A stretch of DNA of 64,000 nucleotides, taken from Candidatus Binatia bacterium (lineage in GTDB: Bacteria; Desulfobacterota; Binatia; Bin18). Shown here in pieces: positions 1-64,000 of this stretch. The notes under the pieces are model-generated. The model had not been told where the DNA came from, ran no database searches, and saw nothing but the letters and a program-made list of their open reading frames with translations. The position numbers and the translations under genes are program-made. Location: contig OY761159.2 in the NCBI GenBank assembly GCA_963664395.2, positions 4,096,001 through 4,160,000 of the forward strand, given 5' to 3'. Numbering within the stretch: position 1 is the stretch's first letter; the number at the start of each line of letters is the position of its first letter.

Positions 1-192
1 AAAGAGCACGAACCGCTGGTGACAGAAAAAATTATCCGGGCGACGACCCTGACCGGGACAAAAGAAGAAGTGCTGGAATCGGTTAAGGCCATGAAGAAAG
101 CCGGCATCAATCAGGTCGCGGTCCAGCCGGTGACGGATGCCCGCGAAACCATTGACGCCTTCGCCAAGGCTGTGATTCGCAAACTGAAATAG
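1..192 (+). CDS. C-terminal end of a probable LLM-class (luciferase-like) flavin-dependent oxidoreductase, partial
   Basis: Frame 1 reads KEHEPLVTEKIIRATTLTGTKEEVLESVKAMKKAGINQVAVQP...IDAFAKAVIRKLK* (TAG 190-192), resembling the GTxEEV..L....AG C-terminus of LLM enzymes. Confidence 0.55.
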   Translation, partial: KEHEPLVTEKIIRATTLTGTKEEVLESVKAMKKAGINQVAVQPVTDARETIDAFAKAVIRKLK

Positions 193-232
193 AGGAAATA
201 GAGGAAATAACAGCCTGGGAGGAAAACCGTGC

Positions 233-667
233 CTATCGCTGCGAAGCGTACGGAACGAGCACGGCGGTGCCGGTAATGGCGCGCTCGCTGTGCTCGTTCT
301 CAACGACCAGGTCGCAGTATACGGTCGGTACGCCGTCTTCCTCGTTTTTCTCGGTAATCATGCCCCACAGCGCAATCGTGTCGCCGTGGCGCACGGGTGT
401 GCGAAAGGTCGTGTTCAGGCTGCGCAGCCGCCAGCCCACAAAAAAGTCTTGGAGCATTTGACATAAATACGTGGTGTTCAAAGGGCCGGGAATAATCGGC
501 TTGGTCAGCCCGGCCTGCTCAGCATCCTTCTTATGAAAGAAGAATTTCAGGCCGGTGATCCGGACCGCCTCGGCGTAGTTCAGTACGTCTGCCTTGGTCG
601 GCGTTTTGTAGACCGGTCCGATCTCGTCACCGATCTCTATAGCGTCAAAGGATTTTGGCTGCTGCAT
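233..667 (-). CDS. MaoC/PaaZ-like hotdog-fold dehydratase
   Basis: 144 aa; AEQAGLTKPIIPG and FRTPVRHGDTI hotdog motifs. Confidence 0.8.
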   Translation of the reverse strand: MQQPKSFDAIEIGDEIGPVYKTPTKADVLNYAEAVRITGLKFFFHKKDAEQAGLTKPIIPGPLNTTYLCQMLQDFFVGWRLRSLNTTFRTPVRHGDTIALWGMITEKNEEDGVPTVYCDLVVENEHSERAITGTAVLVPYASQR

Positions 668-685
668 TGTTTCCTACCGGGCTTC

Positions 686-1628
686 CTACTGGAACACGGG
701 CATGACTTCGGTGGCGAAAATTTTGAGCGTGGCCAGAAAATCATCCTGAGCTATATCGCTGAACATCATGGTGAACAGCGTTACGCCTTTTTTATTTTTC
801 TCCTTCAATGCTTCAATGACGCCGTCCGGGTCGCCGCACACGCCGCATTTGTCGAGGTTGGCCAGCCGGCCCAGGGTCTTTTTGGCCCGAGGGTATTTGC
901 TGTCAAAATCTTGTTGGTCTTTCCCCAGCACGACCAGCGTCTGTTCCGATATCTCAATTTCTTCCGGGTTGCGGCCGATGGTTTTGCAATGGTCGGTAAT
1001 CACCGCCCACTTCTGCTCGATTTTATGCGCTGCGGCCGCCGGACAATTCCAGCGGTCGGCGTGCTCGGCAACAATCTTGAGCCCCTTGTGCTCGGCCATC
1101 GCACCAATCGTAATGGGCGGGTAGGGCTTCTGAACTGGTTTGGGATTACAGTGCGCCTCCGCGATTGTGTAGTGTTCGCCCGCATACGAGGCGGCGTCTT
1201 CAGTAAACATTTTTTTCATGATTACGACGCCTTCTCTCATCTGATCCGCTCGGGTGCCACCGGACGGAAAGGGATAGCCGTAGGCTTCATACTCCTCATT
1301 CATCCAGCCGGCTCCCAAACCTATTTCTACCCGGCCTGCACTGATGTTGTCCAAACTGGCCGCCATCTTGGCCAGAAAGGCGGGGTTCCGATAGGAGTTG
1401 CAGCACCAGGCCGCCGATGCGGAGCGTGGTGGTGACCATGGCCATGGACGACATGACCGTCCAGCCCTCCAGGAAATCGACCTGGGTCATCCCCCGCGGC
1501 CACATGTGATCGGTAAACCAGATAGAGTGAAAACCGTACTCCTCGCAGGCAAGCGCCCGTTCCTTGAGCAACGGAAACGGCAGGCCGATTTGGGGCTGAA
1601 AAAGACCAAATTGAATCGGGCGGGCCAT
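686..1628 (-). pseudogene. LLM-class (F420/FMN-dependent) oxidoreductase split by a frameshift near 1400-1403
   Basis: N-half (1628-~1401: FHSIWFTDH...TTTLRIGGLVL) and C-half (NSYRNPAFLAKMAASLDNISAGRVEIGLGAGW) join if 2 nt are restored (ctg-[tg]c-aac = L-C-N). Confidence 0.8.
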
Positions 1629-1743
1629 AGTATTCTCCTCTCGTGCGTCAGGGCGTGTAGTCTGCTCGGTACTGCCTCTCCAACAGGCTTATTATCGTCT
1701 CGACCGCGCGGCGTCTATTGCCGCGGCAACGAGGGGTTTTACC

Positions 1744-1772
1744 TTGACAATCATGAGGACCACAGACAAGAT
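1744..1772 (+). promoter_or_regulatory. Candidate sigma70 promoter for the acyl-CoA dehydrogenase operon
   Basis: TTGACA (1744-1749), 17-bp spacer, CAAGAT (1767-1772). Confidence 0.4.
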
Positions 1773-1846
1773 GCCCAAAACGCTAAAAACGCCCAAGGGC
1801 ATAAGACGAGTACAATCTTGTCTAACGTTGCTGGAGTGAGACCGCT

Positions 1847-2995
1847 ATGGATTTTGAACTGACGCAAGAACAGCTAATGATCCGCGACCTGTGTCGTGAT
1901 TTCGCCAAGAAAGAAATCGCCCCATACGCAGACGAATGGTCCGCCACGGAGTATTTCCCGACTGAGGTCTTTCAAAAGCTCGCCGAGTTGCAGTTGATGG
2001 GACTGCTCATCCCCGAGGAATATGGAGGCTCCAACGCCGGCACCATGGGCATGGTCATGGCGATTGAGGAGTTGGGCAAGGTCGATCAGTCGATTGCCAC
2101 CACCCTCCAGGCCCACTTGACCATAGGCTCGCTGCCGTATCTGCACTTTGGTACGGACGAGCAAAAGAAAAAATGGCTGACTCCCCTGGCCACGGGCAAA
2201 CACTTAGGCGCATTCGGCCTGACCGAACCCCAGGCCGGCTCTGATGCCGCTAACATTATGACCACGTCTCGTCTCGACGGTGATTGCTGGGTTGTGAATG
2301 GCACCAAGAGTTTTATCTCAAACGCGGGTACGCCGCTGAGTTACGGCCTGGTTGCGCTCACGACGAATGGCAGCAGCGACAACGGTAAAAAACAATACAG
2401 CGCGCTGATTATTCCCAAGGGTACGCCCGGTTATACAGTCGGCCAGCGGTATAAAAAAATAGGCTGGCATACGGTCGATACGCGGGAGCAGGTGTTTGAG
2501 GATGTCCGCGTACCGCGTGAAAATCTCCTGGGCGAGCAAGGCTCGGGCTTTCGGGCGTTTCTGAAGACGCTCGAATGCGGACGTATTTCAGTCGCTACGC
2601 TCGGCCTGTCGTTGGCCGAAGCCTGCCTGGATTTGTCGCTCAGGTATGCCTTGGAGCGCAAAACCTTTGGCCAGCCCTTGGCCTCACATCAGGCTATCCA
2701 GTTCAAATTGGCCGACATGGCGACCCAGGCTGAGATGGCGCGGCTGATGATCTACCGTGCTGCCACGCTGCGCGACGAAGGGAAACCCTACGCCAAAGAG
2801 GCGGCCATGGCGAAGCTGGCTTCGTCTGAAATCGCAGTGAAGACGGCCGAAGAAGCCGTCCAGATTCACGGCGGGTACGGCTATATGCGCGAATCACCAG
2901 TCTCCCGTTTCTATCTGGACTCAAAAATTCTCACCATCGGTGAAGGAACCAGCGAAGTGCAGCGGATGGTGATTGCCAGGCAGTTGGGTTGTTAA
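1847..2995 (+). CDS. Acyl-CoA dehydrogenase
   Basis: GAFGLTEPQAGSDA, NGTKSFISN, QIHGGYGY, IGEGTSEVQR motifs; GGAG RBS. Confidence 0.95.
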   Translation: MDFELTQEQLMIRDLCRDFAKKEIAPYADEWSATEYFPTEVFQKLAELQLMGLLIPEEYGGSNAGTMGMVMAIEELGKVDQSIATTLQAHLTIGSLPYLHFGTDEQKKKWLTPLATGKHLGAFGLTEPQAGSDAANIMTTSRLDGDCWVVNGTKSFISNAGTPLSYGLVALTTNGSSDNGKKQYSALIIPKGTPGYTVGQRYKKIGWHTVDTREQVFEDVRVPRENLLGEQGSGFRAFLKTLECGRISVATLGLSLAEACLDLSLRYALERKTFGQPLASHQAIQFKLADMATQAEMARLMIYRAATLRDEGKPYAKEAAMAKLASSEIAVKTAEEAVQIHGGYGYMRESPVSRFYLDSKILTIGEGTSEVQRMVIARQLGC

Positions 2996-3009
2996 GAACG
3001 GAGATTTCT

Positions 3010-3777
3010 ATGACACTTCCATATTTTGATCTTTCTGGAAAAACGGCCATTATCACCGGTGGCAGTAAGGGCCTTGGGGAACAAATGGCCTATGCCTTGG
3101 CTGAGGCGGGGGCTGATGTTGCGATCGTCAGCCGTACGCAGGCTGACCTCGACGCCGTATCGTCTGCTGTCCATGCAGCAACCGGGCGCAACGTGGTTGG
3201 TGTTGCCGCGGATGTCACCAAAGACGCCGATATTCAGGCCATGGTGCAGGCGGTTATGGCTGAATTCGGTCAGATCGATATTTTGATTAACAACGCCGGT
3301 ATCGGGGGGACGACCCCGATGCATGAGCTGACCGAAGAAGAGTGGGATCGTTTTATGAACCTGAACCTCAAGGGCCCCGTTCTATGCTCCAAGCATGTCG
3401 GGGTAGAGATGGCCAAACGCAAAAAGGGCAATATTATCAACGTGTCTTCTCTGTTCTCGAAAATTGTCGCGCGTTATATGGCAGCCTACGGTGCGACCAA
3501 AGCCGCTCTGGTGTCTTTTACCCGGACCCTGGCCCTCGAATGGGCCCGAGATAATATCCGCGTGAACGCCTTGTGTCCGGGGTATTTTGATACCCCCATG
3601 AACCACGCATTTTGGGAGACCAAGGGGGGCAAGGGGATTATAAGCAGAATCCCGATGCAGCGGGTTGGTGATCCTAAAGAACTCAAACCGGCGATTATCT
3701 TTCTGTCCTCGGACGCAAATACCTTCATGACCGGTACGACGCTCTTCGTTGACGGCGGACATAGTCTGGTTGGGTAA
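3010..3777 (+). CDS. SDR-family oxidoreductase (FabG/gluconate 5-dehydrogenase-like)
   Basis: TGGSKGLG, NNAG, YGATK, VNALCPG; ATG at 3010. Confidence 0.93.
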   Translation: MTLPYFDLSGKTAIITGGSKGLGEQMAYALAEAGADVAIVSRTQADLDAVSSAVHAATGRNVVGVAADVTKDADIQAMVQAVMAEFGQIDILINNAGIGGTTPMHELTEEEWDRFMNLNLKGPVLCSKHVGVEMAKRKKGNIINVSSLFSKIVARYMAAYGATKAALVSFTRTLALEWARDNIRVNALCPGYFDTPMNHAFWETKGGKGIISRIPMQRVGDPKELKPAIIFLSSDANTFMTGTTLFVDGGHSLVG

Positions 3778-3803
3778 GCTGATACGGAAACCGGGAGGAA
3801 AGT

Positions 3804-5117
3804 ATGGAACCCTGGCAGCATACGTATAAGGACAAACTCATCTCAGCCGAACAGGCCGCGCACCTCGTCAAGTCGGACAGTTTGGTCCGTCTGCATATCG
3901 GCAAACCGCCCATCCCCATTCTGGATGCCTTGGCCGCGCGCAATGGAGAGCTGGCACAGGTGACCCTCATCCAGTGTTATCCGCTGTACGAGCACCCCAT
4001 CTGGAACGAGGCCGCCTACGACGCCTCGTTCAATCGGATTGTTGATTACGTTGGGGCCGGCTGCCGTGAGGGTATGAAAAAGCACTATGTGGATTTCATG
4101 CCGCTCGACTATCCCCAGTATGCCAAGCAGGCCGAACAGGGCCGGACCAATACCTGGAACGCCGACATCTTCTTTGGTGTGATCTCGCCGCCGGATGAAA
4201 AAGGCTATTGCAGTTTCGGCAATGCCCTCTGGTACAACAAGGACGTGGCCAAGGCTGCCAAGTGTTTTGTCGCGGAAGTCGACCCGGCCTGTATTCGCAC
4301 CCACGGCGATAATTGGATTCATGCGTCTGAGATCGACTATCTGGTCGAGGAGACCAAGCCGTTTCCGTTTGGGACCCCACCGCCGCCGGACGAGGAACAG
4401 GGCACTTTAGAGGTCATTGGCGAATTTGCCTCAACCCTGATTAAGGACGGCGACACCGTCCAAATGGGCATTGGCGCGATCTCCGAAGCCATTGGCCTGT
4501 TTCTCATGGATCGGAACGATCTGGGGATTCATAGCGAAATCATGACCGCCAGCCATGTTGAACTGGTCAAGCGCGGCGTGGCGACCGGCAAATACAAATC
4601 GATGCATAAAGGCAAGGCGGTCGCGGCCATGGTCGTTGGCGGCGCAGATTTGGAATTCGTGAATAACAACCCGGCCTTTGAGTTGTACAGCGTGCTGTAT
4701 ACGAACTCCCTGCTGACCATTGCCGCCCAGAAGAGTCAGGTCGCTGTGAACAGCACTCTGTCTATCGACTTGACCGGTCAGGCCGCGGCCGAGTCGATCG
4801 GCCCGCAGATGTATTCCGGTATCGGCGGGCAGATGACGTTTATGATGGGCTCGATGTACTCGGACGGGGGGCGCTCCATCATGGTGCTGCCGTCCACGGC
4901 GCGCAGAGGTTCACTGTCCCGCATTGTTCCCATGCTGGAGCCGGGGAGTACGCTGACCACGCCCCGCCAGTACACGGACTATGTGGTGACGGAATTTGGT
5001 ATGGTGAATCTTCAGGGGAAAACGCAACGCCAGCGCGCCGAGTCCCTGATTAGTATCGCGCATCCCGACTTTCAGCCTGAGTTGCAACACGCGGCAAAGA
5101 AAATGTTCTGGCCCTAG
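3804..5117 (+). CDS. Acetyl-CoA hydrolase/4-hydroxybutyrate CoA-transferase family protein
   Basis: DGDTVQMGIG, DLGIHSE, IDLTGQ..AESIG..YSGIGGQ, DYVVTEFG, LISIAHPDF. Confidence 0.92.
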   Translation: MEPWQHTYKDKLISAEQAAHLVKSDSLVRLHIGKPPIPILDALAARNGELAQVTLIQCYPLYEHPIWNEAAYDASFNRIVDYVGAGCREGMKKHYVDFMPLDYPQYAKQAEQGRTNTWNADIFFGVISPPDEKGYCSFGNALWYNKDVAKAAKCFVAEVDPACIRTHGDNWIHASEIDYLVEETKPFPFGTPPPPDEEQGTLEVIGEFASTLIKDGDTVQMGIGAISEAIGLFLMDRNDLGIHSEIMTASHVELVKRGVATGKYKSMHKGKAVAAMVVGGADLEFVNNNPAFELYSVLYTNSLLTIAAQKSQVAVNSTLSIDLTGQAAAESIGPQMYSGIGGQMTFMMGSMYSDGGRSIMVLPSTARRGSLSRIVPMLEPGSTLTTPRQYTDYVVTEFGMVNLQGKTQRQRAESLISIAHPDFQPELQHAAKKMFWP

Positions 5118-5140
5118 GGCCAAACAGCGGCCCGCCACCG

Positions 5141-6433
5141 ATGGGAGAAAAATTTCGAGTGTGTTGGTCCAAAACCCTTCCGGACATAGGGGCAGCCCCA
5201 CGGGGCTACCTTTTTCGTCGGAGCGTCGCCCGCAGTGCTCTCACAGGGCTGGCTGTGTTGCTTGTTCTGCTCCTTCCTCTGCCGACATGGCCCCAAACGG
5301 TTGATGAACTGCTTTCTAATCCGGTAGCCTTTGACAGGCAAGGGGTCAAAGTTACCGGTCAAGTAACAACCCTCATCGTTGAGGAAGGTGAAAAACCGTA
5401 CACCAAGTTTAAGCTTGGAGACACGGACCAGACGATCCCGGTCTTTATGCGTGGCGCCCAGGCGCTGACCGAAGGCGAGTCGTATGAAGTTGATGGGGTG
5501 TTTCTGGTCAAACCGTCCAGTGACGGTTCAGAGCAGATCAGTGGGATTGTGGGCCAGGCCGTTCTTCCCCTTCTTCTCCTGGAAGAAGAGTCAATGGAGG
5601 TAGCGGAAGAGGAAACGGCCGAGGCCTTGGAGCCGCAAGAACTGGAAGACCCGCAGGCGGAATCTGAAGTGACCGCTGCTGCAATCGATCTCTTGGTAGG
5701 TGAGCTGTTAGATGATCCGGTTGTGTTTGACCGGCAGGCGATCAGCGTTTCGGGTGAAATAACGACGCTGGTAATCGAAGCCGGGGACAATCCCTCCACC
5801 AAGTTCAAGCTGCAGGACGCAAGTGGCGAGATCCCGGTTTTTATGCGTGGCGTCCAGCCACTGACTGAAGGTGAGTCATATGAGGTGGATGGCGTGTTCC
5901 TGGTGAAGCCGACAAACGATGGGGCAGGCGAGGTGGGCGGGATTGTGGCAAGGACGGTTGAACCTGTTGAATCGGGAACAGCTTCGGTCCTGGCCGCCGA
6001 GGCTTCTACAGACAAGAAGGCTGCGCCCCCCGTCTACAAGGCTCCAGCCTATGCGGTTCGAGATCTCCTGGCCGACCAGTCGAATTTTGATCGCCGCTTC
6101 GTGAGTGTGACCGGACAAGTGACAACCCTCACCACCCGCTATGGGGAAAGGACGTACCAGAAGTTCAAGCTTACAGATGAGAGCGGTACGATCCCGGTTT
6201 TCATTCCAGGGACTTCCTCGTGTGAGCAAGGTCAGATTTGTAAAGTCACCGGGGTGTTCTTAATTAAAAGAACACAAGATGGAGAGTCTGAGATCAGTGG
6301 GATTAAGGCCGATGCCGTCGAGAAGGTGGATGATGCGCCGTATCGGGAATGGATAAGTGTGGTGTTTCAGGATCAGTTGGGAAGAACGGGTCCCAACCGC
6401 AGGTTGCCAGGGGGATTTGCGTTCCAGGAATAA
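5141..6433 (+). CDS. Exported protein with three tandem OB-fold-like repeats (start uncertain)
   Basis: Signal-like segment LTGLAVLLVLLLPLPTWP; three ~75-aa repeats VxELL.DP..FDR..V.V.G.VTTL....KFKL.D..G.IPVF..G....G....V.GVFL.K; acidic linker. Confidence 0.7.
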   Translation: MGEKFRVCWSKTLPDIGAAPRGYLFRRSVARSALTGLAVLLVLLLPLPTWPQTVDELLSNPVAFDRQGVKVTGQVTTLIVEEGEKPYTKFKLGDTDQTIPVFMRGAQALTEGESYEVDGVFLVKPSSDGSEQISGIVGQAVLPLLLLEEESMEVAEEETAEALEPQELEDPQAESEVTAAAIDLLVGELLDDPVVFDRQAISVSGEITTLVIEAGDNPSTKFKLQDASGEIPVFMRGVQPLTEGESYEVDGVFLVKPTNDGAGEVGGIVARTVEPVESGTASVLAAEASTDKKAAPPVYKAPAYAVRDLLADQSNFDRRFVSVTGQVTTLTTRYGERTYQKFKLTDESGTIPVFIPGTSSCEQGQICKVTGVFLIKRTQDGESEISGIKADAVEKVDDAPYREWISVVFQDQLGRTGPNRRLPGGFAFQE

Positions 6434-6463
6434 GGGCGACGGGGGCGCCGCCCTGACGAGATG

Positions 6464-6853
6464 TTAGCCAACCAGAATCTCTTTGGCGTGAATCGTATCC
6501 AGGTATTCCCGCACGGCCTGAATCTTGCCGTCGTTCAGTTCAATCATGAAGTGATACTGGTTGTTGTAGACTTTGCCGTTGGCGAGTTCGCCATACGACT
6601 CCGCTTCCACCGCAACCCGGTCGCCTTCGGCAATCACACCCTTGGGCGTGATTTTGAGGCCGTTCGGCATAGCCGCGCCGATCCCTTTCACCAGTTCGCC
6701 GAACTCCGTTTTGGTTTTGGTGCCGGACAGCTCGAACTTGCCGGCCACCCACCACGTGGCATCGTCAGCCATCATGCCCAGCGCCTCCTCAAATTTCCCG
6801 GCTGAAAAATTCTCAAAGAAACCTAAGACAACGCCTTTATTCGCTTCGCTCAT
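6464..6853 (-). CDS. SnoaL-like/NTF2-family protein
   Basis: MSEANKGVV..FF, ADDATWW, IAEGDRVAVE, NGKVYNNQY, VREYLDT; AGGAGG RBS. Confidence 0.9.
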   Translation of the reverse strand: MSEANKGVVLGFFENFSAGKFEEALGMMADDATWWVAGKFELSGTKTKTEFGELVKGIGAAMPNGLKITPKGVIAEGDRVAVEAESYGELANGKVYNNQYHFMIELNDGKIQAVREYLDTIHAKEILVG

Positions 6854-7063
6854 ACGCGACCTCCTTTGCGCTGCATCGTCACAACGATGCAGGTCGGGGT
6901 AAGATTCCCCCTTATAGCCCACATGCCCGAGCCTGCGCAAGCGAAGCGGCGAACGGGGCAGGTCTAACCAATTGAGCCTCCACGGGTGACAGTCGCTTTA
7001 GTTCTGCAGTGCTTTAGCTAGCGACTGCAGCGCCGAAGACGGATGAGCACCTGTACGAGCAGC

Positions 7064-7095
7064 ATTTGTCCATTCATCATTGATGAAAGACAAAT
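7064..7095. promoter_or_regulatory. Inverted repeat downstream of ilvD (operator-like or terminator)
   Basis: ATTTGTC-ca-TTCATCA-t-TGATGAA-a-GACAAAT; a second hairpin CTGCAGT..ACTGCAG lies at 7004-7030. Confidence 0.4.
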
Positions 7096-7104
7096 ATTTC
7101 TTTA

Positions 7105-8790
7105 TCAACTATTGCCCGGCTGGGTCACCGCGCCTTCGGAGGCGGAGGTGACTTGGGCCGCATACTTGGCGAACACGCCGGAGGTGTAACGCGGGGCCGG
7201 TGGTTGCCAGGCATCCAAGCGGGTTTGTATCTCAGCATCGCTCAACTCAACATTGAGCTGGCGATTTTCAATATCGATCACCACCATGTTGCCTTCCCGG
7301 AGAATAGCGATAGGACCGCCAACCGCGGCTTCCGGCGCAATATGACCGGCCATGAGACCCCGCGTCGCTCCGCTGAAGCGTCCGTCCGTGATTAAGGCCA
7401 CAGAGTCGCCGAGTCCCTCACCAACGATGGCCGCGGTCACGCCTAACATCTCTCGCATGCCCGGCCCGCCTTTCGGACCTTCATAGCGAATAACTACGAC
7501 ATCGCCTTCTTTGACGTGACGTTGCGTGACCGCGGCCATTGCATCTTCTTCACACTCGAAGAGACACGCCGGCCCCCGGTGATACTGACGCTCATGCCCG
7601 GCGACTTTGATGACGCAGCCGTCAGGCGCAAGATTCCCCCGCAGAATGACCAGACCGCCGGTGGCTTTGAGGGGATTGACCAGCGGCAGAATGACATCCT
7701 GGCCCGGTGTTTCAACGGCCTTTGCCGCCTCAACCGCAAGAGTTTCTCCGCTGGCGGTCAGTTGTCCGCCGTCAATCAGGCCGCCGTCAACCAAGCGCTG
7801 GGCAATCAATTGGATGCCGCCGGCTTTATCTACATCAGTAGCAACATATTTCCCGCCGGGTTTGAGGTCGGCAATAAGCGGGGTGCGGCGACTGACCGCA
7901 TCAAAATCGTCAATACCGAGCGGAATCTCGGCTTCCCGCGCCATTGCCAGTAAATGCAGCACCGCGTTAGTTGACCCGCCGGTTGCGGCCACACAGGCAA
8001 TGGCGTTCTCAAACGCCTGACGGGTCAAGATGTCCAGCGGCCGAATATTTTTGTGGAGCAGGTCCATTACGAGCTGTCCGCACTGGACCGCGACCGCGTC
8101 TTTGCGCGCATCGGTTGCCGGAACGCTGCCCGTGCCCATGGGCGACAGGCCGATGAATTCCATGACGGTGGCCATGGTGTTGGCGGTATACTGTCCCCCG
8201 CAGGCCCCGGCCCCCGGACAGGCGAAGTCTTCGATATGTTTGAGGTCGGTGTCACTCATGCGTCCGGCGGCATTGGCTCCAATGGCCTCGAACACGTCCT
8301 GAATGGTCACGTCTCTGTCCTGAAAGCGGCCAGGTGCGATCGAACCGCCATACAACAGCAGCCCTGGGATATTGAGGCGGGTCAGGGCGAGTGCCCCGGC
8401 GGGAATGGTCTTGTCGCAGCCCACGATAATGACCATGGCATCGAACAAATAGCCCCGACCGACCAGCTCAAGCGAGTCGGCAATGACCTCTCGGCTGACG
8501 AGGGAGGCTTTCATACCAACCGTCCCCATGGTGACGGCATCACTGATGGAGATGGTATTGATTTCCATGGGCGTGCCCCCAGCCTCCCGCACGCCCTGCT
8601 TGACCTTGTCTGCCAGATGGCGCTGGTTGAAATTGCACGGCATGGTTTCAATCCAGGTATGCGCCACGCCGACCAGCGGTTTGGCCAGATCGTCATCCGT
8701 AAAGCCGATGGCCTTGAACATGGAGCGCGCCCCGGCGCGGTCGCGGCCCTCGGTAATGATGTGACTGGAGTGTTTGGGATTGAAAGCCAT
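7105..8790 (-). CDS. ilvD: Dihydroxy-acid dehydratase
   Basis: PCN, GCDKT, CPGAGACGGQYTANTM, GGSTNAVLHL, YEGPKGGPGMREM, TDGRFSG. Confidence 0.97.
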   Translation of the reverse strand: MAFNPKHSSHIITEGRDRAGARSMFKAIGFTDDDLAKPLVGVAHTWIETMPCNFNQRHLADKVKQGVREAGGTPMEINTISISDAVTMGTVGMKASLVSREVIADSLELVGRGYLFDAMVIIVGCDKTIPAGALALTRLNIPGLLLYGGSIAPGRFQDRDVTIQDVFEAIGANAAGRMSDTDLKHIEDFACPGAGACGGQYTANTMATVMEFIGLSPMGTGSVPATDARKDAVAVQCGQLVMDLLHKNIRPLDILTRQAFENAIACVAATGGSTNAVLHLLAMAREAEIPLGIDDFDAVSRRTPLIADLKPGGKYVATDVDKAGGIQLIAQRLVDGGLIDGGQLTASGETLAVEAAKAVETPGQDVILPLVNPLKATGGLVILRGNLAPDGCVIKVAGHERQYHRGPACLFECEEDAMAAVTQRHVKEGDVVVIRYEGPKGGPGMREMLGVTAAIVGEGLGDSVALITDGRFSGATRGLMAGHIAPEAAVGGPIAILREGNMVVIDIENRQLNVELSDAEIQTRLDAWQPPAPRYTSGVFAKYAAQVTSASEGAVTQPGNS

Positions 8791-9011
8791 ACGTCCCTCC
8801 TTGGATGGCAAAAAAAAGATAGCAAAAAAATAACATTCTCTTCCTGCTCTATAGTCTTGTCAGACGACTCAGTGCAAGCCTTTGCCCCAGCCTTCACTCT
8901 TGACAGTCGAGAGTCATCTTATAGCTTGTGGACGACTCTGGCCGAACCGTTGGCCGCCTCGGGACTATTTGGTCACGCCAGCGTTATCGGTATGAAAGAA
9001 AAGGGGGGAGT

Positions 9012-9842
9012 ATGCTTGAAACAATCGCTTCCGGGTATGGACTGCTTGAAGGGCCGCGGGTGGACGGCGCGGACAATTTGTATTTCAGTGATGTGACCAA
9101 TGGCGGTGTGTACTGTCGGGCCCCAAGCGGAGAGATATCCACTGTTGTTCCGCGTCGGCGCGGAGTCGGCGGCATCGCCCTACATGCCGACGGCGGCTTG
9201 GTCATCTCCGGGAAAAACGTGTGTCACGTCAAAGACGGCACAACGCGCATCCTGTTCCAGCGCGAGGATATTCCCGGCTTTAATGATCTCTTTACGGATT
9301 CCCAGGGCCGTATCCTGGTCGGCTCACTGCGCTCCGATCCCTTCAAGCTGAAGGCCCAGGTCCCGGGTGAACTGTGGCGGCTGGCGGGCGAGGACTCGGC
9401 GGTTGAACTGTACGGCGATGTCGGTATCACCAACGGCATTGGCTTCTCACCGGACGGCAGCAAGCTGTATCACTCCGACAGTGTGCCGCGTCATATTATT
9501 CTGCACGATGTTGCGGCTGACGGCTCCATGACGAATCGCCGCATTCTCGCCAGTCTGCCCGCGGATTGGGTGCCGGATGGACTGGCGGTTGATGCAGACG
9601 GCTGCGTGTGGGTCGCTGTCTATGGTGGTGGCTGTGCCCTGCGCTACACACCTGAGGGCAAGGAAGACCGGAAGGTTGAGGTTCCGGCCAAGGCGGTCAC
9701 GAGTTTGTGTTTTGGAGGTACAGACCGGCGTGAGCTGTATATTGTTACGGCAGACAATACCGCAGAGCCGGCCCGCAAGGGAACGATTTTCCATACGCGG
9801 GTGGATGTCCCCGGTCTGGCGGTGACGCCGGCAAACATTTAG
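9012..9842 (+). CDS. SMP-30/gluconolactonase/LRE family protein
   Basis: EGP, FND, NGIGFSPD, PDGLAVD, TSLCFGG beta-propeller motifs. Confidence 0.92.
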   Translation: MLETIASGYGLLEGPRVDGADNLYFSDVTNGGVYCRAPSGEISTVVPRRRGVGGIALHADGGLVISGKNVCHVKDGTTRILFQREDIPGFNDLFTDSQGRILVGSLRSDPFKLKAQVPGELWRLAGEDSAVELYGDVGITNGIGFSPDGSKLYHSDSVPRHIILHDVAADGSMTNRRILASLPADWVPDGLAVDADGCVWVAVYGGGCALRYTPEGKEDRKVEVPAKAVTSLCFGGTDRRELYIVTADNTAEPARKGTIFHTRVDVPGLAVTPANI

Positions 9843-9873
9843 CGCGTAGGGTGGGGACCTCCGGCACTCGACT

Positions 9874-11049
9874 TCACTCGACCTTCATAATGCGGTCCAA
9901 GAGCCGGTCTCGGACCGCTGCGTTTGTCGCCAGGTCAACCGCTGTCCAGGCCATTGCCAGCGCCCCGTCAATAATGGCCTTATCCGCGGCTTCGGTCACG
10001 CAGTGGGCGGCAAACTCGGGCTGATGGTTGACGGCAGGCAGCGAATCAATACCAATAGCCGGGTGAATGGCGGGCATCGCAAGGGAGACATTGCCCATGT
10101 CTGTTGAGCCAGCCGCCCGTTTGAGAGACGTATCAACGGTTGGAAAAACCCGGCCCAGCGCCTCGGCATTCCGGCGATAGGCGGCGGCCATATCCGGGTC
10201 GTGCAGCATCTCCGCATACGGTTTTTCACCGCCGTGTATTTCGAGCTTGGAGCCGGTTGCCAGTGCGCCGGCTTCAAAGCACCTGACGACTTTCTGCTTG
10301 ATCCCGTCGAGATCCGCCAGCGTGTTCGCCCGGACAATATACTTCGCCACCGTGTGGGCCGGGATGATGTTTGGCGCTTCACCCCCTTTGGTAATAATGC
10401 CGTGAATCCGGTCCGTGGAACGGATGTGTTGGCGGAGCAGGCCAATAGCTGTTTGGGCGACGGTCAAGGCATCCGCGGCATTAATGCCGCGTTCGGGAAA
10501 GGCTGAGGCGTGCGCCTCTTTGCCGTGGTAGCACACCTCAAACATGGAGGCGGCGATAATGGGAAATTCTACCACGTCCAGCGGCGCGGGATGGACCATC
10601 ATCGCCGCGTGCATGCCCGCAAACGCGCCGCGTTCGAGTAAGAGAATTTTCCCCCCGGCATCGCACACTTCTTCTGCCGGGGTGCCGATCACGCTCACGG
10701 TCAGACCCACCTCATCCGCAATCTTTGCCGCGGCAATCCCCGCCCCAACCGATGCGGCGGCAATAATATTATGCCCACAGGCATGGCCGATCCCTGGCAG
10801 GCTGTCATATTCCGCGCAGATGCCAATATGCAGCGGCCCACTCCCGGCCCGGGCGATAAACGCAGTCGGAAGATCACAGATGCCTGTTTCCACACGGAAG
10901 CCCGCGTCCAGCAGCGCTTCCGAAAGCCACTGAGCAGCCTGTTCTTCTTCAAAGCCAATTTCCGGATTGGCGTGAATCCGGTGACTCAGGGCAATGAGAT
11001 CGTCTCGCGCGTGGTCAAATCGTTCGTGGGCTCCAGCCTTGGCGTCCAT
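9874..11049 (-). CDS. M20D amidohydrolase (ACY1L2-like), paralog 1
   Basis: IHANPE..FEE, EYD.LPGIGHACGHN, GTPAEE, GSTDMGNVS. Confidence 0.93.
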   Translation of the reverse strand: MDAKAGAHERFDHARDDLIALSHRIHANPEIGFEEEQAAQWLSEALLDAGFRVETGICDLPTAFIARAGSGPLHIGICAEYDSLPGIGHACGHNIIAAASVGAGIAAAKIADEVGLTVSVIGTPAEEVCDAGGKILLLERGAFAGMHAAMMVHPAPLDVVEFPIIAASMFEVCYHGKEAHASAFPERGINAADALTVAQTAIGLLRQHIRSTDRIHGIITKGGEAPNIIPAHTVAKYIVRANTLADLDGIKQKVVRCFEAGALATGSKLEIHGGEKPYAEMLHDPDMAAAYRRNAEALGRVFPTVDTSLKRAAGSTDMGNVSLAMPAIHPAIGIDSLPAVNHQPEFAAHCVTEAADKAIIDGALAMAWTAVDLATNAAVRDRLLDRIMKVE

Positions 11050-11198
11050 ATTTTCTCCTTTTTCTTTTTCCGCCTTACCACACGTCCTTCTTCGGCGTCC
11101 AGCGTATGCGTCTGGGAGAAAAGACTCCCCTAAATCGACGTGTTGGAAAGAACGTGGTAGGTCTTTTCGAGAGAGGCAAACAAGAAGGAGGATTTCTC

Positions 11199-11600
11199 AT
11201 GGATGCAGTCTGGTGCGGACAACTCGCTGTTTCGGCCTTTTTCGCCATCGCTTTTTTACAATCAGCAGCAGACAAGTGGTTTGACAGCGCGGGGAATATC
11301 GAGTTTTTCGGCGGCCATTTTTCCAATAGTCCGCTGGCCGGCCTGGTCCCGCTGATGTTCTGGACCATTACGGTACTCGAATCTCTGGCCGGTGTGTTGA
11401 GCGGCATTGGCGCGCTGATGATCCTGCTCGGCATGGGAACGGACATAGCGGTGTGGGGACTGACGCTCTCAAGCGTCTCGTTGCTGTGTCTGTTCTTCGG
11501 CCAACGCTTAGCCAAAGATTATGCCGGCGCTGCGGTGATCGCCGCATACTTTGCCGTGGCGCTGCTGGGCTTTGCCATCCTTTCCACCGCCGGCGGATGA
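11199..11600 (+). CDS. DoxX-family membrane protein
   Basis: FFAIAFLQS..DK.FD..GN..F...HF, LFFGQRLAKDYAGAA; four hydrophobic segments; AGGAGG RBS. Confidence 0.8.
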   Translation: MDAVWCGQLAVSAFFAIAFLQSAADKWFDSAGNIEFFGGHFSNSPLAGLVPLMFWTITVLESLAGVLSGIGALMILLGMGTDIAVWGLTLSSVSLLCLFFGQRLAKDYAGAAVIAAYFAVALLGFAILSTAGG

Positions 11601-11617
11601 TGCTCTAGGATGATGCT

Positions 11618-12790
11618 CTAGGCGGCGGCTCTCCGCTGCATCAGTCGGTCACGTATCTGCGCATCTGTCGCCATATCAATTGCCGTCCAGGCCATGGACA
11701 GGGCCCCGTCGATCAGGGCTTTGTCCGCGGCTTCGGTAACACAGTGGGCGGCGAATTCGGGCTGGTGATTCACCGCCGGCAACGAGTCAATCCCGATAAA
11801 TGGGTGGATCGAGGGTAAGGCCAAAGACACATTGCCCATGTCCGTTGAACCCGCCGCGCGTTCAATTGCCGGACCACGCTCCGGGAAGTTGCGCCCGAGC
11901 GCTTCTGAGTTACGTTGGTACAGATTCGCTATCTCCATATCGGAGCGGTGTTCCGCGTAGGGCTTGTCTCCGCCAGCTATTTCGAGCCTTGTCCCTGTTG
12001 CCAGGGCACCCGCTTCAAAACAGCGCCGGACTTTTTCTTTGATTGCGTCCAACTCGTCCAGGGTCTTGGCTCGGACAATATATTTGGCCTCGGTATGAGC
12101 GGGGATGATGTTCGGGGCGTCTCCGCCTTTAGTGATAATGCCGTGAATGCGGTCCGTTGAGCGAATGTGCTGACGCAGGAGACCAATGGCCGTCTGCGCA
12201 ACCGTCAATGCGTCAGCCGCATTGATGCCACGTTCGGGAAAAGCCGAAGCGTGGGCTTCCTTGCCCGTATAGTGCACATGAAACATGGAACAGGCGATAA
12301 TGGACGGATCAACCACATCCATGGGAGCGGGGTGGACCATCATGGCGGCATGGACGTTTTGAAATGCGCCACGTTCCAGAAGGAGGATTTTGCCGCCGGC
12401 ATCTCCAACTTCTTCCGCTGGCGTGCCCAATACGCTGACGGTCAGGCCGACTTCATCCGCTACCTGAGCCGCAGCAATCCCGGCGCCAACAGCACTGGCT
12501 GCAATAATATTATGACCACAGGCATGGCCGATACCGGGCAGGCAGTCGTATTCGGCGCAGATGGCAATGTGCAACGGTCCGCTGCCGGCCCGCGCGACAA
12601 AAGCGGTCGGCATGTCACAAATCCCGGTTTCAACGCGAAAGCCGGCGTCGCTCAGCGTTTCGGCAATCCAGGCGGAAGCTTGTTCTTCTTCAAAACCAAG
12701 CTCGGGATGGGCATGAATACGATGACTCAGAGCAATGAGGTCGTCTTGAGATTGCGTAAAGCGTTCCTGAGCGCCCGACTTCGCATCCAT
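11618..12790 (-). CDS. M20D amidohydrolase (ACY1L2-like), paralog 2
   Basis: Same motifs as and colinear with 9874-11049. Confidence 0.93.
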   Translation of the reverse strand: MDAKSGAQERFTQSQDDLIALSHRIHAHPELGFEEEQASAWIAETLSDAGFRVETGICDMPTAFVARAGSGPLHIAICAEYDCLPGIGHACGHNIIAASAVGAGIAAAQVADEVGLTVSVLGTPAEEVGDAGGKILLLERGAFQNVHAAMMVHPAPMDVVDPSIIACSMFHVHYTGKEAHASAFPERGINAADALTVAQTAIGLLRQHIRSTDRIHGIITKGGDAPNIIPAHTEAKYIVRAKTLDELDAIKEKVRRCFEAGALATGTRLEIAGGDKPYAEHRSDMEIANLYQRNSEALGRNFPERGPAIERAAGSTDMGNVSLALPSIHPFIGIDSLPAVNHQPEFAAHCVTEAADKALIDGALSMAWTAIDMATDAQIRDRLMQRRAAA

Positions 12791-12807
12791 GATGTTCTCC
12801 TTATTTT

Positions 12808-12839
12808 CCCTCTCCCCCGGGGCGAGGGCTGGGGTGAGG
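12808..12839. repeat. REP-like palindrome (CCCTCTCCC...GAGGG.TGGGGTGAGG family), copy 1
   Basis: ccctctcccccggggcgagggctggggtgagg; related copies at 12950, 31569, 44020. Confidence 0.75.
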
Positions 12840-12949
12840 ATTTTCTTCGCCCTAACACACCGGCGTATCTGACGTCCAGCGGGAGATGAAAATCGTTCTT
12901 GACTCCGTTACACTAGGGATGCCTGTCCGTCTCTGCGGAAGCCTCAATT

Positions 12950-12985
12950 CCCTCTCCCCTGGAGGGCGAGGGCTGGGGTGAGGGG
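12950..12985. repeat. REP-like palindrome, copy 2
   Basis: ccctctcccctggagggcgagggctggggtgagggg. Confidence 0.75.
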
Positions 12986-13011
12986 ACTGCTCGAATATGA
13001 AAGGGGTATGA

Positions 13012-15273
13012 GTGGGGACTGTTCCCGAAACATTACAGAATCCTACTTCGACCCGTATTGGCATTCGAGGCATGCACTGTGCTGCGTGTGTTGCCAAGGT
13101 CGAACAGGTGTTATTCCAAACACCGGGCGTTATGCGGGCGAGTGTCAATCTGGCGAGTGAAGAAGCCTTCGTCGAATATGTCCCTGGTCAAGCAAGCCTG
13201 ACCGGCATTGGAGCGGCTGTTGCCTCAATCGGCTTTGAGATGGTCGAACGTGGAGAGACGGAGGAAGTTGAGCGGCAACACCGTGACGAATACCTCCTGC
13301 TGAAAAAGAAGCTGATCGTCAGTGCAGCTTTGACCGGCGTGATCCTGCTCGGGGCAATGACATCGCTCCTGTCTGTCCTGCCGCTTGGCGCTCCGGTGTG
13401 GTTGTTTGTCCTGACCACTCCGGTCCAATTCTGGGTCGGCGGGCAATTTTATCGAAGCGCCTGGGCCAGGGCGCGGCATGGCTCCAGCGATATGAATACG
13501 TTGATCGTGGTGGGGACCTCGGCGGCCTATCTCTACAGTACGGTGGCGGTATTTGCGCCTGGTTTTTTCGCGACAGCGGGCCAGCAGCCCCAGATGTATT
13601 TCGATACGGCCGCGGTAATTATTACCCTGATCTTGCTAGGTCGCCTGTTGGAAGCGCGAGCGAAGCGAAGAACGACCGAGGCCATTCGGCGGCTGGCTCA
13701 ATTGCAACCCAACACGGCGACGCTGTTGCGCGGGGAGGGGGAACAGGAAACCGTTTCGGTCGATCATGTTCAGGTTGGCGATCAGGTCCTTATCCGACCC
13801 GGTGAGCAAATTCCCGTAGACGGTATTGTGCAGGCCGGCTCGTCCGCGGTTGACGAATCCATGCTGACTGGTGAGAGCCTGCCGGTTGAAAAGCAGCCCG
13901 GAGACACGGTGACTGGTGCGACTATCAACACAACGGGTGCTTTGACTGTGCTGGCGACCAAGGTTGGCAAAGAGACGGCCCTGGCTCGGATCATTGATCT
14001 CGTCCGCCAAGCGCAGGGATCAAAGGCGCCGATTCAACGTCTGGCCGACAGGATTGCGGCGTACTTTGTGCCGGTTATTATTGCGACTGCTGTCGCCACG
14101 TTTTGTCTCTGGCTTGTGCTCGGACCGGACCCGTCCCTCACCTTTGCCCTCATGACCTTTGTTGCCGTGCTGATTATTGCGTGTCCGTGTTCACTGGGCT
14201 TGGCAACACCGACCGCCATCATGGTCGGCACCGGACGTGGGGCCGACCATGGCGTGCTCATCAAAGGCGGAGAGATATTAGAGCGGGCGCATACCCTCAC
14301 GACTGTGGTCTTTGACAAAACCGGGACCCTGACCACTGGAAAGCCAGCGGTGACTGATATCCTTCCGTCCGAGACGGTTCCCGAGCGTGTCGCTCTTAGC
14401 AGCGAAGAGCTCCTGCGTTTGGCGGCAGGTGCGGAATGGCAAAGCGAGCATCCGCTGGGACAGGCCATTGCGCAACAGGCCAAGGCGCAGGGCCTGACGC
14501 TTGCGCCGGTTGAGTCGTTTGTTGCGCTTGCCGGCCACGGAGTAGAAGCCCGGCTGGAAGGAAAGGCTGTCTTGATTGGCAGTCAACGCCTCCTCGCGCA
14601 GCGCGGCATTCAGTCTGGCGACATGCTGGGACAGAGTGAGGCCCTCTCCCGCGAGGGGAAGACTCCGCTCTATGTTGTGGTCAACCGGCGGGTCGTTGGA
14701 TTGATCGCGGTCGCCGATAGGCTCAAGCCTCGGGCTGCCGAAGATGTCCGCCGGCTTCAGCACATGGGGCTCGAAGCCGTCATGTTGACTGGTGATAATC
14801 GCCACACGGCCCACGCGATTGCCCGTCAGGCCGGCATTACTCGGGTTTTGGCCGAGGTTCTCCCCGAGGAAAAGGCTGCCGAGATTGCGCGCCTCCAGGC
14901 CAACGGTGCTGCCGTCGCCATGGTTGGCGATGGGATAAATGATGCTCCGGCCCTGGCCCAAGCGACTATTGGCATTGCCTTGGGAACCGGGACGGATATT
15001 GCCATTGAGGCCGCTGATATTACGCTTATGCGCGGCGAATTGAGCGGTGTGTCTACGGCAATTGCGTTATCGCGTCGAACGGTGCAGGTCATTCGTCAGA
15101 ATTTATTCTGGGCGTTTGTCTATAACACTGCGGGTATTCCCCTGGCCGCCGGACTGCTCTATCCGTTCTTCGGGATTTTGCTTGACCCCATGGTTGCCGC
15201 GTTGGCCATGGCGTTGAGTTCGGTCTCGGTGTTGATGAATTCGTTGCGATTGCGAACGATGCGATTGGAATAG
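13012..15273 (+). CDS. copA: Copper-translocating P1B-type ATPase
   Basis: GMHCAAC metal-binding domain, [26 protein letters not shown] and MALSS motifs. Confidence 0.95.
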
Positions 15274-15330
15274 GGCGGTGCACAGGGACATTCTACCTGC
15301 CTTGGTGTCTTGGTGACTTGGTCGTATAAC

Positions 15331-16731
15331 ATGAGCTACTCCACAACGGTCCGTACTGAACGTTTTGTATTTGCCGACCTGCGCGAAGTATTCGCCAAGG
15401 CCAATGAAGACAAGTCGGGCGACCGCTTGGCAGGGATTGCCGCAACATCCGAGCAGGAACGGGTTGCGGCAAAGCTGGTGCTGGCTGACATCCCGTTGTC
15501 GGAAATCGTCGAGAATCCACTCATAGAGCCCGCCCAAGATGAAGTGAGTCGCCTCATTCTTGATACCCATGACCAAGAGATGTTCCATCCGTTTTCACAT
15601 CTGACTGTTGGCGAGTTCCGAGAATACTTACTCGACGATGCACAGGATGGTGATCGCCTGAATGCCTTGCGGTGGGCCATCACTCCGGAAATCGCTGCCG
15701 CCGTGGCCAAGCTGATGAGCAATAAAGATCTGGTATTGGCCGCAAGCAAAATCCGCAACATCACGCGCTGTCGGAATACCATGGGTCAGCCCGGCGTCCT
15801 TGGTATTCGCGTGCAGCCGAATCATCCAGCCGACGATCTGGGCGGGATTCTCCTGTCCGCAATTGATGGCTTGCTGTTCGGGTGCGGGGACGCCGTCATC
15901 GGCGTGAACCCGGCGACCGAGTCCGTGGAGACGGTCAGCCGGATTCTGCACGGACTCCAGCGTTTGATTGAAGTGTATGACATTCCAACCCAATCGTGCT
16001 GCCTGGCTCATATCAGTACGCAACTCAACAGCCTGGAGCGTGGCGCCCCGGTGGACTTGCTGTTTCAGTCCATTGCCGGGACGGAAGCGGCCAACGCGAG
16101 TTTTGGAATTAATCTGAATATTCTGCGCGAGGGCCGCGAGCGTGTCCGTGAACATCATCGGAGTCGCGAGGTGACGTGGGTGGGCGACGCGGTCATGTAT
16201 TTTGAAACCGGGCAGGGGAGTGCGCTGTCGGCCAATGCCCACCACGGCGTGGATCAACTCACGCTCGAAGCCCGAACCTACGGTGTGGCCCGCGCCTTTG
16301 CGCCCTTCCTGGTCAATACCGTCGTGGGCTTTATCGGGCCCGAATACTTATATGACGAACGCCAGATCGTTCGCGCCGGTTTGGAAGATCATTTTATGGG
16401 CAAGCTGCTCGGACTGCCCATGGGGTGTGACGTGTGCTACACCAACCACGCTCAGGCTGACCAGAACTCGGCGGATAATCTCTTGCTTCTGCTGACCGCG
16501 GCCGGCTGCAATTATTTTATGGGGGTCCCGTGTGCCGATGATGTGATGTTGAGTTATCAATCAACCAGCTTCCACGACGCACTCGGAGCCCGCCAACTTT
16601 TTGGTCTCCAGCCAGCTCCGGAGTTTTTGGCCTGGTTGGAGCAGATGGAAATCTTTCGTAATGGAAACCTCGTGGCATCCGATAGTCCGGCTCGACAACG
16701 CCTGGAAGAAGGTGTCGGGCGGATTGCCTGA
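15331..16731 (+). CDS. eutB: Ethanolamine ammonia-lyase large subunit
   Basis: AKANEDKSGD.LAG, QPNHP.DD, GDAVIGVNP, YFETGQGS, VVGFIGPEYLYD, MGCDVCYTNH. Confidence 0.96.
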   Translation: MSYSTTVRTERFVFADLREVFAKANEDKSGDRLAGIAATSEQERVAAKLVLADIPLSEIVENPLIEPAQDEVSRLILDTHDQEMFHPFSHLTVGEFREYLLDDAQDGDRLNALRWAITPEIAAAVAKLMSNKDLVLAASKIRNITRCRNTMGQPGVLGIRVQPNHPADDLGGILLSAIDGLLFGCGDAVIGVNPATESVETVSRILHGLQRLIEVYDIPTQSCCLAHISTQLNSLERGAPVDLLFQSIAGTEAANASFGINLNILREGRERVREHHRSREVTWVGDAVMYFETGQGSALSANAHHGVDQLTLEARTYGVARAFAPFLVNTVVGFIGPEYLYDERQIVRAGLEDHFMGKLLGLPMGCDVCYTNHAQADQNSADNLLLLLTAAGCNYFMGVPCADDVMLSYQSTSFHDALGARQLFGLQPAPEFLAWLEQMEIFRNGNLVASDSPARQRLEEGVGRIA

Positions 16732-16771
16732 ATTTCATCCCCTCCGGGGAGGGGAATCGTTTTTAAGTACG

Positions 16772-17554
16772 ATGAAGACTCCGGCTCAATCAGACAATCG
16801 CGATCCACTGGCTGAAATCCGGACCCGTACTTCAGCACGGATATTTGTTGGCCGGTCCGGTCCGGCGTACCGTACGCGGACGCAGCTCAGCCTGCGTTCG
16901 GATCATGCGTTAGCCAGGGACGCGGTGCAGGCCGACAGCCATTGGGAACGGGACCTTGGTACGGACTTTCTGCAAGAGTGGGGGCTGTTTGAAGTGGCCA
17001 GCCAAGCGCAGAGTAAAGCCGAATATCTGATGCGACCCGACCTGGGTCGGAGACTCAATGACCGGGTGGAGATCACGCGCCAGTGTGCTGTTGGTGCCGA
17101 TCTGCAAGTTGTTATCGGGGATGGGCTCTCGGTCGCTGCCGTTATCAGACAGGTGCCCGACCTGCTGCCGCTACTCCATGCCGGTGCGGAAAAACGTGGC
17201 TGGCGTTTTGGCCAGCCCTTTTTGATCCGCCATTGCCGCGTAGGGGTGCTGAACGACATTGGTGAGCTACTTGACCCGACCGTTATCGTGCTCCTCATTG
17301 GAGAGCGGCCCGGTCTTATGACAGCAGAGAGCCTCTCCGCGTATATGGCCTATCGCCCCCGGTCCGGCCACACTGATGCCGAGAGAAATCTGGTCTCAAA
17401 CATTCATGCCCACGGCGTGGCTATTGGAGAAGCCGCCGACCGTATCCTGGGTTTGGCCGAGCTCATGCGGCGGGCCCAACTGAGTGGAGTTGCGGTCAAA
17501 GAAGAGCTTGGGGTGCTGGCACAAAACGCTATGCCGACTCTTTCTGACAAGTAA
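16772..17554 (+). CDS. eutC: Ethanolamine ammonia-lyase small subunit
   Basis: T.ARI.VGRSG, DHALARDAV, YLMRPDLGRRL, DGLS, LIGERPGL..AESLSAY. Confidence 0.95.
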   Translation: MKTPAQSDNRDPLAEIRTRTSARIFVGRSGPAYRTRTQLSLRSDHALARDAVQADSHWERDLGTDFLQEWGLFEVASQAQSKAEYLMRPDLGRRLNDRVEITRQCAVGADLQVVIGDGLSVAAVIRQVPDLLPLLHAGAEKRGWRFGQPFLIRHCRVGVLNDIGELLDPTVIVLLIGERPGLMTAESLSAYMAYRPRSGHTDAERNLVSNIHAHGVAIGEAADRILGLAELMRRAQLSGVAVKEELGVLAQNAMPTLSDK

Positions 17555-17576
17555 TAGGGAGGCGGGTGACGCTGCT

Positions 17577-17996
17577 ATGAGTCGAAAAGGAAAGAAAGCG
17601 GTAAACTCGGTAAGCGCTCCCAACGATGTTGCGGTGCGGGCCGACCGCTGGCTGTGGGCCGCACGGTTTTATAAGAGCCGTTCGTCAGCGGCCGAAGCCT
17701 GTGAGGGCGGAAAGGTCAAGGTGAACGGGCAGACGGCAAAACCGCATAAGCTGGTGCGGGTGGATGATACCCTTGAATTTACCCATCCGCATGGACCAAA
17801 GAAGCTGAAGGTGCGGGCGGTATCTGATACGCGCGGTCCGGCAACTGATGCCCGCCTACTGTATGAAGACCATTCGCCGCCGCCTCCAAAAGATGAGTTC
17901 TTTGATTTCTTTGAGCAACCGTCTTCCCGGTCCCGGGGAAGCGGCCGCCCAACCAAGCGGGAGCGCCGCGAGACCGAATGGTTGCACGGGCGATAA
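17577..17996 (+). CDS. hslR: S4-domain RNA-binding heat shock protein Hsp15
   Basis: VR.DRWLWAARFYKSRS.A..AC..GKV.VNG, GRPTKRERR. Confidence 0.88.
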   Translation: MSRKGKKAVNSVSAPNDVAVRADRWLWAARFYKSRSSAAEACEGGKVKVNGQTAKPHKLVRVDDTLEFTHPHGPKKLKVRAVSDTRGPATDARLLYEDHSPPPPKDEFFDFFEQPSSRSRGSGRPTKRERRETEWLHGR

Positions 17997-18028
17997 GACG
18001 ATAAATGGATAATCGGAGTGAGGAAAAT

Positions 18029-19084
18029 ATGATGACTGATCTGATGATTGATCTGCGGAGCGATACGGTCACCTTGCCGAGTCAGGCCATGCGCGACGCA
18101 GTTGCTCATGCCGAGCTTGGTGATGATGTCATGGGAGAAGACCCGACGGTCAATCGGCTGGAAGAACTGGCTGCGGAAAAGATGGGCAAAGAGGCCGCGC
18201 TGCTGGTGAGCAGTGGAACCATGGGCAATCTGGTCGCCTTACTCAGCCACTGCACCCGGGGACAGGACGTCATTCTTGGCGACCAGTGCCATATTTTCAA
18301 ATACGAAGCCGGGGGGGCGTCAGCCCTGGGTGGGCTGGCCTTTCACACCGTGCCCACGGGCCGTTTCGGAGAACTCGCCCTGCCGGATGTGGAACGGGCT
18401 ATATATCCCGCTGATGTGCATTACGCCCCGCCGGGGCTGATCTGTCTGGAGAACACGCATAATCGCTGCGGAGGGACGATCCTGCCGGTCGAGTATCTTC
18501 GCTCTGTTCGGAACCTGGCCGATACGGCCGGCGTGCCGGTGCATCTTGACGGCTCGCGCATCTTTAACGCTGCGGTGGCCTTGGGCTGTGACGTGAGGAC
18601 GCTCACCCAAGCCGTCGATACGGTCCAGTTTTGTTTGTCCAAAGGACTGTCGGCTCCAGTCGGTTCTCTCGTGTGCGGGAGTCGGGAGTTTATCCAGCGG
18701 GCTCGGCGTTATCGGAAAATGGTCGGCGGCGGGATGCGTCAGGCCGGCATTATTGCCGCGCCCGGAATCGTAGCCCTGAATGAAATGGTCGAACGTTTGG
18801 CCGAAGACCACCAGACCGCACGCCGGCTGGCTGAAGGCTTGGCTGAGCTGCCGGGCGTACGCATCGACCTTGAGACGGTCCAGACCAATCTGGTGATTTT
18901 TTCCGTGCCGACTCCTCATGCCAATGGCGGTTCTTTTGCTGAAGTGCTCGGGCAGGCCGGAGTTAAGGTCGGTGCTATCGGCGGCGAACGCTTCCGCGCC
19001 GTGACGCATTACGGCATATCGCACGCGGACATAGATGAGGCGTTACAGATCATACGCCAGACCTGGCAGCCGGCCGCGGCCTAA
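18029..19084 (+). CDS. ltaE: Low-specificity L-threonine aldolase
   Basis: IDLRSDTVT, GDDV.GEDPTV, SGTMGN, ENTHN, HLDGSR, CLSKGL.APVG, GGGMRQAG. Confidence 0.95.
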   Translation: MMTDLMIDLRSDTVTLPSQAMRDAVAHAELGDDVMGEDPTVNRLEELAAEKMGKEAALLVSSGTMGNLVALLSHCTRGQDVILGDQCHIFKYEAGGASALGGLAFHTVPTGRFGELALPDVERAIYPADVHYAPPGLICLENTHNRCGGTILPVEYLRSVRNLADTAGVPVHLDGSRIFNAAVALGCDVRTLTQAVDTVQFCLSKGLSAPVGSLVCGSREFIQRARRYRKMVGGGMRQAGIIAAPGIVALNEMVERLAEDHQTARRLAEGLAELPGVRIDLETVQTNLVIFSVPTPHANGGSFAEVLGQAGVKVGAIGGERFRAVTHYGISHADIDEALQIIRQTWQPAAA

Positions 19085-19156
19085 GCGAATCGGCGCGCCT
19101 ATACATCTTTTCCTGGCTGGGATAGAGGAAAACGATTAACGTAATAGGAGGGAACT

Positions 19157-20128
19157 ATGGCAAAGGTACAAACCGTTCTTGGCGATAAGACTGCGGACGA
19201 GCTGGGCTTTACGCTCGTACATGAGCACCTGACGGTCGGCTTCCCCGGTTATGAATGGGACAATACCAGTTTTGATCGCAAGAAAGAGCTCGATGGAGCG
19301 GTCGAAAAGCTCAAAGAGATTAAAGAGCTGGGAGTGACCTCGTTTGTTGATCCCTGCCCCATGGAATTAGGCCGTGACCCGGAATTCGCCGCCGAATGCG
19401 CCGAGCGGTCCGGGCTGAACGTCATCATTGCCACCGGCCTGTACAACGAAGCCTTGGGCATCCCGCCGCATTTCCGCAGTCTTGGGGCGGATGATATTGC
19501 CGAGGTGTATGTGCGTGAGATCACCGAAGGGATCGGGAATACCGGTATCAAGGCCGGCATCATTAAAACCGCCACCGGTGGCATTCCGGGCATGACCGAG
19601 ACGGCGACGAGTATCGGCCAGCACGAGGAGACGTGTTTGCGGGCCGCGGCACGGACGCACAAGGTTACGGGGCTGCCTATTCTGTGCCACAACGACGAGT
19701 TGGGTCCGTTCGGACGAGAGACCCTGGACGTCTTTGAAGACGAAGGGGTCGATTTTAACCGGGTGATGATCGGCCACGCGTGTGGTGTGGGTGATATGCG
19801 CTACTACTTTGACGTGCTTGAGCGGGGCGCATGGCTCGGTTTTGATCGCTTTGGAGTAGAGACTATTGCTTCCGATAAAATGCGCCAAGCCTCCCTCATC
19901 GGTCTACTGGCGGTCGGGTATGACCGGATTATGCTATCGCACGATGCCGTGCACTGCATGATGGGCCGTCCGAGCGCAGCGTGGGAACAGTTCATTGCGG
20001 CCTGCCCGAACTGGAACTATTCCCACATCCTGAAGAATATCATTCCGCAACTGAGCAGAGCCGGGGTGAGCGAGGGCACCATTCATACCATGACGGTTGA
20101 AAATCCCAAAAATTACTTTGGGGGATAG
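19157..20128 (+). CDS. Phosphotriesterase-related metal-dependent hydrolase (PTE/PLL-like)
   Basis: TLVHEH, KAGIIK, CH, IGH, LSHD, ENP motifs. Confidence 0.92.
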   Translation: MAKVQTVLGDKTADELGFTLVHEHLTVGFPGYEWDNTSFDRKKELDGAVEKLKEIKELGVTSFVDPCPMELGRDPEFAAECAERSGLNVIIATGLYNEALGIPPHFRSLGADDIAEVYVREITEGIGNTGIKAGIIKTATGGIPGMTETATSIGQHEETCLRAAARTHKVTGLPILCHNDELGPFGRETLDVFEDEGVDFNRVMIGHACGVGDMRYYFDVLERGAWLGFDRFGVETIASDKMRQASLIGLLAVGYDRIMLSHDAVHCMMGRPSAAWEQFIAACPNWNYSHILKNIIPQLSRAGVSEGTIHTMTVENPKNYFGG

Positions 20129-20161
20129 GAGTTGCTCTTTTCTGGGGCCGGCCGCTAGCGG

Positions 20162-20581
20162 CTACTCTTTCAACTCAATGGATATCTGGCTGTAGCGCGT
20201 GTCGCCGACGTTGGTCAGCGTATGAGTCACGCCTTTGACCGGGGGCATAATGACCTGGCCGGCCTCGGGATAATGTGTCTGGCGTTCAGGCTCCGGTCCG
20301 GCTTTTGTTGCCCTGAGCTTTGCACCCTCAAGGCAAATTACAACTTCGTCAAACTGATGGGTATGCTGCTTGGTGGATTGGCCTGGCTCCAGCACGAGTT
20401 TCCAGACTGTGACGCGCTCGTGGTCGAGAAGTAGGAGCGGTTTGACTGTGGTGCCTGCGGCATTCACTGGCGTGTGTACCAGCACGGCAATGCCTACTCC
20501 GAGGCCACACAGAGCCAAGAGCAGGCCGACACTCAGGCCGACACTCAGGCCGACACCCAGGCCAAGGAAAAAACGTTTCAT
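20162..20581 (-). CDS. Exported cupin-domain protein
   Basis: MKRFF + long hydrophobic leader ending VNA; LEPGQST..HTH..DEV...H.L.NVG cupin motifs. Confidence 0.75.
   Translation of the reverse strand: MKRFFLGLGVGLSVGLSVGLLLALCGLGVGIAVLVHTPVNAAGTTVKPLLLLDHERVTVWKLVLEPGQSTKQHTHQFDEVVICLEGAKLRATKAGPEPERQTHYPEAGQVIMPPVKGVTHTLTNVGDTRYSQISIELKE
20522..20563. repeat. 12-bp tandem repeat (3.5 copies) in the cupin signal peptide
   Basis: caggccgacact x2, caggccgacacc, caggcc; encodes GVGL-SVGL-SVGL. Confidence 0.8.
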
Positions 20582-20621
20582 GTCCGGCTCTTTCTTGTGC
20601 TGCTCGTTTGGCCTGTTGGGC

Positions 20622-21185
20622 CTATTTGGCCCGAGAGACATATCCTCCGGTTTCGGTGTCTACACGAATGGACTCGCCAATGTTGATAAAACCAGGAACG
20701 CGGACCACGAGGCCGGTTTCCATGGTGGCTGGCTTTAACTCATTCGTGACCGTTGCCCCCTTCATGGCGGGTGGGGTGTCTGTCACGGTGAGATCGACTG
20801 TCTTTGGCAGGCTGATGCCAACAGGACCTCCTTCGTACAGATCAATCGTGATCTTCATATTTGGTACGAGGTACTGTACCGCTTCCCCGAGGATGTCTTT
20901 CGATAAAGTAATCTGCTCGTAATCCTTGGAGTGCATGAAGCAGTATTCGTCGCCGGATTCGTACAAATATTCCATTTCCCGCTGCTCGAGGGTGATACGG
21001 TCTACTTTGTCGTTTGAGCTGAATTTATGCTCCGTTTGTAATCCACTCCGAAGATTGCGCAGTTTGGTTTGCACAAAGCCGCGTTTATTGCCAGGGGTGA
21101 CGTGTGTCAAATCCATGATGCGGTGGAGATCGTTTTGATACATGACAAGCGTCCCTACCCGCAGCTGAGTCGCTGGTATGAGCAT
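20622..21185 (-). CDS. efp: Elongation factor P (PGN loop variant)
   Basis: 187 aa; HVTPGNKRGFVQTKLRNL, MEYLY, KPATMETG..V.VP.FI..GE.I.VDT..G.YVSRA. Confidence 0.95.
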   Translation of the reverse strand: MLIPATQLRVGTLVMYQNDLHRIMDLTHVTPGNKRGFVQTKLRNLRSGLQTEHKFSSNDKVDRITLEQREMEYLYESGDEYCFMHSKDYEQITLSKDILGEAVQYLVPNMKITIDLYEGGPVGISLPKTVDLTVTDTPPAMKGATVTNELKPATMETGLVVRVPGFINIGESIRVDTETGGYVSRAK

Positions 21186-21263
21186 CCGTCCTATCCTCCT
21201 GTCTATTCTGAGCGCTGGTAATCTAACAGTGGCTTGGCAAAACGCGCACGCAAGGCAGGCACG

Positions 21264-21680
21264 CTACTGGAGTTGATCTTCAGCCGGGGTTGGCGGCGCG
21301 AAAATCGGAGAACCATGATGGTGCACAATGAACCACTGGCCGTCCCGCTTTTCAAACAGATTCGTCGTCAAAATCTGTGACCGGGAGGTCCCATCCGGTC
21401 CTTGCGATTCGAGATTTTCGATGAGGACAGCCCAGCCCAGGCTCCCGGATACTTCTACGCGGACATCTGTCACATCAAAACGCATGGATTGGGTATGGGC
21501 AAAAATTCGCTCCCAACTCGCCATAACGGGCCCCCAACCTGACAGGAGCGGCCAACCCGGATGGATACATTTGATGTGGCTTGCTTGCAGCCAGACCTTT
21601 TCCATCTCGGTCATGTTCAGCGTTTCAAAGGCGCGGTAAAATGCCCGGTTTGCTGCGGTCACAGCGTCGCGCTCTTCCAT
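21264..21680 (-). CDS. SnoaL-like/NTF2-family protein
   Basis: AANRAFYRAFE, CIHPGW..L.GW..V..SW..IF, TNLFE...G.W.IVHHHGSP. Confidence 0.88.
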   Translation of the reverse strand: MEERDAVTAANRAFYRAFETLNMTEMEKVWLQASHIKCIHPGWPLLSGWGPVMASWERIFAHTQSMRFDVTDVRVEVSGSLGWAVLIENLESQGPDGTSRSQILTTNLFEKRDGQWFIVHHHGSPIFAPPTPAEDQLQ

Positions 21681-21689
21681 ATGCATTCC

Positions 21690-22019
21690 TTATGCTGGTT
21701 TTGGGGCCATGAAAACAAGGACCGTCAGTTGGTCGGAGCCCCTATTGCCGACGCCGTGCTCGGCGCCGGATGGAGCCAGCGCAATGTCGCCAGGTTCAAG
21801 CTCTCGTGTGTCCTGTCCAATATGAACAGTGGCCCGTCCGTCAAGCACATAATAGATTTTGTCGGAGCCGGTATGCGTGTGGGGCGTTTGTTCCTGCCCA
21901 GGTTCAAAGCAGTACACATCGCAGAACATTCGATCGGTTGTAAACAGATTGACCTTTTTCATCTTCTCGGACGAAAAGGCAATCTGGCCGGCTAGCTGCT
22001 TAAAAATATCCATTGTCAT
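21690..22019 (-). CDS. Cupin-domain protein
   Basis: FEPGQEQTPHTH...DK.YYVL.G, AP.G..HGV.N. Confidence 0.88.
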   Translation of the reverse strand: MTMDIFKQLAGQIAFSSEKMKKVNLFTTDRMFCDVYCFEPGQEQTPHTHTGSDKIYYVLDGRATVHIGQDTRELEPGDIALAPSGAEHGVGNRGSDQLTVLVFMAPKPA

Positions 22020-22432
22020 CCACCTTACTCATCCCTTGTACGCGGACGGTCGATTCCAATTGATCCAATTGATATTGGTACGTCTTCGCAAAGAGATGCA
22101 TACCACCTTTATTTTACGGCCAAAAGCCCTGAGCCGGCAGAGAGAAGAGATTGACTGTTCTCAAAGGCTATTCCATATGGCATCACAAAATGCAGCGTCC
22201 CTTTCTCCAGGTATTAGCTGCACAAGCGCAGGTGCTAGAGGCCCAGCGACGTGCTGTGCACGTACGAAAGAGGCTGAACGACGCGTGGAGATCGTTGCAG
22301 TTGGCACGCTCAGGAGGTTCTCCGCCAATGTTATGACCGCCCCACATTTTCAAAATATACTTGTTTTTCAAAGCCTTTCCCTGGCATACTACAAGAAGCA
22401 GGATATAGTGGTTGCATCTGGAGGTGGAAGGT

Positions 22433-22627
22433 ATGGATCTTTCCCAATGTCGAAAGTGTACAAAAGGAGTGCTCGTCCCGTTATCTGATTACGGCCCGCG
22501 AGGATCAGACCTTGATTTCAAAGTGTGGGCGTGTACGAATCCGATGTGTGGCTTTACCATTCGGATTGACAAAGGGGTTATTCAATCCGGTCTCCGCGTG
22601 GGCGAATCAAAACGTCGCCCCGAGTAG
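22433..22627 (+). CDS. Small zinc-ribbon-like protein (64 aa)
   Basis: CRKC...PLSDYG...WACTNPMC; GGAGG RBS upstream. Confidence 0.7.
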   Translation: MDLSQCRKCTKGVLVPLSDYGPRGSDLDFKVWACTNPMCGFTIRIDKGVIQSGLRVGESKRRPE

Positions 22628-22800
22628 CACCGCTCGTAAGCACGACGCTCGGTCCGCGCATTCTTTTTTTCCTCCTTTTTTCCCTTCCTCCACATTCTCT
22701 ACAGTACATATCGCTCTCAGGTAAGCTCAGGCCCTCGCTTGTTTTGCTCCGCCCATCCTTGGTATGAGAACGGCGAGCGTATGAGAAATGAGGTGAAGGC

Positions 22801-24030
22801 ATGAAACAAGCACTCGATGGAGTCCGCGTCCTCGAATTTACCCAGGTGATGGCCGGGCCGTTCTGCGCCATGCTCCTTGGGGACTTGGGTGCGGATATTA
22901 TTAAGGTCGAGCCGCCAGGCGGAGATACCACCCGGCGCATGGGACAACGGCATGGTATGGAGAGCACCGGCTATTGGGCGGTCAACCGGAATAAGCGTGG
23001 CATTGTTCTCAATCTCAAAGACCGCCGTGCCCAGGACCTTGCGCGCACACTCGTGCGCCAGGCTGACGTTGTTGTGGAGAATTATCGTCCGGGTGTGATG
23101 GCCGGATTCGGACTGGACTATGAAAGATTGAAGAAGGAGCAGTCCAGCCTCATCTACGCCTCTGTATCCGGCTTTGGCGCGACTGGCCCATATGCGCACA
23201 AAGGGGGCTTTGATCTCGTTGCCCAGGGTATGTCAGGCATTATGTCAGTCACGGGCGAGGACGGAATGCCACCGATAAAATGTGGTATTCCAGTGACCGA
23301 CCTGGGGGCCGGTCTCTTTGCCGAACAAGCCATTCTTGCCGCGTACATCCATCGTCTCAAAACAGGCGAAGGCCAATATATTGATACGTCGCTGCTGGAA
23401 GCGGGCGTCGCACTGTCCGTATGGGAATCGACGCAGTATTTTTCAACCGGAGACATCCCTGAGCCCATGGGTTCGGCGCATCGGATGTCGGCTCCGTATC
23501 AAGCGATCCGCTGCGCAGACGGCTATATCAATTTGGGTGCGGCCAATACCCGGACATGGGAGAAGTTTGCCAACGCCATCGGGCGCCCGGAACTGGTAGA
23601 CCGGCCCGAATACGCAGAAGACGGTCTGCGCGTCCAAAACCGCCATCAACTCACCCGAGAAATAGAAGCCGTCACCACCCAGCAGCCGCGCTCACATTGG
23701 TTGGCTGTGCTCGAAGGGATGGGCGTCCCGTGCGGACCGATCTCAAATTACGCCGAGGTCTTTGCCGACCCGCATATTCAAGCGCGTAACATGGTGCAGG
23801 AGATGGAACATCCGGTTGGGGGGACAGTGCAGGTGCTTGGTCCGGCGGCCAAACTGTCCGAGACGCCAGCCCGGCTGACTCGGCGTTCCCCGTTGTATGC
23901 TGAGCATACGGCCGAGGTTTTAGCCGAGATTGGTTGTGTGGCGAGCGAGATTCAGGAATTGGAAAAGGCCGGAGTGATAGTAACGTGTCCTGACTCTCCT
24001 CAATGCGGCGTCAATAACTGTGCTCCGTAG
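22801..24030 (+). CDS. CaiB/BaiF family (class III) CoA transferase
   Basis: LDGVRVLE, AGPF..MLLGDLGAD.IKVE.P.GD, NRNKR, DVVVENYRPG, GFD..AQ..SG. Confidence 0.95.
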   Translation: MKQALDGVRVLEFTQVMAGPFCAMLLGDLGADIIKVEPPGGDTTRRMGQRHGMESTGYWAVNRNKRGIVLNLKDRRAQDLARTLVRQADVVVENYRPGVMAGFGLDYERLKKEQSSLIYASVSGFGATGPYAHKGGFDLVAQGMSGIMSVTGEDGMPPIKCGIPVTDLGAGLFAEQAILAAYIHRLKTGEGQYIDTSLLEAGVALSVWESTQYFSTGDIPEPMGSAHRMSAPYQAIRCADGYINLGAANTRTWEKFANAIGRPELVDRPEYAEDGLRVQNRHQLTREIEAVTTQQPRSHWLAVLEGMGVPCGPISNYAEVFADPHIQARNMVQEMEHPVGGTVQVLGPAAKLSETPARLTRRSPLYAEHTAEVLAEIGCVASEIQELEKAGVIVTCPDSPQCGVNNCAP

Positions 24031-24740
24031 ACAAACAGTACGCCGGCCAGGGTTGCAACCGGAAGCTGGCGCGAGTGACTGGCATCATGCGCTGCGGGGA
24101 GGAGACTGCCGGCTCCCAGATAGAGAAAGACGCCGCCAAACCACGCGAGCAACAGGGCAAGCATCTCTGTTTGAAAGGTCACAAACGACTGGGCATAGAC
24201 TCCGGCAAGTGGTGCCAGGGCGGTGAGAACGAGCATGATTCTGGTGGCGCGGACTGTCTGCTGCGTACCGAGCATGACGCCGGCAACACTCGCCCCGTCG
24301 GCAATTTTGTGAAGTAGGATACCCAAGGCAATAGCCCAGCCCACATGCTCGCCCGCCTGAAAGCCCTTGCCTATGGCAAACCCATCAAAAAAACTATGCA
24401 CCAGAATACCTATTGCACCCCAGATACCGGCGTGTGGGGCATGGGCATGGTGCGCGGCTTGCTCGGCCGCTGTCTCTCGCTGGTGGGTTAAATGCTCGAC
24501 AAGATAGAAGCACAGAAAGCCTAAAGTACAGGATAACAAGACATGATGATGGTGGAAGGATGAGCCGGGCGTTGCGAGCAATTCAAGCGATTCTGGAATC
24601 ACCTCCATCAACGCAGCAGCAATCAGGGCGCCGGCGCAAAAGGCAAAAACCGGGCCCTGGTAGACCTGGAGGCGCAAAACGAGCAGCCCGCCACCAAGGG
24701 TCAGTACAAAAGTCGCACCAGCTACCCAGAATGCTGTCAT
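24000..24740 (-). CDS. ZIP-family divalent metal transporter
   Basis: HSFFDG, LHKIADG, His-rich loops, multiple TM segments. Confidence 0.88.
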   Translation of the reverse strand: MTAFWVAGATFVLTLGGGLLVLRLQVYQGPVFAFCAGALIAAALMEVIPESLELLATPGSSFHHHHVLLSCTLGFLCFYLVEHLTHQRETAAEQAAHHAHAPHAGIWGAIGILVHSFFDGFAIGKGFQAGEHVGWAIALGILLHKIADGASVAGVMLGTQQTVRATRIMLVLTALAPLAGVYAQSFVTFQTEMLALLLAWFGGVFLYLGAGSLLPAAHDASHSRQLPVATLAGVLFVYGAQLLTPH

Positions 24741-24807
24741 TGTAAAGCGCTCTCTACGGTAATTTCGGGGAATAAGATGAGCCGAGTCTTACTAAAGCGG
24801 TTTTCAG

Positions 24808-25665
24808 TTATCGAGGTCGAAAGGCGCGAAATACCCAGGCACAGGCTAATAGGAAAGAGAGACACGCCGCAGCCATTTGGCCCGGCGGGAAATCATAATG
24901 ATTAGCGATGACAAAAGCAAAGACGCTACTGCCTAATGAGACGCACGGAGCGAGGACAAACAAGCTCTGCGCGGTCCAGCCTACATTCTTGGCCACTAAA
25001 GCCGGAAGAACCAGACTCGCAAAAGCAAACACGACTCCGGAAACATGTATGGAAAACCCGACGGCCAGGCCGAGCCAAGTCGAGAGCAGGCCGTTCCAGA
25101 GCCCGGTTCTCAGACCGACCGCGCGGGCCATTACGGGATCGAGTGTGATCAGCAGGACGGGCCGGTAATACACAATGAGGGCGGAGACGGTCAACAGCGT
25201 CATGCCGGAAAAAACCCAGACATCTCCGACTCGTGCCCCAATGATCGTGCTGGACAACAGGCGGTTGACTTCGTCCATGCCGTGCGGGCTGTGGGCGAGC
25301 AGCAGAATGGAGGCGCTCACGGAGAACAGAAAGACCCAGCCGGTGATGGCCTCGTGCGTTTCCTGACCGGCCCGCCGTCCGCCGCCGGTTGTGAGAAAGG
25401 CGGCCAGCACGGCAAACAGTCCGCCCATGAAGGAGTGGACCAGATCGGAGTTCCACCAACTGAGGGAGTCCGTGCTGAGCAGGTTGCCAAACCAGATTCC
25501 CACTGCGATGCCCAACAGCGACGCTTGAGAAACGGCTGCGCCGATGAAGATCTGATCGCGGGCAACCACCAGTACGCCGATCAGCGAGAGCAGAATGCCA
25601 ATCAGCCAGCCGGACAGATAGGCGTTCTGGAAGAGCGGCCACGAACTCACGAAACTGTCGATCAT
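24808..25665 (-). CDS. Metal ABC transporter permease (ZnuB-like)
   Basis: G..VV.R...FIGAAVSQ..LLG, LDP..A.A.G, D.PPG motifs; hydrophobic. Confidence 0.88.
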   Translation of the reverse strand: MIDSFVSSWPLFQNAYLSGWLIGILLSLIGVLVVARDQIFIGAAVSQASLLGIAVGIWFGNLLSTDSLSWWNSDLVHSFMGGLFAVLAAFLTTGGGRRAGQETHEAITGWVFLFSVSASILLLAHSPHGMDEVNRLLSSTIIGARVGDVWVFSGMTLLTVSALIVYYRPVLLITLDPVMARAVGLRTGLWNGLLSTWLGLAVGFSIHVSGVVFAFASLVLPALVAKNVGWTAQSLFVLAPCVSLGSSVFAFVIANHYDFPPGQMAAACLSFLLACAWVFRAFRPR

Positions 25666-25673
25666 TATGGAGC

Positions 25674-26420
25674 CTAAGAATGCAGGTCGGACGAACCTTC
25701 TGGCGAGACGTGCAGATGAATACGCTGGCCGCGCCCATAGACGCGATCCAGGTTGGACTCGTTCAGTACCTCGGCTTTGGGGCCGGCAATAAGGGTCCCC
25801 TGCGCGACCAAGCCGATATGGGTGGCGTGGCGTTCGGCAATGCCAAGATTATGGGTGACGAATAGACAGGTGTTGTTCTCCTGGCGGTGAATGTCGGTCA
25901 AGGTTTGCAGGAAGTCATTTTCCGCAGTGAGGTCAAGGTTGTTCGTGGGCTCGTCCAGAATCAACAGGGCCGGGCGTCTCACTAGCGCTCGCGCAACCAG
26001 TGCGCGCTGGCGCTGGCCACCCGACAGTGTCCAGTAGTTTTGATGCTTGTGTTGGTCCAGATCGAGCATGCTCAGCGCCCGGTCCAGATACTCCCGTCGT
26101 GTGGCCCGGTTCAGGCCGGTGCCGACCAGACCCAGGCCGACGAATTCACGGACGGTAATCGGCAGTGTGGGATTGATGTCACAGCGCTGCGGCACGAATC
26201 CGACCCCGTTGGGTATATGCCGGTAGAGGCGACCCGTCTGCGGCTTGAGCAATCCGAGTAAGGTCTGGAGCAGGGTAGTCTTCCCAGCACCGTTCCGGCC
26301 CAGCACGAACCATAATTCGCCGGTGCGGATCGTCAGGTTTATGCGCCCGAGAACCGCAAAGTTTCCGTATCCGACCGACAGATTGGTCGTTTGCAGAACA
26401 ATATCAGTATCGCTGTCCAT
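25674..26420 (-). CDS. Metal ABC transporter ATP-binding protein (ZnuC-like)
   Basis: GRNGAGKT, GFVPQ, LSGGQRQR, LILDEP, VTHN. Confidence 0.92.
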   Translation of the reverse strand: MDSDTDIVLQTTNLSVGYGNFAVLGRINLTIRTGELWFVLGRNGAGKTTLLQTLLGLLKPQTGRLYRHIPNGVGFVPQRCDINPTLPITVREFVGLGLVGTGLNRATRREYLDRALSMLDLDQHKHQNYWTLSGGQRQRALVARALVRRPALLILDEPTNNLDLTAENDFLQTLTDIHRQENNTCLFVTHNLGIAERHATHIGLVAQGTLIAGPKAEVLNESNLDRVYGRGQRIHLHVSPEGSSDLHS

Positions 26421-26505
26421 GAGGCCGTACCATATCTGCGGAACAGGAGCATTGTAAGCGGCTTTGCCACGGACAACACAAGCGCCCCGACAGCTCCGGC
26501 AATGG

Positions 26506-27561
26506 CTAGCTCGAACCGCCGGCCAGGGCCGCCGCGATCTGCTTCACGTTGTAATCCACCATATCGAGATAGTGCGCCGTCCCAGGGCGAGCAGTGACTT
26601 GTTCGGCCATGTGTACAACCGTGGCGCTGGAATTCTCGGAAACGAACTGCGCATAACGGGGGTCGTAATAGGCAGTCGCCATAACGACCTTCACTCCGTT
26701 CGTCTTCATCAGCTCAACAAGCGTATTCAGATGTTTCGTGGTTGGGGGAATGCCCGGCATGGGTTCGAGATAGGCGATCAGGTCGAGTCCGAAGAGTTCA
26801 GAGAAGTAAACCCAGACATTGTGGTCGGCGACGAGCTTGCTGCCGACATAGGGCCGCAGGCGGCCGAGCCAGCCGCTTAACAGAGACTCCTGTCCCTGAC
26901 TCTTGAGAAAGCTGTCCAGCCGTCCATGCCGGGCCAGCACCGCCAGCTTCTCGAAGTCGTAGGCGTCGGCCAGCGCTTCGCCGACGAGGGCCACGCCCAA
27001 GCGGCGCCGGAAGTCGGCATAGCGCTCGGCGAAATACGGGGCGCTGGCAGGTCGGAGGGCGCTCAGCCGGTCCCGCAGCAGCCGTGCGACACGCAGGCCG
27101 TTCATGGGGTCCAGCAGATAATGCGGATTGCCGAGCGGATGTACATCCCCCATGGAGCGATCGACCGGCGCGCTGGGAATCTGAAGCGGAGCGATGGCCG
27201 CGGACGCATCGATATAGCCCTGGCTACCAGGGAGGATATTGCCGTTACGAGCATTTTGCAGCAGGGGCGGCGCCCACCCAACTTCCAGCTCCAAACCCAT
27301 CTGAACATACACATCACAGATGCTCAGGGCCTTGATGAAGCTCGGCTTGGGTACCACGAAGTGAGCGTTTTCCGTGCCTTTGGCAAAGACCGTCAGCGTG
27401 GTCTGCTCGCCGCCAATCTCCTGGACCAAGCTGCCGAGGTCGGGAACCGTGGCACAGGCTTTGAGTGACTGCGCCTGGGCGGCCGGAGTCGGCCCCGGCC
27501 CGACAATCAGGCTCGCTAGTGTGAGCGCAGAGATAAGAAAACGGATCATCAACATGAGCAT
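26506..27561 (-). CDS. Metal ABC transporter substrate-binding protein (ZnuA/TroA-like)
   Basis: Signal peptide; ENAHF, GLELEVGW, GDVHPLGNPHY.LDP, EP.PGIPP. Confidence 0.9.
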   Translation of the reverse strand: MLMLMIRFLISALTLASLIVGPGPTPAAQAQSLKACATVPDLGSLVQEIGGEQTTLTVFAKGTENAHFVVPKPSFIKALSICDVYVQMGLELEVGWAPPLLQNARNGNILPGSQGYIDASAAIAPLQIPSAPVDRSMGDVHPLGNPHYLLDPMNGLRVARLLRDRLSALRPASAPYFAERYADFRRRLGVALVGEALADAYDFEKLAVLARHGRLDSFLKSQGQESLLSGWLGRLRPYVGSKLVADHNVWVYFSELFGLDLIAYLEPMPGIPPTTKHLNTLVELMKTNGVKVVMATAYYDPRYAQFVSENSSATVVHMAEQVTARPGTAHYLDMVDYNVKQIAAALAGGSS

Positions 27562-27588
27562 GCTCTCCTGTGTCTCCTGTTCGACTGG

Positions 27589-29226
27589 CTAGAAATCGTG
27601 GGCCCGATGCGCACCGTACATCCATTCGAAGCCGAGCCAGACGGTCTGCGCGTCGTTCTTGAGGTGGCTGGCAGTATCGTAGTTGTACTGGAGCCGGATG
27701 CGTGAAAACTCGGACGGTCGCCAGACCAGCAAGGGAGAGAGACGGTGCCGGTCATCCCGGAACGGGTCGTTCTGGCGTCCGCCGATGCTGTGTCCGCTAC
27801 CGCCGGCGTACTCATAGCGCAGGCCGGCGGCCCAGTTGGTCTGAAACCCGTACAAAAGCTGGGTATACAGGCCCCAGTCCTTGAACGCGCGGCCCGGCAG
27901 GCTGTCGAGGTCGCCGTCGTCGGCTGCCTGGGTGTAGCGGGTTGCGTGATAGTCGCGTTTCATGACCTCGGTCTGCCAGGTCAGGAACGGAGAGCCGAAA
28001 TTGCCGCCCGGCTGCCAGCGCCACTTCATGTCCAGCCCGTACAGCCAGGTGTCGGCATCCCGCCCGGTTGCGTTCGGCCCGTACAGGCCGGACAGGCCGA
28101 ACACCGCGGTCACTTCGTCGGTGAATTCGAACGAGTTCTCCCAACGGGTCAGATAGACGAAATCTCCAAAGCCGCGCACGTCCTGAGCGACAATCGGGCG
28201 GCCGGCTATACCGTTGCCCTGGCTGCCTTCCGCGTGGTCATCTTCTTCCTCGGCGTGATTGTCTTCTCCCTCGGCATGATCGTCTTCCTCTTCGTCCATA
28301 TGCTCGTCGTGCTCGTCACCGTGGCTATGGGCCAATTCTCCGCCCAGAAAGCTGGCCATGGTCACGCCATTGGCATTCTGCATACCGAAGTGAAACTCGG
28401 AGAACCACGGCGTGGGCGGGAGCCACGAGGCCCGAAAACCGGCCTGCCGCATGCCGTCTCCGCCGAACATGCGGGAGTTGACAACCGGTTGATCGACCCA
28501 ATCCCAGGCGTGGGGGTGTTGCGGGTTGATCATCCCGAACTCGGTCAGAAAATGGCCAACCTCAAGCTGAAGACCGTAAGGCAGGGCCGACGAGGTGAGA
28601 AAGGCTTCTTCAAGTTCGACCGCAGTCTTGCCGGTGCTTGGATTGACCGCGGTGAGGACATGCGCCTCGCCGGTGAAGTAGGGGTCAATGGCACCGGCCA
28701 GAGAAATTTCGGCCTGACCCAAGGTGAAGCCACGTTGTTTCGGGTCGTGACCCCCGCCCTGCAGCGTCGAAATCGCGGCGTCCCGCTCGCTGGAGCCGCC
28801 GGCAAAGAACAGAACATCGGTCGAAATGTCAATGAGGCGTAACTGCGTGTTCCCGCCCAGCGGCTGTGACCACAGCGCCCGCCGGTCCGGCTCTGGCTCA
28901 AAATCCGGGACGCCGAGTTCGTCAAGCGCTTTGTCCAGGGGCGAGGCGACTCGGCCGGCCATGCTTTCAGCCTGGCGTCGCTGTATGGCCTGCACTTGCG
29001 CCTCTTGCTCCTCGACCTGTTGCTTGAGGGCTTGATCCCGTGAGTTCGACTCTTTTTGCATTTGTAAAAGGAGTCGCTGGAGTTGCTCGACAGTTTCCTG
29101 CAGGCGGTCAACCTGACTGCGGAGTGCTTGGACCTCATCCGAGTCGCTGGCCTGTGCGCTGGTGTCTGGCTGGGATAAAAAAATGGAGACGACCGAGATG
29201 AAAAAAATGCGGATTATGCCACGCAT
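27589..29226 (-). CDS. Putative zinc-regulated outer-membrane channel with N-terminal coiled coil and His/acidic loop
   Basis: Signal peptide, coiled coil, AE....AIDPYF, ELEEAF, N..HPHAW..VD.P, W.PSEFSRIRLQY, C-terminal GAHRAHDF; first gene of the metal-uptake operon. Confidence 0.75.
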   Translation of the reverse strand: MRGIIRIFFISVVSIFLSQPDTSAQASDSDEVQALRSQVDRLQETVEQLQRLLLQMQKESNSRDQALKQQVEEQEAQVQAIQRRQAESMAGRVASPLDKALDELGVPDFEPEPDRRALWSQPLGGNTQLRLIDISTDVLFFAGGSSERDAAISTLQGGGHDPKQRGFTLGQAEISLAGAIDPYFTGEAHVLTAVNPSTGKTAVELEEAFLTSSALPYGLQLEVGHFLTEFGMINPQHPHAWDWVDQPVVNSRMFGGDGMRQAGFRASWLPPTPWFSEFHFGMQNANGVTMASFLGGELAHSHGDEHDEHMDEEEDDHAEGEDNHAEEEDDHAEGSQGNGIAGRPIVAQDVRGFGDFVYLTRWENSFEFTDEVTAVFGLSGLYGPNATGRDADTWLYGLDMKWRWQPGGNFGSPFLTWQTEVMKRDYHATRYTQAADDGDLDSLPGRAFKDWGLYTQLLYGFQTNWAAGLRYEYAGGSGHSIGGRQNDPFRDDRHRLSPLLVWRPSEFSRIRLQYNYDTASHLKNDAQTVWLGFEWMYGAHRAHDF

Positions 29227-29239
29227 ATGATTTCCTCTG

Positions 29240-29256
29240 TTGCATAGTAGTTGTAA
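29240..29256. promoter_or_regulatory. Candidate Zur/Fur operator
   Basis: Imperfect palindrome TTGCATAGTAGTTGTAA just upstream of the OM-protein start and divergent from the Fur-family gene. Confidence 0.5.
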
Positions 29257-29383
29257 TAGAAACATAATTGGATAAAGGTGCGGGGTTGTCAAGCCGACAC
29301 CCTTCCGGTGTCCGTTGTAGGAATGGACGTGAGGTACTTTTTTCTTGCCGGAAGTCATAGAAATCGGTAAGATGGGCAGCGCT

Positions 29384-29830
29384 ATGAAAAAGGAAAGAAC
29401 CGTTCGGTCAATAGCAGAGCTACGCACCCTGATTCGATCTACTGGGCTGCGTAGCACAGGTCCCCGGGTTGCTGTTTTGCAGCGGCTTCAGCAGGCGACG
29501 ACTCCTATGAGCCATGCGGAGACCGCCGAAGCTCTGGAGCCGGCGGGCTTGGACCGGGCGACGCTCTATCGGAATCTCATTGACCTCACCGACACCGGTC
29601 TCTTGTCGCGAACGGATCACGGCGATCACGTCTGGCGTTTTGAACTGCGTGACACTGCGCACGGCCAGATCGAAAAACATCCCCATTTTACCTGTATTGA
29701 CTGTGGCGAGGTCGAGTGTCTGCCCGATACGAGCATCGAGGTATCCGCACCGCGCCGCTCGCCCCGCGCGATCAAAAAACACCATTTCGAAGTACAGCTC
29801 ACCGGCCTGTGCGACCGCTGCGCGGCCTAG
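29384..29830 (+). CDS. Fur-family transcriptional regulator (probable Zur)
   Basis: GLRST.PR.AVL, RATLYRNL, HPHF.CIDC, GLCDRC; divergent from metal-uptake operon. Confidence 0.9.
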   Translation: MKKERTVRSIAELRTLIRSTGLRSTGPRVAVLQRLQQATTPMSHAETAEALEPAGLDRATLYRNLIDLTDTGLLSRTDHGDHVWRFELRDTAHGQIEKHPHFTCIDCGEVECLPDTSIEVSAPRRSPRAIKKHHFEVQLTGLCDRCAA

Positions 29831-29945
29831 ATGCGGATTGTGGCCGACGCTCAATTTGTGACGGGGTCGCTTACTTTCTGCGCTCAGAGCCGAAGGCTAA
29901 ATCATCTCGCCGCCTTCCGCACGAAGCGGGCCGGCAACCAAAGAC

Positions 29946-31559
29946 CTATACGCCGTGCCGGTCGCGAAGAATGGTCGCGGCCTGTGTGATGGCTGTCAGT
30001 TTTTGTTCGGCAAGCGTAGCTGACGCGATCGGATTATCTGCAAACGTGGCAAAACCGCAGTCCGGCGTCAGGAGTAGACGCTCGGCTCCAAAGAGAGTGA
30101 CCGCTTTTTCCGCTTTAGCGACAATCTGCTCGACCGTCTCAAGGCTTTGCGTCTTTTGATTCACCACCCCAATGCCGATGCGCCGGTCGTCCGGCAGGCC
30201 GCGCAGCACGGCCTCATCGCCAGCCCGAGGCGTGCAGAGTTCCAGCAGGAGCGTACCAACCTTGACGTTTTTCAAGAGAGGCAGCAGCGGCCGGTAGTCG
30301 CCGGCCAGGGCCACGCTTTCATCCGGGGTCCAGTTGCCGCGACAGATGTGCAGCGCCAGCCGTTCTTGCGGCAAGTCGGCGACCACCTGATTAATGAGCG
30401 ATTCGGCAAAGACCAATTCCTCCGCGGCCTCACGCTTCTCTCCCAGCGCGCCACACATAAACGTGCGATTATTTGATGTACCGCTAAAGACGACCTCGGT
30501 CAGGACCGGCTCGTCCAATTGAACCAGCGAGACACCCGCGGCGAGCAGGGAGTAGAGTTCCTCGCGTAGGACCCGAACGACATCCGTGGCGAGTTCTTCC
30601 CGCGTGTCATAGGCCCGGTCGGAGATGCATTCCATCCACATCGTGCGGGTGAGGAGATAGGGGCCGGGCAGGGCGACCTTGAGTGGCCGGTCGGTCAGGC
30701 TGGCAAGAAAAGTTGCCTCGTGAACGGCCAGCGAGCGGCTGCGACCCAGCGGGCCAAACACCGCCGGATGGCGGATTTTGCCGGCCGGGACATCGAGTGC
30801 ACGCAGCTCACGCTCGAATTCTTCGGGGTCATCGACATACGGCAGCAGGTCGGTAATCGGAATCAACTGGCAGTTGTCGAGCAGCCCGCCCACGAAGCTG
30901 GCGTAATTGTCCCGACGCTGCTCACCGTCTGTGAGTACGTCTACCCCGGCCCGTTGTTGGGCGGCGACCGCCAGCCGCACGGCGTCGTCCGCGGTTTGGC
31001 CAAACTCTTCATCTGACATGCGGCCTTCGAGATGATCGTTGAGGGCGCGTAACAGCCAGGGTGGCCGCGGCCAACTCCCGACGCCCATGACAGACAGGGG
31101 GGCAATGGTCGGGGCCGGGGCCGGCTGCGGAAGGCGGTCGGGAATCACGACTTCGGCGATGGGTTGGGTAATCGGTGCGTATTCCTTTTCGTGCGTTGAG
31201 CCATTGCGTGCTGAACGTTGTTTCGCCTTCTTCTTTTTCAACTTTGGCTGAACGGGTGGCTCCGGTTCCACGGAGCGCAGGTTCGCTGCCGGGCCTTTCG
31301 AGACCAGAAAACTGTTCTGCTTGCCCTGGCTGATGTGGGATACCAAGTCGTTTCCGGTCAGCCGACACCAGGCCGGTAGGTCTTCGACGACCGACGTTTC
31401 GGTGGACAGGATTTCGAGCAGTTGGCCTGGAGCAAGGGGGTCGATATGCTTGCGGATCAGTAATAACAGGCCATTGCCACAGTCGAGGTCCCCGCCGTCG
31501 AAACTGTCTATCGGTTGGTATGGGTGCGTCTGCGTATCGGCAGCCATGCTTTTCCCCAT
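29946..31559 (-). CDS. Fusion: TusA/SirA-like sulfur-carrier domain + core cobalamin-independent methionine synthase (Meth_synt_2) domain
   Basis: N-term FDGGDLDCG..LL..IRK....L.PGQ.LEI.S.....EDLPAWCRLTGN; C-term VGSWPRP, TDGEQRR, QLDEP, HICRGN, PDCGF; start may be 31547. Confidence 0.85.
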   Translation of the reverse strand: MGKSMAADTQTHPYQPIDSFDGGDLDCGNGLLLLIRKHIDPLAPGQLLEILSTETSVVEDLPAWCRLTGNDLVSHISQGKQNSFLVSKGPAANLRSVEPEPPVQPKLKKKKAKQRSARNGSTHEKEYAPITQPIAEVVIPDRLPQPAPAPTIAPLSVMGVGSWPRPPWLLRALNDHLEGRMSDEEFGQTADDAVRLAVAAQQRAGVDVLTDGEQRRDNYASFVGGLLDNCQLIPITDLLPYVDDPEEFERELRALDVPAGKIRHPAVFGPLGRSRSLAVHEATFLASLTDRPLKVALPGPYLLTRTMWMECISDRAYDTREELATDVVRVLREELYSLLAAGVSLVQLDEPVLTEVVFSGTSNNRTFMCGALGEKREAAEELVFAESLINQVVADLPQERLALHICRGNWTPDESVALAGDYRPLLPLLKNVKVGTLLLELCTPRAGDEAVLRGLPDDRRIGIGVVNQKTQSLETVEQIVAKAEKAVTLFGAERLLLTPDCGFATFADNPIASATLAEQKLTAITQAATILRDRHGV

Positions 31560-31568
31560 GCTCCGTTT

Positions 31569-31601
31569 CCCTCTCCCTCTGGGAGAGGGCCAGGGTGAGG
31601 G
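31569..31601. repeat. REP-like palindrome, copy 3 (between dsrE and tusA-metE)
   Basis: ccctctccctctgggagagggccagggtgaggg. Confidence 0.75.
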
Positions 31602-31628
31602 TCTTTCTTAATGGAGTGAGAGTCTTCC

Positions 31629-31991
31629 CTAATACGACACGCTCGGCGTCCCGCCGGCCAGAAATTCGACCAGTTTGGCGCCGCCAACAATCTTGGCCCC
31701 CGGAACAAGGTTGTTCTCATCCAGACCGCGTTTCTTAAAGCACGGCGAGCACACATATATCGTACCGTCGGCTTCGGCAAAATTGGTCATCAGTTCTTTG
31801 AGCGGCGCAAAGCCGTCCTCATGCATATCGTCGGCATAGCCGCCAACGGCCAAACGCACGCCCTCGGTGCTCAAGAAGACCAGGGTTTCCTGGTCCGAGC
31901 CCAGCGCGGCGTTGGCAATCACAAAGGCGACGGTTGCCTTGTCGGTATTATCCTTTGCGTGGGTCAGTGAGACGCAGAATTGTCCTGCCAT
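31629..31991 (-). CDS. DsrE/DsrF-family sulfur-relay protein
   Basis: 120 aa; A.VAF.IANAA, VFL..EGV.L, IYVCSPC.KKRGL, GA..LVEF; AGGAGG RBS. Confidence 0.85.
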   Translation of the reverse strand: MAGQFCVSLTHAKDNTDKATVAFVIANAALGSDQETLVFLSTEGVRLAVGGYADDMHEDGFAPLKELMTNFAEADGTIYVCSPCFKKRGLDENNLVPGAKIVGGAKLVEFLAGGTPSVSY

Positions 31992-32188
31992 AGTGGGTCC
32001 TCCTTTGCGGTCCTTCTTGAGTCGAGTGTGTATCATACCCAGCCACGCTGACCGAGACAAGAACGCTCGACCGAGCAGAGGAGAGTCCCCTCCCAAGAGA
32101 GAACAGGGACAAGAGGGGCCCATGTTATAGCCCTATCCGCCGGAATCGGCTAAGAGTGTGGGAGCCACGAAAGGAAGAGGAGAATCGT

Positions 32189-33484
32189 ATGGGCGCAGAC
32201 GATACCAACGAACGCAAATACGGCTTTAATACGCGTCAGTTGCACGCGGGACAAATCCCCGACCCAACGACGGGCAGCCGAGCCGTTCCGATTTACCACA
32301 CCACGAGTTATCAGTTTAAGAATACCGAGCACGCGGCCAACCTGTTCGCGCTGAGCGAACCCGGCAATATCTACACGCGCATCATGAACCCGACCAATGA
32401 TGTGCTGGAGCAACGGGTCGCCGCCCTAGAGGGCGGGGTGGGGGGGCTGGCGGCCAGCAGCGGCCACGCGGCGCAGATGATGGCCATCATGGCGCTGTGT
32501 GGCCAGGGTGACCATATTGTGACCAGCAGCCGGCTGTATGGCGGCACGTTTAATCAGTTCGCGCATACCTTCCCGCGCATGGGCATTAGCTCGACCTTTG
32601 TAGACCCGACCAAGCCGGAAGAATTTGAAAAGGCCATCCAGCCCAATACCAAAATTATCTATGGCGAGACCTTGGGCAACCCGGATATTACGGTTTTCCC
32701 CTTTGAGGAAGTGTCGGCCATTTCCGAGGCGCATCATATCCCGGTGATGATCGACAACACGTTTGCCACGCCGTATCTGTGTCGGCCGTTTGAGTGGGGC
32801 GTACATATTGTCACCCACAGCACGACCAAGTTTCTGAGCGGCCACGGCACGGCCATCGGCGGCATGATCGTGGATGGCGGCAATTTTGACTGGACCAGCG
32901 GCCGCTTTCCGAACTTTACCGAGCCGGACCCGTCGTATCACGGCCTGGTATACGCCGACCTCGGGGCGCCGGCCATGATACTCAAATCGCGCGTGCAAAT
33001 CCTGCGCGACGTGGGCGGCTGCCAGGCCCCGTTTGACAGTTTTACGACCCTGCTCGGGGTTGAGACGCTGAGCCTGCGCATGGAACGTCACGTCGCAAAC
33101 GCCCAGCAGGTCGCCGAGTTTCTGGAGAGCCATGCCGGTGTGCATGCCGTGGCTTTCCCCGGACTGGCCAACAGCCCGGACCATGAAAAGGCCAAGAAAT
33201 ACTTACCGCTCGGACCCGGCTCGATCATGGGCTTTCAGATCAAGGGTGGCCGGGCCGCGGGTGAGAAATTCATTAACAGCCTCAAGCTGCACAGCCATGT
33301 GGCCAATGTCGGAGATGCCAAGAGTCTGGCGATTCACCCGGCCAGTACGACTCACAGTCAGCTCAATGAAGACGAGTTGATCAGTGCTGGTGCAACGGTG
33401 GACTTTGTCCGGCTGAGTGTTGGCTTGGAAGATATTGACGACATTATCTGGGACCTGGATCAAGCCTTGTACGCCGCCAAGTAG
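32189..33484 (+). CDS. metY: O-acetylhomoserine aminocarboxypropyltransferase (sulfhydrylase)
   Basis: LHAGQ.PDPTTGSRAVPIY.TTSY, GNIYTRIMNPT, HSTTKF..GHG, HVANVGDAKSL.IHPASTTH.QL. Confidence 0.96.
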   Translation: MGADDTNERKYGFNTRQLHAGQIPDPTTGSRAVPIYHTTSYQFKNTEHAANLFALSEPGNIYTRIMNPTNDVLEQRVAALEGGVGGLAASSGHAAQMMAIMALCGQGDHIVTSSRLYGGTFNQFAHTFPRMGISSTFVDPTKPEEFEKAIQPNTKIIYGETLGNPDITVFPFEEVSAISEAHHIPVMIDNTFATPYLCRPFEWGVHIVTHSTTKFLSGHGTAIGGMIVDGGNFDWTSGRFPNFTEPDPSYHGLVYADLGAPAMILKSRVQILRDVGGCQAPFDSFTTLLGVETLSLRMERHVANAQQVAEFLESHAGVHAVAFPGLANSPDHEKAKKYLPLGPGSIMGFQIKGGRAAGEKFINSLKLHSHVANVGDAKSLAIHPASTTHSQLNEDELISAGATVDFVRLSVGLEDIDDIIWDLDQALYAAK

Positions 33485-33519
33485 GCCAGGGTCGGTTTTG
33501 AGGAGTGACGGGATAGACC

Positions 33520-34734
33520 ATGAGCACGAATGGCTCAGTCGGACTCGTTCAGCCGCAGCGGTTGACTTTCGCTGAGGACGAGCCCTTTCAGTTGGACAGT
33601 GGGGCCACCCTTGGTCCGGTGACCTTGGTGTATGAAACCTACGGCCAACTCAACGCCGACCGGACCAATGCCATCCTGATTACGCACGCCCTGAGCGGCA
33701 GCGCGCATGCGGCCGGCTACCATCAGCCGGACGAGGCCAAAGCCGGCTGGTGGGACGACTGTATTGGACCGGGCAAAGCGTTTGACACCAATAAATTCTT
33801 TATCATTTGCAGTAATGTCCTGGGCGGCTGCTACGGCTCGACCGGACCGTCAGACCCCGACCCGGCGACCGCCAAACCGTACGGCATGCGTTTCCCGGTC
33901 GTGACCATTGGGGACATGGTGCGCGCCCAGGTCCGGCTGATCAATTACCTGGGCATAGACACCCTGCTGTGTGTGGCCGGCGGCTCCATGGGGGGTATGC
34001 AGGCGCTTGAGTGGGCGGTGCATCATCCGCACCGGCTGAAAGCCGCCATTCCTATTGCGACCACGGCCCATCATAGCCCGATGCTGATTGCCCTGAGTGA
34101 GGTGGGGCGGCAGGCGATTTATGCCGACCCGGCCTGGAATAATGGGGACTATTATGACGCGGAACTCAAACCCGATGCCGGTTTGGCGGTCGCCCGCATG
34201 GTGGGTCATATTACCTATCTGAGCGAAGAGTCCATGCAGCAGAAGTTCGGTCGGCGGCTCCAGGACCAGGTGCGGTATGGCTATGAGTTTCGTTCCGAGT
34301 TTCAGGTCGAGAGCTACCTCAAATACAAAGGCCACAACTTTACGCGCCGGTTTGATGCCAACAGCTATCTGTATGTGACCAAGGCGATGGACTATTTTGA
34401 CCTGAGTGCACAGACCGGCTCGGTGGCGGCCGCCTTTGCCAACTCGGCCGACCTGCGTTACCTCGTGCTGAGCTTTACCAGCGATTGGCTCTACCCGAGC
34501 TATCACAGCAAAGAGTTGGTCAGTGCGCTGACCGCGGCCGGCGCAGACGTGACCTATCTGGATGTCAAAAGCTCGTGGGGTCATGATGCGTTTCTGCTTG
34601 AGGTTGAAACCATGACCAAGTTGCTCAGCGGTTTTCTTGAGCGCCTGGTTCAATCGGAACGGGTGGCCTTCCCGTCCATTTTCCCGCCACCCGCCTCACC
34701 CAAGGAGCAGCCAAAGACCGAGGCCGCAGCATGA
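33520..34734 (+). CDS. metX: Homoserine O-acetyltransferase
   Basis: YETYG.LN, HALSG, IGPGK.FDT, GGSMGGMQ, DWLYP, GHDAFL. Confidence 0.96.
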   Translation: MSTNGSVGLVQPQRLTFAEDEPFQLDSGATLGPVTLVYETYGQLNADRTNAILITHALSGSAHAAGYHQPDEAKAGWWDDCIGPGKAFDTNKFFIICSNVLGGCYGSTGPSDPDPATAKPYGMRFPVVTIGDMVRAQVRLINYLGIDTLLCVAGGSMGGMQALEWAVHHPHRLKAAIPIATTAHHSPMLIALSEVGRQAIYADPAWNNGDYYDAELKPDAGLAVARMVGHITYLSEESMQQKFGRRLQDQVRYGYEFRSEFQVESYLKYKGHNFTRRFDANSYLYVTKAMDYFDLSAQTGSVAAAFANSADLRYLVLSFTSDWLYPSYHSKELVSALTAAGADVTYLDVKSSWGHDAFLLEVETMTKLLSGFLERLVQSERVAFPSIFPPPASPKEQPKTEAAA

Positions 34735-35378
34735 GTGGGGCGGCTGAACAGTTTGCGCCTCCGGTACTATCGAGCGGCAGTCCGGTCCTGCTTCGGTCGG
34801 ATTTGCTCGCCATTGCCGACATGGTTCCGGCCGGGTCGCGGGTTTTGGACCTGGGCTGTGGTGACGGCGCCCTGCTCGAATATCTGGTGCGCAGCAAGCA
34901 GGTGATGGGCCGGGGCGTGGAACGCAGCGAAGACGGGATGCTGGCCTGTGTCCGGCGTGGGCTGAGTGTTCGCCAGGGCAATCTGGAAGAGGGCTTGGCC
35001 GATTACCCGGATGCGAGTTTTGACTCGGTGATTTTGAGTCAGACATTGCCCTTTTTGAACGATCCGGCCATGATCCTGAGCGAGATGCTCCGGGTTGGCA
35101 GCCATGCAATTGTCAGCTTTCCGAACTGGGGCTTTTGGCGCTGTCGGCTCGAAATGCTCTTTGCCGGTCGCATTCCACAGGTGTTTGATCTGGCCGAACG
35201 CTGGCACGAAGCGCCGCGCTGGCAGGCGTTTACGGTGGCTGACTTTGGCGATTTTTGTCACCATTTGGGCTTCGGCATACTGGAAGAGATCTATTTATCC
35301 CGGAGTCGGCGTTTGAAGAGTCTGCGCTATAAAAACCTACGCGCCACCACCGCCGTCTTCGCGTTGCAGCGCTTGTAA
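34731..35378 (+). CDS. metW: Methionine biosynthesis protein MetW
   Basis: R.DL..IA..V..GSRVLDLGCGDG, FD.VILSQTL, IVSFPN.G.WR.R; ATGA overlap with metX. Confidence 0.92.
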   Translation: MSGAAEQFAPPVLSSGSPVLLRSDLLAIADMVPAGSRVLDLGCGDGALLEYLVRSKQVMGRGVERSEDGMLACVRRGLSVRQGNLEEGLADYPDASFDSVILSQTLPFLNDPAMILSEMLRVGSHAIVSFPNWGFWRCRLEMLFAGRIPQVFDLAERWHEAPRWQAFTVADFGDFCHHLGFGILEEIYLSRSRRLKSLRYKNLRATTAVFALQRL

Positions 35379-35405
35379 GGCGCGGTGTGACGTTCTCCAG
35401 CGAAC

Positions 35406-36215
35406 ATGGCCGACACTCGCTCATCTCCCCCTGTTCTCCAACACAAAGCCTACGACCGGCCATCGCAGTTTGTCCCGGAAAATCTGTTGCGCGAAGCGCG
35501 GCGTCAAATGGGCTTGCCAGAAGGCCAGGTGCCGAGCATCTGCGTGCTTGACCCGGACGGGGATATTGTCGCCAGCCTGCTGGACCGGGGTGAAGCGCAC
35601 GAACACGACACCTGGGCCTGTTACCATACGACCTTACACCGGTTCACGCTCAACGGGATCGAGATCGGCATTATCCGTCATGTAGTGGGTGCGCCGTTTG
35701 CCGTTTTGGTCGCTGAGGAATTATTTGCCTCCGGCTGTCAGTTGCTCATTCACGTCACCTCCTCCGGGCAGATTGTCCAAAAAGAAACCCCGCCGTTTTT
35801 TATCCTGGTCGAAAAAGCCCTGCGCGACGAAGGCACGAGCTATCACTACCTGCCGCCGTCTGATTTCTCGTTCTTGAAGCCGGACCTGTTGGAACTGTTT
35901 ACCCGCGCCCTCTCAGATGGAGATCCACCGGTCTATCGTGGAGCCACCTGGACAACCGACGCCCCGTTTCGAGAAACGCGAGAGGCGATTCAGCACGCCG
36001 AACAGCGCGGGATTCTTGCTGTTGAAATGGAAGCTGCCGCCCTGTACGCCTTCGCCCAGGCACGAGGCAAGGCGGTCGTGTGCTTTGCTCATGTCACCAA
36101 TCAGATGGGCCGGGTCGAGGGCGATTTTGAAAAAGGCGAAGGAGCCGGCAGTCGCGACGCCCTGCGGCTAATTGTGGCAGCGGCTCAGGCGTGGCTGGCG
36201 GCTCAGAAGGTGTAA
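35406..36215 (+). CDS. Nucleoside phosphorylase family (PNP/UDP) protein
   Basis: ALRDEGTSYHY, WTTDAPFRET, AVEMEAAA. Confidence 0.88.
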   Translation: MADTRSSPPVLQHKAYDRPSQFVPENLLREARRQMGLPEGQVPSICVLDPDGDIVASLLDRGEAHEHDTWACYHTTLHRFTLNGIEIGIIRHVVGAPFAVLVAEELFASGCQLLIHVTSSGQIVQKETPPFFILVEKALRDEGTSYHYLPPSDFSFLKPDLLELFTRALSDGDPPVYRGATWTTDAPFRETREAIQHAEQRGILAVEMEAAALYAFAQARGKAVVCFAHVTNQMGRVEGDFEKGEGAGSRDALRLIVAAAQAWLAAQKV

Positions 36216-36308
36216 TGATCCCAGTTCCCTATGTACCCCTTTCGTACTGATTGCGAGCCTTTCGCGTCTAGGCTAAAGTAGTCTGAATTCAGACTACTGG
36301 AGGTCTGT

Positions 36309-36587
36309 ATGCGTATCCTGCCGTTAGCTGAAGTCAAAACAAAGCTGAGCCAGTTGGTGGCTGACGTGGCGGCGACTGACGAAGAGGTCACGATTACCAA
36401 AAATGGCCATGCCACTGCCGTCCTTGTGAGCTATGGAGAGTTTGAGAGCTGGCAAGAGACCCTTGCCGTCCTGTCGGACCAAGCGCTAGTCAAAGAGATC
36501 CACACGGGAATACAACAGCTTCAACAGGAACGTGGCAAGCTGCTGACAGATACAGATCTCGATCATCTCTTTTCTGATGAAGCCTAG
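36309..36587 (+). CDS. Phd/YefM-family antitoxin
   Basis: LAEVKTKLSQLV..V......V.ITKNG...AVLVS..EFESWQETL.VLSD. Confidence 0.92.
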   Translation: MRILPLAEVKTKLSQLVADVAATDEEVTITKNGHATAVLVSYGEFESWQETLAVLSDQALVKEIHTGIQQLQQERGKLLTDTDLDHLFSDEA

Positions 36588-36695
36588 CGTGCGCCGGGTC
36601 CGACTCCCACGCGAAGTTCAAGCGGCTGTCCGCACCATGCATCCGGCACTCAAGCAACGTATTCGGGCAGCTTTAGATACACTTCGGGAGGAGAT
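36577..36695 (+). pseudogene. Truncated RelE/ParE-family toxin
   Basis: Overlaps the antitoxin end; RVRLPREVQAAVRTMHPALKQRIRAALDTLREE resembles a RelE N-terminus, then runs into the antisense 3' end of the methyltransferase with no LRSxRVG.xRIIY half. Confidence 0.65.
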
Positions 36696-38303
36696 TCACT
36701 TCTTGAACAGTCCCCCCTGTTGCCCGGTCTCTCGTTTATGCTTGGGCGCTTTTTTGAACGTGACATTGCCGTGCTGGGTTGGCCGATTGACGCCTTTTCC
36801 GAGCAGCAAGTCCGTTACCGTAAAGAGTTGAATATGCGGGTGGCGCGTTCCCCACGGAGACTCATAAAAGCCCGCGCCCATCGCTTCCGTCCGCATGGGC
36901 TTTGTTGGTTCCTGAAGTGACAGCAGGACTCCGATTTCCGCATTCTCCCTCTCGATGACTCCGCGCAAATCTCGCACATGAGGAACGGAAGTCCGCCCAG
37001 CCTTGACCGAAAAGATGATTTGCTTGGTTTTCGCGCCGGCAGCGTCATCATGGAAATAGAGCCGTCCGTCTATGCCTTGATCCGCTCCTTTCTTCTGCTC
37101 AACAGGGCGGGCGCCAACTAACCCCAAGGCCCACCACTGGAATTGAAAGGGATCATCTTTCCCCAATACTTCCGCGTCCGGGAGGGACACCGGTTCACCG
37201 ACCACTTCATAGCTTTGGGTGATTTCATCGCCAAACGTGTCTCGCAAGCGATGCTTGATAAGACCAATAGCGAGATGGGTGATATCAATACCGATCCAGG
37301 ACCGTTGTAATTTCTGGGCGGCGGCAATGGCCGTCCCACAGCCACAAAAGGGGTCTAAAACAATGTCGCCTTCATTGCTGCTGGCTTTGATAATCCGTTC
37401 CAGCAGCGCTTCGGGCTTCTGGGTCGGGTAGCCTAAGCGTTCTTTAGCTTGGGAATTTATAGGGTCAATATCATCCCAAAGAGCCTGAACTGGCCGACCT
37501 TTCATTTCGTCCCAATATCTTTTGCGTCTAATACCTCCGCTCTTGGTGAAATGCAGTCGCCCCTCGGCGTCCAATCGCTGCATCGTTGTAAGGGGAACGC
37601 GCCACAGGGACCGAGCCCCTTTGTATTCGTACTCATATCCGCCGCCGGACAAGCCTTTTGCTGTGAGATTATCATCAGTCCAGGCTCGCCCATCAGAGTC
37701 GGTGAGCCGGAAACGAGCCTTGTATGCGTCGCTGTAGGATTGGTACTGAGGGGTCCAGGTCCAGTGATCACTTTTAGTGTAGAACAGGATGATGTCGGTG
37801 TTCGCGCCATAGCGGTTTGAGTCGCTGTGGGCGGTGGTCCGTCGCCACGTTATCTCATTGCGGAAATTCGTCAGTCCAAAAATCGCATCCAATAGTAGCT
37901 TGAGATAATGCGAAGCGGTTGGGTCACAGTGGAGGTACAGGCTGCCGGTAGGCTTCAGCGCTCGCCGGAGTTCCACCAAGCGCGGTGCCATCATGGCGAG
38001 ATAGGCCAGCATATCGTTATCGCCAAGAAAGCCGCGAAACGATTGCAGCACCTGCGATACCTGCCCACCGGTCTCAACCACTTCTTGATAGGCTTGTGCC
38101 GATGCTTCGTCCCATTGCCACATGTCGCCGAATGCCTTGATCTGAGCGGCTGCCCGTGATCCGTCCTGTTCGGCAAACAGGACGTTGTAGTCCTGGTCAC
38201 TCTTGAAGGGCGGATCGAGGTACACCAAGTCTATTGACTCGTCTTGGATATAGCGCCGTAAGACATCCAGGTTGTCGCCATAGTAGAGTTTGTTTTTGAC
38301 CAT
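36696..38303 (-). CDS. Beta-class N4/N6 DNA methyltransferase with C-terminal Mrr-like nuclease-fold domain
   Basis: LYYGDNL, YLDPPF, LHCD, GYPTQKPEALL.RII, DPFCGCGT; C-term GADQGIDG...IIFSVKAG...DLRGVIERE. Confidence 0.9.
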   Translation of the reverse strand: MVKNKLYYGDNLDVLRRYIQDESIDLVYLDPPFKSDQDYNVLFAEQDGSRAAAQIKAFGDMWQWDEASAQAYQEVVETGGQVSQVLQSFRGFLGDNDMLAYLAMMAPRLVELRRALKPTGSLYLHCDPTASHYLKLLLDAIFGLTNFRNEITWRRTTAHSDSNRYGANTDIILFYTKSDHWTWTPQYQSYSDAYKARFRLTDSDGRAWTDDNLTAKGLSGGGYEYEYKGARSLWRVPLTTMQRLDAEGRLHFTKSGGIRRKRYWDEMKGRPVQALWDDIDPINSQAKERLGYPTQKPEALLERIIKASSNEGDIVLDPFCGCGTAIAAAQKLQRSWIGIDITHLAIGLIKHRLRDTFGDEITQSYEVVGEPVSLPDAEVLGKDDPFQFQWWALGLVGARPVEQKKGADQGIDGRLYFHDDAAGAKTKQIIFSVKAGRTSVPHVRDLRGVIERENAEIGVLLSLQEPTKPMRTEAMGAGFYESPWGTRHPHIQLFTVTDLLLGKGVNRPTQHGNVTFKKAPKHKRETGQQGGLFKK

Positions 38304-38483
38304 CCCGCTCTCCTTAAAGAGTAAGGTATCTGATTGGGGTTTGTGTGTCTCGCTGGTGTCGCAAATCACTCCGATTTGATACATAGGGCAAGCAGAGTAT
38401 CAAAGTGTCATATGGCAGTATTCAGAGGGATTTATCGGGCACGTAGGGGTGGTCAAAAACGTGTAAAAGCCTGGGCCAATACT

Positions 38484-38795
38484 ATGAAAGAACACTTTGG
38501 CTATCGGTGTGAGTATTGCGAAGGAACGGTTCAAGAGAAGCGCGTTGAGCGGGAAGCTTTCAAACACAGAGCCGGTTTTGTCATCCTGGAGGACGTTCTG
38601 ATTGGAGTCTGTGATACGTGCGCCAATCGCTATTATAGCGCCGAAATCCTCAAACATGTTCAGGCTGTCGCAACCGGTAAAATACTCCCGCAGCGTACTG
38701 AGCACGTTCCAGTTTCCCAAGCTCAAAGAGGGCTGTGTATGAAGCCCTCTTTATCAACTCCCTCGAAGGCCGTCAGGATTCCTCCGCAAAAATGA
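38484..38795 (+). CDS. YgiT/MqsA-type zinc-finger protein
   Basis: CEYC...FVILEDV.IGVCDTCANRYYSAE. Confidence 0.8.
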   Translation: MKEHFGYRCEYCEGTVQEKRVEREAFKHRAGFVILEDVLIGVCDTCANRYYSAEILKHVQAVATGKILPQRTEHVPVSQAQRGLCMKPSLSTPSKAVRIPPQK

Positions 38796-39238
38796 GTCCT
38801 CCCTCTCCCCGCCTTCCGTCCTTTCGTCCAGACGGCTATTTGCCGGAAGGATTGTTCGTCTGTTCCGAGGCCGAAATACTCTTTCGGTTTGGAGCATCGA
38901 ACCATCGCCGGCGACGATTGGCCCTGCGGCTACGGAGGTGGGTTGAATTAGGACAACAGGTCAAAGCTCCGCGTTTGCTCGTGGATGGTAGCTTCGTTAC
39001 TGCAAAAGAGGAACCTCATGATATTGATACGGTTATCTTCCTCCCTATGGATTTTTACCAGCAGATTGAGCGAGAATATGAGCCAGCCTTGGAGCTAGAA
39101 GAGATGTTGCTAACTCGTCGCCCGGAAGAAATCTTTGCCGCAGAGGATGAAGCGGACTGGAATGAATGGGTAGCGTTCTTTAGCCGGACGCGAGAGCGAG
39201 ATGGCCGCCGCAAAGGTTTTGTGGAGATACGTCTATGA
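38792..39238 (+). CDS. Predicted Pol-beta-superfamily nucleotidyltransferase (DUF6932-like)
   Basis: LP.F..DGYLP.G, LLVDGSFVT.K.EP.DID, C-terminal RKGFVEI. Confidence 0.75.
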   Translation: MSPPSPRLPSFRPDGYLPEGLFVCSEAEILFRFGASNHRRRRLALRLRRWVELGQQVKAPRLLVDGSFVTAKEEPHDIDTVIFLPMDFYQQIEREYEPALELEEMLLTRRPEEIFAAEDEADWNEWVAFFSRTRERDGRRKGFVEIRL

Positions 39239-39438
39239 TCGCGAATATCGAGCAATACGAAAAGGCCCAAGCGGAACTGCGTGACTTGGAGGAGCGGCTT
39301 CAGCGTTTACAGCACAACCATCCTCTTGGGGCCAAAGGGTTTACGAAAGCTGGGATTCGGAAAATGATTGCCCGTCTGCATGAAGAGCTTGCCCTGTATG
39401 AGGGCGGCCAGGAAATTGGCCACATTAAACACCCTTAG
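39235..39438 (+). CDS. Small helical protein coupled to the nucleotidyltransferase
   Basis: 67 aa MIANIEQY..AQ.EL..LE..L...I..L.EEL..YE; ATGA overlap. Confidence 0.7.
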   Translation: MIANIEQYEKAQAELRDLEERLQRLQHNHPLGAKGFTKAGIRKMIARLHEELALYEGGQEIGHIKHP

Positions 39439-39482
39439 TCTGTAAAGCCTCTCCTATCCGCGCCGAATACACGCACCCAAAT

Positions 39483-40166
39483 ATGATGCGCAAAGCGTCC
39501 AACGACTATCTGCCGGCCCTCCGTTTCTCCGTGCTGGCACTATTCTACGATCCCCTTGTTGCCCTGACCACGCGGGAGCGGACGTTCAAGCACGAACTGA
39601 TGCGACAGGCGGACGCCGGACCGGGCCACGCCGTGCTCGATGTCGGCTGCGGTACGGGGATACTGGCCATATGGATGAAGCAGGCTCGCCCGGAGATTTC
39701 CATGACAGGCATTGACGCCGACCCGGTCATGCTGGTGCGAGCAAAGGGGAAGGCGGAGAGGGCAGGAGTGGACATTGCTTTTGAGCAGGGGTTTTCCTCC
39801 CACTTACCCTATGCCGACCGGGCGTTTGACCGGATCGTTTCGAGCCTGTTTTTTCACCATCTCACCCGCTCGGATACGGAAAAAACCATTGCCGAAATGT
39901 TCCGAGTGTTGAAACCGGGCGGACTGCTGTGTGTCGCGGACTGGGGAAAACCCGCCAATGTCCTGATGCGCTGGCTGTTCTGGCCGGTTCAGCTCTTTGA
40001 CGGTTTTTCACGTACCCAGGACAATGTTGCCGGCCTCCTGCCGCACCTCTTTCGGCAGGGCGGGTTTGCCGAGGTGGCCGTTCAGGGCTCCTTGGCGACG
40101 GTGCATGGCAGCCTCGCATTCTATCGCGCGGCCAAGCCAAGAGCGGACGGAGACGGGCAGGGATAG
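39483..40166 (+). CDS. Class I SAM-dependent methyltransferase
   Basis: VLDVGCGTG, LPY.D..FD.IVSSL.FHHL, RVLKPGG. Confidence 0.92.
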   Translation: MMRKASNDYLPALRFSVLALFYDPLVALTTRERTFKHELMRQADAGPGHAVLDVGCGTGILAIWMKQARPEISMTGIDADPVMLVRAKGKAERAGVDIAFEQGFSSHLPYADRAFDRIVSSLFFHHLTRSDTEKTIAEMFRVLKPGGLLCVADWGKPANVLMRWLFWPVQLFDGFSRTQDNVAGLLPHLFRQGGFAEVAVQGSLATVHGSLAFYRAAKPRADGDGQG

Positions 40167-40308
40167 GAACCCGTCCGCTCAATGAGGGCTTTCAGCGCGG
40201 TCATGGCTTCGGTGTGTTGAGTTTGGAGTGCGGTCATGGTTTCTTCGTTCTGGGCCTTCTGATCTTCGGACGCTACCCCTAAAGATATCCCAGAGAGGAG
40301 TATTCGTT

Positions 40309-41439
40309 ATGGAAATGTGGATTCGCTTCTGGCCCTTTCTCGCGGTCTTTTCCATAATGGTCACGTGGGAATTCATCTCCCCGCGCCGCATTCTTGCTCA
40401 AAGAAGACAAGAACGCTGGCCTACGAACTTGGGGCTGACGCTGCTCAATGTGGTTTTGGTATGGGCTCTAGTCGGTGCCGTGGCATATATGGCGGCCACT
40501 TTTGCGGCAGAACAACAGATTGGACTGCTGCATTGGGTGTCAGCGCCTTTCTGGTTCGCCGTCCCTGTCACCATCCTCGTTCTCGACTTCGCCCTCTACC
40601 TCCAGCATCGTCTCTTCCATACCTTCCCCTTGCTGTGGCGTTTGCATCAGGTCCACCATGCTGACCTTGGTTTCGATGCCACGACTGGCCTCCGTTTTCA
40701 TCCTATCGAGATATTTCTCTCTCTCGCCTACAAAGCAGTTGTCATTATTGCGCTGGGAGCACCTGTTTGGGCCGCCATCGCCTTTGAAATCATCCTGAAC
40801 GCCACTTCTGTTTTTAATCACGGTAATGTCAGTCTTCCTGAAAGGCTGGACCGGCGTCTGCGTTGGTTCCTTGTGACGCCAGATATGCATCGGATTCATC
40901 ACTCCACACGAGCGGTGGAAACCAATTCAAACTTCGGCTTTTCTGTTCCATGGTGGGATCGGCTGTGCGGAACCTACCGGGCAGAGCCGGCGTTGGGACA
41001 ACTGGGACTTGAGATTGGACTGTCATATTATCGAGCTTCGTTTCACCTCGGGCAGTTATTACTCCTCCCATTTCAGACTCGCATTCCCCTGGAGAAAGCG
41101 TGGAAAGAAATCTCCCCCCTGCAGTTGTGCGAAATGCTGGGAGAAGAAAATCCACCCTATGTGCTCGACGTGCGAGACCTGGGCGAATTTACAGGCGAGC
41201 TTGGGCATATCGACGGGGCCCACTTGCTGCCGGTCTCCGATCTGGACAAACAACTGAACGAGCTGGCTGCCTGTCGCTCCCAAACGGTCGTCCTGGTGTG
41301 AAAGACGGAACGTCGCTCAGGCAGAGCGGCGGACTTGTTGGGGCAAAACGGCTTCTCTTCTCTCCTGGTCCTGTCCGGCGGCATGCTCGGATGGACAGGA
41401 GCAGGGCTGCCCGTATCGCATAAAGCTGACGCTACCTGA
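40309..41439 (+). CDS. Sterol-desaturase/fatty-acid-hydroxylase family protein fused to a rhodanese domain; probable selenocysteine at TGA 41299-41301
   Basis: His boxes QHRLFH, HQVHH, FNH, HRIHH; rhodanese VLDVR..EF....GHI.GA; beyond the TGA the frame continues KTERRSGRAADLL..NGF...VLSGGMLGW..AGLPV to TGA 41437-41439. Confidence 0.85.
41302..41330 (+). promoter_or_regulatory. Candidate bacterial SECIS hairpin
   Basis: 10 nt after the UGA: stem GUCGCUC/GAGCGGC (7 bp, one G-U) with loop AGGCA; apical loop begins 17 nt after the UGA. Confidence 0.65.
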
Positions 41440-41497
41440 CACTCCCTGCCAGGGCGTGCTACATACAGCCGGAGGAGAAAATGAAAGGAGAGAAGAT

Positions 41498-42439
41498 ATG
41501 GCAGAGATACGTGAAATAACCTCCGGCCTGGAATTTCCCGAAGGCCCGATTGCCATGGATGACGGCAGCGTTATCCTGACGGAGATTAAGCGCGGCACGC
41601 TTACGCGGGTCAAGCCGGATGGCACCAAAGAAGTTGTGGCCGAAACGGGTGACGGGCCGAACGGCGCGGCGATTGGACCCGACGGCAAAATCTACGTGTG
41701 TAATAACGGCGGCTTTGAGTGGATCGAAGCCGGTGGGCTGACTGTGCCGCACGGTATCCCTGAAAGCTATACCAATGGCTATATCCAGCGTGTTGATATC
41801 GACACCGGGGCGGTGGAAACGATTTATACCGAGTGCGACGGCAATAAGCTGTGCGGCCCGAACGATATTGTGTTCGATGCTCAAGGCGGCATGTGGTTCA
41901 GCGACTTCGGCAAGATCCGCGACCGCGACCGCGACGTGTGCGGCCTCTATTACGCCAAGACAGACGGCTCGCTCATCAAGGAAGTCGTCTATCCGATCCA
42001 AGGACCGAACGGCATCGGCTTGGCCCCTGGCGATGCGACCCTGTATGCGGCCCAGACCTTTGAAGCCCGGGTGTGGGGCTGGAACATTACCGGTCCGGGC
42101 GAATTGGAGCGCGTGGAAGGGACGGGTGGTCCGCTCCTGGCTGGCCCTGGTGGAGGGGTTCTGGTGGCTGGCTTACCGGGCTATCAACTCCTTGATTCAT
42201 TAGCGGTCGAGGCCAACGGCAACGTGTGTGTGGCGACCATCCTGAATGGCGGCATTAGCGTGTTTGCGCCGGACGGCTCGTCGGTCGAGCATGTGCCCGT
42301 TCCGGGAGACCCGGTGGTGACCAATATCTGTTTTGGTGGCCCGGACCTGAAAACGGCCTATATCACGCTGTCGGGTACGGGCAAGCTGGTAGCCATGGAC
42401 TGGCCGCGTCCGGGCCTGAAGTTGAATTTCACGCGCTAG
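41498..42439 (+). CDS. SMP-30/gluconolactonase/LRE family protein
   Basis: FPEGP, GPNG, PNDIVFD, PNGIGL, DSLAV, TNICFGG. Confidence 0.92.
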   Translation: MAEIREITSGLEFPEGPIAMDDGSVILTEIKRGTLTRVKPDGTKEVVAETGDGPNGAAIGPDGKIYVCNNGGFEWIEAGGLTVPHGIPESYTNGYIQRVDIDTGAVETIYTECDGNKLCGPNDIVFDAQGGMWFSDFGKIRDRDRDVCGLYYAKTDGSLIKEVVYPIQGPNGIGLAPGDATLYAAQTFEARVWGWNITGPGELERVEGTGGPLLAGPGGGVLVAGLPGYQLLDSLAVEANGNVCVATILNGGISVFAPDGSSVEHVPVPGDPVVTNICFGGPDLKTAYITLSGTGKLVAMDWPRPGLKLNFTR

Positions 42440-42494
42440 GCGTCGCTTTTCGCTTGGCCTCTGGAGGAAGGGGGCAGCCGCCTGCCCCCGCCAT

Positions 42495-42974
42495 TCAGGC
42501 CAGATGCCCGTGGCCGGGCTTGTGATGATGCGCCTCATGCGTCTGCGGACTGGTCGGTCGTACATCTCTGCCTTTCTGGTGGCTCAGGTAGATGCGGCCC
42601 AGAAATTTGACATTGGCGCAAGCGTCAACCTCACCCACATGGCACTCCGCAACGTTTGGAATAAAAAAACGATACGGCCCGCCTTTGTTCTCCGGCAGGG
42701 CCGCATCGTTGAAGCGATAGGCGATAATGCCCTCCTGCACGGCTTCGAGCGGCACACTGGCGGAGAATTTTCCGTCGGTGGACTCCAGGGTGATATAGCG
42801 GACGGTTTCTTTTGGCCCGACCTGCTCCAGTACCGTTTGGAGACGGACGGCGCTGCCTTCTCGGCCGTGAATAAGCCGGCTCACATCCTCAATCTGATCC
42901 GATAGCGCCCGCAGCTCGGAAAACCCAAAGGCGTGGGGCGACCGGACTTCGCCTTCAACGTGTAATCGTGTCAT
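42495..42974 (-). CDS. Small molybdopterin-oxidoreductase (sulfite-oxidase-fold)-like protein with His-rich tail
   Basis: L.VEGEV..P..F...EL, V.L..VL..VG, S.DG.FSAS.PL, LP...GGP.R; C-terminal HEAHHHKPGHGH. Confidence 0.7.
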   Translation of the reverse strand: MTRLHVEGEVRSPHAFGFSELRALSDQIEDVSRLIHGREGSAVRLQTVLEQVGPKETVRYITLESTDGKFSASVPLEAVQEGIIAYRFNDAALPENKGGPYRFFIPNVAECHVGEVDACANVKFLGRIYLSHQKGRDVRPTSPQTHEAHHHKPGHGHLA

Positions 42975-43038
42975 GTCTTCTCCTTCGGTTCACAAGAGAT
43001 ATGGTCCGCATTATATCCTGGTCACAGGAGGCCGTCTT

Positions 43039-43068
43039 GTAGGGCCGAGCGGGCTGTTGACCCTCTAC
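43039..43068. repeat. Degenerate GTAG-type REP-like palindrome
   Basis: gtagggcc...accctctac. Confidence 0.4.
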
Positions 43069-43117
43069 TGCCGGTGGGGCAAGCTGGCGCTCAGGCTGCG
43101 TGGGGAGGAGCACCGAG

Positions 43118-43990
43118 ATGCGGATTATTAGCTGTAACCTGAACGGTATTCGGTCTGCTGCGAGCAAAGGGTTTTTCTCGTGGCTGGAGAAACAAAACGC
43201 CGATGTGGTGTGTGTCCAAGAACTCAAGGCTCAGGAAAAAGATGTCATCCCCACCTATCAAGAAGCCGCGGGCCTGACCGGGACGTTTCACTATGCAGAA
43301 AAGCCGGGTTATTCCGGTGTGGGCATCTATGCCCGGCGGCAACCGGATCGCGTCCGGGTTGGCTGGGGCTGGCCTGACGCGGACCGCGAAGGGCGTTATC
43401 TTCGGGCGGACCTTGGCCGTCTGTCGGTGATTTCAATGTACCTGCCGTCCGGCTCGAGTTCCGAAGAGCGTCAGCGCGTTAAATATCAATTCATGGACAA
43501 GCTCTTGCCGGAGCTGAAAGCGCTGCGCGCCAGTCGCCGCCATGTCGTGCTGTGTGGGGACTGGAATATTGCCCATACCAGGAAGGACATAAAAAATTGG
43601 CGGGGCAATCAGAAGAACTCCGGCTTTCTGCCCGAAGAACGCGATTGGCTGACGCGGGTGTTCGACGAGGTCGGTCTTGTGGATGCGTTTCGACGGGTCA
43701 ACCCGGAAGCGGAACAATATACCTGGTGGTCATTTCGCGGCCAGGCCTGGGCGAAAGACGTGGGCTGGCGGATCGATTACCAAGTGGTCACACCGGGCTT
43801 AGCCAAACTGGCAACGCAGACCGCGATCTACAAGGAAGAACGCTTTTCAGATCACGCCCCGCTGAGTATTGATTACGACTATGCGTTTGACGGTCTAAAG
43901 CCACGCAAACGCGCCGCCGCAGGTTCAAAGGGCGCTCGTTCATCGAAAAATTCCGTAAAGCGGCCTGCCCGGAAGCGTAGGTCGGCTTAA
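43118..43990 (+). CDS. xth: Exodeoxyribonuclease III
   Basis: N.NGIRSA..KGF, VQELKA, GYSGV, GDWNIAH, SGFLPEER, WRIDY, SDHAP. Confidence 0.96.
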   Translation: MRIISCNLNGIRSAASKGFFSWLEKQNADVVCVQELKAQEKDVIPTYQEAAGLTGTFHYAEKPGYSGVGIYARRQPDRVRVGWGWPDADREGRYLRADLGRLSVISMYLPSGSSSEERQRVKYQFMDKLLPELKALRASRRHVVLCGDWNIAHTRKDIKNWRGNQKNSGFLPEERDWLTRVFDEVGLVDAFRRVNPEAEQYTWWSFRGQAWAKDVGWRIDYQVVTPGLAKLATQTAIYKEERFSDHAPLSIDYDYAFDGLKPRKRAAAGSKGARSSKNSVKRPARKRRSA

Positions 43991-44019
43991 CGGAGTGTCA
44001 TCCGACGCCGACCTGAAGA

Positions 44020-44054
44020 CCCTCACCCCAACCCTCTCCCAGAGGGGGAGGGGG
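44020..44054. repeat. REP-like palindrome, copy 4 (opposite orientation)
   Basis: ccctcaccccaaccctctcccagagggggagggg. Confidence 0.75.
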
Positions 44055-44070
44055 CAAGCAGTAGCCCCGC

Positions 44071-44565
44071 TCAGGCCACTACTTTTTTGCACTCCGCGGT
44101 GACTGTGGCACATGCCTCGGCGGTCTCTATGCAGAGCGGATGGTGGGTATGCTTGCGGCATTCCTGTTCACAGGCGTCATGAACGGCTATGCAGACGGGG
44201 ACAAAGGCTTTGAGTTGAGCGGAATCGGCAGCGGCGAGCACTCCTAGCGCTTCGCTGACCGCGTTCATCTCCTGGATGCGCGCGGCACAGGCGGACAGCG
44301 ACGTATCACCTGTCGCAAACAGGTTCAGACAGTGCTTCAGACACATCGCTCCGATGCCCACACAGGCTTGGGCCGCCAGGACGAGCTCGCGGTGTTTTGG
44401 GGCCGCGTCGTGCTGTGTATGCTCGGCCTGCTCGTGATGGGCGGCCAGGGCTGGAGAGGCCACCAGCCCGGCCAAGGCAGCGCCCGATACGCCTAGCAGG
44501 ACATCGCGCCGTTTGATCGAGGGTGGCTCAGCGGGGGCAGTACCATTCTTCTCGTGTACGTCCAT
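44071..44565 (-). CDS. Tat-exported four-helix-bundle copper storage protein (Csp1-like)
   Basis: KRRDVL twin-Arg leader, His-rich N-terminus, Cys-rich helices (CVGIGAMCLKHC, CEQECRKH, C...AEAC....AEC). Confidence 0.85.
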   Translation of the reverse strand: MDVHEKNGTAPAEPPSIKRRDVLLGVSGAALAGLVASPALAAHHEQAEHTQHDAAPKHRELVLAAQACVGIGAMCLKHCLNLFATGDTSLSACAARIQEMNAVSEALGVLAAADSAQLKAFVPVCIAVHDACEQECRKHTHHPLCIETAEACATVTAECKKVVA

Positions 44566-44682
44566 AAATAACTCCTTATACGGTCTATTGTGCGGTCCGC
44601 TTTCGACTCCCGCGAGTCTAGTACACCATACTTTGTCAGCATGGTACTCATACCGAGAGCACGTCAAGGGGAGAACAACACG

Positions 44683-46362
44683 ATGTTGGACCTGTACTCG
44701 GGCATCTGGAGAAGATGCGTTTGGAGTCTGGTTGCTCTGAGCCTGTCTGTGGCTATCGGAGAACGGACGAGCTTTGCGCAAACCCAAGAAGCGACTTCGG
44801 ACTCTGGAGAAGAACTCTCACAACCGGAAGCGGTTGAACTTGAAGACCTGCTCGTCTCGGCCGAACGTATTACCCCTGTCAGCGGAGCGGCGACCGCTCT
44901 GGTGACGGCTGAGCAGGTTCGGGAATATCAGGCCAGGGATGTTGCTGAAGCCCTGAAAAGCAGGGTCCCCGGCGTAACCGGCAAGCGGAGCGGCGGCATT
45001 AATCTTGACCCGATTATTCGCGGGCTGCGTGAAGACCGTTTGAGTGTCATGACCAATGGCACGAAGATATGGGGCGGCGGGCCGTCTCGCATGGACCCGC
45101 CGACCTCGCTGCTGGATGTGGATGAGCTGGAAGCCATCGAAGTGATCAAGGGGCCGTACTCGGTGACGCGGGGTCCGAGCAGTATCGGCGGAACGATCAA
45201 CCTGGTTACCAAGAAACCGGAACTTTCACCGCACTGGGATGCGCACGGTTCGCTTGGCGCGGCCTACACCAGCAATTACAACGGTTTTACCACCAAGGCG
45301 GCGGTCAGTGCCGGGGGGCCCACCCTGGCGTTTCGGCTGGCCGGTAGCTACCGCGATTATCAGGACTATGATTCGGGCGACGGCGAACGTATGCAGTCCG
45401 GGTTTCAGAGCCAATCGGTATCCGGCACCCTGCTGTGGCAACCGCACGCCGCCCATCGTTTGCTGCTGTCCTTGAGCCGGGAATCCGACCAGGATACCCG
45501 TTTCGACGCGCTGCCGCTGCATATGGAAGAAGACGATGCCTATCTCGGCTCCGTATCCTACACCCTCAGCAACCCGTTCCCGTTTGTGGGGAGCCTGCAA
45601 CTCAGCGGCTACTACAATTATGTGCATCATCGCATGAACAATGACCATAAGCCCCATCGGGCCGGAAGTGGTGCCGGTGGAGGTGCGCAGGACGGCTCCA
45701 GTCCCGGTATGCAGGCTGGCTCCGGGCACCCTATCCCGGTCTTGACCCGGAAGAGAGCCTTGAGGTCGATACGGGTATCCACGCCCGGTGGGGCCGATTG
45801 GCTGTGGATGGGGCACTCTTCTACAACAGGATTGAGGACTATATTTTGCAATACGTTCTGGACCGTGACTTCCAGTGCCCGCACGGGTCCGTGCAACCTG
45901 CGCGGCTTTCGCAATATCGATCATGCCACCCTGTTCGGCGCGGATCTGGGCCTGAGCTATGCGCTGCGCGAAAACCTGTCGCTGCACGGCTCCTTTGCGT
46001 ATGTGCATGGAGAAAACGAGGCAGACGACCGGGCGCTCCCCGAAATTCCTCCTTTGGAGGGTCAGCTCGGACTGCGCTACGAGCATCCGCGCTGGGATCT
46101 CTGGTTCAACCCGATGCTTCGTCTCGTCCAGAGCCAGCATCGGGTTGATAGCGCGTTCGGCGAAGACGCGACGCAGGGGCATGTGACGGTTGATATCGGA
46201 GCCGGCTGGCGACTATTCGGGCGTCACGAACTGATGCTGCGTGTCGAGAACCTGTTCGATAAAAACTATAACGAGCATATCACCCGGGAGAATCCGTTTA
46301 GCGGCAGGGAAGTGTTCGAGCCCGGACGGGTGGTGACGGTCGGCCTGTGGACAACGTTTTAA
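44683..46362 (+). pseudogene. TonB-dependent receptor (OprC/NosA-like) with apparent internal deletion and two compensating frameshifts
   Basis: Plug motifs P.IRGL, RMDPPTS, IEVIKGPYSV..G....GGTIN; C-terminal ENLFDK.Y..H...EPGR...F; barrel segment PGLDPEESLEVDTG...FYNRIEDYI lies in another frame at 45732-45888. Confidence 0.7.
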
Positions 46363-46467
46363 TCTTTTATGGATTTTCTAATAAAATAAGCATCTTAGCC
46401 CGACACTCCTCGAAAGTTGTATAACTCGCTGCTTGGTGTTAGGATGATCTTAGTTGAGTAGCTGCCC

Positions 46468-49400
46468 ATGTGGTGGGGTGGTGGTGGGAGGTGGTTTGTG
46501 GCACTGGGTATCAAGACGGTCCTTCGCTCGCTACGAGTGATGGGAGAGCAGGGGAGACCCCCCGTCTCCCTGGGTGTGAAAAGACATCAGCCCAATTCGG
46601 CATTCCGGGCTGAGAAACAAGGCCGGGCTCATTCGGCCAGAGATGTGACGGCGCGGCGCGCCTCACCCTCACTCCCTTCAATTAACATATTTGGCCCTAT
46701 CTGCCCGCTGCTACGCGCGTGGCTGCTGGGGGTGCTCCTGTTGTTGGGCGGGTCCGTCCACGCCCAGGAAACAGAGAACCAGCCACCGGTGGTGGAATAT
46801 CAGCTGTTTCCCGAGTGGCTGCGGATGGGAGTGTCGGATGCGGTGTCGGTAGGGTATGGGTTCGAGGATCCGGACGACGACCCGTTGACCTATACGGCAA
46901 GCTCGGACAACGAGGCGGTCGTCGAAGTAGAGAGCGTGATGGATAATGTCGTGACGCTCATGCCAAAGGTTATCGGCACGGCAACCATCACAGTGACGGC
47001 GACCGACACGGGTGGGTCAAACACCAGCGTGGAACAGGATTTCACGGTGACGGTCCTGCGCAACTACGACACCGACAGTGACGGACTGATCGAAATCACA
47101 ACCCTGGCGCAGCTTGACGCCATACGCCATGATCTGGATGGGGACAGCAGACCGGCATACGGTACAGACACGGCGTACGCCGAGGCGTTCCTCGAGGGGG
47201 GGGTGACCGAGCGGGGGAGGCTCACCTGCAGCGGTGCCTGCAAGGGATATGAATTGAAGGCAGACCTCGACTTCTTCGACACCAACGAGGATGGCCAAGT
47301 CGATACGAACGATGACACCAACGGGGACGGTCAGGTCGATGCGGAAGACAACACTACCTACTGGAACGAGGGCGCCGGCTGGATGCCTATCGGCGAGGAC
47401 GGCGCGTTCTCGACGACCTTCGACGGCAACGGACACACCATCCGCAACTTGTTTATCAAGCGGGAGGACGCTTTCGCCACAGGATTAGCGGTGGGATTAT
47501 TCAACCAGATCGACTCGCCAGGCGAGCTGCGCAATGTCGGAGTGATTGATGTCGATGTAACGGGCGGAAAGCTCGTTGTGGGCGGGCTGGTTGGATCGAT
47601 CAGCAGCGGCGGCAGCATCACCGCCAGCTATGTCACCGGTCGGGTGGTGGGAATGCACAATATAGTCGGCGGGCTGGCCGGAGCGAACAACAGCGGTAGC
47701 ATCACCGCCAGCTATTTCACCGGGCACGTGGAGGGTAAGGGCACCGCGGTCGGCGGGCTGGCCGGAACAAGCAGCGGCCGCATCACCGACAGCTATGCCA
47801 CCGGCCAGGTGGTGGCGAATTCCCATGCCGGCGGGCTGGTCGGAATAAGCAGCGGCCACATCACTTCTAGTTACTCCACGGCCTGTGTGGTGGTGGGCAA
47901 CAACGATGCCGGCGGCCTGATCGGAGCGAACAGAGGCAGCATCACCTCCAGCTATGCCACCGGGCCCGTGGCGGGAAGGACCCGGGTCGGCGGGCTGGTC
48001 GGATGGAATGAGGGCAGCAACAGTAGCATTACTGCCAGCTATGCCACGGGCCATGTGATGGGTAATACCTGGGTCGGCGGACTGGTCGGGAGCAATGAGG
48101 GAACCATCACCGCCAGCTATTGGGATACGGATACCTCCGGGAGGGACGTGGGAGTCGGTACGGACGATGCGGACGATAACGGCATCATTGACGGCACGGA
48201 ATCGCAAACAGCCGGCGTGGCGGGCAAGACCACGGCGCAGTTGCAGGAACCCACAGACTACACCGGTATTTATGACACCTGGAACGACATGGATCTGGAT
48301 GGCGACGGCAATAACAACGCCCCTTGGGACTTCGGGGAAGACGACGAATATCCGGTGCTGCTGGTGGATTTCGACGGGGATGAGACGGCGACCTGGCAGG
48401 AGTTCGGCTATCAGTTTCGAGAAAGCATGGTGCTGACGGCGACGATGCCTCTCGAAGGCGTGGCTCGGGTGGACTTGGCGTGGACCGAGGTAGCGGTGGA
48501 TCACTGGGACCCCGAACCGGACGTGACCTACATCCTTTTGCGCGACGACGGGACCACCGTCGAGACCCTGTCGGAGAACACAGCGGCAGGTGACTACTCC
48601 GACCTCAGTGTGGTCCCCGGTTCCACCTACACCTATCGGGTAGCGGTCGTCGTGATGGGTAGCGAAACGACATGCACCGGAGTGAGTGTCACCATACCAG
48701 CAGACGCGAACCGACACCCGCAGGTGTCAGAGGAGTTAGACGACCTGCCGTTGCAAGTGGGGCAGCCGGATTACGAAGTGGATGTAGATGAAGTATTTGA
48801 GGACCCAGACGGCGATACGTTGACCTACGGGGCAACCTCGTCCGCCGATACCGTCGTCGAAGTAGTAAGCGTGACAGGGACCATGGTGACGCTCCGGCCA
48901 CTAGCCGTCGGTACGGCGACTATCACGGTAACGGTGACCGACACGGGTGGATTGAGCGCGACGCAGCAGTTCCTGGTGACAGTCACGTCGCCACCGCCAC
49001 CGGATACGAACACGCCGCCACCGGATACGAACACGCCGCCACCGGATACGAACACGCCGCCACCGGATACGAACACGCCGCCACCGGATACGAACACGCC
49101 GCCACCGGATACGAACACGCCGCCACCGGATACGAACACGCCGCCACCGGATACGAACACGCCGCCACCGGATACGAACACGCCGCCACCGGATACGAAC
49201 ACGCCGCCACCGGATACGAACACGCCGCCACCGGATACGAACACGCCGCCACCGGATACGAACACGCCGCCACCGGATACGAACACGCCGCCACCGGATA
49301 CGAACACGCCGCCGCCTAACAGCGGCTCTCTCGGTCCTGGAAGCAGGAGTGTTAGCAGAGCCTCTACTCAACGCTCGCCGGCCGGACACTTGGAGATTCC

Positions 49401-50271
49401 GGGGCCAAACTCCGTCCAGAGTGGCATCGGGGTCATTTCGGGCTGGATCTGTGAGGCTAAAACGGTGGAGATTGAGGTGGAGATTGACGGTGACACCCAC
49501 CGCCTGCCAGCGGCCTACGGAACCGACCGGGCCGACACGAAACGAGAGTGTGGCGACATGGACAACGGCTTTGGGCTGTTGTTCAACTGGAACCTGCTCG
49601 GCGATGGCGAGCATACGGTCGCGGTCCTGGTTGACAGGAATCCGTGGCGGCGGCTCAGGGTGCGGGTGACAACGCTGGGTGAGGAGTTTGTTAAGGACGT
49701 GGCGGGGATGTGTGAGGCGGTGGACTTTCCGCATACGGGCAAGGCGGTGACGCTGGTGTGGCAGGAAGCGCAACAGAATTTCGTCATTACGGATGGGAGT
49801 GAGCCGCCGGTAGGCGACCCCGCGCTGAGGGGTGAGCCGCTGGGCTTTCTGGAGAACCCGGCGCCGAACTCCTTCCAGAGTGGCATTGGGGTCATTTCGG
49901 GCTGGATCTGTGAGGCCAAAACGGTGGACATTGAGATTAACGGCACCCACCGCCTGATGGCGGCCTACGGCACCGACCGAGCCGACACGGAGTATACGGA
50001 GGAGGGTGAGGAGCTCTGCGGGGACACGGACAACGGCTTCGGGCTGTTGTTCAACTGGAACCTGCTCGACGCCGGTGAGCATACGGTCGTGGCCCTGGTT
50101 GATGGGGAGCCGTGGCGGCGGGCCACGGTGCGGGTGACAACGCTGGGTGAGGAGTTTGTTAAGGACGTGGCGGGGATGTGTGAGGTAGCGGCCTTTCCGA
50201 GTCCGGGCGAAAGCGTGACGCTGCGATGGCAGGAGGCCAAGCAGAACTTTGTGATCACAGCGATAGAGTAG
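46468..50271 (+). CDS. Large secreted/surface protein: two Ig/cadherin-like domains, GLUG repeats, FN3-like domain, Pro-rich tandem linker, duplicated C-terminal domain (true start probably downstream, e.g. GTG 46645)
   Basis: Signal LLGVLLLLGGSVHA|QE; F.DPD.D.LTY.A.S x2; VGGLVG/ITASYATG repeats; D.N.DG motifs; (PPPDTNT)15; SGIGVISGWICEA domain x2. Confidence 0.88.
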   Translation: MWWGGGGRWFVALGIKTVLRSLRVMGEQGRPPVSLGVKRHQPNSAFRAEKQGRAHSARDVTARRASPSLPSINIFGPICPLLRAWLLGVLLLLGGSVHAQETENQPPVVEYQLFPEWLRMGVSDAVSVGYGFEDPDDDPLTYTASSDNEAVVEVESVMDNVVTLMPKVIGTATITVTATDTGGSNTSVEQDFTVTVLRNYDTDSDGLIEITTLAQLDAIRHDLDGDSRPAYGTDTAYAEAFLEGGVTERGRLTCSGACKGYELKADLDFFDTNEDGQVDTNDDTNGDGQVDAEDNTTYWNEGAGWMPIGEDGAFSTTFDGNGHTIRNLFIKREDAFATGLAVGLFNQIDSPGELRNVGVIDVDVTGGKLVVGGLVGSISSGGSITASYVTGRVVGMHNIVGGLAGANNSGSITASYFTGHVEGKGTAVGGLAGTSSGRITDSYATGQVVANSHAGGLVGISSGHITSSYSTACVVVGNNDAGGLIGANRGSITSSYATGPVAGRTRVGGLVGWNEGSNSSITASYATGHVMGNTWVGGLVGSNEGTITASYWDTDTSGRDVGVGTDDADDNGIIDGTESQTAGVAGKTTAQLQEPTDYTGIYDTWNDMDLDGDGNNNAPWDFGEDDEYPVLLVDFDGDETATWQEFGYQFRESMVLTATMPLEGVARVDLAWTEVAVDHWDPEPDVTYILLRDDGTTVETLSENTAAGDYSDLSVVPGSTYTYRVAVVVMGSETTCTGVSVTIPADANRHPQVSEELDDLPLQVGQPDYEVDVDEVFEDPDGDTLTYGATSSADTVVEVVSVTGTMVTLRPLAVGTATITVTVTDTGGLSATQQFLVTVTSPPPPDTNTPPPDTNTPPPDTNTPPPDTNTPPPDTNTPPPDTNTPPPDTNTPPPDTNTPPPDTNTPPPDTNTPPPDTNTPPPDTNTPPPDTNTPPPDTNTPPPDTNTPPPNSGSLGPGSRSVSRASTQRSPAGHLEIPGPNSVQSGIGVISGWICEAKTVEIEVEIDGDTHRLPAAYGTDRADTKRECGDMDNGFGLLFNWNLLGDGEHTVAVLVDRNPWRRLRVRVTTLGEEFVKDVAGMCEAVDFPHTGKAVTLVWQEAQQNFVITDGSEPPVGDPALRGEPLGFLENPAPNSFQSGIGVISGWICEAKTVDIEINGTHRLMAAYGTDRADTEYTEEGEELCGDTDNGFGLLFNWNLLDAGEHTVVALVDGEPWRRATVRVTTLGEEFVKDVAGMCEVAAFPSPGESVTLRWQEAKQNFVITAIE
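48994..49308 (+). repeat. Perfect 21-bp coding minisatellite, 15 copies
   Basis: ccgccaccggatacgaacacg x15 = 315 bp. Confidence 0.97.
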
Positions 50272-50298
50272 GGGCACCGCACGCGTCGTCGCCCCTAC
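50268..50298. repeat. GTAG-type REP-like palindrome between convergent genes
   Basis: GTAGGGGC-accgcacgcgtcgtc-GCCCCTAC. Confidence 0.65.
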
Positions 50299-50301
50299 GT
50301 C

Positions 50302-50571
50302 CTAGTCTGATTCTCCAGGTGGGGGCAAGGGAATGGCTTCGTCAATCAACATGACCGGGATATCGTCTCGAATGGGATAGCAATAGCGCTGGTCTTCACG
50401 GACCAGGGCCGCGTCCATTGCTGCGGAGACAACCTCGCCCGCCCGGTTTTTGAGGGTGCCGTTTTGAATATATGTATTGAGGTTTTCTACCAGCTCGGTT
50501 GGTGCCAACACCACGGGCTGCTTGGTTTCTGGACATACCAGGATAGCCAGCAATTCTTGACTAACGGCCAT
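50302..50571 (-). CDS. Trm112-family protein
   Basis: LL.ILVCPETK, YPIRDDIPVMLIDEA. Confidence 0.88.
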   Translation of the reverse strand: MAVSQELLAILVCPETKQPVVLAPTELVENLNTYIQNGTLKNRAGEVVSAAMDAALVREDQRYCYPIRDDIPVMLIDEAIPLPPPGESD

Positions 50572-52021
50572 GCGCGTTCTCTCCTTCAGGAATAGTGTCG
50601 ATAGATAGAATGACCTCAAACAGCACTTGCACGGCGTCACGTAACGCCGCAAGAGGGATTCGCTCGTTCAGACCATGCACGCCGCGAGCATCTTCCGATT
50701 TGAGAGCTAAACCTGAAAAGCCATAACTGACAACGCCTTTTTCTCTGAAATAGTGCGTGTCGGTGAAGCCACCCAAGACGCTTGGGAAGACCGGCGCGTG
50801 CGGGTCTCTGTGGGCGGCGACGGAACGGATGGCCTCGAAGAGCGGCGTATCCGGGTCTGAGGCAACGGAAGGAAAGTATAACAGAGTTGAGAACTGGATA
50901 TTGGGATCATCCACCAACTGCTTGAGGTCTGCGATGAATTTTTGCGGGTCTTCCCCCGGCAGGAGGCGGCAATCAAGGTGGGCCGAGGCGGATGCCGGCA
51001 CGACGTTGGTTTTCGGGCTGCCGTTAAGAACAGTGAGTGATATGGTATTCCGAACCAGCGCATTATGGCCCGGCGTTGTTGTAAATGTCTTACGAAAAGC
51101 CTCATCCTTGAGCGCGTGTGCAAGCGCTCGGTAGTGCTTCGCCGTTTCCTCATCCTCGTGTTTTGCTAAGGCACTAAAATACGTCTGGACCGCCGGCACG
51201 ACCTTGAAAGCTGTCTCATAGCGACGAATTTTCTCTAACGCCCGCACGAGGCGATTCACGGCCGTTTCAGGCACCGGACTCGACCCATGCCCTGCCGGTC
51301 CCGTCGCTTTGAGCGCTATCCAACACGGCGCTTTTTCCGCAACTGAGACGCGATAAGAGCGCTTGCCATTGCGCTGTCGAATACCGCCCCCTTCGGTCAG
51401 GAGAAACTCGGCGTCTGCAATGAGGTCGAAATGCTTGTCAACAAACCAGCCAGCGCCTTTTCTCCCACCGACCTCTTCATCTCCTGTACCGAGAAAAATA
51501 ATGTCACGTTCAAACGCCAGGCCACTGCGTTTGAGTAAAGCCATAGCCAGAAATTGGATGACGCTGACGCCTTTACAATCGATCGCTCCGCGCCCGTGGA
51601 CGTAGCCATCTTTGACAACCCCACCAAACGGGTCGAACTCCCATTCCGCTCGGTCAGCCGGAACAACGTCCAAATGATGCAGGAGGATGAGCGCTTTTTT
51701 CTTCCCGTTTCCTTTGAGCCGGCCATAGACAATGCCGCGGCCCGGCTCCGACTCGTAGACCTGGGCCTCGATTCCTTCCTGGCTGAGGATTTTTTGCCAG
51801 AACTTTGCGGCGGCAGTCTCATTCCCCGGCGGGTTGGAGGTATCAATTTGTAGGACTTGGCTGAGGAGTTCTCCCGCTTCATTTTCAACAGCCGGCCAAT
51901 CGACTTTCTGGGTCTCTGCATGCAGGGGAGGGTGAAAGGTGAGCTGAGATATGAAGAGAAGCGAGAGCCAGAACCCGGCTCGCCTGATCTTTTGGTTATC
52001 TGTCGGTATGAATTCCGTCAC
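50561..52021 (-). CDS. Exported M20/M25/M40 metallo-hydrolase
   Basis: IDTSNPPGNE, HLDVVPA, GRGAIDCK, DEEVGG, GHGS, HGLNERI; GTG start after GAAAGGGG. Confidence 0.9.
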   Translation of the reverse strand: MTEFIPTDNQKIRRAGFWLSLLFISQLTFHPPLHAETQKVDWPAVENEAGELLSQVLQIDTSNPPGNETAAAKFWQKILSQEGIEAQVYESEPGRGIVYGRLKGNGKKKALILLHHLDVVPADRAEWEFDPFGGVVKDGYVHGRGAIDCKGVSVIQFLAMALLKRSGLAFERDIIFLGTGDEEVGGRKGAGWFVDKHFDLIADAEFLLTEGGGIRQRNGKRSYRVSVAEKAPCWIALKATGPAGHGSSPVPETAVNRLVRALEKIRRYETAFKVVPAVQTYFSALAKHEDEETAKHYRALAHALKDEAFRKTFTTTPGHNALVRNTISLTVLNGSPKTNVVPASASAHLDCRLLPGEDPQKFIADLKQLVDDPNIQFSTLLYFPSVASDPDTPLFEAIRSVAAHRDPHAPVFPSVLGGFTDTHYFREKGVVSYGFSGLALKSEDARGVHGLNERIPLAALRDAVQVLFEVILSIDTIPEGENAHGR

Positions 52022-52221
52022 ACTTCCCCTTTCATGCTCTATACATGGGATACGCATCCCTCAGGTGTTCCGCGCTAGATATGTCACACCGAAGGGACTT
52101 CTTCAACGGCGGAGAGTGGACGGAGAGTGGGCGAAGAGTGACCGGGCCGGGTGGCTTGCCTTGTTCCGGCTGAAGAAGCCCGATACAAACAGACCCCAAA
52201 ACGACAAGAGAAGGACGGGCC

Positions 52222-52986
52222 ATGAGCGGACACAGTGTATTCGATATAACCGGTAAGAGGGGGTATGTGACCGGCGGCGGCTCGGGACTTGGGCGAGCCA
52301 TTGCCCTTGGCATGGCCGAGGCCGGCGCGGCGGTTGTGGTGAGCGATATTAATCGGACAGCCGCGGAGCAGGTCGCTGAGGAGATTCGCGCTCAGCAGGG
52401 CAACGCTCGTGCCCTGGAGATTGATGTCTCGCAAAAAAATCAGGTTGAAAGGCTCATTCGCTCGACGGTTGCTGAGCTTGGCGGACTGGACTTTGCCTTT
52501 AATAATGCCGGCATCCTCAAACTTGGGAAACCGGAAGAGATAAGCGAAGCGGATTGGCAAGAGGAGCTCAAGGTCAATTTGACCGGAGTTTTCCTGTGTT
52601 GCCAGGAAGCGGGGCGCTATATGATCGAGCATGGCGGCGGGAAAATTGTGAATACTGCCTCTATTTCCGGCTTGATTGTGAACTCAGGGCTGACCTATTC
52701 GACCGCCAAGGCAGGTGTCATTCAGCTCACCCGGGTGCTGGCCATGCGGTGGGCGAGACATGGCGTATATGTGAATTGTTTCAGCCCCGGCTATATCCGC
52801 ACCGGGATGACGACACCGCATCTCACTCGGCCTGAGGTCGAAAAAGAAATGCTGCGCCAAACCCCGTTGCGCCGTTTGGGTGAACCGCATGATCTGGTCG
52901 GTGTTGCCCTGTTCCTCGCGTCCCCGGCTTCAGACTTTGTGACAGGTCAGAACATTATTGTTGATGGTGGGGTCACGTTGACGTAA
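52222..52986 (+). CDS. SDR-family oxidoreductase
   Basis: TGGGSGLG, NNAG, YSTAK, VN..SPG. Confidence 0.93.
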   Translation: MSGHSVFDITGKRGYVTGGGSGLGRAIALGMAEAGAAVVVSDINRTAAEQVAEEIRAQQGNARALEIDVSQKNQVERLIRSTVAELGGLDFAFNNAGILKLGKPEEISEADWQEELKVNLTGVFLCCQEAGRYMIEHGGGKIVNTASISGLIVNSGLTYSTAKAGVIQLTRVLAMRWARHGVYVNCFSPGYIRTGMTTPHLTRPEVEKEMLRQTPLRRLGEPHDLVGVALFLASPASDFVTGQNIIVDGGVTLT

Positions 52987-53094
52987 TGCTCCCACTTCCT
53001 GACCCGCAAAAGTCCTTGTTCAGCCTGGGAGGAAATGGTAGATAGCAGACAGATTGAAAATGTGGCTGACACCCTGTCGGCGAGGGAGGCTGGT

Positions 53095-54900
53095 ATGCCA
53101 AGCGCAACGCTTTTACGCGTAGATCTCAGCACGAGAGAGGTCAAAAAAGAGGTGATCCCGGAGCAAATCCTCCGAGATTATATTGGTGGACGTGGGGTGG
53201 GCACAAAGCTCCTCATGGATAATATGGACCCACGGGTTGATGCGCTCGCCCCGGCGAACCCACTTATTTTTGCCACCGGCCCGGTCACGGGCACCTATGC
53301 GCCAACCGGAGGGCGTTACATGGTCGTGACCAAGTCGCCTCTCACCGGAGGAGTGGCCTCGTCAAACTCGGGTGGTTATTGGGGGCCGGCTTTACGCTAC
53401 GCCGGCTATGAATACGTAATGATCGAAGGCGCGGCCAAAGAGCCCGTATACCTGTATATCAACGACGACACGGTCGAGGTCCGTGACGCCCGGCATCTGT
53501 GGGGCAAAATCGTTGATGACACGGAAAACATGGTTCGTGAAGCCACCCACCCTGAGGCGCGGGTGGCCTGCATTGGCCCTGGTGGAGAAAACCTTGCCCG
53601 GACCGCTTGTGTCATGAATGACAAAGGCCGGGCCGCCGGTCGTTCCGGCGTTGGTGCGGTCATGGGATCAAAAAAGCTCAAGGCTATTGCCGTGTTCGGC
53701 TCAAAAGGGCTGAAGATTGCGAATCCTGAAGGCTTTACGAAAGCGGTTCTACAGGGCCGGGATAAACTCGTGGCAGGGCCAACGACCAGCGGGCTGACCA
53801 TGCTCGGCACCGCGGGGACGGTCTCGTATATGAATATGGTTGGCATGCTGCCGACCAATAATTTTCAGCAGGGCGTGTTTGCCGAGGCTGAGGCAGTCGA
53901 TGGTCTGGTTGTGAAAGAGCAGTTCATGACCCGTAACCGTGGCTGCCATAGCTGCATGATTCATTGCGGTCGGGTCACCAAAATATCCGGCCATGGTCAG
54001 TTTGATGGCCAGGGTGAAGGGCCGGAATATGAGACGATCTATGGTCTGGGCACAGACTGCGGTGTGGGGAATCTGGCCGCAGTGATTAAGGCTAACTATC
54101 TGTGCAATGAATACGGCCTTGATACCTTGGAAGCTGGCTGTGCTATTGCCACAGCAATGGAGTTGGCAGAAAAAGGTTATCTGCCCGAAAGCGATGTTGG
54201 CTTTCCCCTCAAGTTCGGCGACCCTGCGGCCGTCATTCAATTGCTTGAAGCCCAGGCGTATCGAACCGGGACTATTGGTAACCTGCTCGCGGAAGGTGGC
54301 TACCGTTTAGCCGCACACTATGGTCATCCTGAGTTGTTCATGGGCTCGAAAAAGCAAAGCTTTGCCGCGTACGACCCGCGCGGCTCAGTCGGTATGGGGT
54401 TGGCCTACGCCACCTCGAACCGGGGGGCGTGTCATCTGCGGGGCTATACGGTCTCGGTTGAACACTTTGGCAACCCGGTCAAGCTTGATCCCTTTACAAC
54501 TGAAGAAAAACCATATTGGCTGAGTGTGATGCAAAACACCACATCCTTTGTGGACTCGTCAGGCCTGTGCCTCTTCTCCACATTTGACATGGACCCCGGA
54601 ACGGATGTCATGGCCATGGTGAGTGAGGTGTGGGGTGAGCAGCTAGGCACCCCAGAGGACATGCTGAAAATCGGGGAGCGGGTGTGGAATCTTGAAAGAC
54701 TCTTTAATAACGCCGCCGGCCTTGGTCGGGCCGATGACAGCCTCCCGCCGCGTATTACGTCCGAACCTTTGACCGAGGGGGCAAGCAAAGGCCATGTCGT
54801 TGATCTGGAGCCGATGCTGAATGAATATTACCAACTCAGAGGTTGGGATGAGACCGGGCAACCGACGGCGGCGAAACTCCAAGAGTTAGGGCTGGGCTAA
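53095..54900 (+). CDS. aor: Aldehyde:ferredoxin oxidoreductase (tungsten AOR family)
   Basis: YIGGRG, KSPLTG...SNSGG, CIGP.GE, GR.G.GAVMGSK.LKAI, CHSCMIHC, EGPEYET, SNRGACH, YY.LRGWD. Confidence 0.92.
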   Translation: MPSATLLRVDLSTREVKKEVIPEQILRDYIGGRGVGTKLLMDNMDPRVDALAPANPLIFATGPVTGTYAPTGGRYMVVTKSPLTGGVASSNSGGYWGPALRYAGYEYVMIEGAAKEPVYLYINDDTVEVRDARHLWGKIVDDTENMVREATHPEARVACIGPGGENLARTACVMNDKGRAAGRSGVGAVMGSKKLKAIAVFGSKGLKIANPEGFTKAVLQGRDKLVAGPTTSGLTMLGTAGTVSYMNMVGMLPTNNFQQGVFAEAEAVDGLVVKEQFMTRNRGCHSCMIHCGRVTKISGHGQFDGQGEGPEYETIYGLGTDCGVGNLAAVIKANYLCNEYGLDTLEAGCAIATAMELAEKGYLPESDVGFPLKFGDPAAVIQLLEAQAYRTGTIGNLLAEGGYRLAAHYGHPELFMGSKKQSFAAYDPRGSVGMGLAYATSNRGACHLRGYTVSVEHFGNPVKLDPFTTEEKPYWLSVMQNTTSFVDSSGLCLFSTFDMDPGTDVMAMVSEVWGEQLGTPEDMLKIGERVWNLERLFNNAAGLGRADDSLPPRITSEPLTEGASKGHVVDLEPMLNEYYQLRGWDETGQPTAAKLQELGLG

Positions 54901-54928
54901 GCCGGCCACGCTCTCAGTAAATCGAATG

Positions 54929-54960
54929 AAAAGGGGACTCTGTTTGAGCCCCCTTTTTTT
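54929..54960. terminator. Bidirectional intrinsic terminator between aor and rng
   Basis: AAAAGGGGACTC-tgttt-GAGCCCCCTTTTTTT. Confidence 0.8.
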
Positions 54961-54977
54961 GACGACCACGCTCGTGG

Positions 54978-56714
54978 TCAGGATAATGCCGCGTCTGGCT
55001 CACGGTCGACTGCTTGGGGCGCTCGTTTCGGTGCGCGACGTTTCCTTGGTATTGTCCTCTTCTCCGTACCCGACCTTCTGGGTTTGGCCCTGGGCTTTGG
55101 CCGCTTTTCGGTGATCTCGATTTCATACTGTTCAATATGAAAGTCGGGGGCGGTACGAAAAAAGAAGCGCGCATTGAGCTGAGCCTCAAGGGCATCCAAC
55201 CACTCTCCTTCCTCCCCATATAAAAAGGTAAGGACGTCTGGATGGGTATGGACTGTGACGGCTTGTGTGTTTGACTGAAGCGACACTTCTTTGTGTAACT
55301 GGCGGATAAGATTGTACGTAATAGTGGGAACCGACTGTCTATGGCCCCGGCCGTCACAATACGAGCAGGGAGCGCACAGTTGCTGCTGGAGACTCTCCCG
55401 GGTACGTTTGCGCGTCATCTGAACCAGCCCGAGTTCACTGATCTTACGCATATTGCTGCGGGTCTTATCCTTCTTCAGGGCTGTGCGGAGTGCTTCTGTG
55501 ACCTTGGTGCGGTTGGCCGCTCGCTCCATATCGATAAAGTCAACGATAATGAGGCCGCCGATATTGCGCAGGCGCAACTGTTCGACCACGACCTGGGCTG
55601 CTTCAAGGTTGGTCTGGAGCATGGTCTCTTCTTGGTTGCGTTTCCCAACAAAGCGACCGGTGTTCACGTCAATCGCGGTGAGCGCTTCCGTATGATCAAT
55701 AACGATATGACCGCCGGATTTGAGGTGGACGCGTCTTTCGAGCGCTTTGGTAATCTGCTGCTCAATTTTGTAGTGCTCAAAGATGGGAGTCTGTTTGTCG
55801 TGGAGCTTCACGCGGCCAGTTAAACGTGGCAGGAAGGTGGTAATGAATTCATTAATGCGTTCGTAATCATTCGCATTATCGATAATGACCTCATTAATAT
55901 CCGGTGTGAATACGTCGCGAATAATACGCAGGATCACATCCATATCGTCATGCACGAGGGTCGGAGCACTGTGCTGCTCGCGTTTTCTGGTGATCCTGCT
56001 CCACAGTTTGAGCAGGAATTTCATGTCATCGTGAATTTCTTTTTTTGTCAGACCCTCACACGCTGTGCGCACAATAAAGCCGCCCTCAGCCGGCCGTAGG
56101 CTTGCGACCGCTTCTCTGAGACGTGTCCGCTCTTTTCCGTCCGCAATGCGCCGGGACACACCAATATGTCCCATGGTCGGTGTATATACCAGCTGCCGTC
56201 CGGGCAGAGAGAGATGCGCGGTGAGTCGGGGACCTTTGGTCCCAATTGGCTCTTTGGCCACTTGGACAAGAATTTCCTGATCCTTTTTCAGCTTTTGCTC
56301 TAGTGGAATGCGCGGCTCTGAACGGGAACGGCGGCGGCCATTTGTGGGTCTTGGCTCGGCATTCGGCGGCGGCTCTTCTTCCTCGCCAGCCTTGCCATCA
56401 GGCTCGGCCAAGTCAAATTCGCTCAGCAGGTCTTCTTCGTCTCGGTCCCGGTCTTCGTTGCCCTCGATCATACCAAGGGGCAACGGGCCGCCAAACACCT
56501 CCGAGGCATGGATGAAGCCGGCTTTTCCAAGTCCGATATCAATAAAAGCCGCTTGCATCCCTGGTAGGACGCGATTCACGCGTCCGAGGTAGATGTTGCC
56601 CGCAATATTACGCTGCTGAGCGCGTTCAATATGAATCTCCACGAGCATATCGTTTTCGAGGAGGGCAACCCGGGCTTCTTGGTGGGTAGAATTAATAATG
56701 ATTCTTTGACGCAC
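54978..56714 (-). CDS. rng: Rne/Rng-family ribonuclease
   Basis: GNIY.GRV..VLPGMQAAF.DIG, VQV.KEPIGTKG.RLT, TEALT.IDVNTG, RLRNIGG.I.VDFIDM, CSYC.GRG. Confidence 0.93.
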   Translation of the reverse strand: MRQRIIINSTHQEARVALLENDMLVEIHIERAQQRNIAGNIYLGRVNRVLPGMQAAFIDIGLGKAGFIHASEVFGGPLPLGMIEGNEDRDRDEEDLLSEFDLAEPDGKAGEEEEPPPNAEPRPTNGRRRSRSEPRIPLEQKLKKDQEILVQVAKEPIGTKGPRLTAHLSLPGRQLVYTPTMGHIGVSRRIADGKERTRLREAVASLRPAEGGFIVRTACEGLTKKEIHDDMKFLLKLWSRITRKREQHSAPTLVHDDMDVILRIIRDVFTPDINEVIIDNANDYERINEFITTFLPRLTGRVKLHDKQTPIFEHYKIEQQITKALERRVHLKSGGHIVIDHTEALTAIDVNTGRFVGKRNQEETMLQTNLEAAQVVVEQLRLRNIGGLIIVDFIDMERAANRTKVTEALRTALKKDKTRSNMRKISELGLVQMTRKRTRESLQQQLCAPCSYCDGRGHRQSVPTITYNLIRQLHKEVSLQSNTQAVTVHTHPDVLTFLYGEEGEWLDALEAQLNARFFFRTAPDFHIEQYEIEITEKRPKPRAKPRRSGTEKRTIPRKRRAPKRAPQAVDREPDAALS

Positions 56715-56719
56715 GAGTA

Positions 56720-59602
56720 TTAGCCTGTCGTCGGGAGCTGTTCTTGCTCATGTTGGTGGTATTCTTTCTGAGAAAGGGCCTCCGAGTGAAATTGTATCCC
56801 TGTTTTCGTCACCCGTAAGATCTTCACATCCTGTGGGGACAAGGTGAGGAGGGCACCAATAAATTCATATGGTTTGAGGGTGCCCACATCCGTCATGGCG
56901 ATTTTGACTGAAAGCGTTGTCGGTGTTTCCAGAGTCACGGCTAAAACAACATGCTTGGCATCGATGGTGCGTTCCCGATGACGGGTCCGTTTGCGCAGCG
57001 GGAATGTTTCCGCTTGATGAAATTGACTTAATCGCTCCATCAGGAAGCTCGGAGCGCGTTTTTCCGGGGGAAGCGTATCGAGGCTGACCTGGTAGCGCTG
57101 GGTTGCAATACTAACATCGACGCTCGGTCTGTCCAGACCTATCTGCTGTGCCTGGTGGATATGAAAGCCGCTCGGCAACTCGGCATTCAGGCCTTGTTGT
57201 AACTCTTTTGCCGGCATCTCTTCATTCAGGAGTATATCAAGAAACTCTTCTTCGCTCTCCATGCCTACCGGCAGAGCCGGGCCAAAGCTAATACGGGGCA
57301 GGGGATGAAAGCCCTGGCTGTAGGTAAGGGGGAGGCGCGCCCGGCGACAGGAACGTGCAAACAGTGTCGCGACCTCTTTGGCACCCAGAAAGCGGGCCAT
57401 GCCAAGCTTACTATAACTCAGTCGAAAACGGCAGACGGCCTGTCGCTGATTACCCTGGCTCACCGCGATGGTATTTGGATCACCGGCCAGCCATTCCTCG
57501 GCATTGCCCGAAATTGGGTGTCGAGCGGCGGGGCTTGGCCTCTCGAATTGAGCGGTGGGCGTTGCTTCAAGGGGGACCGCGGTGAGCTTCTCTTCATGCA
57601 ATACGCCCTTATAGCGTTTGATTTTTACCTTTTGTTTTTTTTCTTTTTTCTCCTGCATCAGCTGCCATTGCCGGGTTCCCCAAGCGTCATGGGTTGGCAG
57701 TGTCGCTTGCGCCCACTGATCGACATCCGATCCTCTATGGTCCGCCCCCTTGGCTCCATTCAGGTGATAGGTGACATTGCGGACACTCTTAAAGTCACAC
57801 GCACCACAATACGAGCAGCGTTCCACGCTACAGTCGGGGGTGAGCGTGCCTTCGAGTGCTTTTGCCAGATCTCGCTGGAGCCATTGCTTTGTGACACCAC
57901 TGTCTAAATGATCCCAGGGCAGCGGCTCATCAAGCAGGCGCCGGCGCATATAAAAATTGGGCTCTATGCCGTGTGCACTCAGGGCCTGTTGCCACAGATC
58001 GAGTCGGAATTGCTCTGTCCAGCCGTCAAACCGACAGCCGAGTTGATAGGCGGTCAAGAGGGGAGCTCCCAGGCGACGATCGCCCCGCGCGAAAACACCC
58101 TCAAGGAAGGACAGCCGCGCGTCGTGCCATTTGAATTGAATCCCGTAGCGTCGCAGTTCGCGCCGTAAGAGCCGCTGTCGCGCTTCGGTTTCGTCCAGGT
58201 CCACTTGGGCCGCCCATTGAAACGGCGTGTGCGGTTTGGGGATAAAGGTAGAAACACTGGCCGTGACTTTGCACTGATGCTTGCCGGTCGCAGAGACCTT
58301 ACGGCACAGGTCAACGATACCCAGCAGGTCTTCTTCTGTCTCAGTCGGCTGTCCGAGCATGAAGTACAACTTGACACTTTTCCAACCGAGACTAAACAAC
58401 AGACGGGCGGCCTCAATCAATTCCTCTTCTTTATATTCTTTTTGGATTACATCACGGAGACGCTGTGAGCCAGCCTCGGGAGCAAGGGTAAAGCCCGTTT
58501 TCCGCACCCTGCGGATTTCCTCCAGGATATGGGGGGAGAGCGCGTCTACACGCGTTGAGGGCAGGGAGACTGATACTTTGAGGTCCGAAAAACGATTCAT
58601 AATCGACCGCAGGAGCGGATTAATGCAGCTGTAGTCGCCTGTACTTAAACTGAGCAGGGAGACTTCTTCATAGCCACTCTTTTTGACCAACTGGTCTATC
58701 TGCTCCTGAAGGGCGCGCGGGTCGCGTTCTCGCAACGGGCGATAGATATATCCGGCTTGGCAAAAGCGACAGCCGCGCACGCAGCCGCGCATGACTTCAA
58801 CCGCAACGCGGTCGTGCACGATGTTCACATTCGGCACGACCTGGGTGGTGAGGTTGGGAATGCTATTTAAGTCTTCAACAATCCGCTTTTTCACAACCGT
58901 ATGGTCCGCATAGCGGGGACGGGTGACGCGCAGAGTCCCGCCAGGAGTATATTCCGGCTCAAAAAAGGCAGGGACGTATACTCCGGGAATGTGGCACAGC
59001 ACTCGTAAGAGGGACTCCCGGTCTTTTCCATCCCAGGCTAAATAGGCATCACAGATATCAAAAATCGCCTCCTCACCATCTCCGAGGAGAAAGGCGTCGA
59101 TAAAGTCAGCGATTGGCTCTGGGTGAAATGCGCATGGTCCTCCGGCAATAATCAGCGGATGAGACGCGTTTCGGTCGCGGGCGAGCAGGGGAATCCCGCC
59201 GAGGTCCAGCATCGCCAGGACGTTGGTATAGGTCAGTTCGTACTGAAGGCTGAAGCCAATAATCTGAAAGGCATGTAATGGCCGGTACGTTTCAAGAGAG
59301 ACGAGCGGCAAATGGTGTTGACGAAGCTGCTCCTCCATGTCCAACCACGGCGCGTAGGCGCGTTCAGCTTGAATACCTGGGCGGTTATTGAGTAAGTTAT
59401 ACAGAATTTGTAAGCCGAAATGAGACTGCGCTATTTCGTAGACCTCAGGGAAGGCGAGCGCAAAGTGTAAGCGTATATCCGCCGCGTCTTTGATGATTGT
59501 CCCGAGTTCGCCTCCTGTATAGCGAGAAGGTTGTTCAACCAACGGAAGAATTGTGGCGTAAGCCTGCCGCAGGTCGGTCCGCTCTCTCATCTCCGTACTC
59601 AA
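56720..59602 (-). CDS. TIGR03960-type radical SAM protein fused to TIGR03936/DUF2344 domain
   Basis: V.QPSRY.GGE, FP.VYEI..S, CVRGCRFC, T.APEAGSQRLR; C-terminal YSK.G..RFL...YSQGFHP.PRISFG.ALPVG.ES. Confidence 0.92.
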   Translation of the reverse strand: MSTEMRERTDLRQAYATILPLVEQPSRYTGGELGTIIKDAADIRLHFALAFPEVYEIAQSHFGLQILYNLLNNRPGIQAERAYAPWLDMEEQLRQHHLPLVSLETYRPLHAFQIIGFSLQYELTYTNVLAMLDLGGIPLLARDRNASHPLIIAGGPCAFHPEPIADFIDAFLLGDGEEAIFDICDAYLAWDGKDRESLLRVLCHIPGVYVPAFFEPEYTPGGTLRVTRPRYADHTVVKKRIVEDLNSIPNLTTQVVPNVNIVHDRVAVEVMRGCVRGCRFCQAGYIYRPLRERDPRALQEQIDQLVKKSGYEEVSLLSLSTGDYSCINPLLRSIMNRFSDLKVSVSLPSTRVDALSPHILEEIRRVRKTGFTLAPEAGSQRLRDVIQKEYKEEELIEAARLLFSLGWKSVKLYFMLGQPTETEEDLLGIVDLCRKVSATGKHQCKVTASVSTFIPKPHTPFQWAAQVDLDETEARQRLLRRELRRYGIQFKWHDARLSFLEGVFARGDRRLGAPLLTAYQLGCRFDGWTEQFRLDLWQQALSAHGIEPNFYMRRRLLDEPLPWDHLDSGVTKQWLQRDLAKALEGTLTPDCSVERCSYCGACDFKSVRNVTYHLNGAKGADHRGSDVDQWAQATLPTHDAWGTRQWQLMQEKKEKKQKVKIKRYKGVLHEEKLTAVPLEATPTAQFERPSPAARHPISGNAEEWLAGDPNTIAVSQGNQRQAVCRFRLSYSKLGMARFLGAKEVATLFARSCRRARLPLTYSQGFHPLPRISFGPALPVGMESEEEFLDILLNEEMPAKELQQGLNAELPSGFHIHQAQQIGLDRPSVDVSIATQRYQVSLDTLPPEKRAPSFLMERLSQFHQAETFPLRKRTRHRERTIDAKHVVLAVTLETPTTLSVKIAMTDVGTLKPYEFIGALLTLSPQDVKILRVTKTGIQFHSEALSQKEYHQHEQEQLPTTG

Positions 59603-59712
59603 TATACACCTCTCTCTTCAAATTTATATCGGAAACCCTGCCAGCCCCGCAAGGAGAAGACTCTCGCTCTGGATGGTGCGTCACAGGATAATGTGAAATT
59701 CCCGTGAAAACC

Positions 59713-59741
59713 TTGACACAGCGAATACTGCTGGGTATACG
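59713..59741 (+). promoter_or_regulatory. Candidate sigma70 promoter for the HNH gene
   Basis: TTGACA, 17-bp spacer, TATACG. Confidence 0.55.
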
Positions 59742-59797
59742 AATTCGGTATCCTAAGTCAACGGAAAGCCCTGTTTTTATTGACGGGCTAGGAGCAC

Positions 59798-60403
59798 ATG
59801 AGCGTTCTCAATAGCAAGGTGCTCGTTCTCAATCGATCCTATTTCCCGGTGCATATTACATCGGTACGGAGGGCATTTGCGCTTCTCTATCAGGGGATTG
59901 CGAAAGCGGTTGACCAACAGTATCGAACATTTGACTATGAGAGTTGGAGTGCCCTGTCGGCATCAGTCCACGATGAGACCGTTGGTCTTATTGGTCGCGT
60001 CATCCGGGTTCCGCGCGTCATTCTGCTCGTCTCGTATGACCGGGTTCCTCGGCGCCGGGTACGGTTTAGCCGCTTCAACGTCTTTGCTCGCGATAAGAAT
60101 ACTTGTCAATACTGTGGCAAGCGTTTCTCGCGCAGCGAGCTGAATCTCGATCATGTGATCCCCCGCTCACAGAGGGGGCTCTCGACCTGGGGAAATATTG
60201 TCTGCTCCTGTTTTCGGTGTAACCGAATGAAAGGCGGCCGCCGGCCTGAAGAAGCGGGTATGAGGGTGATCAAGAAGCCGGTTCAACCCGAGTGGACCCC
60301 CTTTATGCTCGAGACCTTTACCTTCAAACGTTACCAGGAGTGGGTGCCTTTTCTCAATGAAGTCGATGCTGCCTACTGGAATACCGAGCTGCTTGAACGT
60401 TAG
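59798..60403 (+). CDS. HNH endonuclease (McrA-like)
   Basis: VLVLNRSY.P, SR.NVF.RD..TCQYCG, LNLDHVIPRS..G..TW.N.V.SC..CN..KG. Confidence 0.92.
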   Translation: MSVLNSKVLVLNRSYFPVHITSVRRAFALLYQGIAKAVDQQYRTFDYESWSALSASVHDETVGLIGRVIRVPRVILLVSYDRVPRRRVRFSRFNVFARDKNTCQYCGKRFSRSELNLDHVIPRSQRGLSTWGNIVCSCFRCNRMKGGRRPEEAGMRVIKKPVQPEWTPFMLETFTFKRYQEWVPFLNEVDAAYWNTELLER

Positions 60404-60573
60404 TTTTCCGTTCGTTTTTATAGATTGTGCTCTATAATTCCTGCTAGATTTCCTTGTATCCACAAGATATAGTGGTGGCGTGATCCCAGAGTCCTTTCCC
60501 TTGGGCGGCTGGTCCCGCAGTTGGTGTGGCATGGGGAAAGAGGCGGGGAGGATTTGGAGGCGTTGTGGGGCAA

Positions 60574-63500
60574 ATGCGGATCAAACAGCTTGAACTACTC
60601 GGATTTAAGTCCTTTAAGCATAAGACGACGCTCACGTTTCCAAAAGGAATCACTGCCGTCGTTGGTCCAAACGGCTGTGGGAAGTCGAACATCGTAGACG
60701 CCTTGCGCTGGGTTTTAGGCGAGCAGAGCGCTCAACATCTCCGCGGCCAGGAGATGAGCGATGTTGTCTTTGCCGGGAATGACGGGAATGCGCCGCTCGG
60801 CATGGCCGATGTATCCCTCCTCTTGGAGAATCCGGATGGCCCTGGTCCGTTCGTCAATGGGACCAACAATGGTGCACATGGGAACGGCACGGTGCCGGAC
60901 TGGACGGAAGTCATGGTCTCGCGGCGCTATTTTCGTTCTGGAGATTCTGAGTACCTGTTCAATAAAGTCCCCTGCCGTTTACGCGATATTGTCGAATTCT
61001 TTCTTGGGACCGGAGCGGGTACCAAAGCCTATTCCATCATTGAGCAAGGTCGTGTCGAGGCGCTGATTAACGCTAAAGCGCAGGACATTCGGGCACTCGT
61101 AGAGGAAGCTGCTGGAGTGAGTTTGTACCGCAGTCGTCGTGTAGCTGCTGAGCGCAAACTCGAACGAACACGAGAAAATTTGTCTCGGCTAGCCGACCTT
61201 CTGCATGAGATGGACCGTCAGGTGGGCTCGCTCCGCCGTCAGGCAAAAAAGACTGAGCGCTATCAAGAGTTCCAAGAGGAGTTGAAAACCATTGACCTCA
61301 CGCTCCTGTGTCGCGCGTACCAAACGTTGACGGAAGAAGTGCACGTCCTGGGCAGCCGGCAGGAGGCGCTCGGACAAGAAGGAGACCGGCTCAACCTCGA
61401 GGCTCATACCCTCCAAGCAGAGCGGACATCCACAGCCGAGCGGGTCGCGCGCGAGGAAGACGCGCTCCGGGAACTCGAAGCGCGTATCCGTAAACTGGAA
61501 AGTACGCTCCAGCAGTCCGAGCAAAAACAGTCTTTCCGAGTGCAGCAGGAGGAGCAGACCCAAGCCCGTCTTGCCAATGCGGAGCAGGACTATCGTCTTG
61601 TGTCAGAGAAAAAAGAGCGAGTGCAACTGGAGTTATCTCAGCGAGCAGCGAGTGCGGCAGAGGTGGCTCAGCAGATGCGCCACGATGAAACCTCCCTGCA
61701 TACGCAAGAGCACGCCCTCGTCGGGCTGCAAGACGCCGCCCTGCAGCACGAACTTCAGACTGAGGAACTCAAAACCGAAATTGTTGATTTACTCACCCGC
61801 GGAGCGCAAGTCCAAAATGCGCTGGTGTACTCCCGTAAACGGACTGAGGAGGTCACTCGACGGTTGGAGGTATTGGCTCACGAAGCCAAGCAGCTGGGCC
61901 AACTCCGAGCAGAGACGGAGCAGGCGCTTGTCACGCTCCAGGAAAAATCATCGCACCTCAGCCAGCGTGTCCAACACGGACAACAGCAGCGCGAAGAAAA
62001 GAGCGCCGGGCTGCGCGCGACTAAGAGTGCCGGAGAACAACTTGATACCACACTCTCTGAGGCGTGGGCCCGGCAAGCAGAATTGCGCGTGCGGTTGACT
62101 ACCTTGGAAGAGCTGGAACAGGAGTACGATCGCTATGACCAAGGAGTTCAGTCGGTCATGGCTGACAGCGACTTTCCTGCGGTTGTTCTTGGGGTCGTGG
62201 CCCAAGTGATAGAAGTGCCGCAAGCCTATGAGCGCGCGGTTGCCGCTGTGTTACGGGAGAAGCTGGAGTATATGGTTGTGGCGGATACCGAGGCCGGCGT
62301 CGTGGCGGTAGACTATTTGAACCAGCTACAGTCCGGGTACGGGCATTTTATCCCGCTCCAACTCCAGTGTGACAAACAGACTCCATGTCTCACTGAGGCT
62401 GGCGAGCCGCTGTGGACGACTGTTGGAGAGGGGATTTCACCCCTCATCCACCATGTTGATATTCCGTCCAGCTATCGACAGATGGTCGAAGCCCTCCTCG
62501 GCGATGTCGTTCTCGTCCCAAACCTCCGAGTTGGGTTGGAACTATGGAACCAGAGCGAGGGCGCTCATACCTATGTCACGCCACAGGGGGAGGTCATTTC
62601 AGCCCTTGGCGGGGTCAGCGGAGGGAGTGGTGGCGTTGCGGGAGCGGTACTCCTTGAGCGGCGGCGCGAAATCCGAGGGTTAAGGCAGGAGCTGCCCCAA
62701 CAGGCTGAGAGCGTTACCACGCTTGTCGAGCGCCGGCAGACCATGAAGCAACGCCAACAGGCATTAGAAGGCGAGTTGCTGCAGATTGAAACCCAAGCCC
62801 GGCAACTGGGCCAAGAGAGTGAAGTACTCCAGCGTGAGGCGGGACAGCTCGAAGGTGAGCTGCGGCGTGTGCTCGACCGTGGAGAAGGGGTTGGCTACGA
62901 ACAGAATGCCTTGGGGCAAGAAAGCCAGTCTTTACAAACCGACATACTGAACGCCCAAACTCAAGAACTCGCCATTGCGACGCAACGTCGAGAGCGTGAG
63001 GTGCTGCTGGCCGTTACGCAAGCAGCGCTGGCAGAAGCAAAGGTTGCTTGTGACCAGCACCGTACCCAGATGGATGATCTGCGTGTCCGCGTTGCCGAAC
63101 ATCGAGAACGCCACGACGGCCTCCACACGCAGGTGAACCAACTCGGGCAACAGGTCCAGGAATTGGAAGAGCGGCTACAGGTCAGCTACGCTGATATCCA
63201 GGCTGGCAAGCAAGCGGCAGAACGCCTCCTGTTGGAAAAGGCCACGTTGGCGGCCCAGGTTACACACACGGCAGCCTCTCTTGATGCGGCGAAAGAAGAA
63301 CGCGCTCGTCGCCAAGCGGAGTGCGCTCAGTTCCGTGCGACGTATCAGCGGTGTGAAACGCGTATCGAAGAGAGCCGGCAGGCAGCCACTCAGCTTCAAG
63401 AGAAAAAAACCCGGATTGAAGTGAGTCTGGCTGAAAAGCGGGTGAGTCGTGAACATCTTGAGGAGACGGTCCAGGAACGCTACCAAGTAAGGTTACCGGA

Positions 63501-64000
63501 GGTCCTTGCGGCCTATAGTAACCAAGAACTCGACCAAGCCGAGGGAGAAGCGCGCCGTCAGGAATTGCGTGAGAAGCTTGCACGACTTGGTGAGGTCAAT
63601 CCGACCGCTGCGGCTGAGCTTGGTGAGGTCCAGGAACGTTTTACTTTTGTTGAATCTCAGAAGGCTGACCTGCTGCGCTCGATTGAGGATTTGCAGGGTA
63701 CGATTAATAAGTTGAATCGTGAGTCGCGGGATCGTTTTCGAGAAACCTTCCACCGCGTAAACGCCAAGTTCAGTGAGGTGTACGCGCGTTTGGTTGACAA
63801 GGGTAAGGCGCATATTGCCCTTACTACTGAATCCGATTTGTCTGAGAGCGGCGTAGAAATAGAAGTCGAACCCCCGGGCAAACGACTCCGTTCTATGCAG
63901 CTTCTCTCTGGAGGAGAGAAAGCCTTGGCCGCGCTGAGTTTCACATTCGCACTGTTTTTGATACGGCCGAGTCCGTTTTGCATCCTGGATGAGGTTGATG
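60574..64000 (+). CDS. smc: Chromosome segregation protein SMC, partial (runs off window; absent from ORF track)
   Basis: MRIKQLELLGFKSF, Walker A GPNGCGKSN, YSIIEQG, coiled coils, hinge VTPQGEVISALGGVSGG, in-frame LSGGEK and PSPFCILDEVD at window end. Confidence 0.96.
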   Translation, partial: MRIKQLELLGFKSFKHKTTLTFPKGITAVVGPNGCGKSNIVDALRWVLGEQSAQHLRGQEMSDVVFAGNDGNAPLGMADVSLLLENPDGPGPFVNGTNNGAHGNGTVPDWTEVMVSRRYFRSGDSEYLFNKVPCRLRDIVEFFLGTGAGTKAYSIIEQGRVEALINAKAQDIRALVEEAAGVSLYRSRRVAAERKLERTRENLSRLADLLHEMDRQVGSLRRQAKKTERYQEFQEELKTIDLTLLCRAYQTLTEEVHVLGSRQEALGQEGDRLNLEAHTLQAERTSTAERVAREEDALRELEARIRKLESTLQQSEQKQSFRVQQEEQTQARLANAEQDYRLVSEKKERVQLELSQRAASAAEVAQQMRHDETSLHTQEHALVGLQDAALQHELQTEELKTEIVDLLTRGAQVQNALVYSRKRTEEVTRRLEVLAHEAKQLGQLRAETEQALVTLQEKSSHLSQRVQHGQQQREEKSAGLRATKSAGEQLDTTLSEAWARQAELRVRLTTLEELEQEYDRYDQGVQSVMADSDFPAVVLGVVAQVIEVPQAYERAVAAVLREKLEYMVVADTEAGVVAVDYLNQLQSGYGHFIPLQLQCDKQTPCLTEAGEPLWTTVGEGISPLIHHVDIPSSYRQMVEALLGDVVLVPNLRVGLELWNQSEGAHTYVTPQGEVISALGGVSGGSGGVAGAVLLERRREIRGLRQELPQQAESVTTLVERRQTMKQRQQALEGELLQIETQARQLGQESEVLQREAGQLEGELRRVLDRGEGVGYEQNALGQESQSLQTDILNAQTQELAIATQRREREVLLAVTQAALAEAKVACDQHRTQMDDLRVRVAEHRERHDGLHTQVNQLGQQVQELEERLQVSYADIQAGKQAAERLLLEKATLAAQVTHTAASLDAAKEERARRQAECAQFRATYQRCETRIEESRQAATQLQEKKTRIEVSLAEKRVSREHLEETVQERYQVRLPEVLAAYSNQELDQAEGEARRQELREKLARLGEVNPTAAAELGEVQERFTFVESQKADLLRSIEDLQGTINKLNRESRDRFRETFHRVNAKFSEVYARLVDKGKAHIALTTESDLSESGVEIEVEPPGKRLRSMQLLSGGEKALAALSFTFALFLIRPSPFCILDEVD

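Follow-up and report, generated by a model that had tools for sequence, protein, structure and literature searches.

A TusA-core MetE fusion protein and its DsrE-like partner: a possible cysteine relay to a homocysteine-binding zinc site

The window analysed here, a stretch of 64,000 nucleotides from the genome of a Candidatus Binatia bacterium, includes a dsrE-like gene and a gene that joins a TusA-like domain to a core MetE barrel, both divergent from metY-metX-metW. A sequence-only reading of this DNA had drawn attention to the arrangement, and the open reading frames and motifs that it claimed were all found where it had placed them. The features are as follows.

29946..31559, (-) strand: TusA::core-MetE fusion gene, 537 aa plus stop (open reading frame; Pfam TusA and Meth_synt_2)
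31272..31511, (-) strand: TusA-like domain, residues 17-96 (Pfam and NCBIfam PRK00299 alignments)
31110..31271, (-) strand: Pro/Lys-rich linker, residues 97-150 (low pLDDT, poor conservation)
29949..31109, (-) strand: single MetE-type (beta-alpha)8 barrel, residues 151-537 (alignment to 3RPD)
31629..31994, (-) strand: DsrE-like protein, 121 aa, with a VCSPC (CxxC) active-site motif (Pfam DsrE, 3MC3 match)
32032..32060, (-) strand: promoter-like site TTGTCT-17-TATGAT of the dsrE-fusion operon (pattern scan)
31995..32188, no strand: divergent intergenic region common to dsrE and metY (open reading frame starts)
32189..33484, (+) strand: metY, O-acetylhomoserine sulfhydrylase (TIGR01326, 647.5 bits against a cut-off of 495)
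33520..34734, (+) strand: metX, homoserine O-acetyltransferase (NF001209, 526 bits against 331)
34731..35378, (+) strand: metW (TIGR02081, 213 bits against 189.5)

The dsrE gene does adjoin the fusion gene, as had been proposed, but it does not start at 32123. Its start and that of metY were set by an alignment of 17 sequences with a conserved ribosome-binding site and -10 element, which places the dsrE ATG at 31994 (MAGQFC, 121 aa). The metY start is most likely 32189, with 32156 as an alternative open reading frame start. Because of these two starts, the intergenic region common to the dsrE-fusion and metYXW units, itself part of the original proposal, measures about 194 bp. Its TATGAT box is kept in 17/17 aligned Binatia intergenic regions, and no Rfam riboswitch was found within it.

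The N-terminal domain of the fusion had been called TusA-like, and Pfam agrees (PF01206, E 7.7e-8, 32.5 bits against a cut-off of 28.6); two solved TusA-fold structures, 1DCJ and 3LVJ, match the N-terminus at E 5.5e-4. In an AF2 model of the whole fusion (pLDDT 84.7, pTM 0.75), residues 18-96 are predicted to adopt the strands and helices of the two-layer alpha/beta TusA fold, with block-mean pLDDT of 80-96 over residues 11-90. Alignment of residues 21-89 with positions 13-80 of the PRK00299 profile puts Cys27 (DLDCG motif; codon 31479-31481) at profile position 19, in a CGNG rather than a CPxP motif. In E. coli TusA, the persulfide cysteine is Cys19. Conservation of the TusA cysteine had been named beforehand as a test of the proposal: Cys27 is present in 121/121 and 75/76 rows of two alignments, and a second cysteine of the domain, Cys65, in 118/121 and 75/76. 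The linker that follows is Pro/Lys-rich, as described earlier; it is poorly conserved among homologues and falls below pLDDT 50 at residues 99-121, which we read as disordered.

The remainder of the protein is a MetE-type barrel, matched by Meth_synt_2 at residues 155-528 (Pfam, E 2.9e-27, above the cut-off). The folate-binding half of MetE was correctly reported to be missing, since Meth_synt_1 (PF08267) reaches 19.5 bits against 27 with no accepted stretch. The best solved match to the barrel is the MesD structure 3RPD (E 8.8e-27; Foldseek TMt 0.81). All four zinc ligands are kept, His404 and Cys406 (HICRGN), Glu440 (LELCTPR) and Cys501 (PDCG), as are, by residue-by-residue alignment to 3RPD and MetE, the homocysteine-binding residues Ser162, Glu213 and Asp349. 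Ligands and triad alike are invariant in 121/121 and 76/76 rows of the fusion family. An intact homocysteine triad points to an amino acid as substrate, as against the CoM site of epoxyalkane:coenzyme M transferase.

The barrel also carries extra near-invariant cysteines, namely Cys230, Cys311 (MWMEC) and Cys369 (RTFMCG), and LELCTPR holds Cys442 beside Glu440. Cys369 (codon 30453-30455) is present in 121/121 and 76/76 fusion rows and in 74/74 rows of an unfused sister family described below. The AF2 model predicts it at the tip of a beta-hairpin, residues 365-374, and the insertion that bears it is missing from six other aligned Meth_synt_2 paralogues of the same genome.

Assignment of the partner to the DsrE family rests on Pfam PF02635 (E 4.4e-15, 56.3 bits against 22.7). 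Its IYVCSPC aligns with MYVCVQS of 3MC3 at the active-site cysteine, and both CxxC cysteines are kept in 68/68 DsrE homologues. The gene is upstream of the fusion on the same strand in 69/80 loci, with a gap of at most 150 nt in 57 of these 69. An additional stand-alone TusA-like gene is found upstream of dsrE in 38 loci, and in 9 further loci this TusA-like gene is joined to a Cys-rich domain. Genes resembling dsrF/H or tusC/B/E were not found in the window region or in five diverse annotated loci, and none of the dsr, hdr, sox or tRNA-thiolation genes was found near the module in the window or the annotated loci. In one Massilia locus another DsrE-like gene follows downstream.

Across 80 genome loci in at least five phyla the fusion is conserved at 61-92% identity, and its intact recurrence in 76 of the 78 evaluable loci far exceeds what chance could produce. 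Its distribution is that of a rare, accessory module, with 7/301, 1/201 and 1/201 genomes in three samples; harmless cultured carriers include Massilia, Duganella, Rohdeia and Saltatorellus. The suggested linkage to sulfur and methionine genes survives in part. It holds across phyla for dsrE, but linkage to met genes does not extend beyond Binatia, where a divergent metY-metX-metW lies beside the module in 16/22 loci as against 0/58 in other phyla. Outside Binatia the flanking genes differ from locus to locus and show no relation to each other; the module is thus self-contained. Ten Burkholderiales loci include a PhnC/D/E-type ABC importer within the operon. A literature search found no paper on a TusA::core-MetE plus DsrE module.

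The unfused sister family, from soil metagenomes and one genome (G179), has a barrel about 45% identical to that of the fusion. Zinc and homocysteine residues are present in 72-74 of its 74 rows, together with the Cys369 insertion but without the TusA domain, Cys230 or Cys311. OsmC-like and rhodanese genes lie downstream of the sister core in 63/63 loci with enough downstream sequence, the rhodanese genes in tandem and the OsmC-like partner a small, two-cysteine protein. A 1-Cys peroxiredoxin is encoded beside the sister family in 16/34 loci, and an OsmC-like protein in 33 of those 34. The sister family thus resembles the fusion in that its core MetE is accompanied by a sulfurtransferase and by a small protein with two cysteines, although its partners are rhodanese, OsmC-like and often 1-Cys peroxiredoxin proteins in place of TusA and DsrE. 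A quick tree groups the fusion and sister families in a single clade, separate from MetE and from MesD-like proteins (SH-aLRT 99).

The sequence-only reading had staked its proposal on the protein not belonging to an already characterised family, and both this separate clade and NCBIfam equivalog scores far under their cut-offs place it outside. The fusion scores 69.4 bits against 929.95 (TIGR01371) and 75.5 against 541 (PRK05222) for MetE; 158.7 against 406 (PRK04326), 79.4 against 258 (PRK00957) and 35.2 against 399 (PRK01207) for other methionine synthases; and 117.6 against 392 for the MesD-like PRK09121, which two paralogues from the same genome pass at 403 and 395. On these NCBIfam scores the fusion is probably separate from MesA, MesB and MesC as well. 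With MetE the fusion has in common the C-terminal catalytic barrel, the His-x-Cys/Glu/Cys zinc site and the homocysteine pocket, but where MetE has an N-terminal Meth_synt_1 barrel that helps bind methyltetrahydrofolate, the fusion has its TusA-like domain. The context of MesA, MesB and MesC is a corrinoid-protein methyl donor (Wood-Ljungdahl or methanogen), whereas the fusion occurs in aerobes, and the loci examined offer no context of that kind.

MesD likewise has a single MetE-type barrel without the folate half, the same zinc ligands and Ser/Glu/Asp amino-acid contacts, aerobic hosts and dependence on a dedicated partner gene. Identity to the fusion is 24-25% for 3RPD in the Foldseek structural alignment and about 30% for the same-genome MesD-like paralogues, which fall in a separate clade. 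The fusion reads HICRGNW where 3RPD and the same-genome PRK09121 paralogues read HICYGYG, and MesD is without the TusA domain, the Cys369 insertion and the DsrE partner. Price et al. (2021, PMC7857596) report that MesD works with MesX (DUF1852) and give its methyl donor and the role of the partner as gaps in the field; the MesD-specific insertion that they describe includes a conserved Tyr226 (3RPD numbering), which is Asn in the fusion. MesX (DUF1852, PF08908) had no match in this 96%-complete genome, a weak result given that the control search also matched 0/14 genomes. The TusA-DsrE relays of sulfur oxidisers and tRNA thiolation (DsrEFH/TusBCD, DsrE3) likewise pair a TusA-fold cysteine at the helix 1 N-cap with a DsrE-fold protein that has a cysteine where the family has its active site; they differ in having CPxP in TusA where CGNG or CGEL is found here, and the present module adds an extra DsrE cysteine (CxxC) and a MetE-type end point.

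The sequence-only reading had suggested that the pair might handle a carrier-bound (methyl)thiol, provide MetY with sulfur or protect the zinc site. We infer, with a probability of about 0.4, that dsrE and the fusion constitute a self-contained cysteine relay ending at a homocysteine-binding zinc site. This reading is supported by the retention of the zinc and homocysteine residues, Cys27, Cys369 and the DsrE CxxC pair and by the upstream position of dsrE, and also by the OsmC-like/rhodanese pair of the sister family, the extra TusA genes and the adjacency to metYXW in Binatia. Sulfane sulfur, or perhaps selenium, would be loaded on DsrE or a free TusA-like protein and would travel by way of TusA Cys27 to Cys369, next to the zinc, where it would react with a four-carbon amino acid occupying the homocysteine pocket. 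The TusA domain would fill the place taken by the methyl-donor protein in other core synthases. In the favoured sub-mechanism homocysteine would be formed from the persulfide, the acceptor being either aspartate semialdehyde or an activated homoserine, namely O-acetylhomoserine supplied by the adjacent MetX; Cys311, Cys230 or the CxxC pair of DsrE would then resolve the enzyme-homocysteine disulfide, and the homocysteine product would feed MetH. The module would then be a PLP-independent homocysteine (or selenohomocysteine) synthase, making a C-S (or C-Se) bond at a MetE-type zinc from a protein persulfide passed from DsrE through TusA to Cys369, not from free sulfide, with the sister family doing likewise through rhodanese and OsmC-like proteins. 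So specific a proposal is tentative, and on the unlikely side. Methanogens have a persulfide-dependent homocysteine synthesis that uses a COG1900 protein and a ferredoxin-like partner. Any likeness to that route is functional and speculative only, consisting of a protein persulfide as the source of homocysteine sulfur if the favoured sub-mechanism holds, whereas folds are unrelated, hosts are anaerobic and the partner is an iron-sulfur protein.

The methionine genes of carriers bear on the relay in both directions. MetH was found in 6/6 carrier genomes tested, so a step upstream of methylation would fit. A check of this genome for metH, metE and metF found MetH and MetF as well as the two MesD-like paralogues, so the fusion is not its sole methionine route. 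On the other hand, MetY in the window and 3-4 PLP enzymes of the MetY/MetB family in each of the five other carrier genomes tested mean that a further route to homocysteine is not needed, and since full-length MetE is missing from 4/6 carriers tested, a B12-independent methionine synthase would suit equally. Two further points count against the relay: no precedent is known for a protein persulfide that acts at the zinc of a MetE-type enzyme, and the characterised enzymes with this zinc site and triad are, to our knowledge, all methionine synthases, a point in favour of plain methylation.

The module may accordingly be a fifth folate- and cobalamin-independent core methionine synthase beside MesA-D, donor unspecified, whose cysteine proteins would keep the zinc thiolate reduced or loaded in aerobes or would activate the enzyme; this is possible, if on balance doubtful. 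Its zinc ligands and triad are intact, MesD 3RPD is the closest solved structure, the module adjoins metYXW in Binatia, and a B12-independent back-up would be useful to the four of six carriers that have MetH without full-length MetE. MesD too needs a dedicated partner and oxygen (Price et al. 2021, PMC7857596). The peroxiredoxin (16/34) and OsmC-like (33/34; 63/63) neighbours of the sister family lend the redox-guard part an oxidative-stress flavour. TusA, DsrE and rhodanese are, however, known as sulfur carriers and not as reductants, and a maintenance factor would hardly be expected as a fusion with an invariant cysteine in 76/78 loci. Moreover, no conserved methyl-donor gene (corrinoid protein, MesX or methyltransferase) was found beside the module in the loci surveyed, nor was a SAM or B12 riboswitch in the window region and 8 diverse loci.

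Selenium could also be the cargo, held between cysteines of the carriers; the barrel would then form or convert selenohomocysteine or selenomethionine, or pass selenium on towards SelD. There is some indication of this in selD, above cut-off in 19/21 carrier genomes from six phyla, including 2/2 in an actinobacterial order with a background of 50/201, but the background is about 75% in the other two of three clades (227/301 Burkholderiales, 146/201 Acidimicrobiia), and the 6/8 Burkholderiales carriers with selD equal it. The gene was not found in two carriers (G317 and G351) and never adjoins the module in the genomes seen. The importer binding protein of the 10 Burkholderiales loci weakly matches a 'putative selenate' binding-protein family (66.5 bits against 250), and the only NCBIfam match of the OsmC-like partner is 'OsmC-related (seleno)protein' (40.6 against 95); both, however, are far below cut-off. 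The fusion showed no TGA in frame; two in-frame stops did occur, but each is a TAG and neither falls at a Cys position. A role in selenium metabolism is therefore improbable. Even less probable is a sulfane-sulfur buffer or detoxifier with no biosynthetic role, interconverting zinc-bound homocysteine thiolate and homocysteine persulfide in reactive-sulfur homeostasis. The same carrier proteins and conserved cysteines, the peroxidase-type neighbours of the sister family and the rare, accessory occurrence of the module would all suit it, yet homocysteine is a scarce metabolite and an odd choice of buffer, and no conserved persulfide dioxygenase or sulfide:quinone reductase gene lies beside the module.

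The fusion and sister families make up a second, larger clade of single-barrel core MetE enzymes whose partners are all cysteine-based sulfur carriers, and these partners offer a concrete, testable handle on the core MetE problem. If the relay delivers sulfur, a sulfur amino acid would be made in a new way, with the TusA/DsrE system and the MetE fold each put to a new use; were the homocysteine synthase reading true, sulfur would have a new entry into methionine biosynthesis in aerobic bacteria. If instead the enzyme methylates homocysteine, it would be a fifth folate-independent methionine synthase family, with a built-in redox guard. Either outcome would improve predictions of methionine and B12 auxotrophy in soil and freshwater bacteria and would correct the automatic name '5-methyltetrahydropteroyltriglutamate--homocysteine methyltransferase', which is carried by 29 of the best 120 relatives (86 are unnamed and 5 have other names).

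The fusion, with its TusA-like domain and single MetE-type barrel, and an unfused sister family of core MetE relatives make up a clade of single-barrel enzymes that is distinct, under strong constraint and tied to cysteine-based sulfur carriers: TusA with DsrE for the fusion, rhodanese with OsmC for the sister family. Open reading frame and family scans bore out the anatomy proposed in the sequence-only reading, in which a MetE barrel has lost its folate-binding half and is joined to a TusA-like domain, with a DsrE gene upstream and metY-metX-metW divergent from both:

29946-31559, minus strand: fusion gene, 537 aa (ORF listing and family scans)
N-terminus of the fusion, minus strand: TusA-like domain (PF01206, E 7.7e-8, 32.5 bits against 28.6)
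Fusion residues 155-528, minus strand: Meth_synt_2 barrel (E 2.9e-27)
Directly upstream of the fusion, minus strand: DsrE-family gene (E 4.4e-15)
Divergent from dsrE and the fusion, plus strand: metY, metX, metW and a PNP_UDP_1-family phosphorylase (metY: TIGR01326, 647 bits)

Meth_synt_1, the folate-binding half, is absent from the fusion (19.5 bits against 27, with no accepted stretch in the Pfam scan).

The closest solved protein to the fusion is 3RPD (HMMER E 8.8e-27; Foldseek TMt 0.81 at 25% identity), which Price et al. 2021 (PMC7857596) describe as the aerobic core methionine synthase MesD with bound selenomethionine. By the HMMER alignment to 3RPD and the residue list of that paper (PMC7857596), the homocysteine contacts Ser22, Glu73 and Asp188 of 3RPD correspond to Ser162, Glu213 and Asp349 of the fusion, and the zinc ligands of the fusion barrel are His404, Cys406, Glu440 and Cys501. 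All of these residues are invariant in the query and its 120 best relatives and in 76 genome copies, the invariance of Glu440 among the relatives being read from a 61-row alignment. Unlike MesD, the fusion has Asn in place of the MesD-specific Tyr226, and all NCBIfam methionine-synthase models score far under their cut-offs, the best being PRK04326 (158.7 against 406) and PRK09121 (117.6 against 392). The conserved zinc and homocysteine residues, taken together with these low scores, argue that the substrate is a homocysteine-like amino acid held at a zinc-thiolate site, and that the fusion belongs neither to MetE proper nor to MesD.

The sister family came to light in a genome of the same class (G179), whose unfused relative (44-45% identical) has an OsmC-like gene and a tandem rhodanese behind it. 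A metagenome scan gave 122 such relatives, and the analysis continued with the best 80. Every locus with 700 nt or more of downstream sequence (63 loci) had the OsmC-like gene as well as the rhodanese. Neither DsrE nor TusA turned up in any of the best 80 of the 122, and 16 of the 34 loci that reach 6 kb have a 1-Cys peroxiredoxin upstream. Of 74 near-full-length sister copies, 72-74 retain the zinc and homocysteine residues and all 74 the equivalent of fusion Cys369; Cys230 and Cys311 are not retained. A quick maximum-likelihood tree of 33 rows (14 of 77 fusion barrels, 12 of 75 sister cores, 6 paralogues from the window's genome and 1 MetE C-terminal half), from which MesA-C were left out and in which outgroup branches are long, unites the fusion and sister families (SH-aLRT 99), apart from MesD-like paralogues and MetE. 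Both this separate clade and the sub-threshold NCBIfam scores suggest that the protein lies outside the families already characterised.

Conserved cysteines of the fusion, counted in the query and its 120 best relatives and in the genome copies
Cys27 (TusA): 121/121; 75/76
Cys65: 118/121; 75/76
Cys230: 120/121; 76/76
Cys311: 121/121; 76/76
Cys369: 121/121; 76/76
Cys442: 116/121; 69/76

The conserved Cys27 is the residue that had been assigned to the persulfide position of the TusA domain from sequence inspection. It aligns with the persulfide cysteine of E. coli TusA, residue 19 (PRK00299 alignment), within a CGNG rather than a CPxP motif. In an AlphaFold2 model of the fusion (pLDDT 84.7, pTM 0.75) the TusA domain is folded and joined to the barrel by a tether that is disordered over residues 99-121. 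Residues 365-374 of the model form a beta-hairpin with Cys369 at its tip; the hairpin is an insertion, missing in six other Meth_synt_2 paralogues aligned from the window's genome, and its cysteine is specific to the clade. A selenocysteine variant of a key cysteine was rejected: the two in-frame stops found are both TAG, at Asp318 (locus L037) and Glu350 (locus L093), and they lie off the cysteine positions, which makes damaged copies or sequence errors the likely explanation.

The 120 best relatives listed by a word-index search are 65-98% identical over 92-100% of the query, and 98 of them bear a precomputed TusA label. Scanning a single genome for each species yielded 285 relatives, and the best 80 loci (61-92% identity) fall by record title into five groups: Binatia (22, one titled Thermodesulfobacteriota), Actinomycetota (13), Planctomycetota (17), Burkholderiales with other beta/gamma-proteobacteria (25), and others (3, including Acidoferrum and Obscuribacterales). 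Loci 88-92% identical to the window fusion mark the organism of the window as a Binatia bacterium. TusA and barrel share one open frame in 76 of the 80, the remainder being two loci cut by contig ends and two with an in-frame TAG. A sole longer fusion, a 993-aa protein joined to an ABC ATPase, was discarded as uninformative, since two genes were probably merged in the call. Random samples show the module to be rare, with 7 positives among 301 Burkholderiales and 1 among 201 genomes in each of an actinobacterial order and Acidimicrobiia, these single positives being the centre genome itself; a survey of the phylum of the window's genome was uninformative because the same class made up only 5 of the 200 genomes sampled.

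A DsrE homologue (66-98% identical) lies upstream of the fusion on the same strand in 69 of the 80 loci, no more than 150 nt away in 57 of the 69, and 8 of the 11 loci that lack it have less than 1.2 kb of upstream sequence. The VCsPC motif of these homologues is intact in 68 of 68. Ten Burkholderiales loci carry a PhnD/PhnE/PhnC-type ABC importer between dsrE and the fusion. In 38 loci dsrE is preceded by a free TusA-like gene (WDAGxMGCGEL...LPAWCRxTGH), and 9 further loci have a TusA-like gene with a Cys-rich N-domain; the homologue of the free gene in the window's genome is the C-terminus of a 361-aa ORF 124 kb past the window end, among unrelated neighbours. The linkage to methionine genes drawn in the sequence-only reading holds within Binatia, where 16 of 22 loci have metY-metX-metW, and fails elsewhere (0 of 58); among the annotated loci outside Binatia, the fusion flanks are mutually unrelated and contain no met genes. 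Two loci have additions peculiar to their lineage directly behind the fusion: Massilia carries another DsrE-like gene there (L079:9524-9859), and a Mycobacteriales MAG an acyl-CoA thioesterase (L081:10101-10910).

The window's genome encodes a full-length MetH (1203 aa) and MetF, and no MetE N-domain was found in it. MetH appears twice with nearly identical scores (contigs C1:2123704-2127102 and C7:13365-16763), the C7 copy probably being an assembly duplicate or contamination (estimated at 5.4% for the genome). About nine Meth_synt_2 paralogues are present in this 5-Mb genome; six of them were examined, and four of these could be assigned to no NCBIfam family. Two paralogues pass the PRK09121 cut-off and keep the MesD tyrosine (C1:4175366-4176346, about 15 kb past the window end, and C1:1807387-1808367), and one PRK09121-passing paralogue lies 2 kb downstream of metF (MTHFR). 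MesX (DUF1852), the MesD partner, had no match in the window's genome, weak evidence given that the control search matched nowhere either. It may be that MesD works here without MesX, or that the metF-linked core enzyme uses a folate donor.

Of the genomes tested that carry the fusion, all 6 encode MetH and 2 of the 6 a full-length MetE, while PLP enzymes of the MetY/MetB family occur in 5 of 5, ruling out the module as sole methionine or sole homocysteine synthase in these genomes. The sulfur carriers may bring sulfane sulfur, or selenium, to the zinc site. In the favoured version, homocysteine would be formed in a persulfide-dependent manner and would then feed MetH. Such a route would need a two-electron resolving step, for which the CxxC protein and the OsmC-like protein are candidates. 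Under the main rival, the module would be a genuine methionine synthase that draws on an unknown methyl donor and comes with a redox guard. Our confidence in either is limited, with a slight preference for persulfide-dependent homocysteine formation. As precedents, methanogens make homocysteine persulfide-dependently, E. coli MetE is inactivated by oxidation, and DsrE3/TusA carry thiosulfate. The fold and the carriers are of known kinds, and it is their combination and function that are without description in the literature: no paper was found that deals with either a fusion of TusA to MetE or the sister module with OsmC and rhodanese, and TusA, DsrE and sulfurtransferases go unmentioned in the main text of Price et al. 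2021 (PMC7857596).

A selenium link of the module is possible, judging from gene content. The selD gene scores over cut-off in 19 of 21 genomes carrying the fusion, including 6 of 8 Burkholderiales (background 227/301), 3 of 3 Acidimicrobiia (146/201) and 2 of 2 in the order of genome G507 (50/201), counts in which kin are not independent and which include unpublished genomes (G509 and G710-G712).

The divergent intergenic region was aligned between the window and 16 related loci (17 sequences). DsrE starts at the ATG at 31994 (121 aa, beginning MAGQFC, with the RBS AAAGGAG), and MetY probably starts at 32189. A promoter-like site, TTGTCT-17-TATGAT at 32060-32032 on the minus strand, coincides with the best conserved block. 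A shared operator was rejected, as conservation across the deeper Binatia branches is confined to promoter and RBS elements, and so was riboswitch control, there being no Rfam match in window positions 20000-45000 (E up to 0.1) or in 8 diverse loci (gathering score). Some Binatia have GC-rich, repeat-like insertions of about 85-215 nt between dsrE and metY (loci L022 and L017/L021/L024/L031). Within the 69-nt dsrE-fusion spacer (31560-31628), immediately ahead of the fusion start codon, lies a perfect 9-bp inverted repeat (CCCTCTCCC aga GGGAGAGGG), which could be either a small repeat element or a stem-loop acting on translation.

Three genes come next downstream of the fusion, encoding a Fur-family regulator (29345-29830, plus strand), a 622-aa protein in which one stretch is rich in His, Asp and Glu (27589-29457, minus strand) and a ZnuA-type zinc-binding protein (26506-27561, minus strand). 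In 11-12 related Binatia loci the Fur and ZnuA genes keep to a distance of about 0.1-8 kb from the fusion, and they may represent a zinc-uptake regulon beside a zinc enzyme. On the other side, the PNP_UDP_1-family phosphorylase (35406-36215, plus strand) directly follows metW, as in 13 Binatia loci; it scores far below all NCBIfam cut-offs and is possibly a salvage enzyme of the methylthioadenosine or S-adenosylhomocysteine nucleosidase type. Beyond it is a small antitoxin-like ORF pair (36309-36831), the end of which is overlapped by a 562-aa ORF (36696-38384, minus strand); a comparable 503-aa ORF at locus L095 has an N6_N4_Mtase (DNA-methylase) domain. AT skew is unusually high, relative to the rest of the window, in two 2-kb bins, 24001-26000 (0.229) and 48001-50000 (0.190).

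What the first reader, a model, noticed from the sequence alone, without database searches (positions are those of the whole stretch)
40309..41439. Hidden selenoprotein: membrane desaturase/hydroxylase fused to a Sec-rhodanese
Seen: the ORF track stops at ...QTVVLV* (TGA 41299-41301), but the same frame continues 45 codons (KTERRSGRAADLLGQNGFSSLLVLSGGMLGWTGAGLPV...) and completes a rhodanese domain. The TGA sits exactly at the catalytic Cys of the V-C-[RK]-T-x-R-R-S active-site loop. A hairpin (GUCGCUC-AGGCA-GAGCGGC) follows, with its loop 17 nt after the UGA and a G in the second loop position. Established: this matches the general bacterial SECIS model, and Sec-containing rhodanese-like proteins have been predicted before. 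Inference: a di-iron His-box membrane enzyme carrying a Sec sulfur/selenium-transfer domain is an architecture I do not know to be described. It could couple lipid oxidation to S/Se transfer or use Sec as a redox relay, possibly with the upstream methyltransferase.
Basis: partly seen in the sequence, partly recalled or inferred. Interest (0 to 1): 0.88.

Follow-up and report, generated by a model that had tools for sequence, protein, structure and literature searches.

The report
Selenocysteine rhodanese fused to membrane oxygenase
The gene is almost certainly a real selenoprotein, a membrane iron enzyme of the fatty-acid-hydroxylase family whose attached rhodanese domain carries selenocysteine where relatives carry the catalytic cysteine, and this pairing does not seem to have been described.

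Summary
The ORF at 40309 stops at TGA 41299-41301, and the frame runs 45 more codons to TGA 41437-41439. Read through, it gives FA_hydroxylase (PF04116) plus a complete rhodanese (PF00581) with the TGA at the catalytic Cys column.

Evidence that the TGA encodes Sec:
- The genome (Candidatus Binatia) has selA, selB, selD and tRNA-Sec.
- The TGA is kept in 9 of 16 other same-genus genomes searched. The 40 codons after it have dN/dS 0.15.
- 33 of 35 longer database homologues end exactly before this column.
- In other lineages the rhodanese is a separate, membrane-anchored gene next to the hydroxylase. There it carries TGA, or Cys in 4 loci.
- All 19 distinct Sec forms fold a hairpin at the same place after the UGA. 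The 4 hydroxylase-linked Cys forms do not.

Function is unproven. Relatives of the hydroxylase lie beside ArsR-rhodanese regulators, DsrE, and ArsM/ArsS "arsenosugar" genes, or are fused to PAS-kinase or GGDEF domains. I infer a membrane di-iron oxygenase working with a tethered Sec redox, sulfur or metalloid relay. The upstream methyltransferase is not a conserved partner. No paper describing this architecture turned up.

The parts
40309..41439 (+). Whole selenoprotein gene: 376 residues (U331) plus the terminating TGA at 41437-41439
   Evidence: Homologues start with the same MEMWIRFW. GAGAGGAG at 40293-40300 lies 8 nt before the ATG.
40309..41073 (+). Membrane FA_hydroxylase-family domain (residues 1-255). 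His boxes HRLFH at 40603-40617, HQVHH at 40645-40659 and HRIHH at 40888-40902
   Evidence: Pfam PF04116, 99.6 bits. His boxes read directly and invariant in relatives. Mostly helical in the AF2 model.
41122..41400 (+). Rhodanese domain (residues 272-364) that spans the UGA
   Evidence: Pfam PF00581, 46.3 bits. AF2 block pLDDT 79-96 over residues 261-370, with strand 327-330, U331, then helix 334-346. Foldseek match to solved rhodaneses, e.g. 5ve3 at rmsd 1.3 over 104 columns.
41299..41301 (+). UGA read as selenocysteine (U331), at the catalytic Cys column of the rhodanese loop U-K-T-E-R-R-S
   Evidence: Aligned to Cys in L049, L108, L118 and L128 and to TGA in all other hydroxylase-linked forms. 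TGA in 9 same-genus genomes. No variant in laid contigs.
41311..41331 (+). SECIS-like hairpin: 8-bp stem CGUCGCUC/GAGCGGCG with loop AGGCA at 41319-41323. The stem starts 9 nt and the loop 17 nt after the UGA
   Evidence: A hairpin at this place in all 19 distinct Sec forms, in three different pairing registers. It is absent in the 4 hydroxylase-linked Cys forms.
41302..41436 (+). 45 codons downstream of the UGA that complete the rhodanese fold
   Evidence: dN/dS 0.15 over 40 of these codons. Variable columns by codon position 6/1/16 among 10 genomes.
41498..42439 (+). Downstream gene, SMP-30/gluconolactonase/LRE-like (SGL). Conserved neighbour within the genus; no known link to the selenoprotein
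   Evidence: Pfam PF08450, 152.5 bits. Present directly downstream in all 10 same-genus loci (L094-L103) at 96-100% identity.
39483..40166 (+). Upstream class I SAM methyltransferase. Not a conserved partner
   Evidence: Intact in 3 of the 10 same-genus loci L094-L103, fragmentary or missing in the rest.

Best explanation
The gene at 40309-41439 encodes one 376-residue selenoprotein. UGA 41299-41301 is recoded as selenocysteine by SelB and tRNA-Sec, directed by the hairpin at 41311-41331. The protein is an integral-membrane di-iron (His-box) enzyme of the fatty-acid-hydroxylase superfamily. Its C-terminus carries a cytoplasmic single-domain rhodanese whose catalytic nucleophile is Sec331.

Shown here:
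- the anatomy of the gene;
- the Sec machinery in the genome;
- conservation of the TGA and of the coding sequence behind it;
- Sec/Cys alternation at this column;
- the structured RNA after the UGA;
- repeated fusion and fission between this hydroxylase and a membrane-tethered rhodanese, tethered by direct fusion, by its own transmembrane helix, or by a VTT/DedA domain.

Inferred, with my odds:
- The hydroxylase and the tethered rhodanese work as one unit at the cytoplasmic membrane face (about 0.75).
- Sec331 is either a carrier of sulfane sulfur, selenium or As(III), or a two-electron redox partner that is coupled to O2 activation at the di-iron site. This would be comparable to persulfide-dioxygenase-rhodanese fusions and to cytochrome-b5-hydroxylase fusions (about 0.4).
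- The pathway concerns chalcogen or metalloid chemistry, near the ArsS/ArsM 'arsenosugar' system and under ArsR-type control in other lineages, rather than ordinary fatty-acid hydroxylation (about 0.35).

The confidence figure given refers to the selenoprotein claim.
For: Machinery: selA at 526 bits, selB at 390 bits (cut-off 242) and selD at 316 bits (cut-off 125). tRNA-Sec(tca) lies next to selA.

Conserved TGA: 9 of 16 other same-genus genomes searched carry the full-length gene with exactly one in-frame TGA at codon 331, at 88-94% identity.

Selection, pooled over 45 pairs of 10 genomes: dN/dS is 0.16 for the hydroxylase, 0.30 for the rhodanese before the TGA, and 0.15 for the 40 codons after it. 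Variable columns by codon position after the TGA are 6/1/16.

Database gene calls: among the 120 best hits, 33 of the 35 proteins of 300-600 aa (53-88% identity) end exactly at the residue before the Sec column.

Split forms: in Methylomirabilota and in other Binatia and metagenome loci the rhodanese is a separate gene just after the hydroxylase. It is anchored by its own TM helix or by a VTT domain, with TGA at the same column and a conserved R-S-x-x-A-A...GGM motif after it. Four loci (L049, L108, L118, L128) have Cys instead. Across all loci fetched, rhodanese hits next to this hydroxylase had a stop at the column in 27 cases and Cys in 4. Rhodaneses without the hydroxylase nearby had Cys in 90, Ser in 1 and a stop in 0 (duplicates and a pattern bias apply, see the Against line).

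RNA: all 19 distinct Sec-form sequences fold a hairpin whose 5' arm lies on the R/K-R-S codons. There are three different pairing registers, and G-rich loops start 17-21 nt after the UGA. Mean energy is -13.9 kcal/mol (n=19) against -9.6 for Cys forms (n=26).

Fold: the AF2 model gives block pLDDT 88-96 for residues 271-370, with the UGA between strand 327-330 and helix 334-346. Foldseek matches solved rhodaneses.

Reads: no other letter at 41299-41301 in 4 runs of 3 studies, including two contigs from RNA libraries that cover it.

Coupling of the two domains: on the tree of hydroxylase domains, fused and split forms interleave.

Context: an ArsR-rhodanese regulator lies beside the hydroxylase in 8 of 75 and 6 of 20 loci. 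VTT-rhodanese occurs in 8 of 20. DsrE occurs in 5 loci. TIGR04283 and TIGR04282 glycosyltransferases occur in 32 and 21 of 75. An ArsM-like - GT - hydroxylase - ArsS arrangement is seen in the 10 loci fetched for it.
Against: There is no direct evidence of selenium in the protein.

The window's hairpin alone is weak (z -2.3; 7 of 200 shuffles fold as well). No Rfam family matches.

Within one pairing register I saw only one-sided changes (U-G to C-G) and one mismatch (L100, L101), with no double compensatory change. The stem lies in conserved codons, so part of the structure could be a by-product of the protein motif.

The Sec/Cys energy comparison uses related sequences, and most of the 26 Cys controls are from other rhodanese families.

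The 27-versus-4 count contains duplicates of the same genomes. One of the two metagenome search patterns was back-translated from Cys, so it could not pick up TGA forms.

For the more distant fused groups I have only truncated gene calls and no DNA. The one distant fused locus with DNA (L022, the same as L106) has a frame shift inside the rhodanese.

7 of 16 same-genus genomes searched lack the gene although 6 of these 7 have SelA, so it is dispensable.

No Cys version of the direct fusion was found.

On function: G000 has no ArsR-rhodanese or DsrE homologue at E 1e-8, and its arsM-arsS pair lies 2.3 Mb away. ArsS is in 147 of 201 class genomes, so co-occurrence says little. The arsenosugar names of TIGR04282 and TIGR04283 are annotations, not tested functions. 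The sensor-kinase and GGDEF fusions fit a signalling role at least as well as a metabolic one.
Confidence: 0.88

Rival explanations
1. Redox-signalling module. The di-iron hydroxylase domain is a membrane sensor of O2, redox state or lipid state. The tethered Sec/Cys rhodanese is its output, passing an oxidation or persulfide signal on to the rhodanese domain of the neighbouring ArsR-type regulator. The gene is still a selenoprotein; only the role differs from the metabolic reading.
For: Among the 150 best 50%-identity representatives, 8 carry this hydroxylase domain (40-47% identical, His boxes all intact) in front of PAS-histidine kinase, PAS-GGDEF or PAS alone. That is the usual position of a sensory input domain. 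An ArsR-HTH plus rhodanese regulator lies next to the hydroxylase in 8 of 75 and 6 of 20 loci, and in L124, L125 and L129. The L019 regulator shows no Cys in the stretch of its HTH part that was printed. The rhodanese part of the homologous L020 and L046 regulators carries a CRGPYC loop.
Against: G000 has no ArsR-rhodanese homologue at E 1e-8, and none lies in the same-genus loci. In sister clades the same hydroxylase sits inside biosynthetic-looking operons (ArsM-like, GT, ArsS), where a sensor without an output domain makes little sense. The kinase-fused forms make a separate clade on a FastTree drawn without support values.
Confidence: 0.25
2. Ordinary nonsense mutation or pseudogene. The TGA terminates translation, the 330-residue hydroxylase works without a complete rhodanese, and the downstream 45 codons are decaying remnants.
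For: Gene callers stop there. 7 of 16 same-genus genomes searched lack the gene. The upstream methyltransferase is decaying in relatives, so the neighbourhood does hold pseudogenes.
Against: The TGA is at the identical column in 10 species-level genomes and in split genes of other phyla. dN/dS after it is 0.15, with third-position bias. The column is the catalytic Cys. A truncated rhodanese ending one residue before its active site in 33 of 35 database homologues cannot be coincidence.
Confidence: 0.03
3. Sequencing or assembly error, or a different recoding such as TGA read as Trp, Gly or Cys genome-wide.
For: None specific. The window comes from a metagenome-type assembly (95.9% complete, 5.4% contamination).
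Against: The same TGA is in independent assemblies and in contigs of several studies. TGA also ends this gene and its relatives' genes as a normal stop. A dedicated tRNA-Sec and SelB are present.
Confidence: 0.02

Closest known systems
Sec-containing rhodanese-like proteins (five 'forms' tabulated in the 2026 review PMC13188914, including NCBIfam NF041203 and TsoB NF045694)
   Same: A rhodanese domain (PF00581) with Sec in or at the active-site loop, predicted by the same kind of comparative evidence.
   Different: The window's domain scores 33.4 bits against NF041203 (cut-off 115), and no TsoB match was listed for it. None of the passages I read mention a hydroxylase or desaturase partner or a membrane tether ('desaturase' 0 occurrences). 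Forms 2 and 4 are listed only as 'UxxG, COG0607' with an accession I could not fetch, so overlap of the VTT- or TM-anchored relatives with those forms cannot be excluded.
Persulfide dioxygenase-rhodanese fusion proteins (e.g. PDB 5ve3, 3tp9)
   Same: An O2-activating iron enzyme fused to a C-terminal single-domain rhodanese. They are among the top structural matches of the window's rhodanese (5ve3: rmsd 1.3 over 104 columns, 36% identity; 3tp9: rmsd 1.1 over 106 columns, 32% identity). They offer a model for coupling an iron oxygenase to a persulfide carrier.
   Different: Those are soluble, mononuclear-iron, metallo-beta-lactamase-fold enzymes with Cys. Here the enzyme is a membrane di-iron His-box enzyme with Sec. 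G000 also has such a Cys-type MBL-rhodanese elsewhere.
E. coli YgaV-YgaP (ArsR-type regulator plus inner-membrane rhodanese)
   Same: A membrane-anchored single rhodanese domain paired with an ArsR-family regulator. The YgaP rhodanese is a structural match (2mrm, 5hbo).
   Different: YgaP has Cys, a C-terminal anchor and no hydroxylase partner. The regulator here is itself fused to a rhodanese. The operon link of YgaV and YgaP is recalled, not taken from a call.
Fatty-acid-hydroxylase superfamily enzymes: OlsE (NF052566), and cytochrome-b5-fused Scs7p/FA2H (the latter recalled)
   Same: PF04116 domain with the three His boxes. The precedent of fusing the hydroxylase to its redox partner is recalled.
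   Different: 83 bits against OlsE, whose cut-off is 475, so it is not an OlsE. The partner here is a rhodanese with Sec rather than a haem domain. The substrate is unknown.
ArsS (TIGR04167) radical SAM (seleno)protein system with the TIGR04282/TIGR04283 transferases and ArsM
   Same: Relatives of the window's hydroxylase (41-55% identical) lie inside or beside these clusters. That system also alternates Sec and Cys.
   Different: In G000 arsM-arsS (with a Cys-type C-terminus) lies 2.3 Mb from the window. No paper or family model seen here lists a hydroxylase as part of the system.

Membership tests
Bacterial selenoprotein (SelB/SECIS-dependent UGA recoding) | In-frame UGA aligned with Cys in homologues | tested here: met
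   TGA 41299-41301 aligns with Cys of L049, L108, L118 and L128.
Bacterial selenoprotein (SelB/SECIS-dependent UGA recoding) | Coding sequence conserved under purifying selection downstream of the UGA | tested here: met
   dN/dS 0.15; codon-position variability 6/1/16. Motif R-S-x-x-A-A...GGM kept at 43-50% identity in other phyla.
Bacterial selenoprotein (SelB/SECIS-dependent UGA recoding) | Stem-loop just 3' of the UGA with G in the apical loop, at the spacing of the published bacterial SECIS model (that model is recalled) | tested here: met
   8-bp stem at 41311-41331, loop AGGCA 17 nt after the UGA. A hairpin at the same site in 19 of 19 distinct Sec forms. No dedicated SECIS predictor was available, and Rfam gave nothing.
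Bacterial selenoprotein (SelB/SECIS-dependent UGA recoding) | selA, selB, selC and selD in the genome | tested here: met
Bacterial selenoprotein (SelB/SECIS-dependent UGA recoding) | Selenium actually incorporated at the UGA | not testable with these tools
   Needs 75Se labelling or mass spectrometry.
Rhodanese (PF00581), catalytically competent type | Domain score above the gathering threshold and a complete alpha/beta fold | tested here: met
   46.3 bits against 22.2. AF2 block pLDDT 88-96 for residues 271-370. Foldseek probability 1.00 to solved rhodaneses.
Rhodanese (PF00581), catalytically competent type | Nucleophile at the start of a six-residue active-site loop after the central beta-strand | tested here: met
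   Strand 327-330, U331, then K-T-E-R-R-S and helix 334-346. Loop length judged against the recalled CRxGxR pattern.
FA_hydroxylase superfamily (PF04116) | Domain score above threshold and three His boxes (HxxxH, HxxHH, HxxHH) | tested here: met
   99.6 bits against 31. HRLFH, HQVHH and HRIHH present and invariant in relatives.
NF041203 rhodanese-related (seleno)protein (rhodanese_LYCAU) | Score at or above the curated cut-off of 115 bits; CxU motif | tested here: not met
   33.4 bits. The loop is V-U-K-T with no Cys two residues before U.
OlsE ornithine lipid hydroxylase (NF052566) | Score at or above the curated cut-off of 475 bits | tested here: not met
   83.4 bits.
ArsS-associated ('arsenosugar') gene system | Gene lies in a neighbourhood with ArsS, ArsM or the TIGR04282/TIGR04283 transferases | tested here: not met
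   For the window itself, none lie within the window's flanks examined and G000's copies are elsewhere. It is met only for relatives at 41-55% identity.

The most novel reading that the evidence does not exclude
This hydroxylase subfamily is not a lipid hydroxylase. It is a membrane di-iron O2-activating module that always works through a cytoplasmic partner domain placed right after it: a Sec/Cys rhodanese, or PAS with kinase or GGDEF. In the rhodanese versions it oxidises or loads a chalcogen or metalloid species (persulfide, perselenide or an As(III) intermediate of the ArsS/ArsM pathway) held on the selenol. That would make this the first selenoenzyme among membrane di-iron oxygenases and a missing component of organoarsenical or sulfane-sulfur handling.
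Probability: 0.25. Interest if true: 0.85.

Novelty: new variant of a known kind. Interest (0 to 1): 0.62.

Why it matters
Sec-containing rhodaneses are known only as predicted soluble proteins of unknown role. Here the Sec rhodanese is locked to one specific partner, a membrane di-iron oxygenase. The link is made by fusion in at least three lineages and by adjacency in others, which gives a concrete two-component system to test.

The gene is mis-called as a truncated 'sterol desaturase' in every database copy seen, so annotation pipelines miss the family.

The wider family sits in ArsS/ArsM clusters, beside ArsR-rhodanese regulators and DsrE, and in front of sensor kinases. This suggests an unrecognised O2-dependent step, or sensor, in sulfur, selenium or arsenic biology of widespread soil and freshwater bacteria (Binatia, Methylomirabilota, methanotrophs, Nitrospira, cyanobacteria).

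Tried and rejected
- Complex prediction of the split Cys form (L118 hydroxylase, alignment A4, with the L118 rhodanese domain, alignment A3). The result was 'no answer', score 0.00. I use it neither for nor against binding.
- Rfam scan of 41200-41450 at E up to 10. Only a chance lncRNA match.
- Search for a Cys version of the direct fusion. A word-indexed search with residues 258-376 gave 6 hits, 5 of them truncated Sec forms and 1 an MBL-rhodanese. The full HMMER search listed none among its best 150. I write 'not found', not 'absent'.
- DNA for the distant fused groups ('VTV' and 'LLVPV' endings). A phylum-wide search with P0017 found only the own genome among 401 at E 1e-90. For these groups the TGA is inferred from where the gene calls end.
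- Co-occurrence with ArsS. It is uninformative, because ArsS is in 147 of 201 class genomes and all 16 other same-genus genomes.
- Co-occurrence of the gene with the Sec trait inside the genus. Also uninformative, because SelA is in 25 of 27 other genus genomes, including 6 of the 7 that lack the gene.
- A Sec-type formate dehydrogenase as a second selenoprotein in G000. TIGR01553 matches had no in-frame stop. I ran no genome-wide selenoprotein scan.
- The upstream methyltransferase as a partner: rejected. An ArsM identity for it: rejected, with 58 bits against a cut-off of 263 and only two Cys.
- The rhodanese hits elsewhere in Binatia genomes that had '1 TGA'. All but one turned out to be Cys-type MBL-rhodanese fusions whose TGA is the normal stop. 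Only L208 is a Sec VTT-rhodanese.
- Literature. Searches found no paper on a hydroxylase/desaturase selenoprotein, on this hydroxylase in arsenosugar clusters, or on PF04116 as a sensor domain. I read only the search listings, plus passages found in PMC13188914, PMC9312934 and PMC12159101. Supplementary tables of the selenoproteome papers were closed and may list this family.
- RNA-library contigs cover only parts of the gene. I do not claim expression.
Full report
**Observation.** The + strand ORF begins at ATG 40309 (GAGAGGAG lies 8 nt upstream) and meets TGA at 41299-41301. The same frame continues for 45 sense codons to TGA 41437-41439. Read through, the 376-residue product has an FA_hydroxylase domain (PF04116, residues 87-222, 99.6 bits) with the three His boxes HRLFH, HQVHH and HRIHH. 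It also has a complete rhodanese domain (PF00581, residues 272-364, 46.3 bits). The TGA sits where rhodaneses have their catalytic Cys. The hairpin CGUCGCUC-AGGCA-GAGCGGCG occupies 41311-41331, with its loop 17 nt after the UGA. By itself it is only modestly unusual: z -2.3, and 7 of 200 shuffles fold as well.

**Organism and machinery.** The closest named relatives are Candidatus Binatia MAGs. The genome held for the window is 5.04 Mb in 14 contigs, 95.9% complete. It has selA, selB and selD above curated cut-offs, and a tRNA-Sec(tca) beside selA.

**Is the TGA conserved and is the tail coding?** In a sample of 201 genomes of the class, the own genome and 9 of 16 other same-genus genomes carry the full-length gene at 88-94% identity. 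Each has one in-frame TGA at codon 331. The other 7 have no match. Pooled over the 45 pairs of these 10 genomes, dN/dS is 0.16 for the hydroxylase, 0.30 for the rhodanese before the TGA, and 0.15 for the 40 codons after it. After the TGA the variable columns fall 6/1/16 on codon positions 1/2/3. That excludes a recent nonsense mutation.

In the protein collection, 33 of the 35 hits of 300-600 aa among the best 120 (53-88% identity) end at the residue just before this column. This is what gene callers produce at a conserved TGA. Contigs of four public runs from three studies show no other letter at the TGA. One of them may be the source sample, and two are from RNA libraries, which does not prove transcription.

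**Split forms and Sec/Cys pairs.** Outside the genus the hydroxylase (about 272 aa) is a separate gene, followed by a second gene of one of two kinds. One kind is a small protein with one N-terminal transmembrane helix and a rhodanese (L019, L020, L023, L124, L125). The other is a VTT/DedA-type membrane domain (PF09335, 92.9 bits) followed by a rhodanese (L109, L111, L113, L114, L129; L208 sits on another contig of its genome). All of these have TGA at the catalytic column, followed by a conserved R-S-x-x-A-A...GGM...W motif. Four VTT forms (L049, L108, L118, L128) have Cys. P0023 (559 aa, PF04116 + PF09335) also ends at the Sec column, so it is a triple fusion.

Over all loci fetched, rhodaneses next to this hydroxylase had a stop at the column 27 times and Cys 4 times. 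Rhodaneses without the hydroxylase had Cys 90 times, Ser once and a stop never. These counts include duplicate genomes, and one search pattern could only find Cys forms. No Cys version of the direct fusion was found.

**The RNA element.** All 19 distinct Sec-form sequences fold a hairpin whose 5' arm lies on the R/K-R-S codons. Three different pairing registers are used, and the loops are AGGCA, AGUCA, GGUCA, CGGUCAA, GGUA, GGU, GGC, GUC and CGGGC (plus CGUGC in L022, seen). The loops begin 17-21 nt after the UGA. The four hydroxylase-linked Cys forms do not form it. At the position that supplies the 3' arm they have K or T, where most of the Sec forms have R or S. Mean energies are -13.9 (n=19) against -9.6 kcal/mol (n=26). 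The sequences are related, and most Cys controls are other rhodanese families, so the nominal p of 6e-5 overstates the case. Within a register I saw no double compensatory change.

**Fold.** An AF2 model from a 49-row alignment has mean pLDDT 79.9 and pTM 0.69. The rhodanese part has block pLDDT 88-96 for residues 271-370, with U331 between strand 327-330 and helix 334-346. Foldseek finds solved rhodaneses. These include persulfide dioxygenase-rhodanese fusions (5ve3, rmsd 1.3 over 104 columns, 36% identity), YgaP and GlpE. No hydroxylase structure appears among the hits shown.

The basic residues after the anchors of the split forms (RRWR..., RLVRRLK...) suggest, by the positive-inside rule, a cytoplasmic rhodanese. 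That is the same side where this family's His boxes are known to lie. This is an inference.

**What the pair might do.** The window's hydroxylase is not an OlsE (83 bits against 475). Its rhodanese is not the known NF041203 selenoprotein (33 bits against 115).

Context in relatives is informative. A regulator made of an ArsR-type HTH plus a rhodanese lies next to the hydroxylase in 8 of 75 genome-collection loci and 6 of 20 Binatia loci. VTT-rhodanese lies there in 8 of 20. DsrE-like proteins occur in L049, L090, L105 and L128 within those loci, and a further DsrE-like ORF lies in L208. In Methylococcales and others, the hydroxylase is flanked by TIGR04283 (32 of 75; 271 bits against 182) and TIGR04282 (21 of 75; 212 bits against 134), the 'arsenosugar biosynthesis glycosyltransferases'. 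An ArsM-like gene is present in 4 of 75.

Comparing coordinates showed hydroxylase homologues (41-53% identical) directly beside ArsS in ten Binatia genomes. In all ten loci fetched for that reason, ArsS lies directly beside the hydroxylase. The upstream TIGR04283-like gene is seen in eight of them and the ArsM-like gene in four. ArsS scored 432 bits against a cut-off of 300.

On a quick maximum-likelihood tree of 106 hydroxylase domains, the window's protein lies in a well-supported clade of rhodanese- and ArsR-linked forms. That clade sits, together with the transferase-flanked clade, inside a larger well-supported clade. The VTT-rhodanese and ArsS-adjacent clades lie in the other half. A FastTree that includes database proteins shows fused and split forms interleaved, which implies several fusion or fission events (no support values).

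Finally, 8 of the 150 best 50%-identity representatives carry this domain, with all His boxes intact, in front of PAS-histidine kinase, PAS-GGDEF or PAS alone. One has an N-terminal Cys rhodanese.

**Reading.** That the gene is a selenoprotein I hold at about 0.88. That hydroxylase and rhodanese act as one unit I hold at about 0.75, based on fusion, fission and adjacency in many lineages. For the chemistry I commit to this: the selenol of U331, held at the membrane surface, either carries a sulfane-sulfur, selenium or As(III) species, or serves as a two-electron partner for the O2-activating di-iron site (about 0.4). A signalling variant, in which the oxidised or loaded rhodanese reports to an ArsR-rhodanese regulator, stands at about 0.25.

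Several points count against a simple transfer of context to this genome. G000 has no ArsR-rhodanese or DsrE homologue, and its arsM-arsS pair (with a Cys-type C-terminus) is 2.3 Mb away. The only neighbour conserved within the genus is a downstream SMP-30/gluconolactonase-like gene. The upstream methyltransferase is intact in 3 of the 10 same-genus loci L094-L103 and is generic.

**Novelty.** Sec-containing rhodaneses are an established predicted class. Passages of PMC13188914 and PMC9312934 list five forms. I found no mention of a hydroxylase or desaturase partner, of membrane-tethered Sec rhodaneses, of this hydroxylase in ArsS clusters, or of PF04116 as a sensor input (searches; listings and passages only; supplements closed). 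No NCBIfam model covers the family. I therefore rate it a new variant of a known kind.

Noticed in passing
outside the window: P0132, P0137, P0139, P0140, P0142, P0148, P0150, P0160 (database proteins): The same hydroxylase subfamily, with all His boxes intact, forms the N-terminal membrane part of PAS-histidine kinases and PAS-GGDEF proteins. A di-iron 'sterol desaturase' domain as a sensory input does not seem to be described in the library searched.
   Followed up: partly
L232-L241 (ten Binatia genomes), e.g. L233:167-4941: Operon-like cluster of ArsM-like, TIGR04283/TIGR04282-like transferase, hydroxylase and ArsS. In Methylococcales the hydroxylase lies between TIGR04283 and TIGR04282 genes. 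The hydroxylase may be an unlisted member of the ArsS system.
   Followed up: partly
G000:C1:4506291-4507208 (-), locus L010 (outside the window): SelD is the C-terminal part of a 759-residue open frame. Its N-terminal half looks, on reading it, like a pyridine-nucleotide-disulfide oxidoreductase (not scanned against Pfam). SelD has Cys, not Sec, in its glycine-rich loop.
   Followed up: no
window 39483-40166 and loci L017, L018, L098, L099, L103: The methyltransferase upstream of the selenoprotein gene is intact in the window and in two relatives, but reduced to fragments with frame breaks in other same-genus genomes.
   Followed up: partly
L022:3823-4141 (the same as L106, genome G046): A distant fused hydroxylase-rhodanese(TGA) gene has a frame shift inside the rhodanese domain. 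This is either an assembly error or a broken copy.
   Followed up: no
window 36696-38384 (-) and 38735-39238 (+): A DNA methylase fused to an Mrr-type restriction-endonuclease domain, and a DUF6932 protein, lie just upstream of the methyltransferase. This may be a mobile or defence islet that explains the variable upstream region.
   Followed up: no
L019:2308-2988, L020:2286-2987, L046:2299-2988: Regulators made of an ArsR-type HTH plus a C-terminal rhodanese with a CRGPYC loop (loop seen in L020 and L046). They are below the cut-off for BigR (40.7 bits against 155). The sensing chemistry is unknown.
   Followed up: no
G000:C1:3713923-3714234 and L204-L219: Binatia genomes commonly carry a Cys-type metallo-beta-lactamase (persulfide-dioxygenase-like) rhodanese fusion. 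In some loci it lies downstream of a frame that, on reading, looks like sulfide:quinone oxidoreductase (not scanned) and that contains an in-frame TGA (printed as HTIULLSCG in L209, L211, L213). That TGA was not examined.
   Followed up: no
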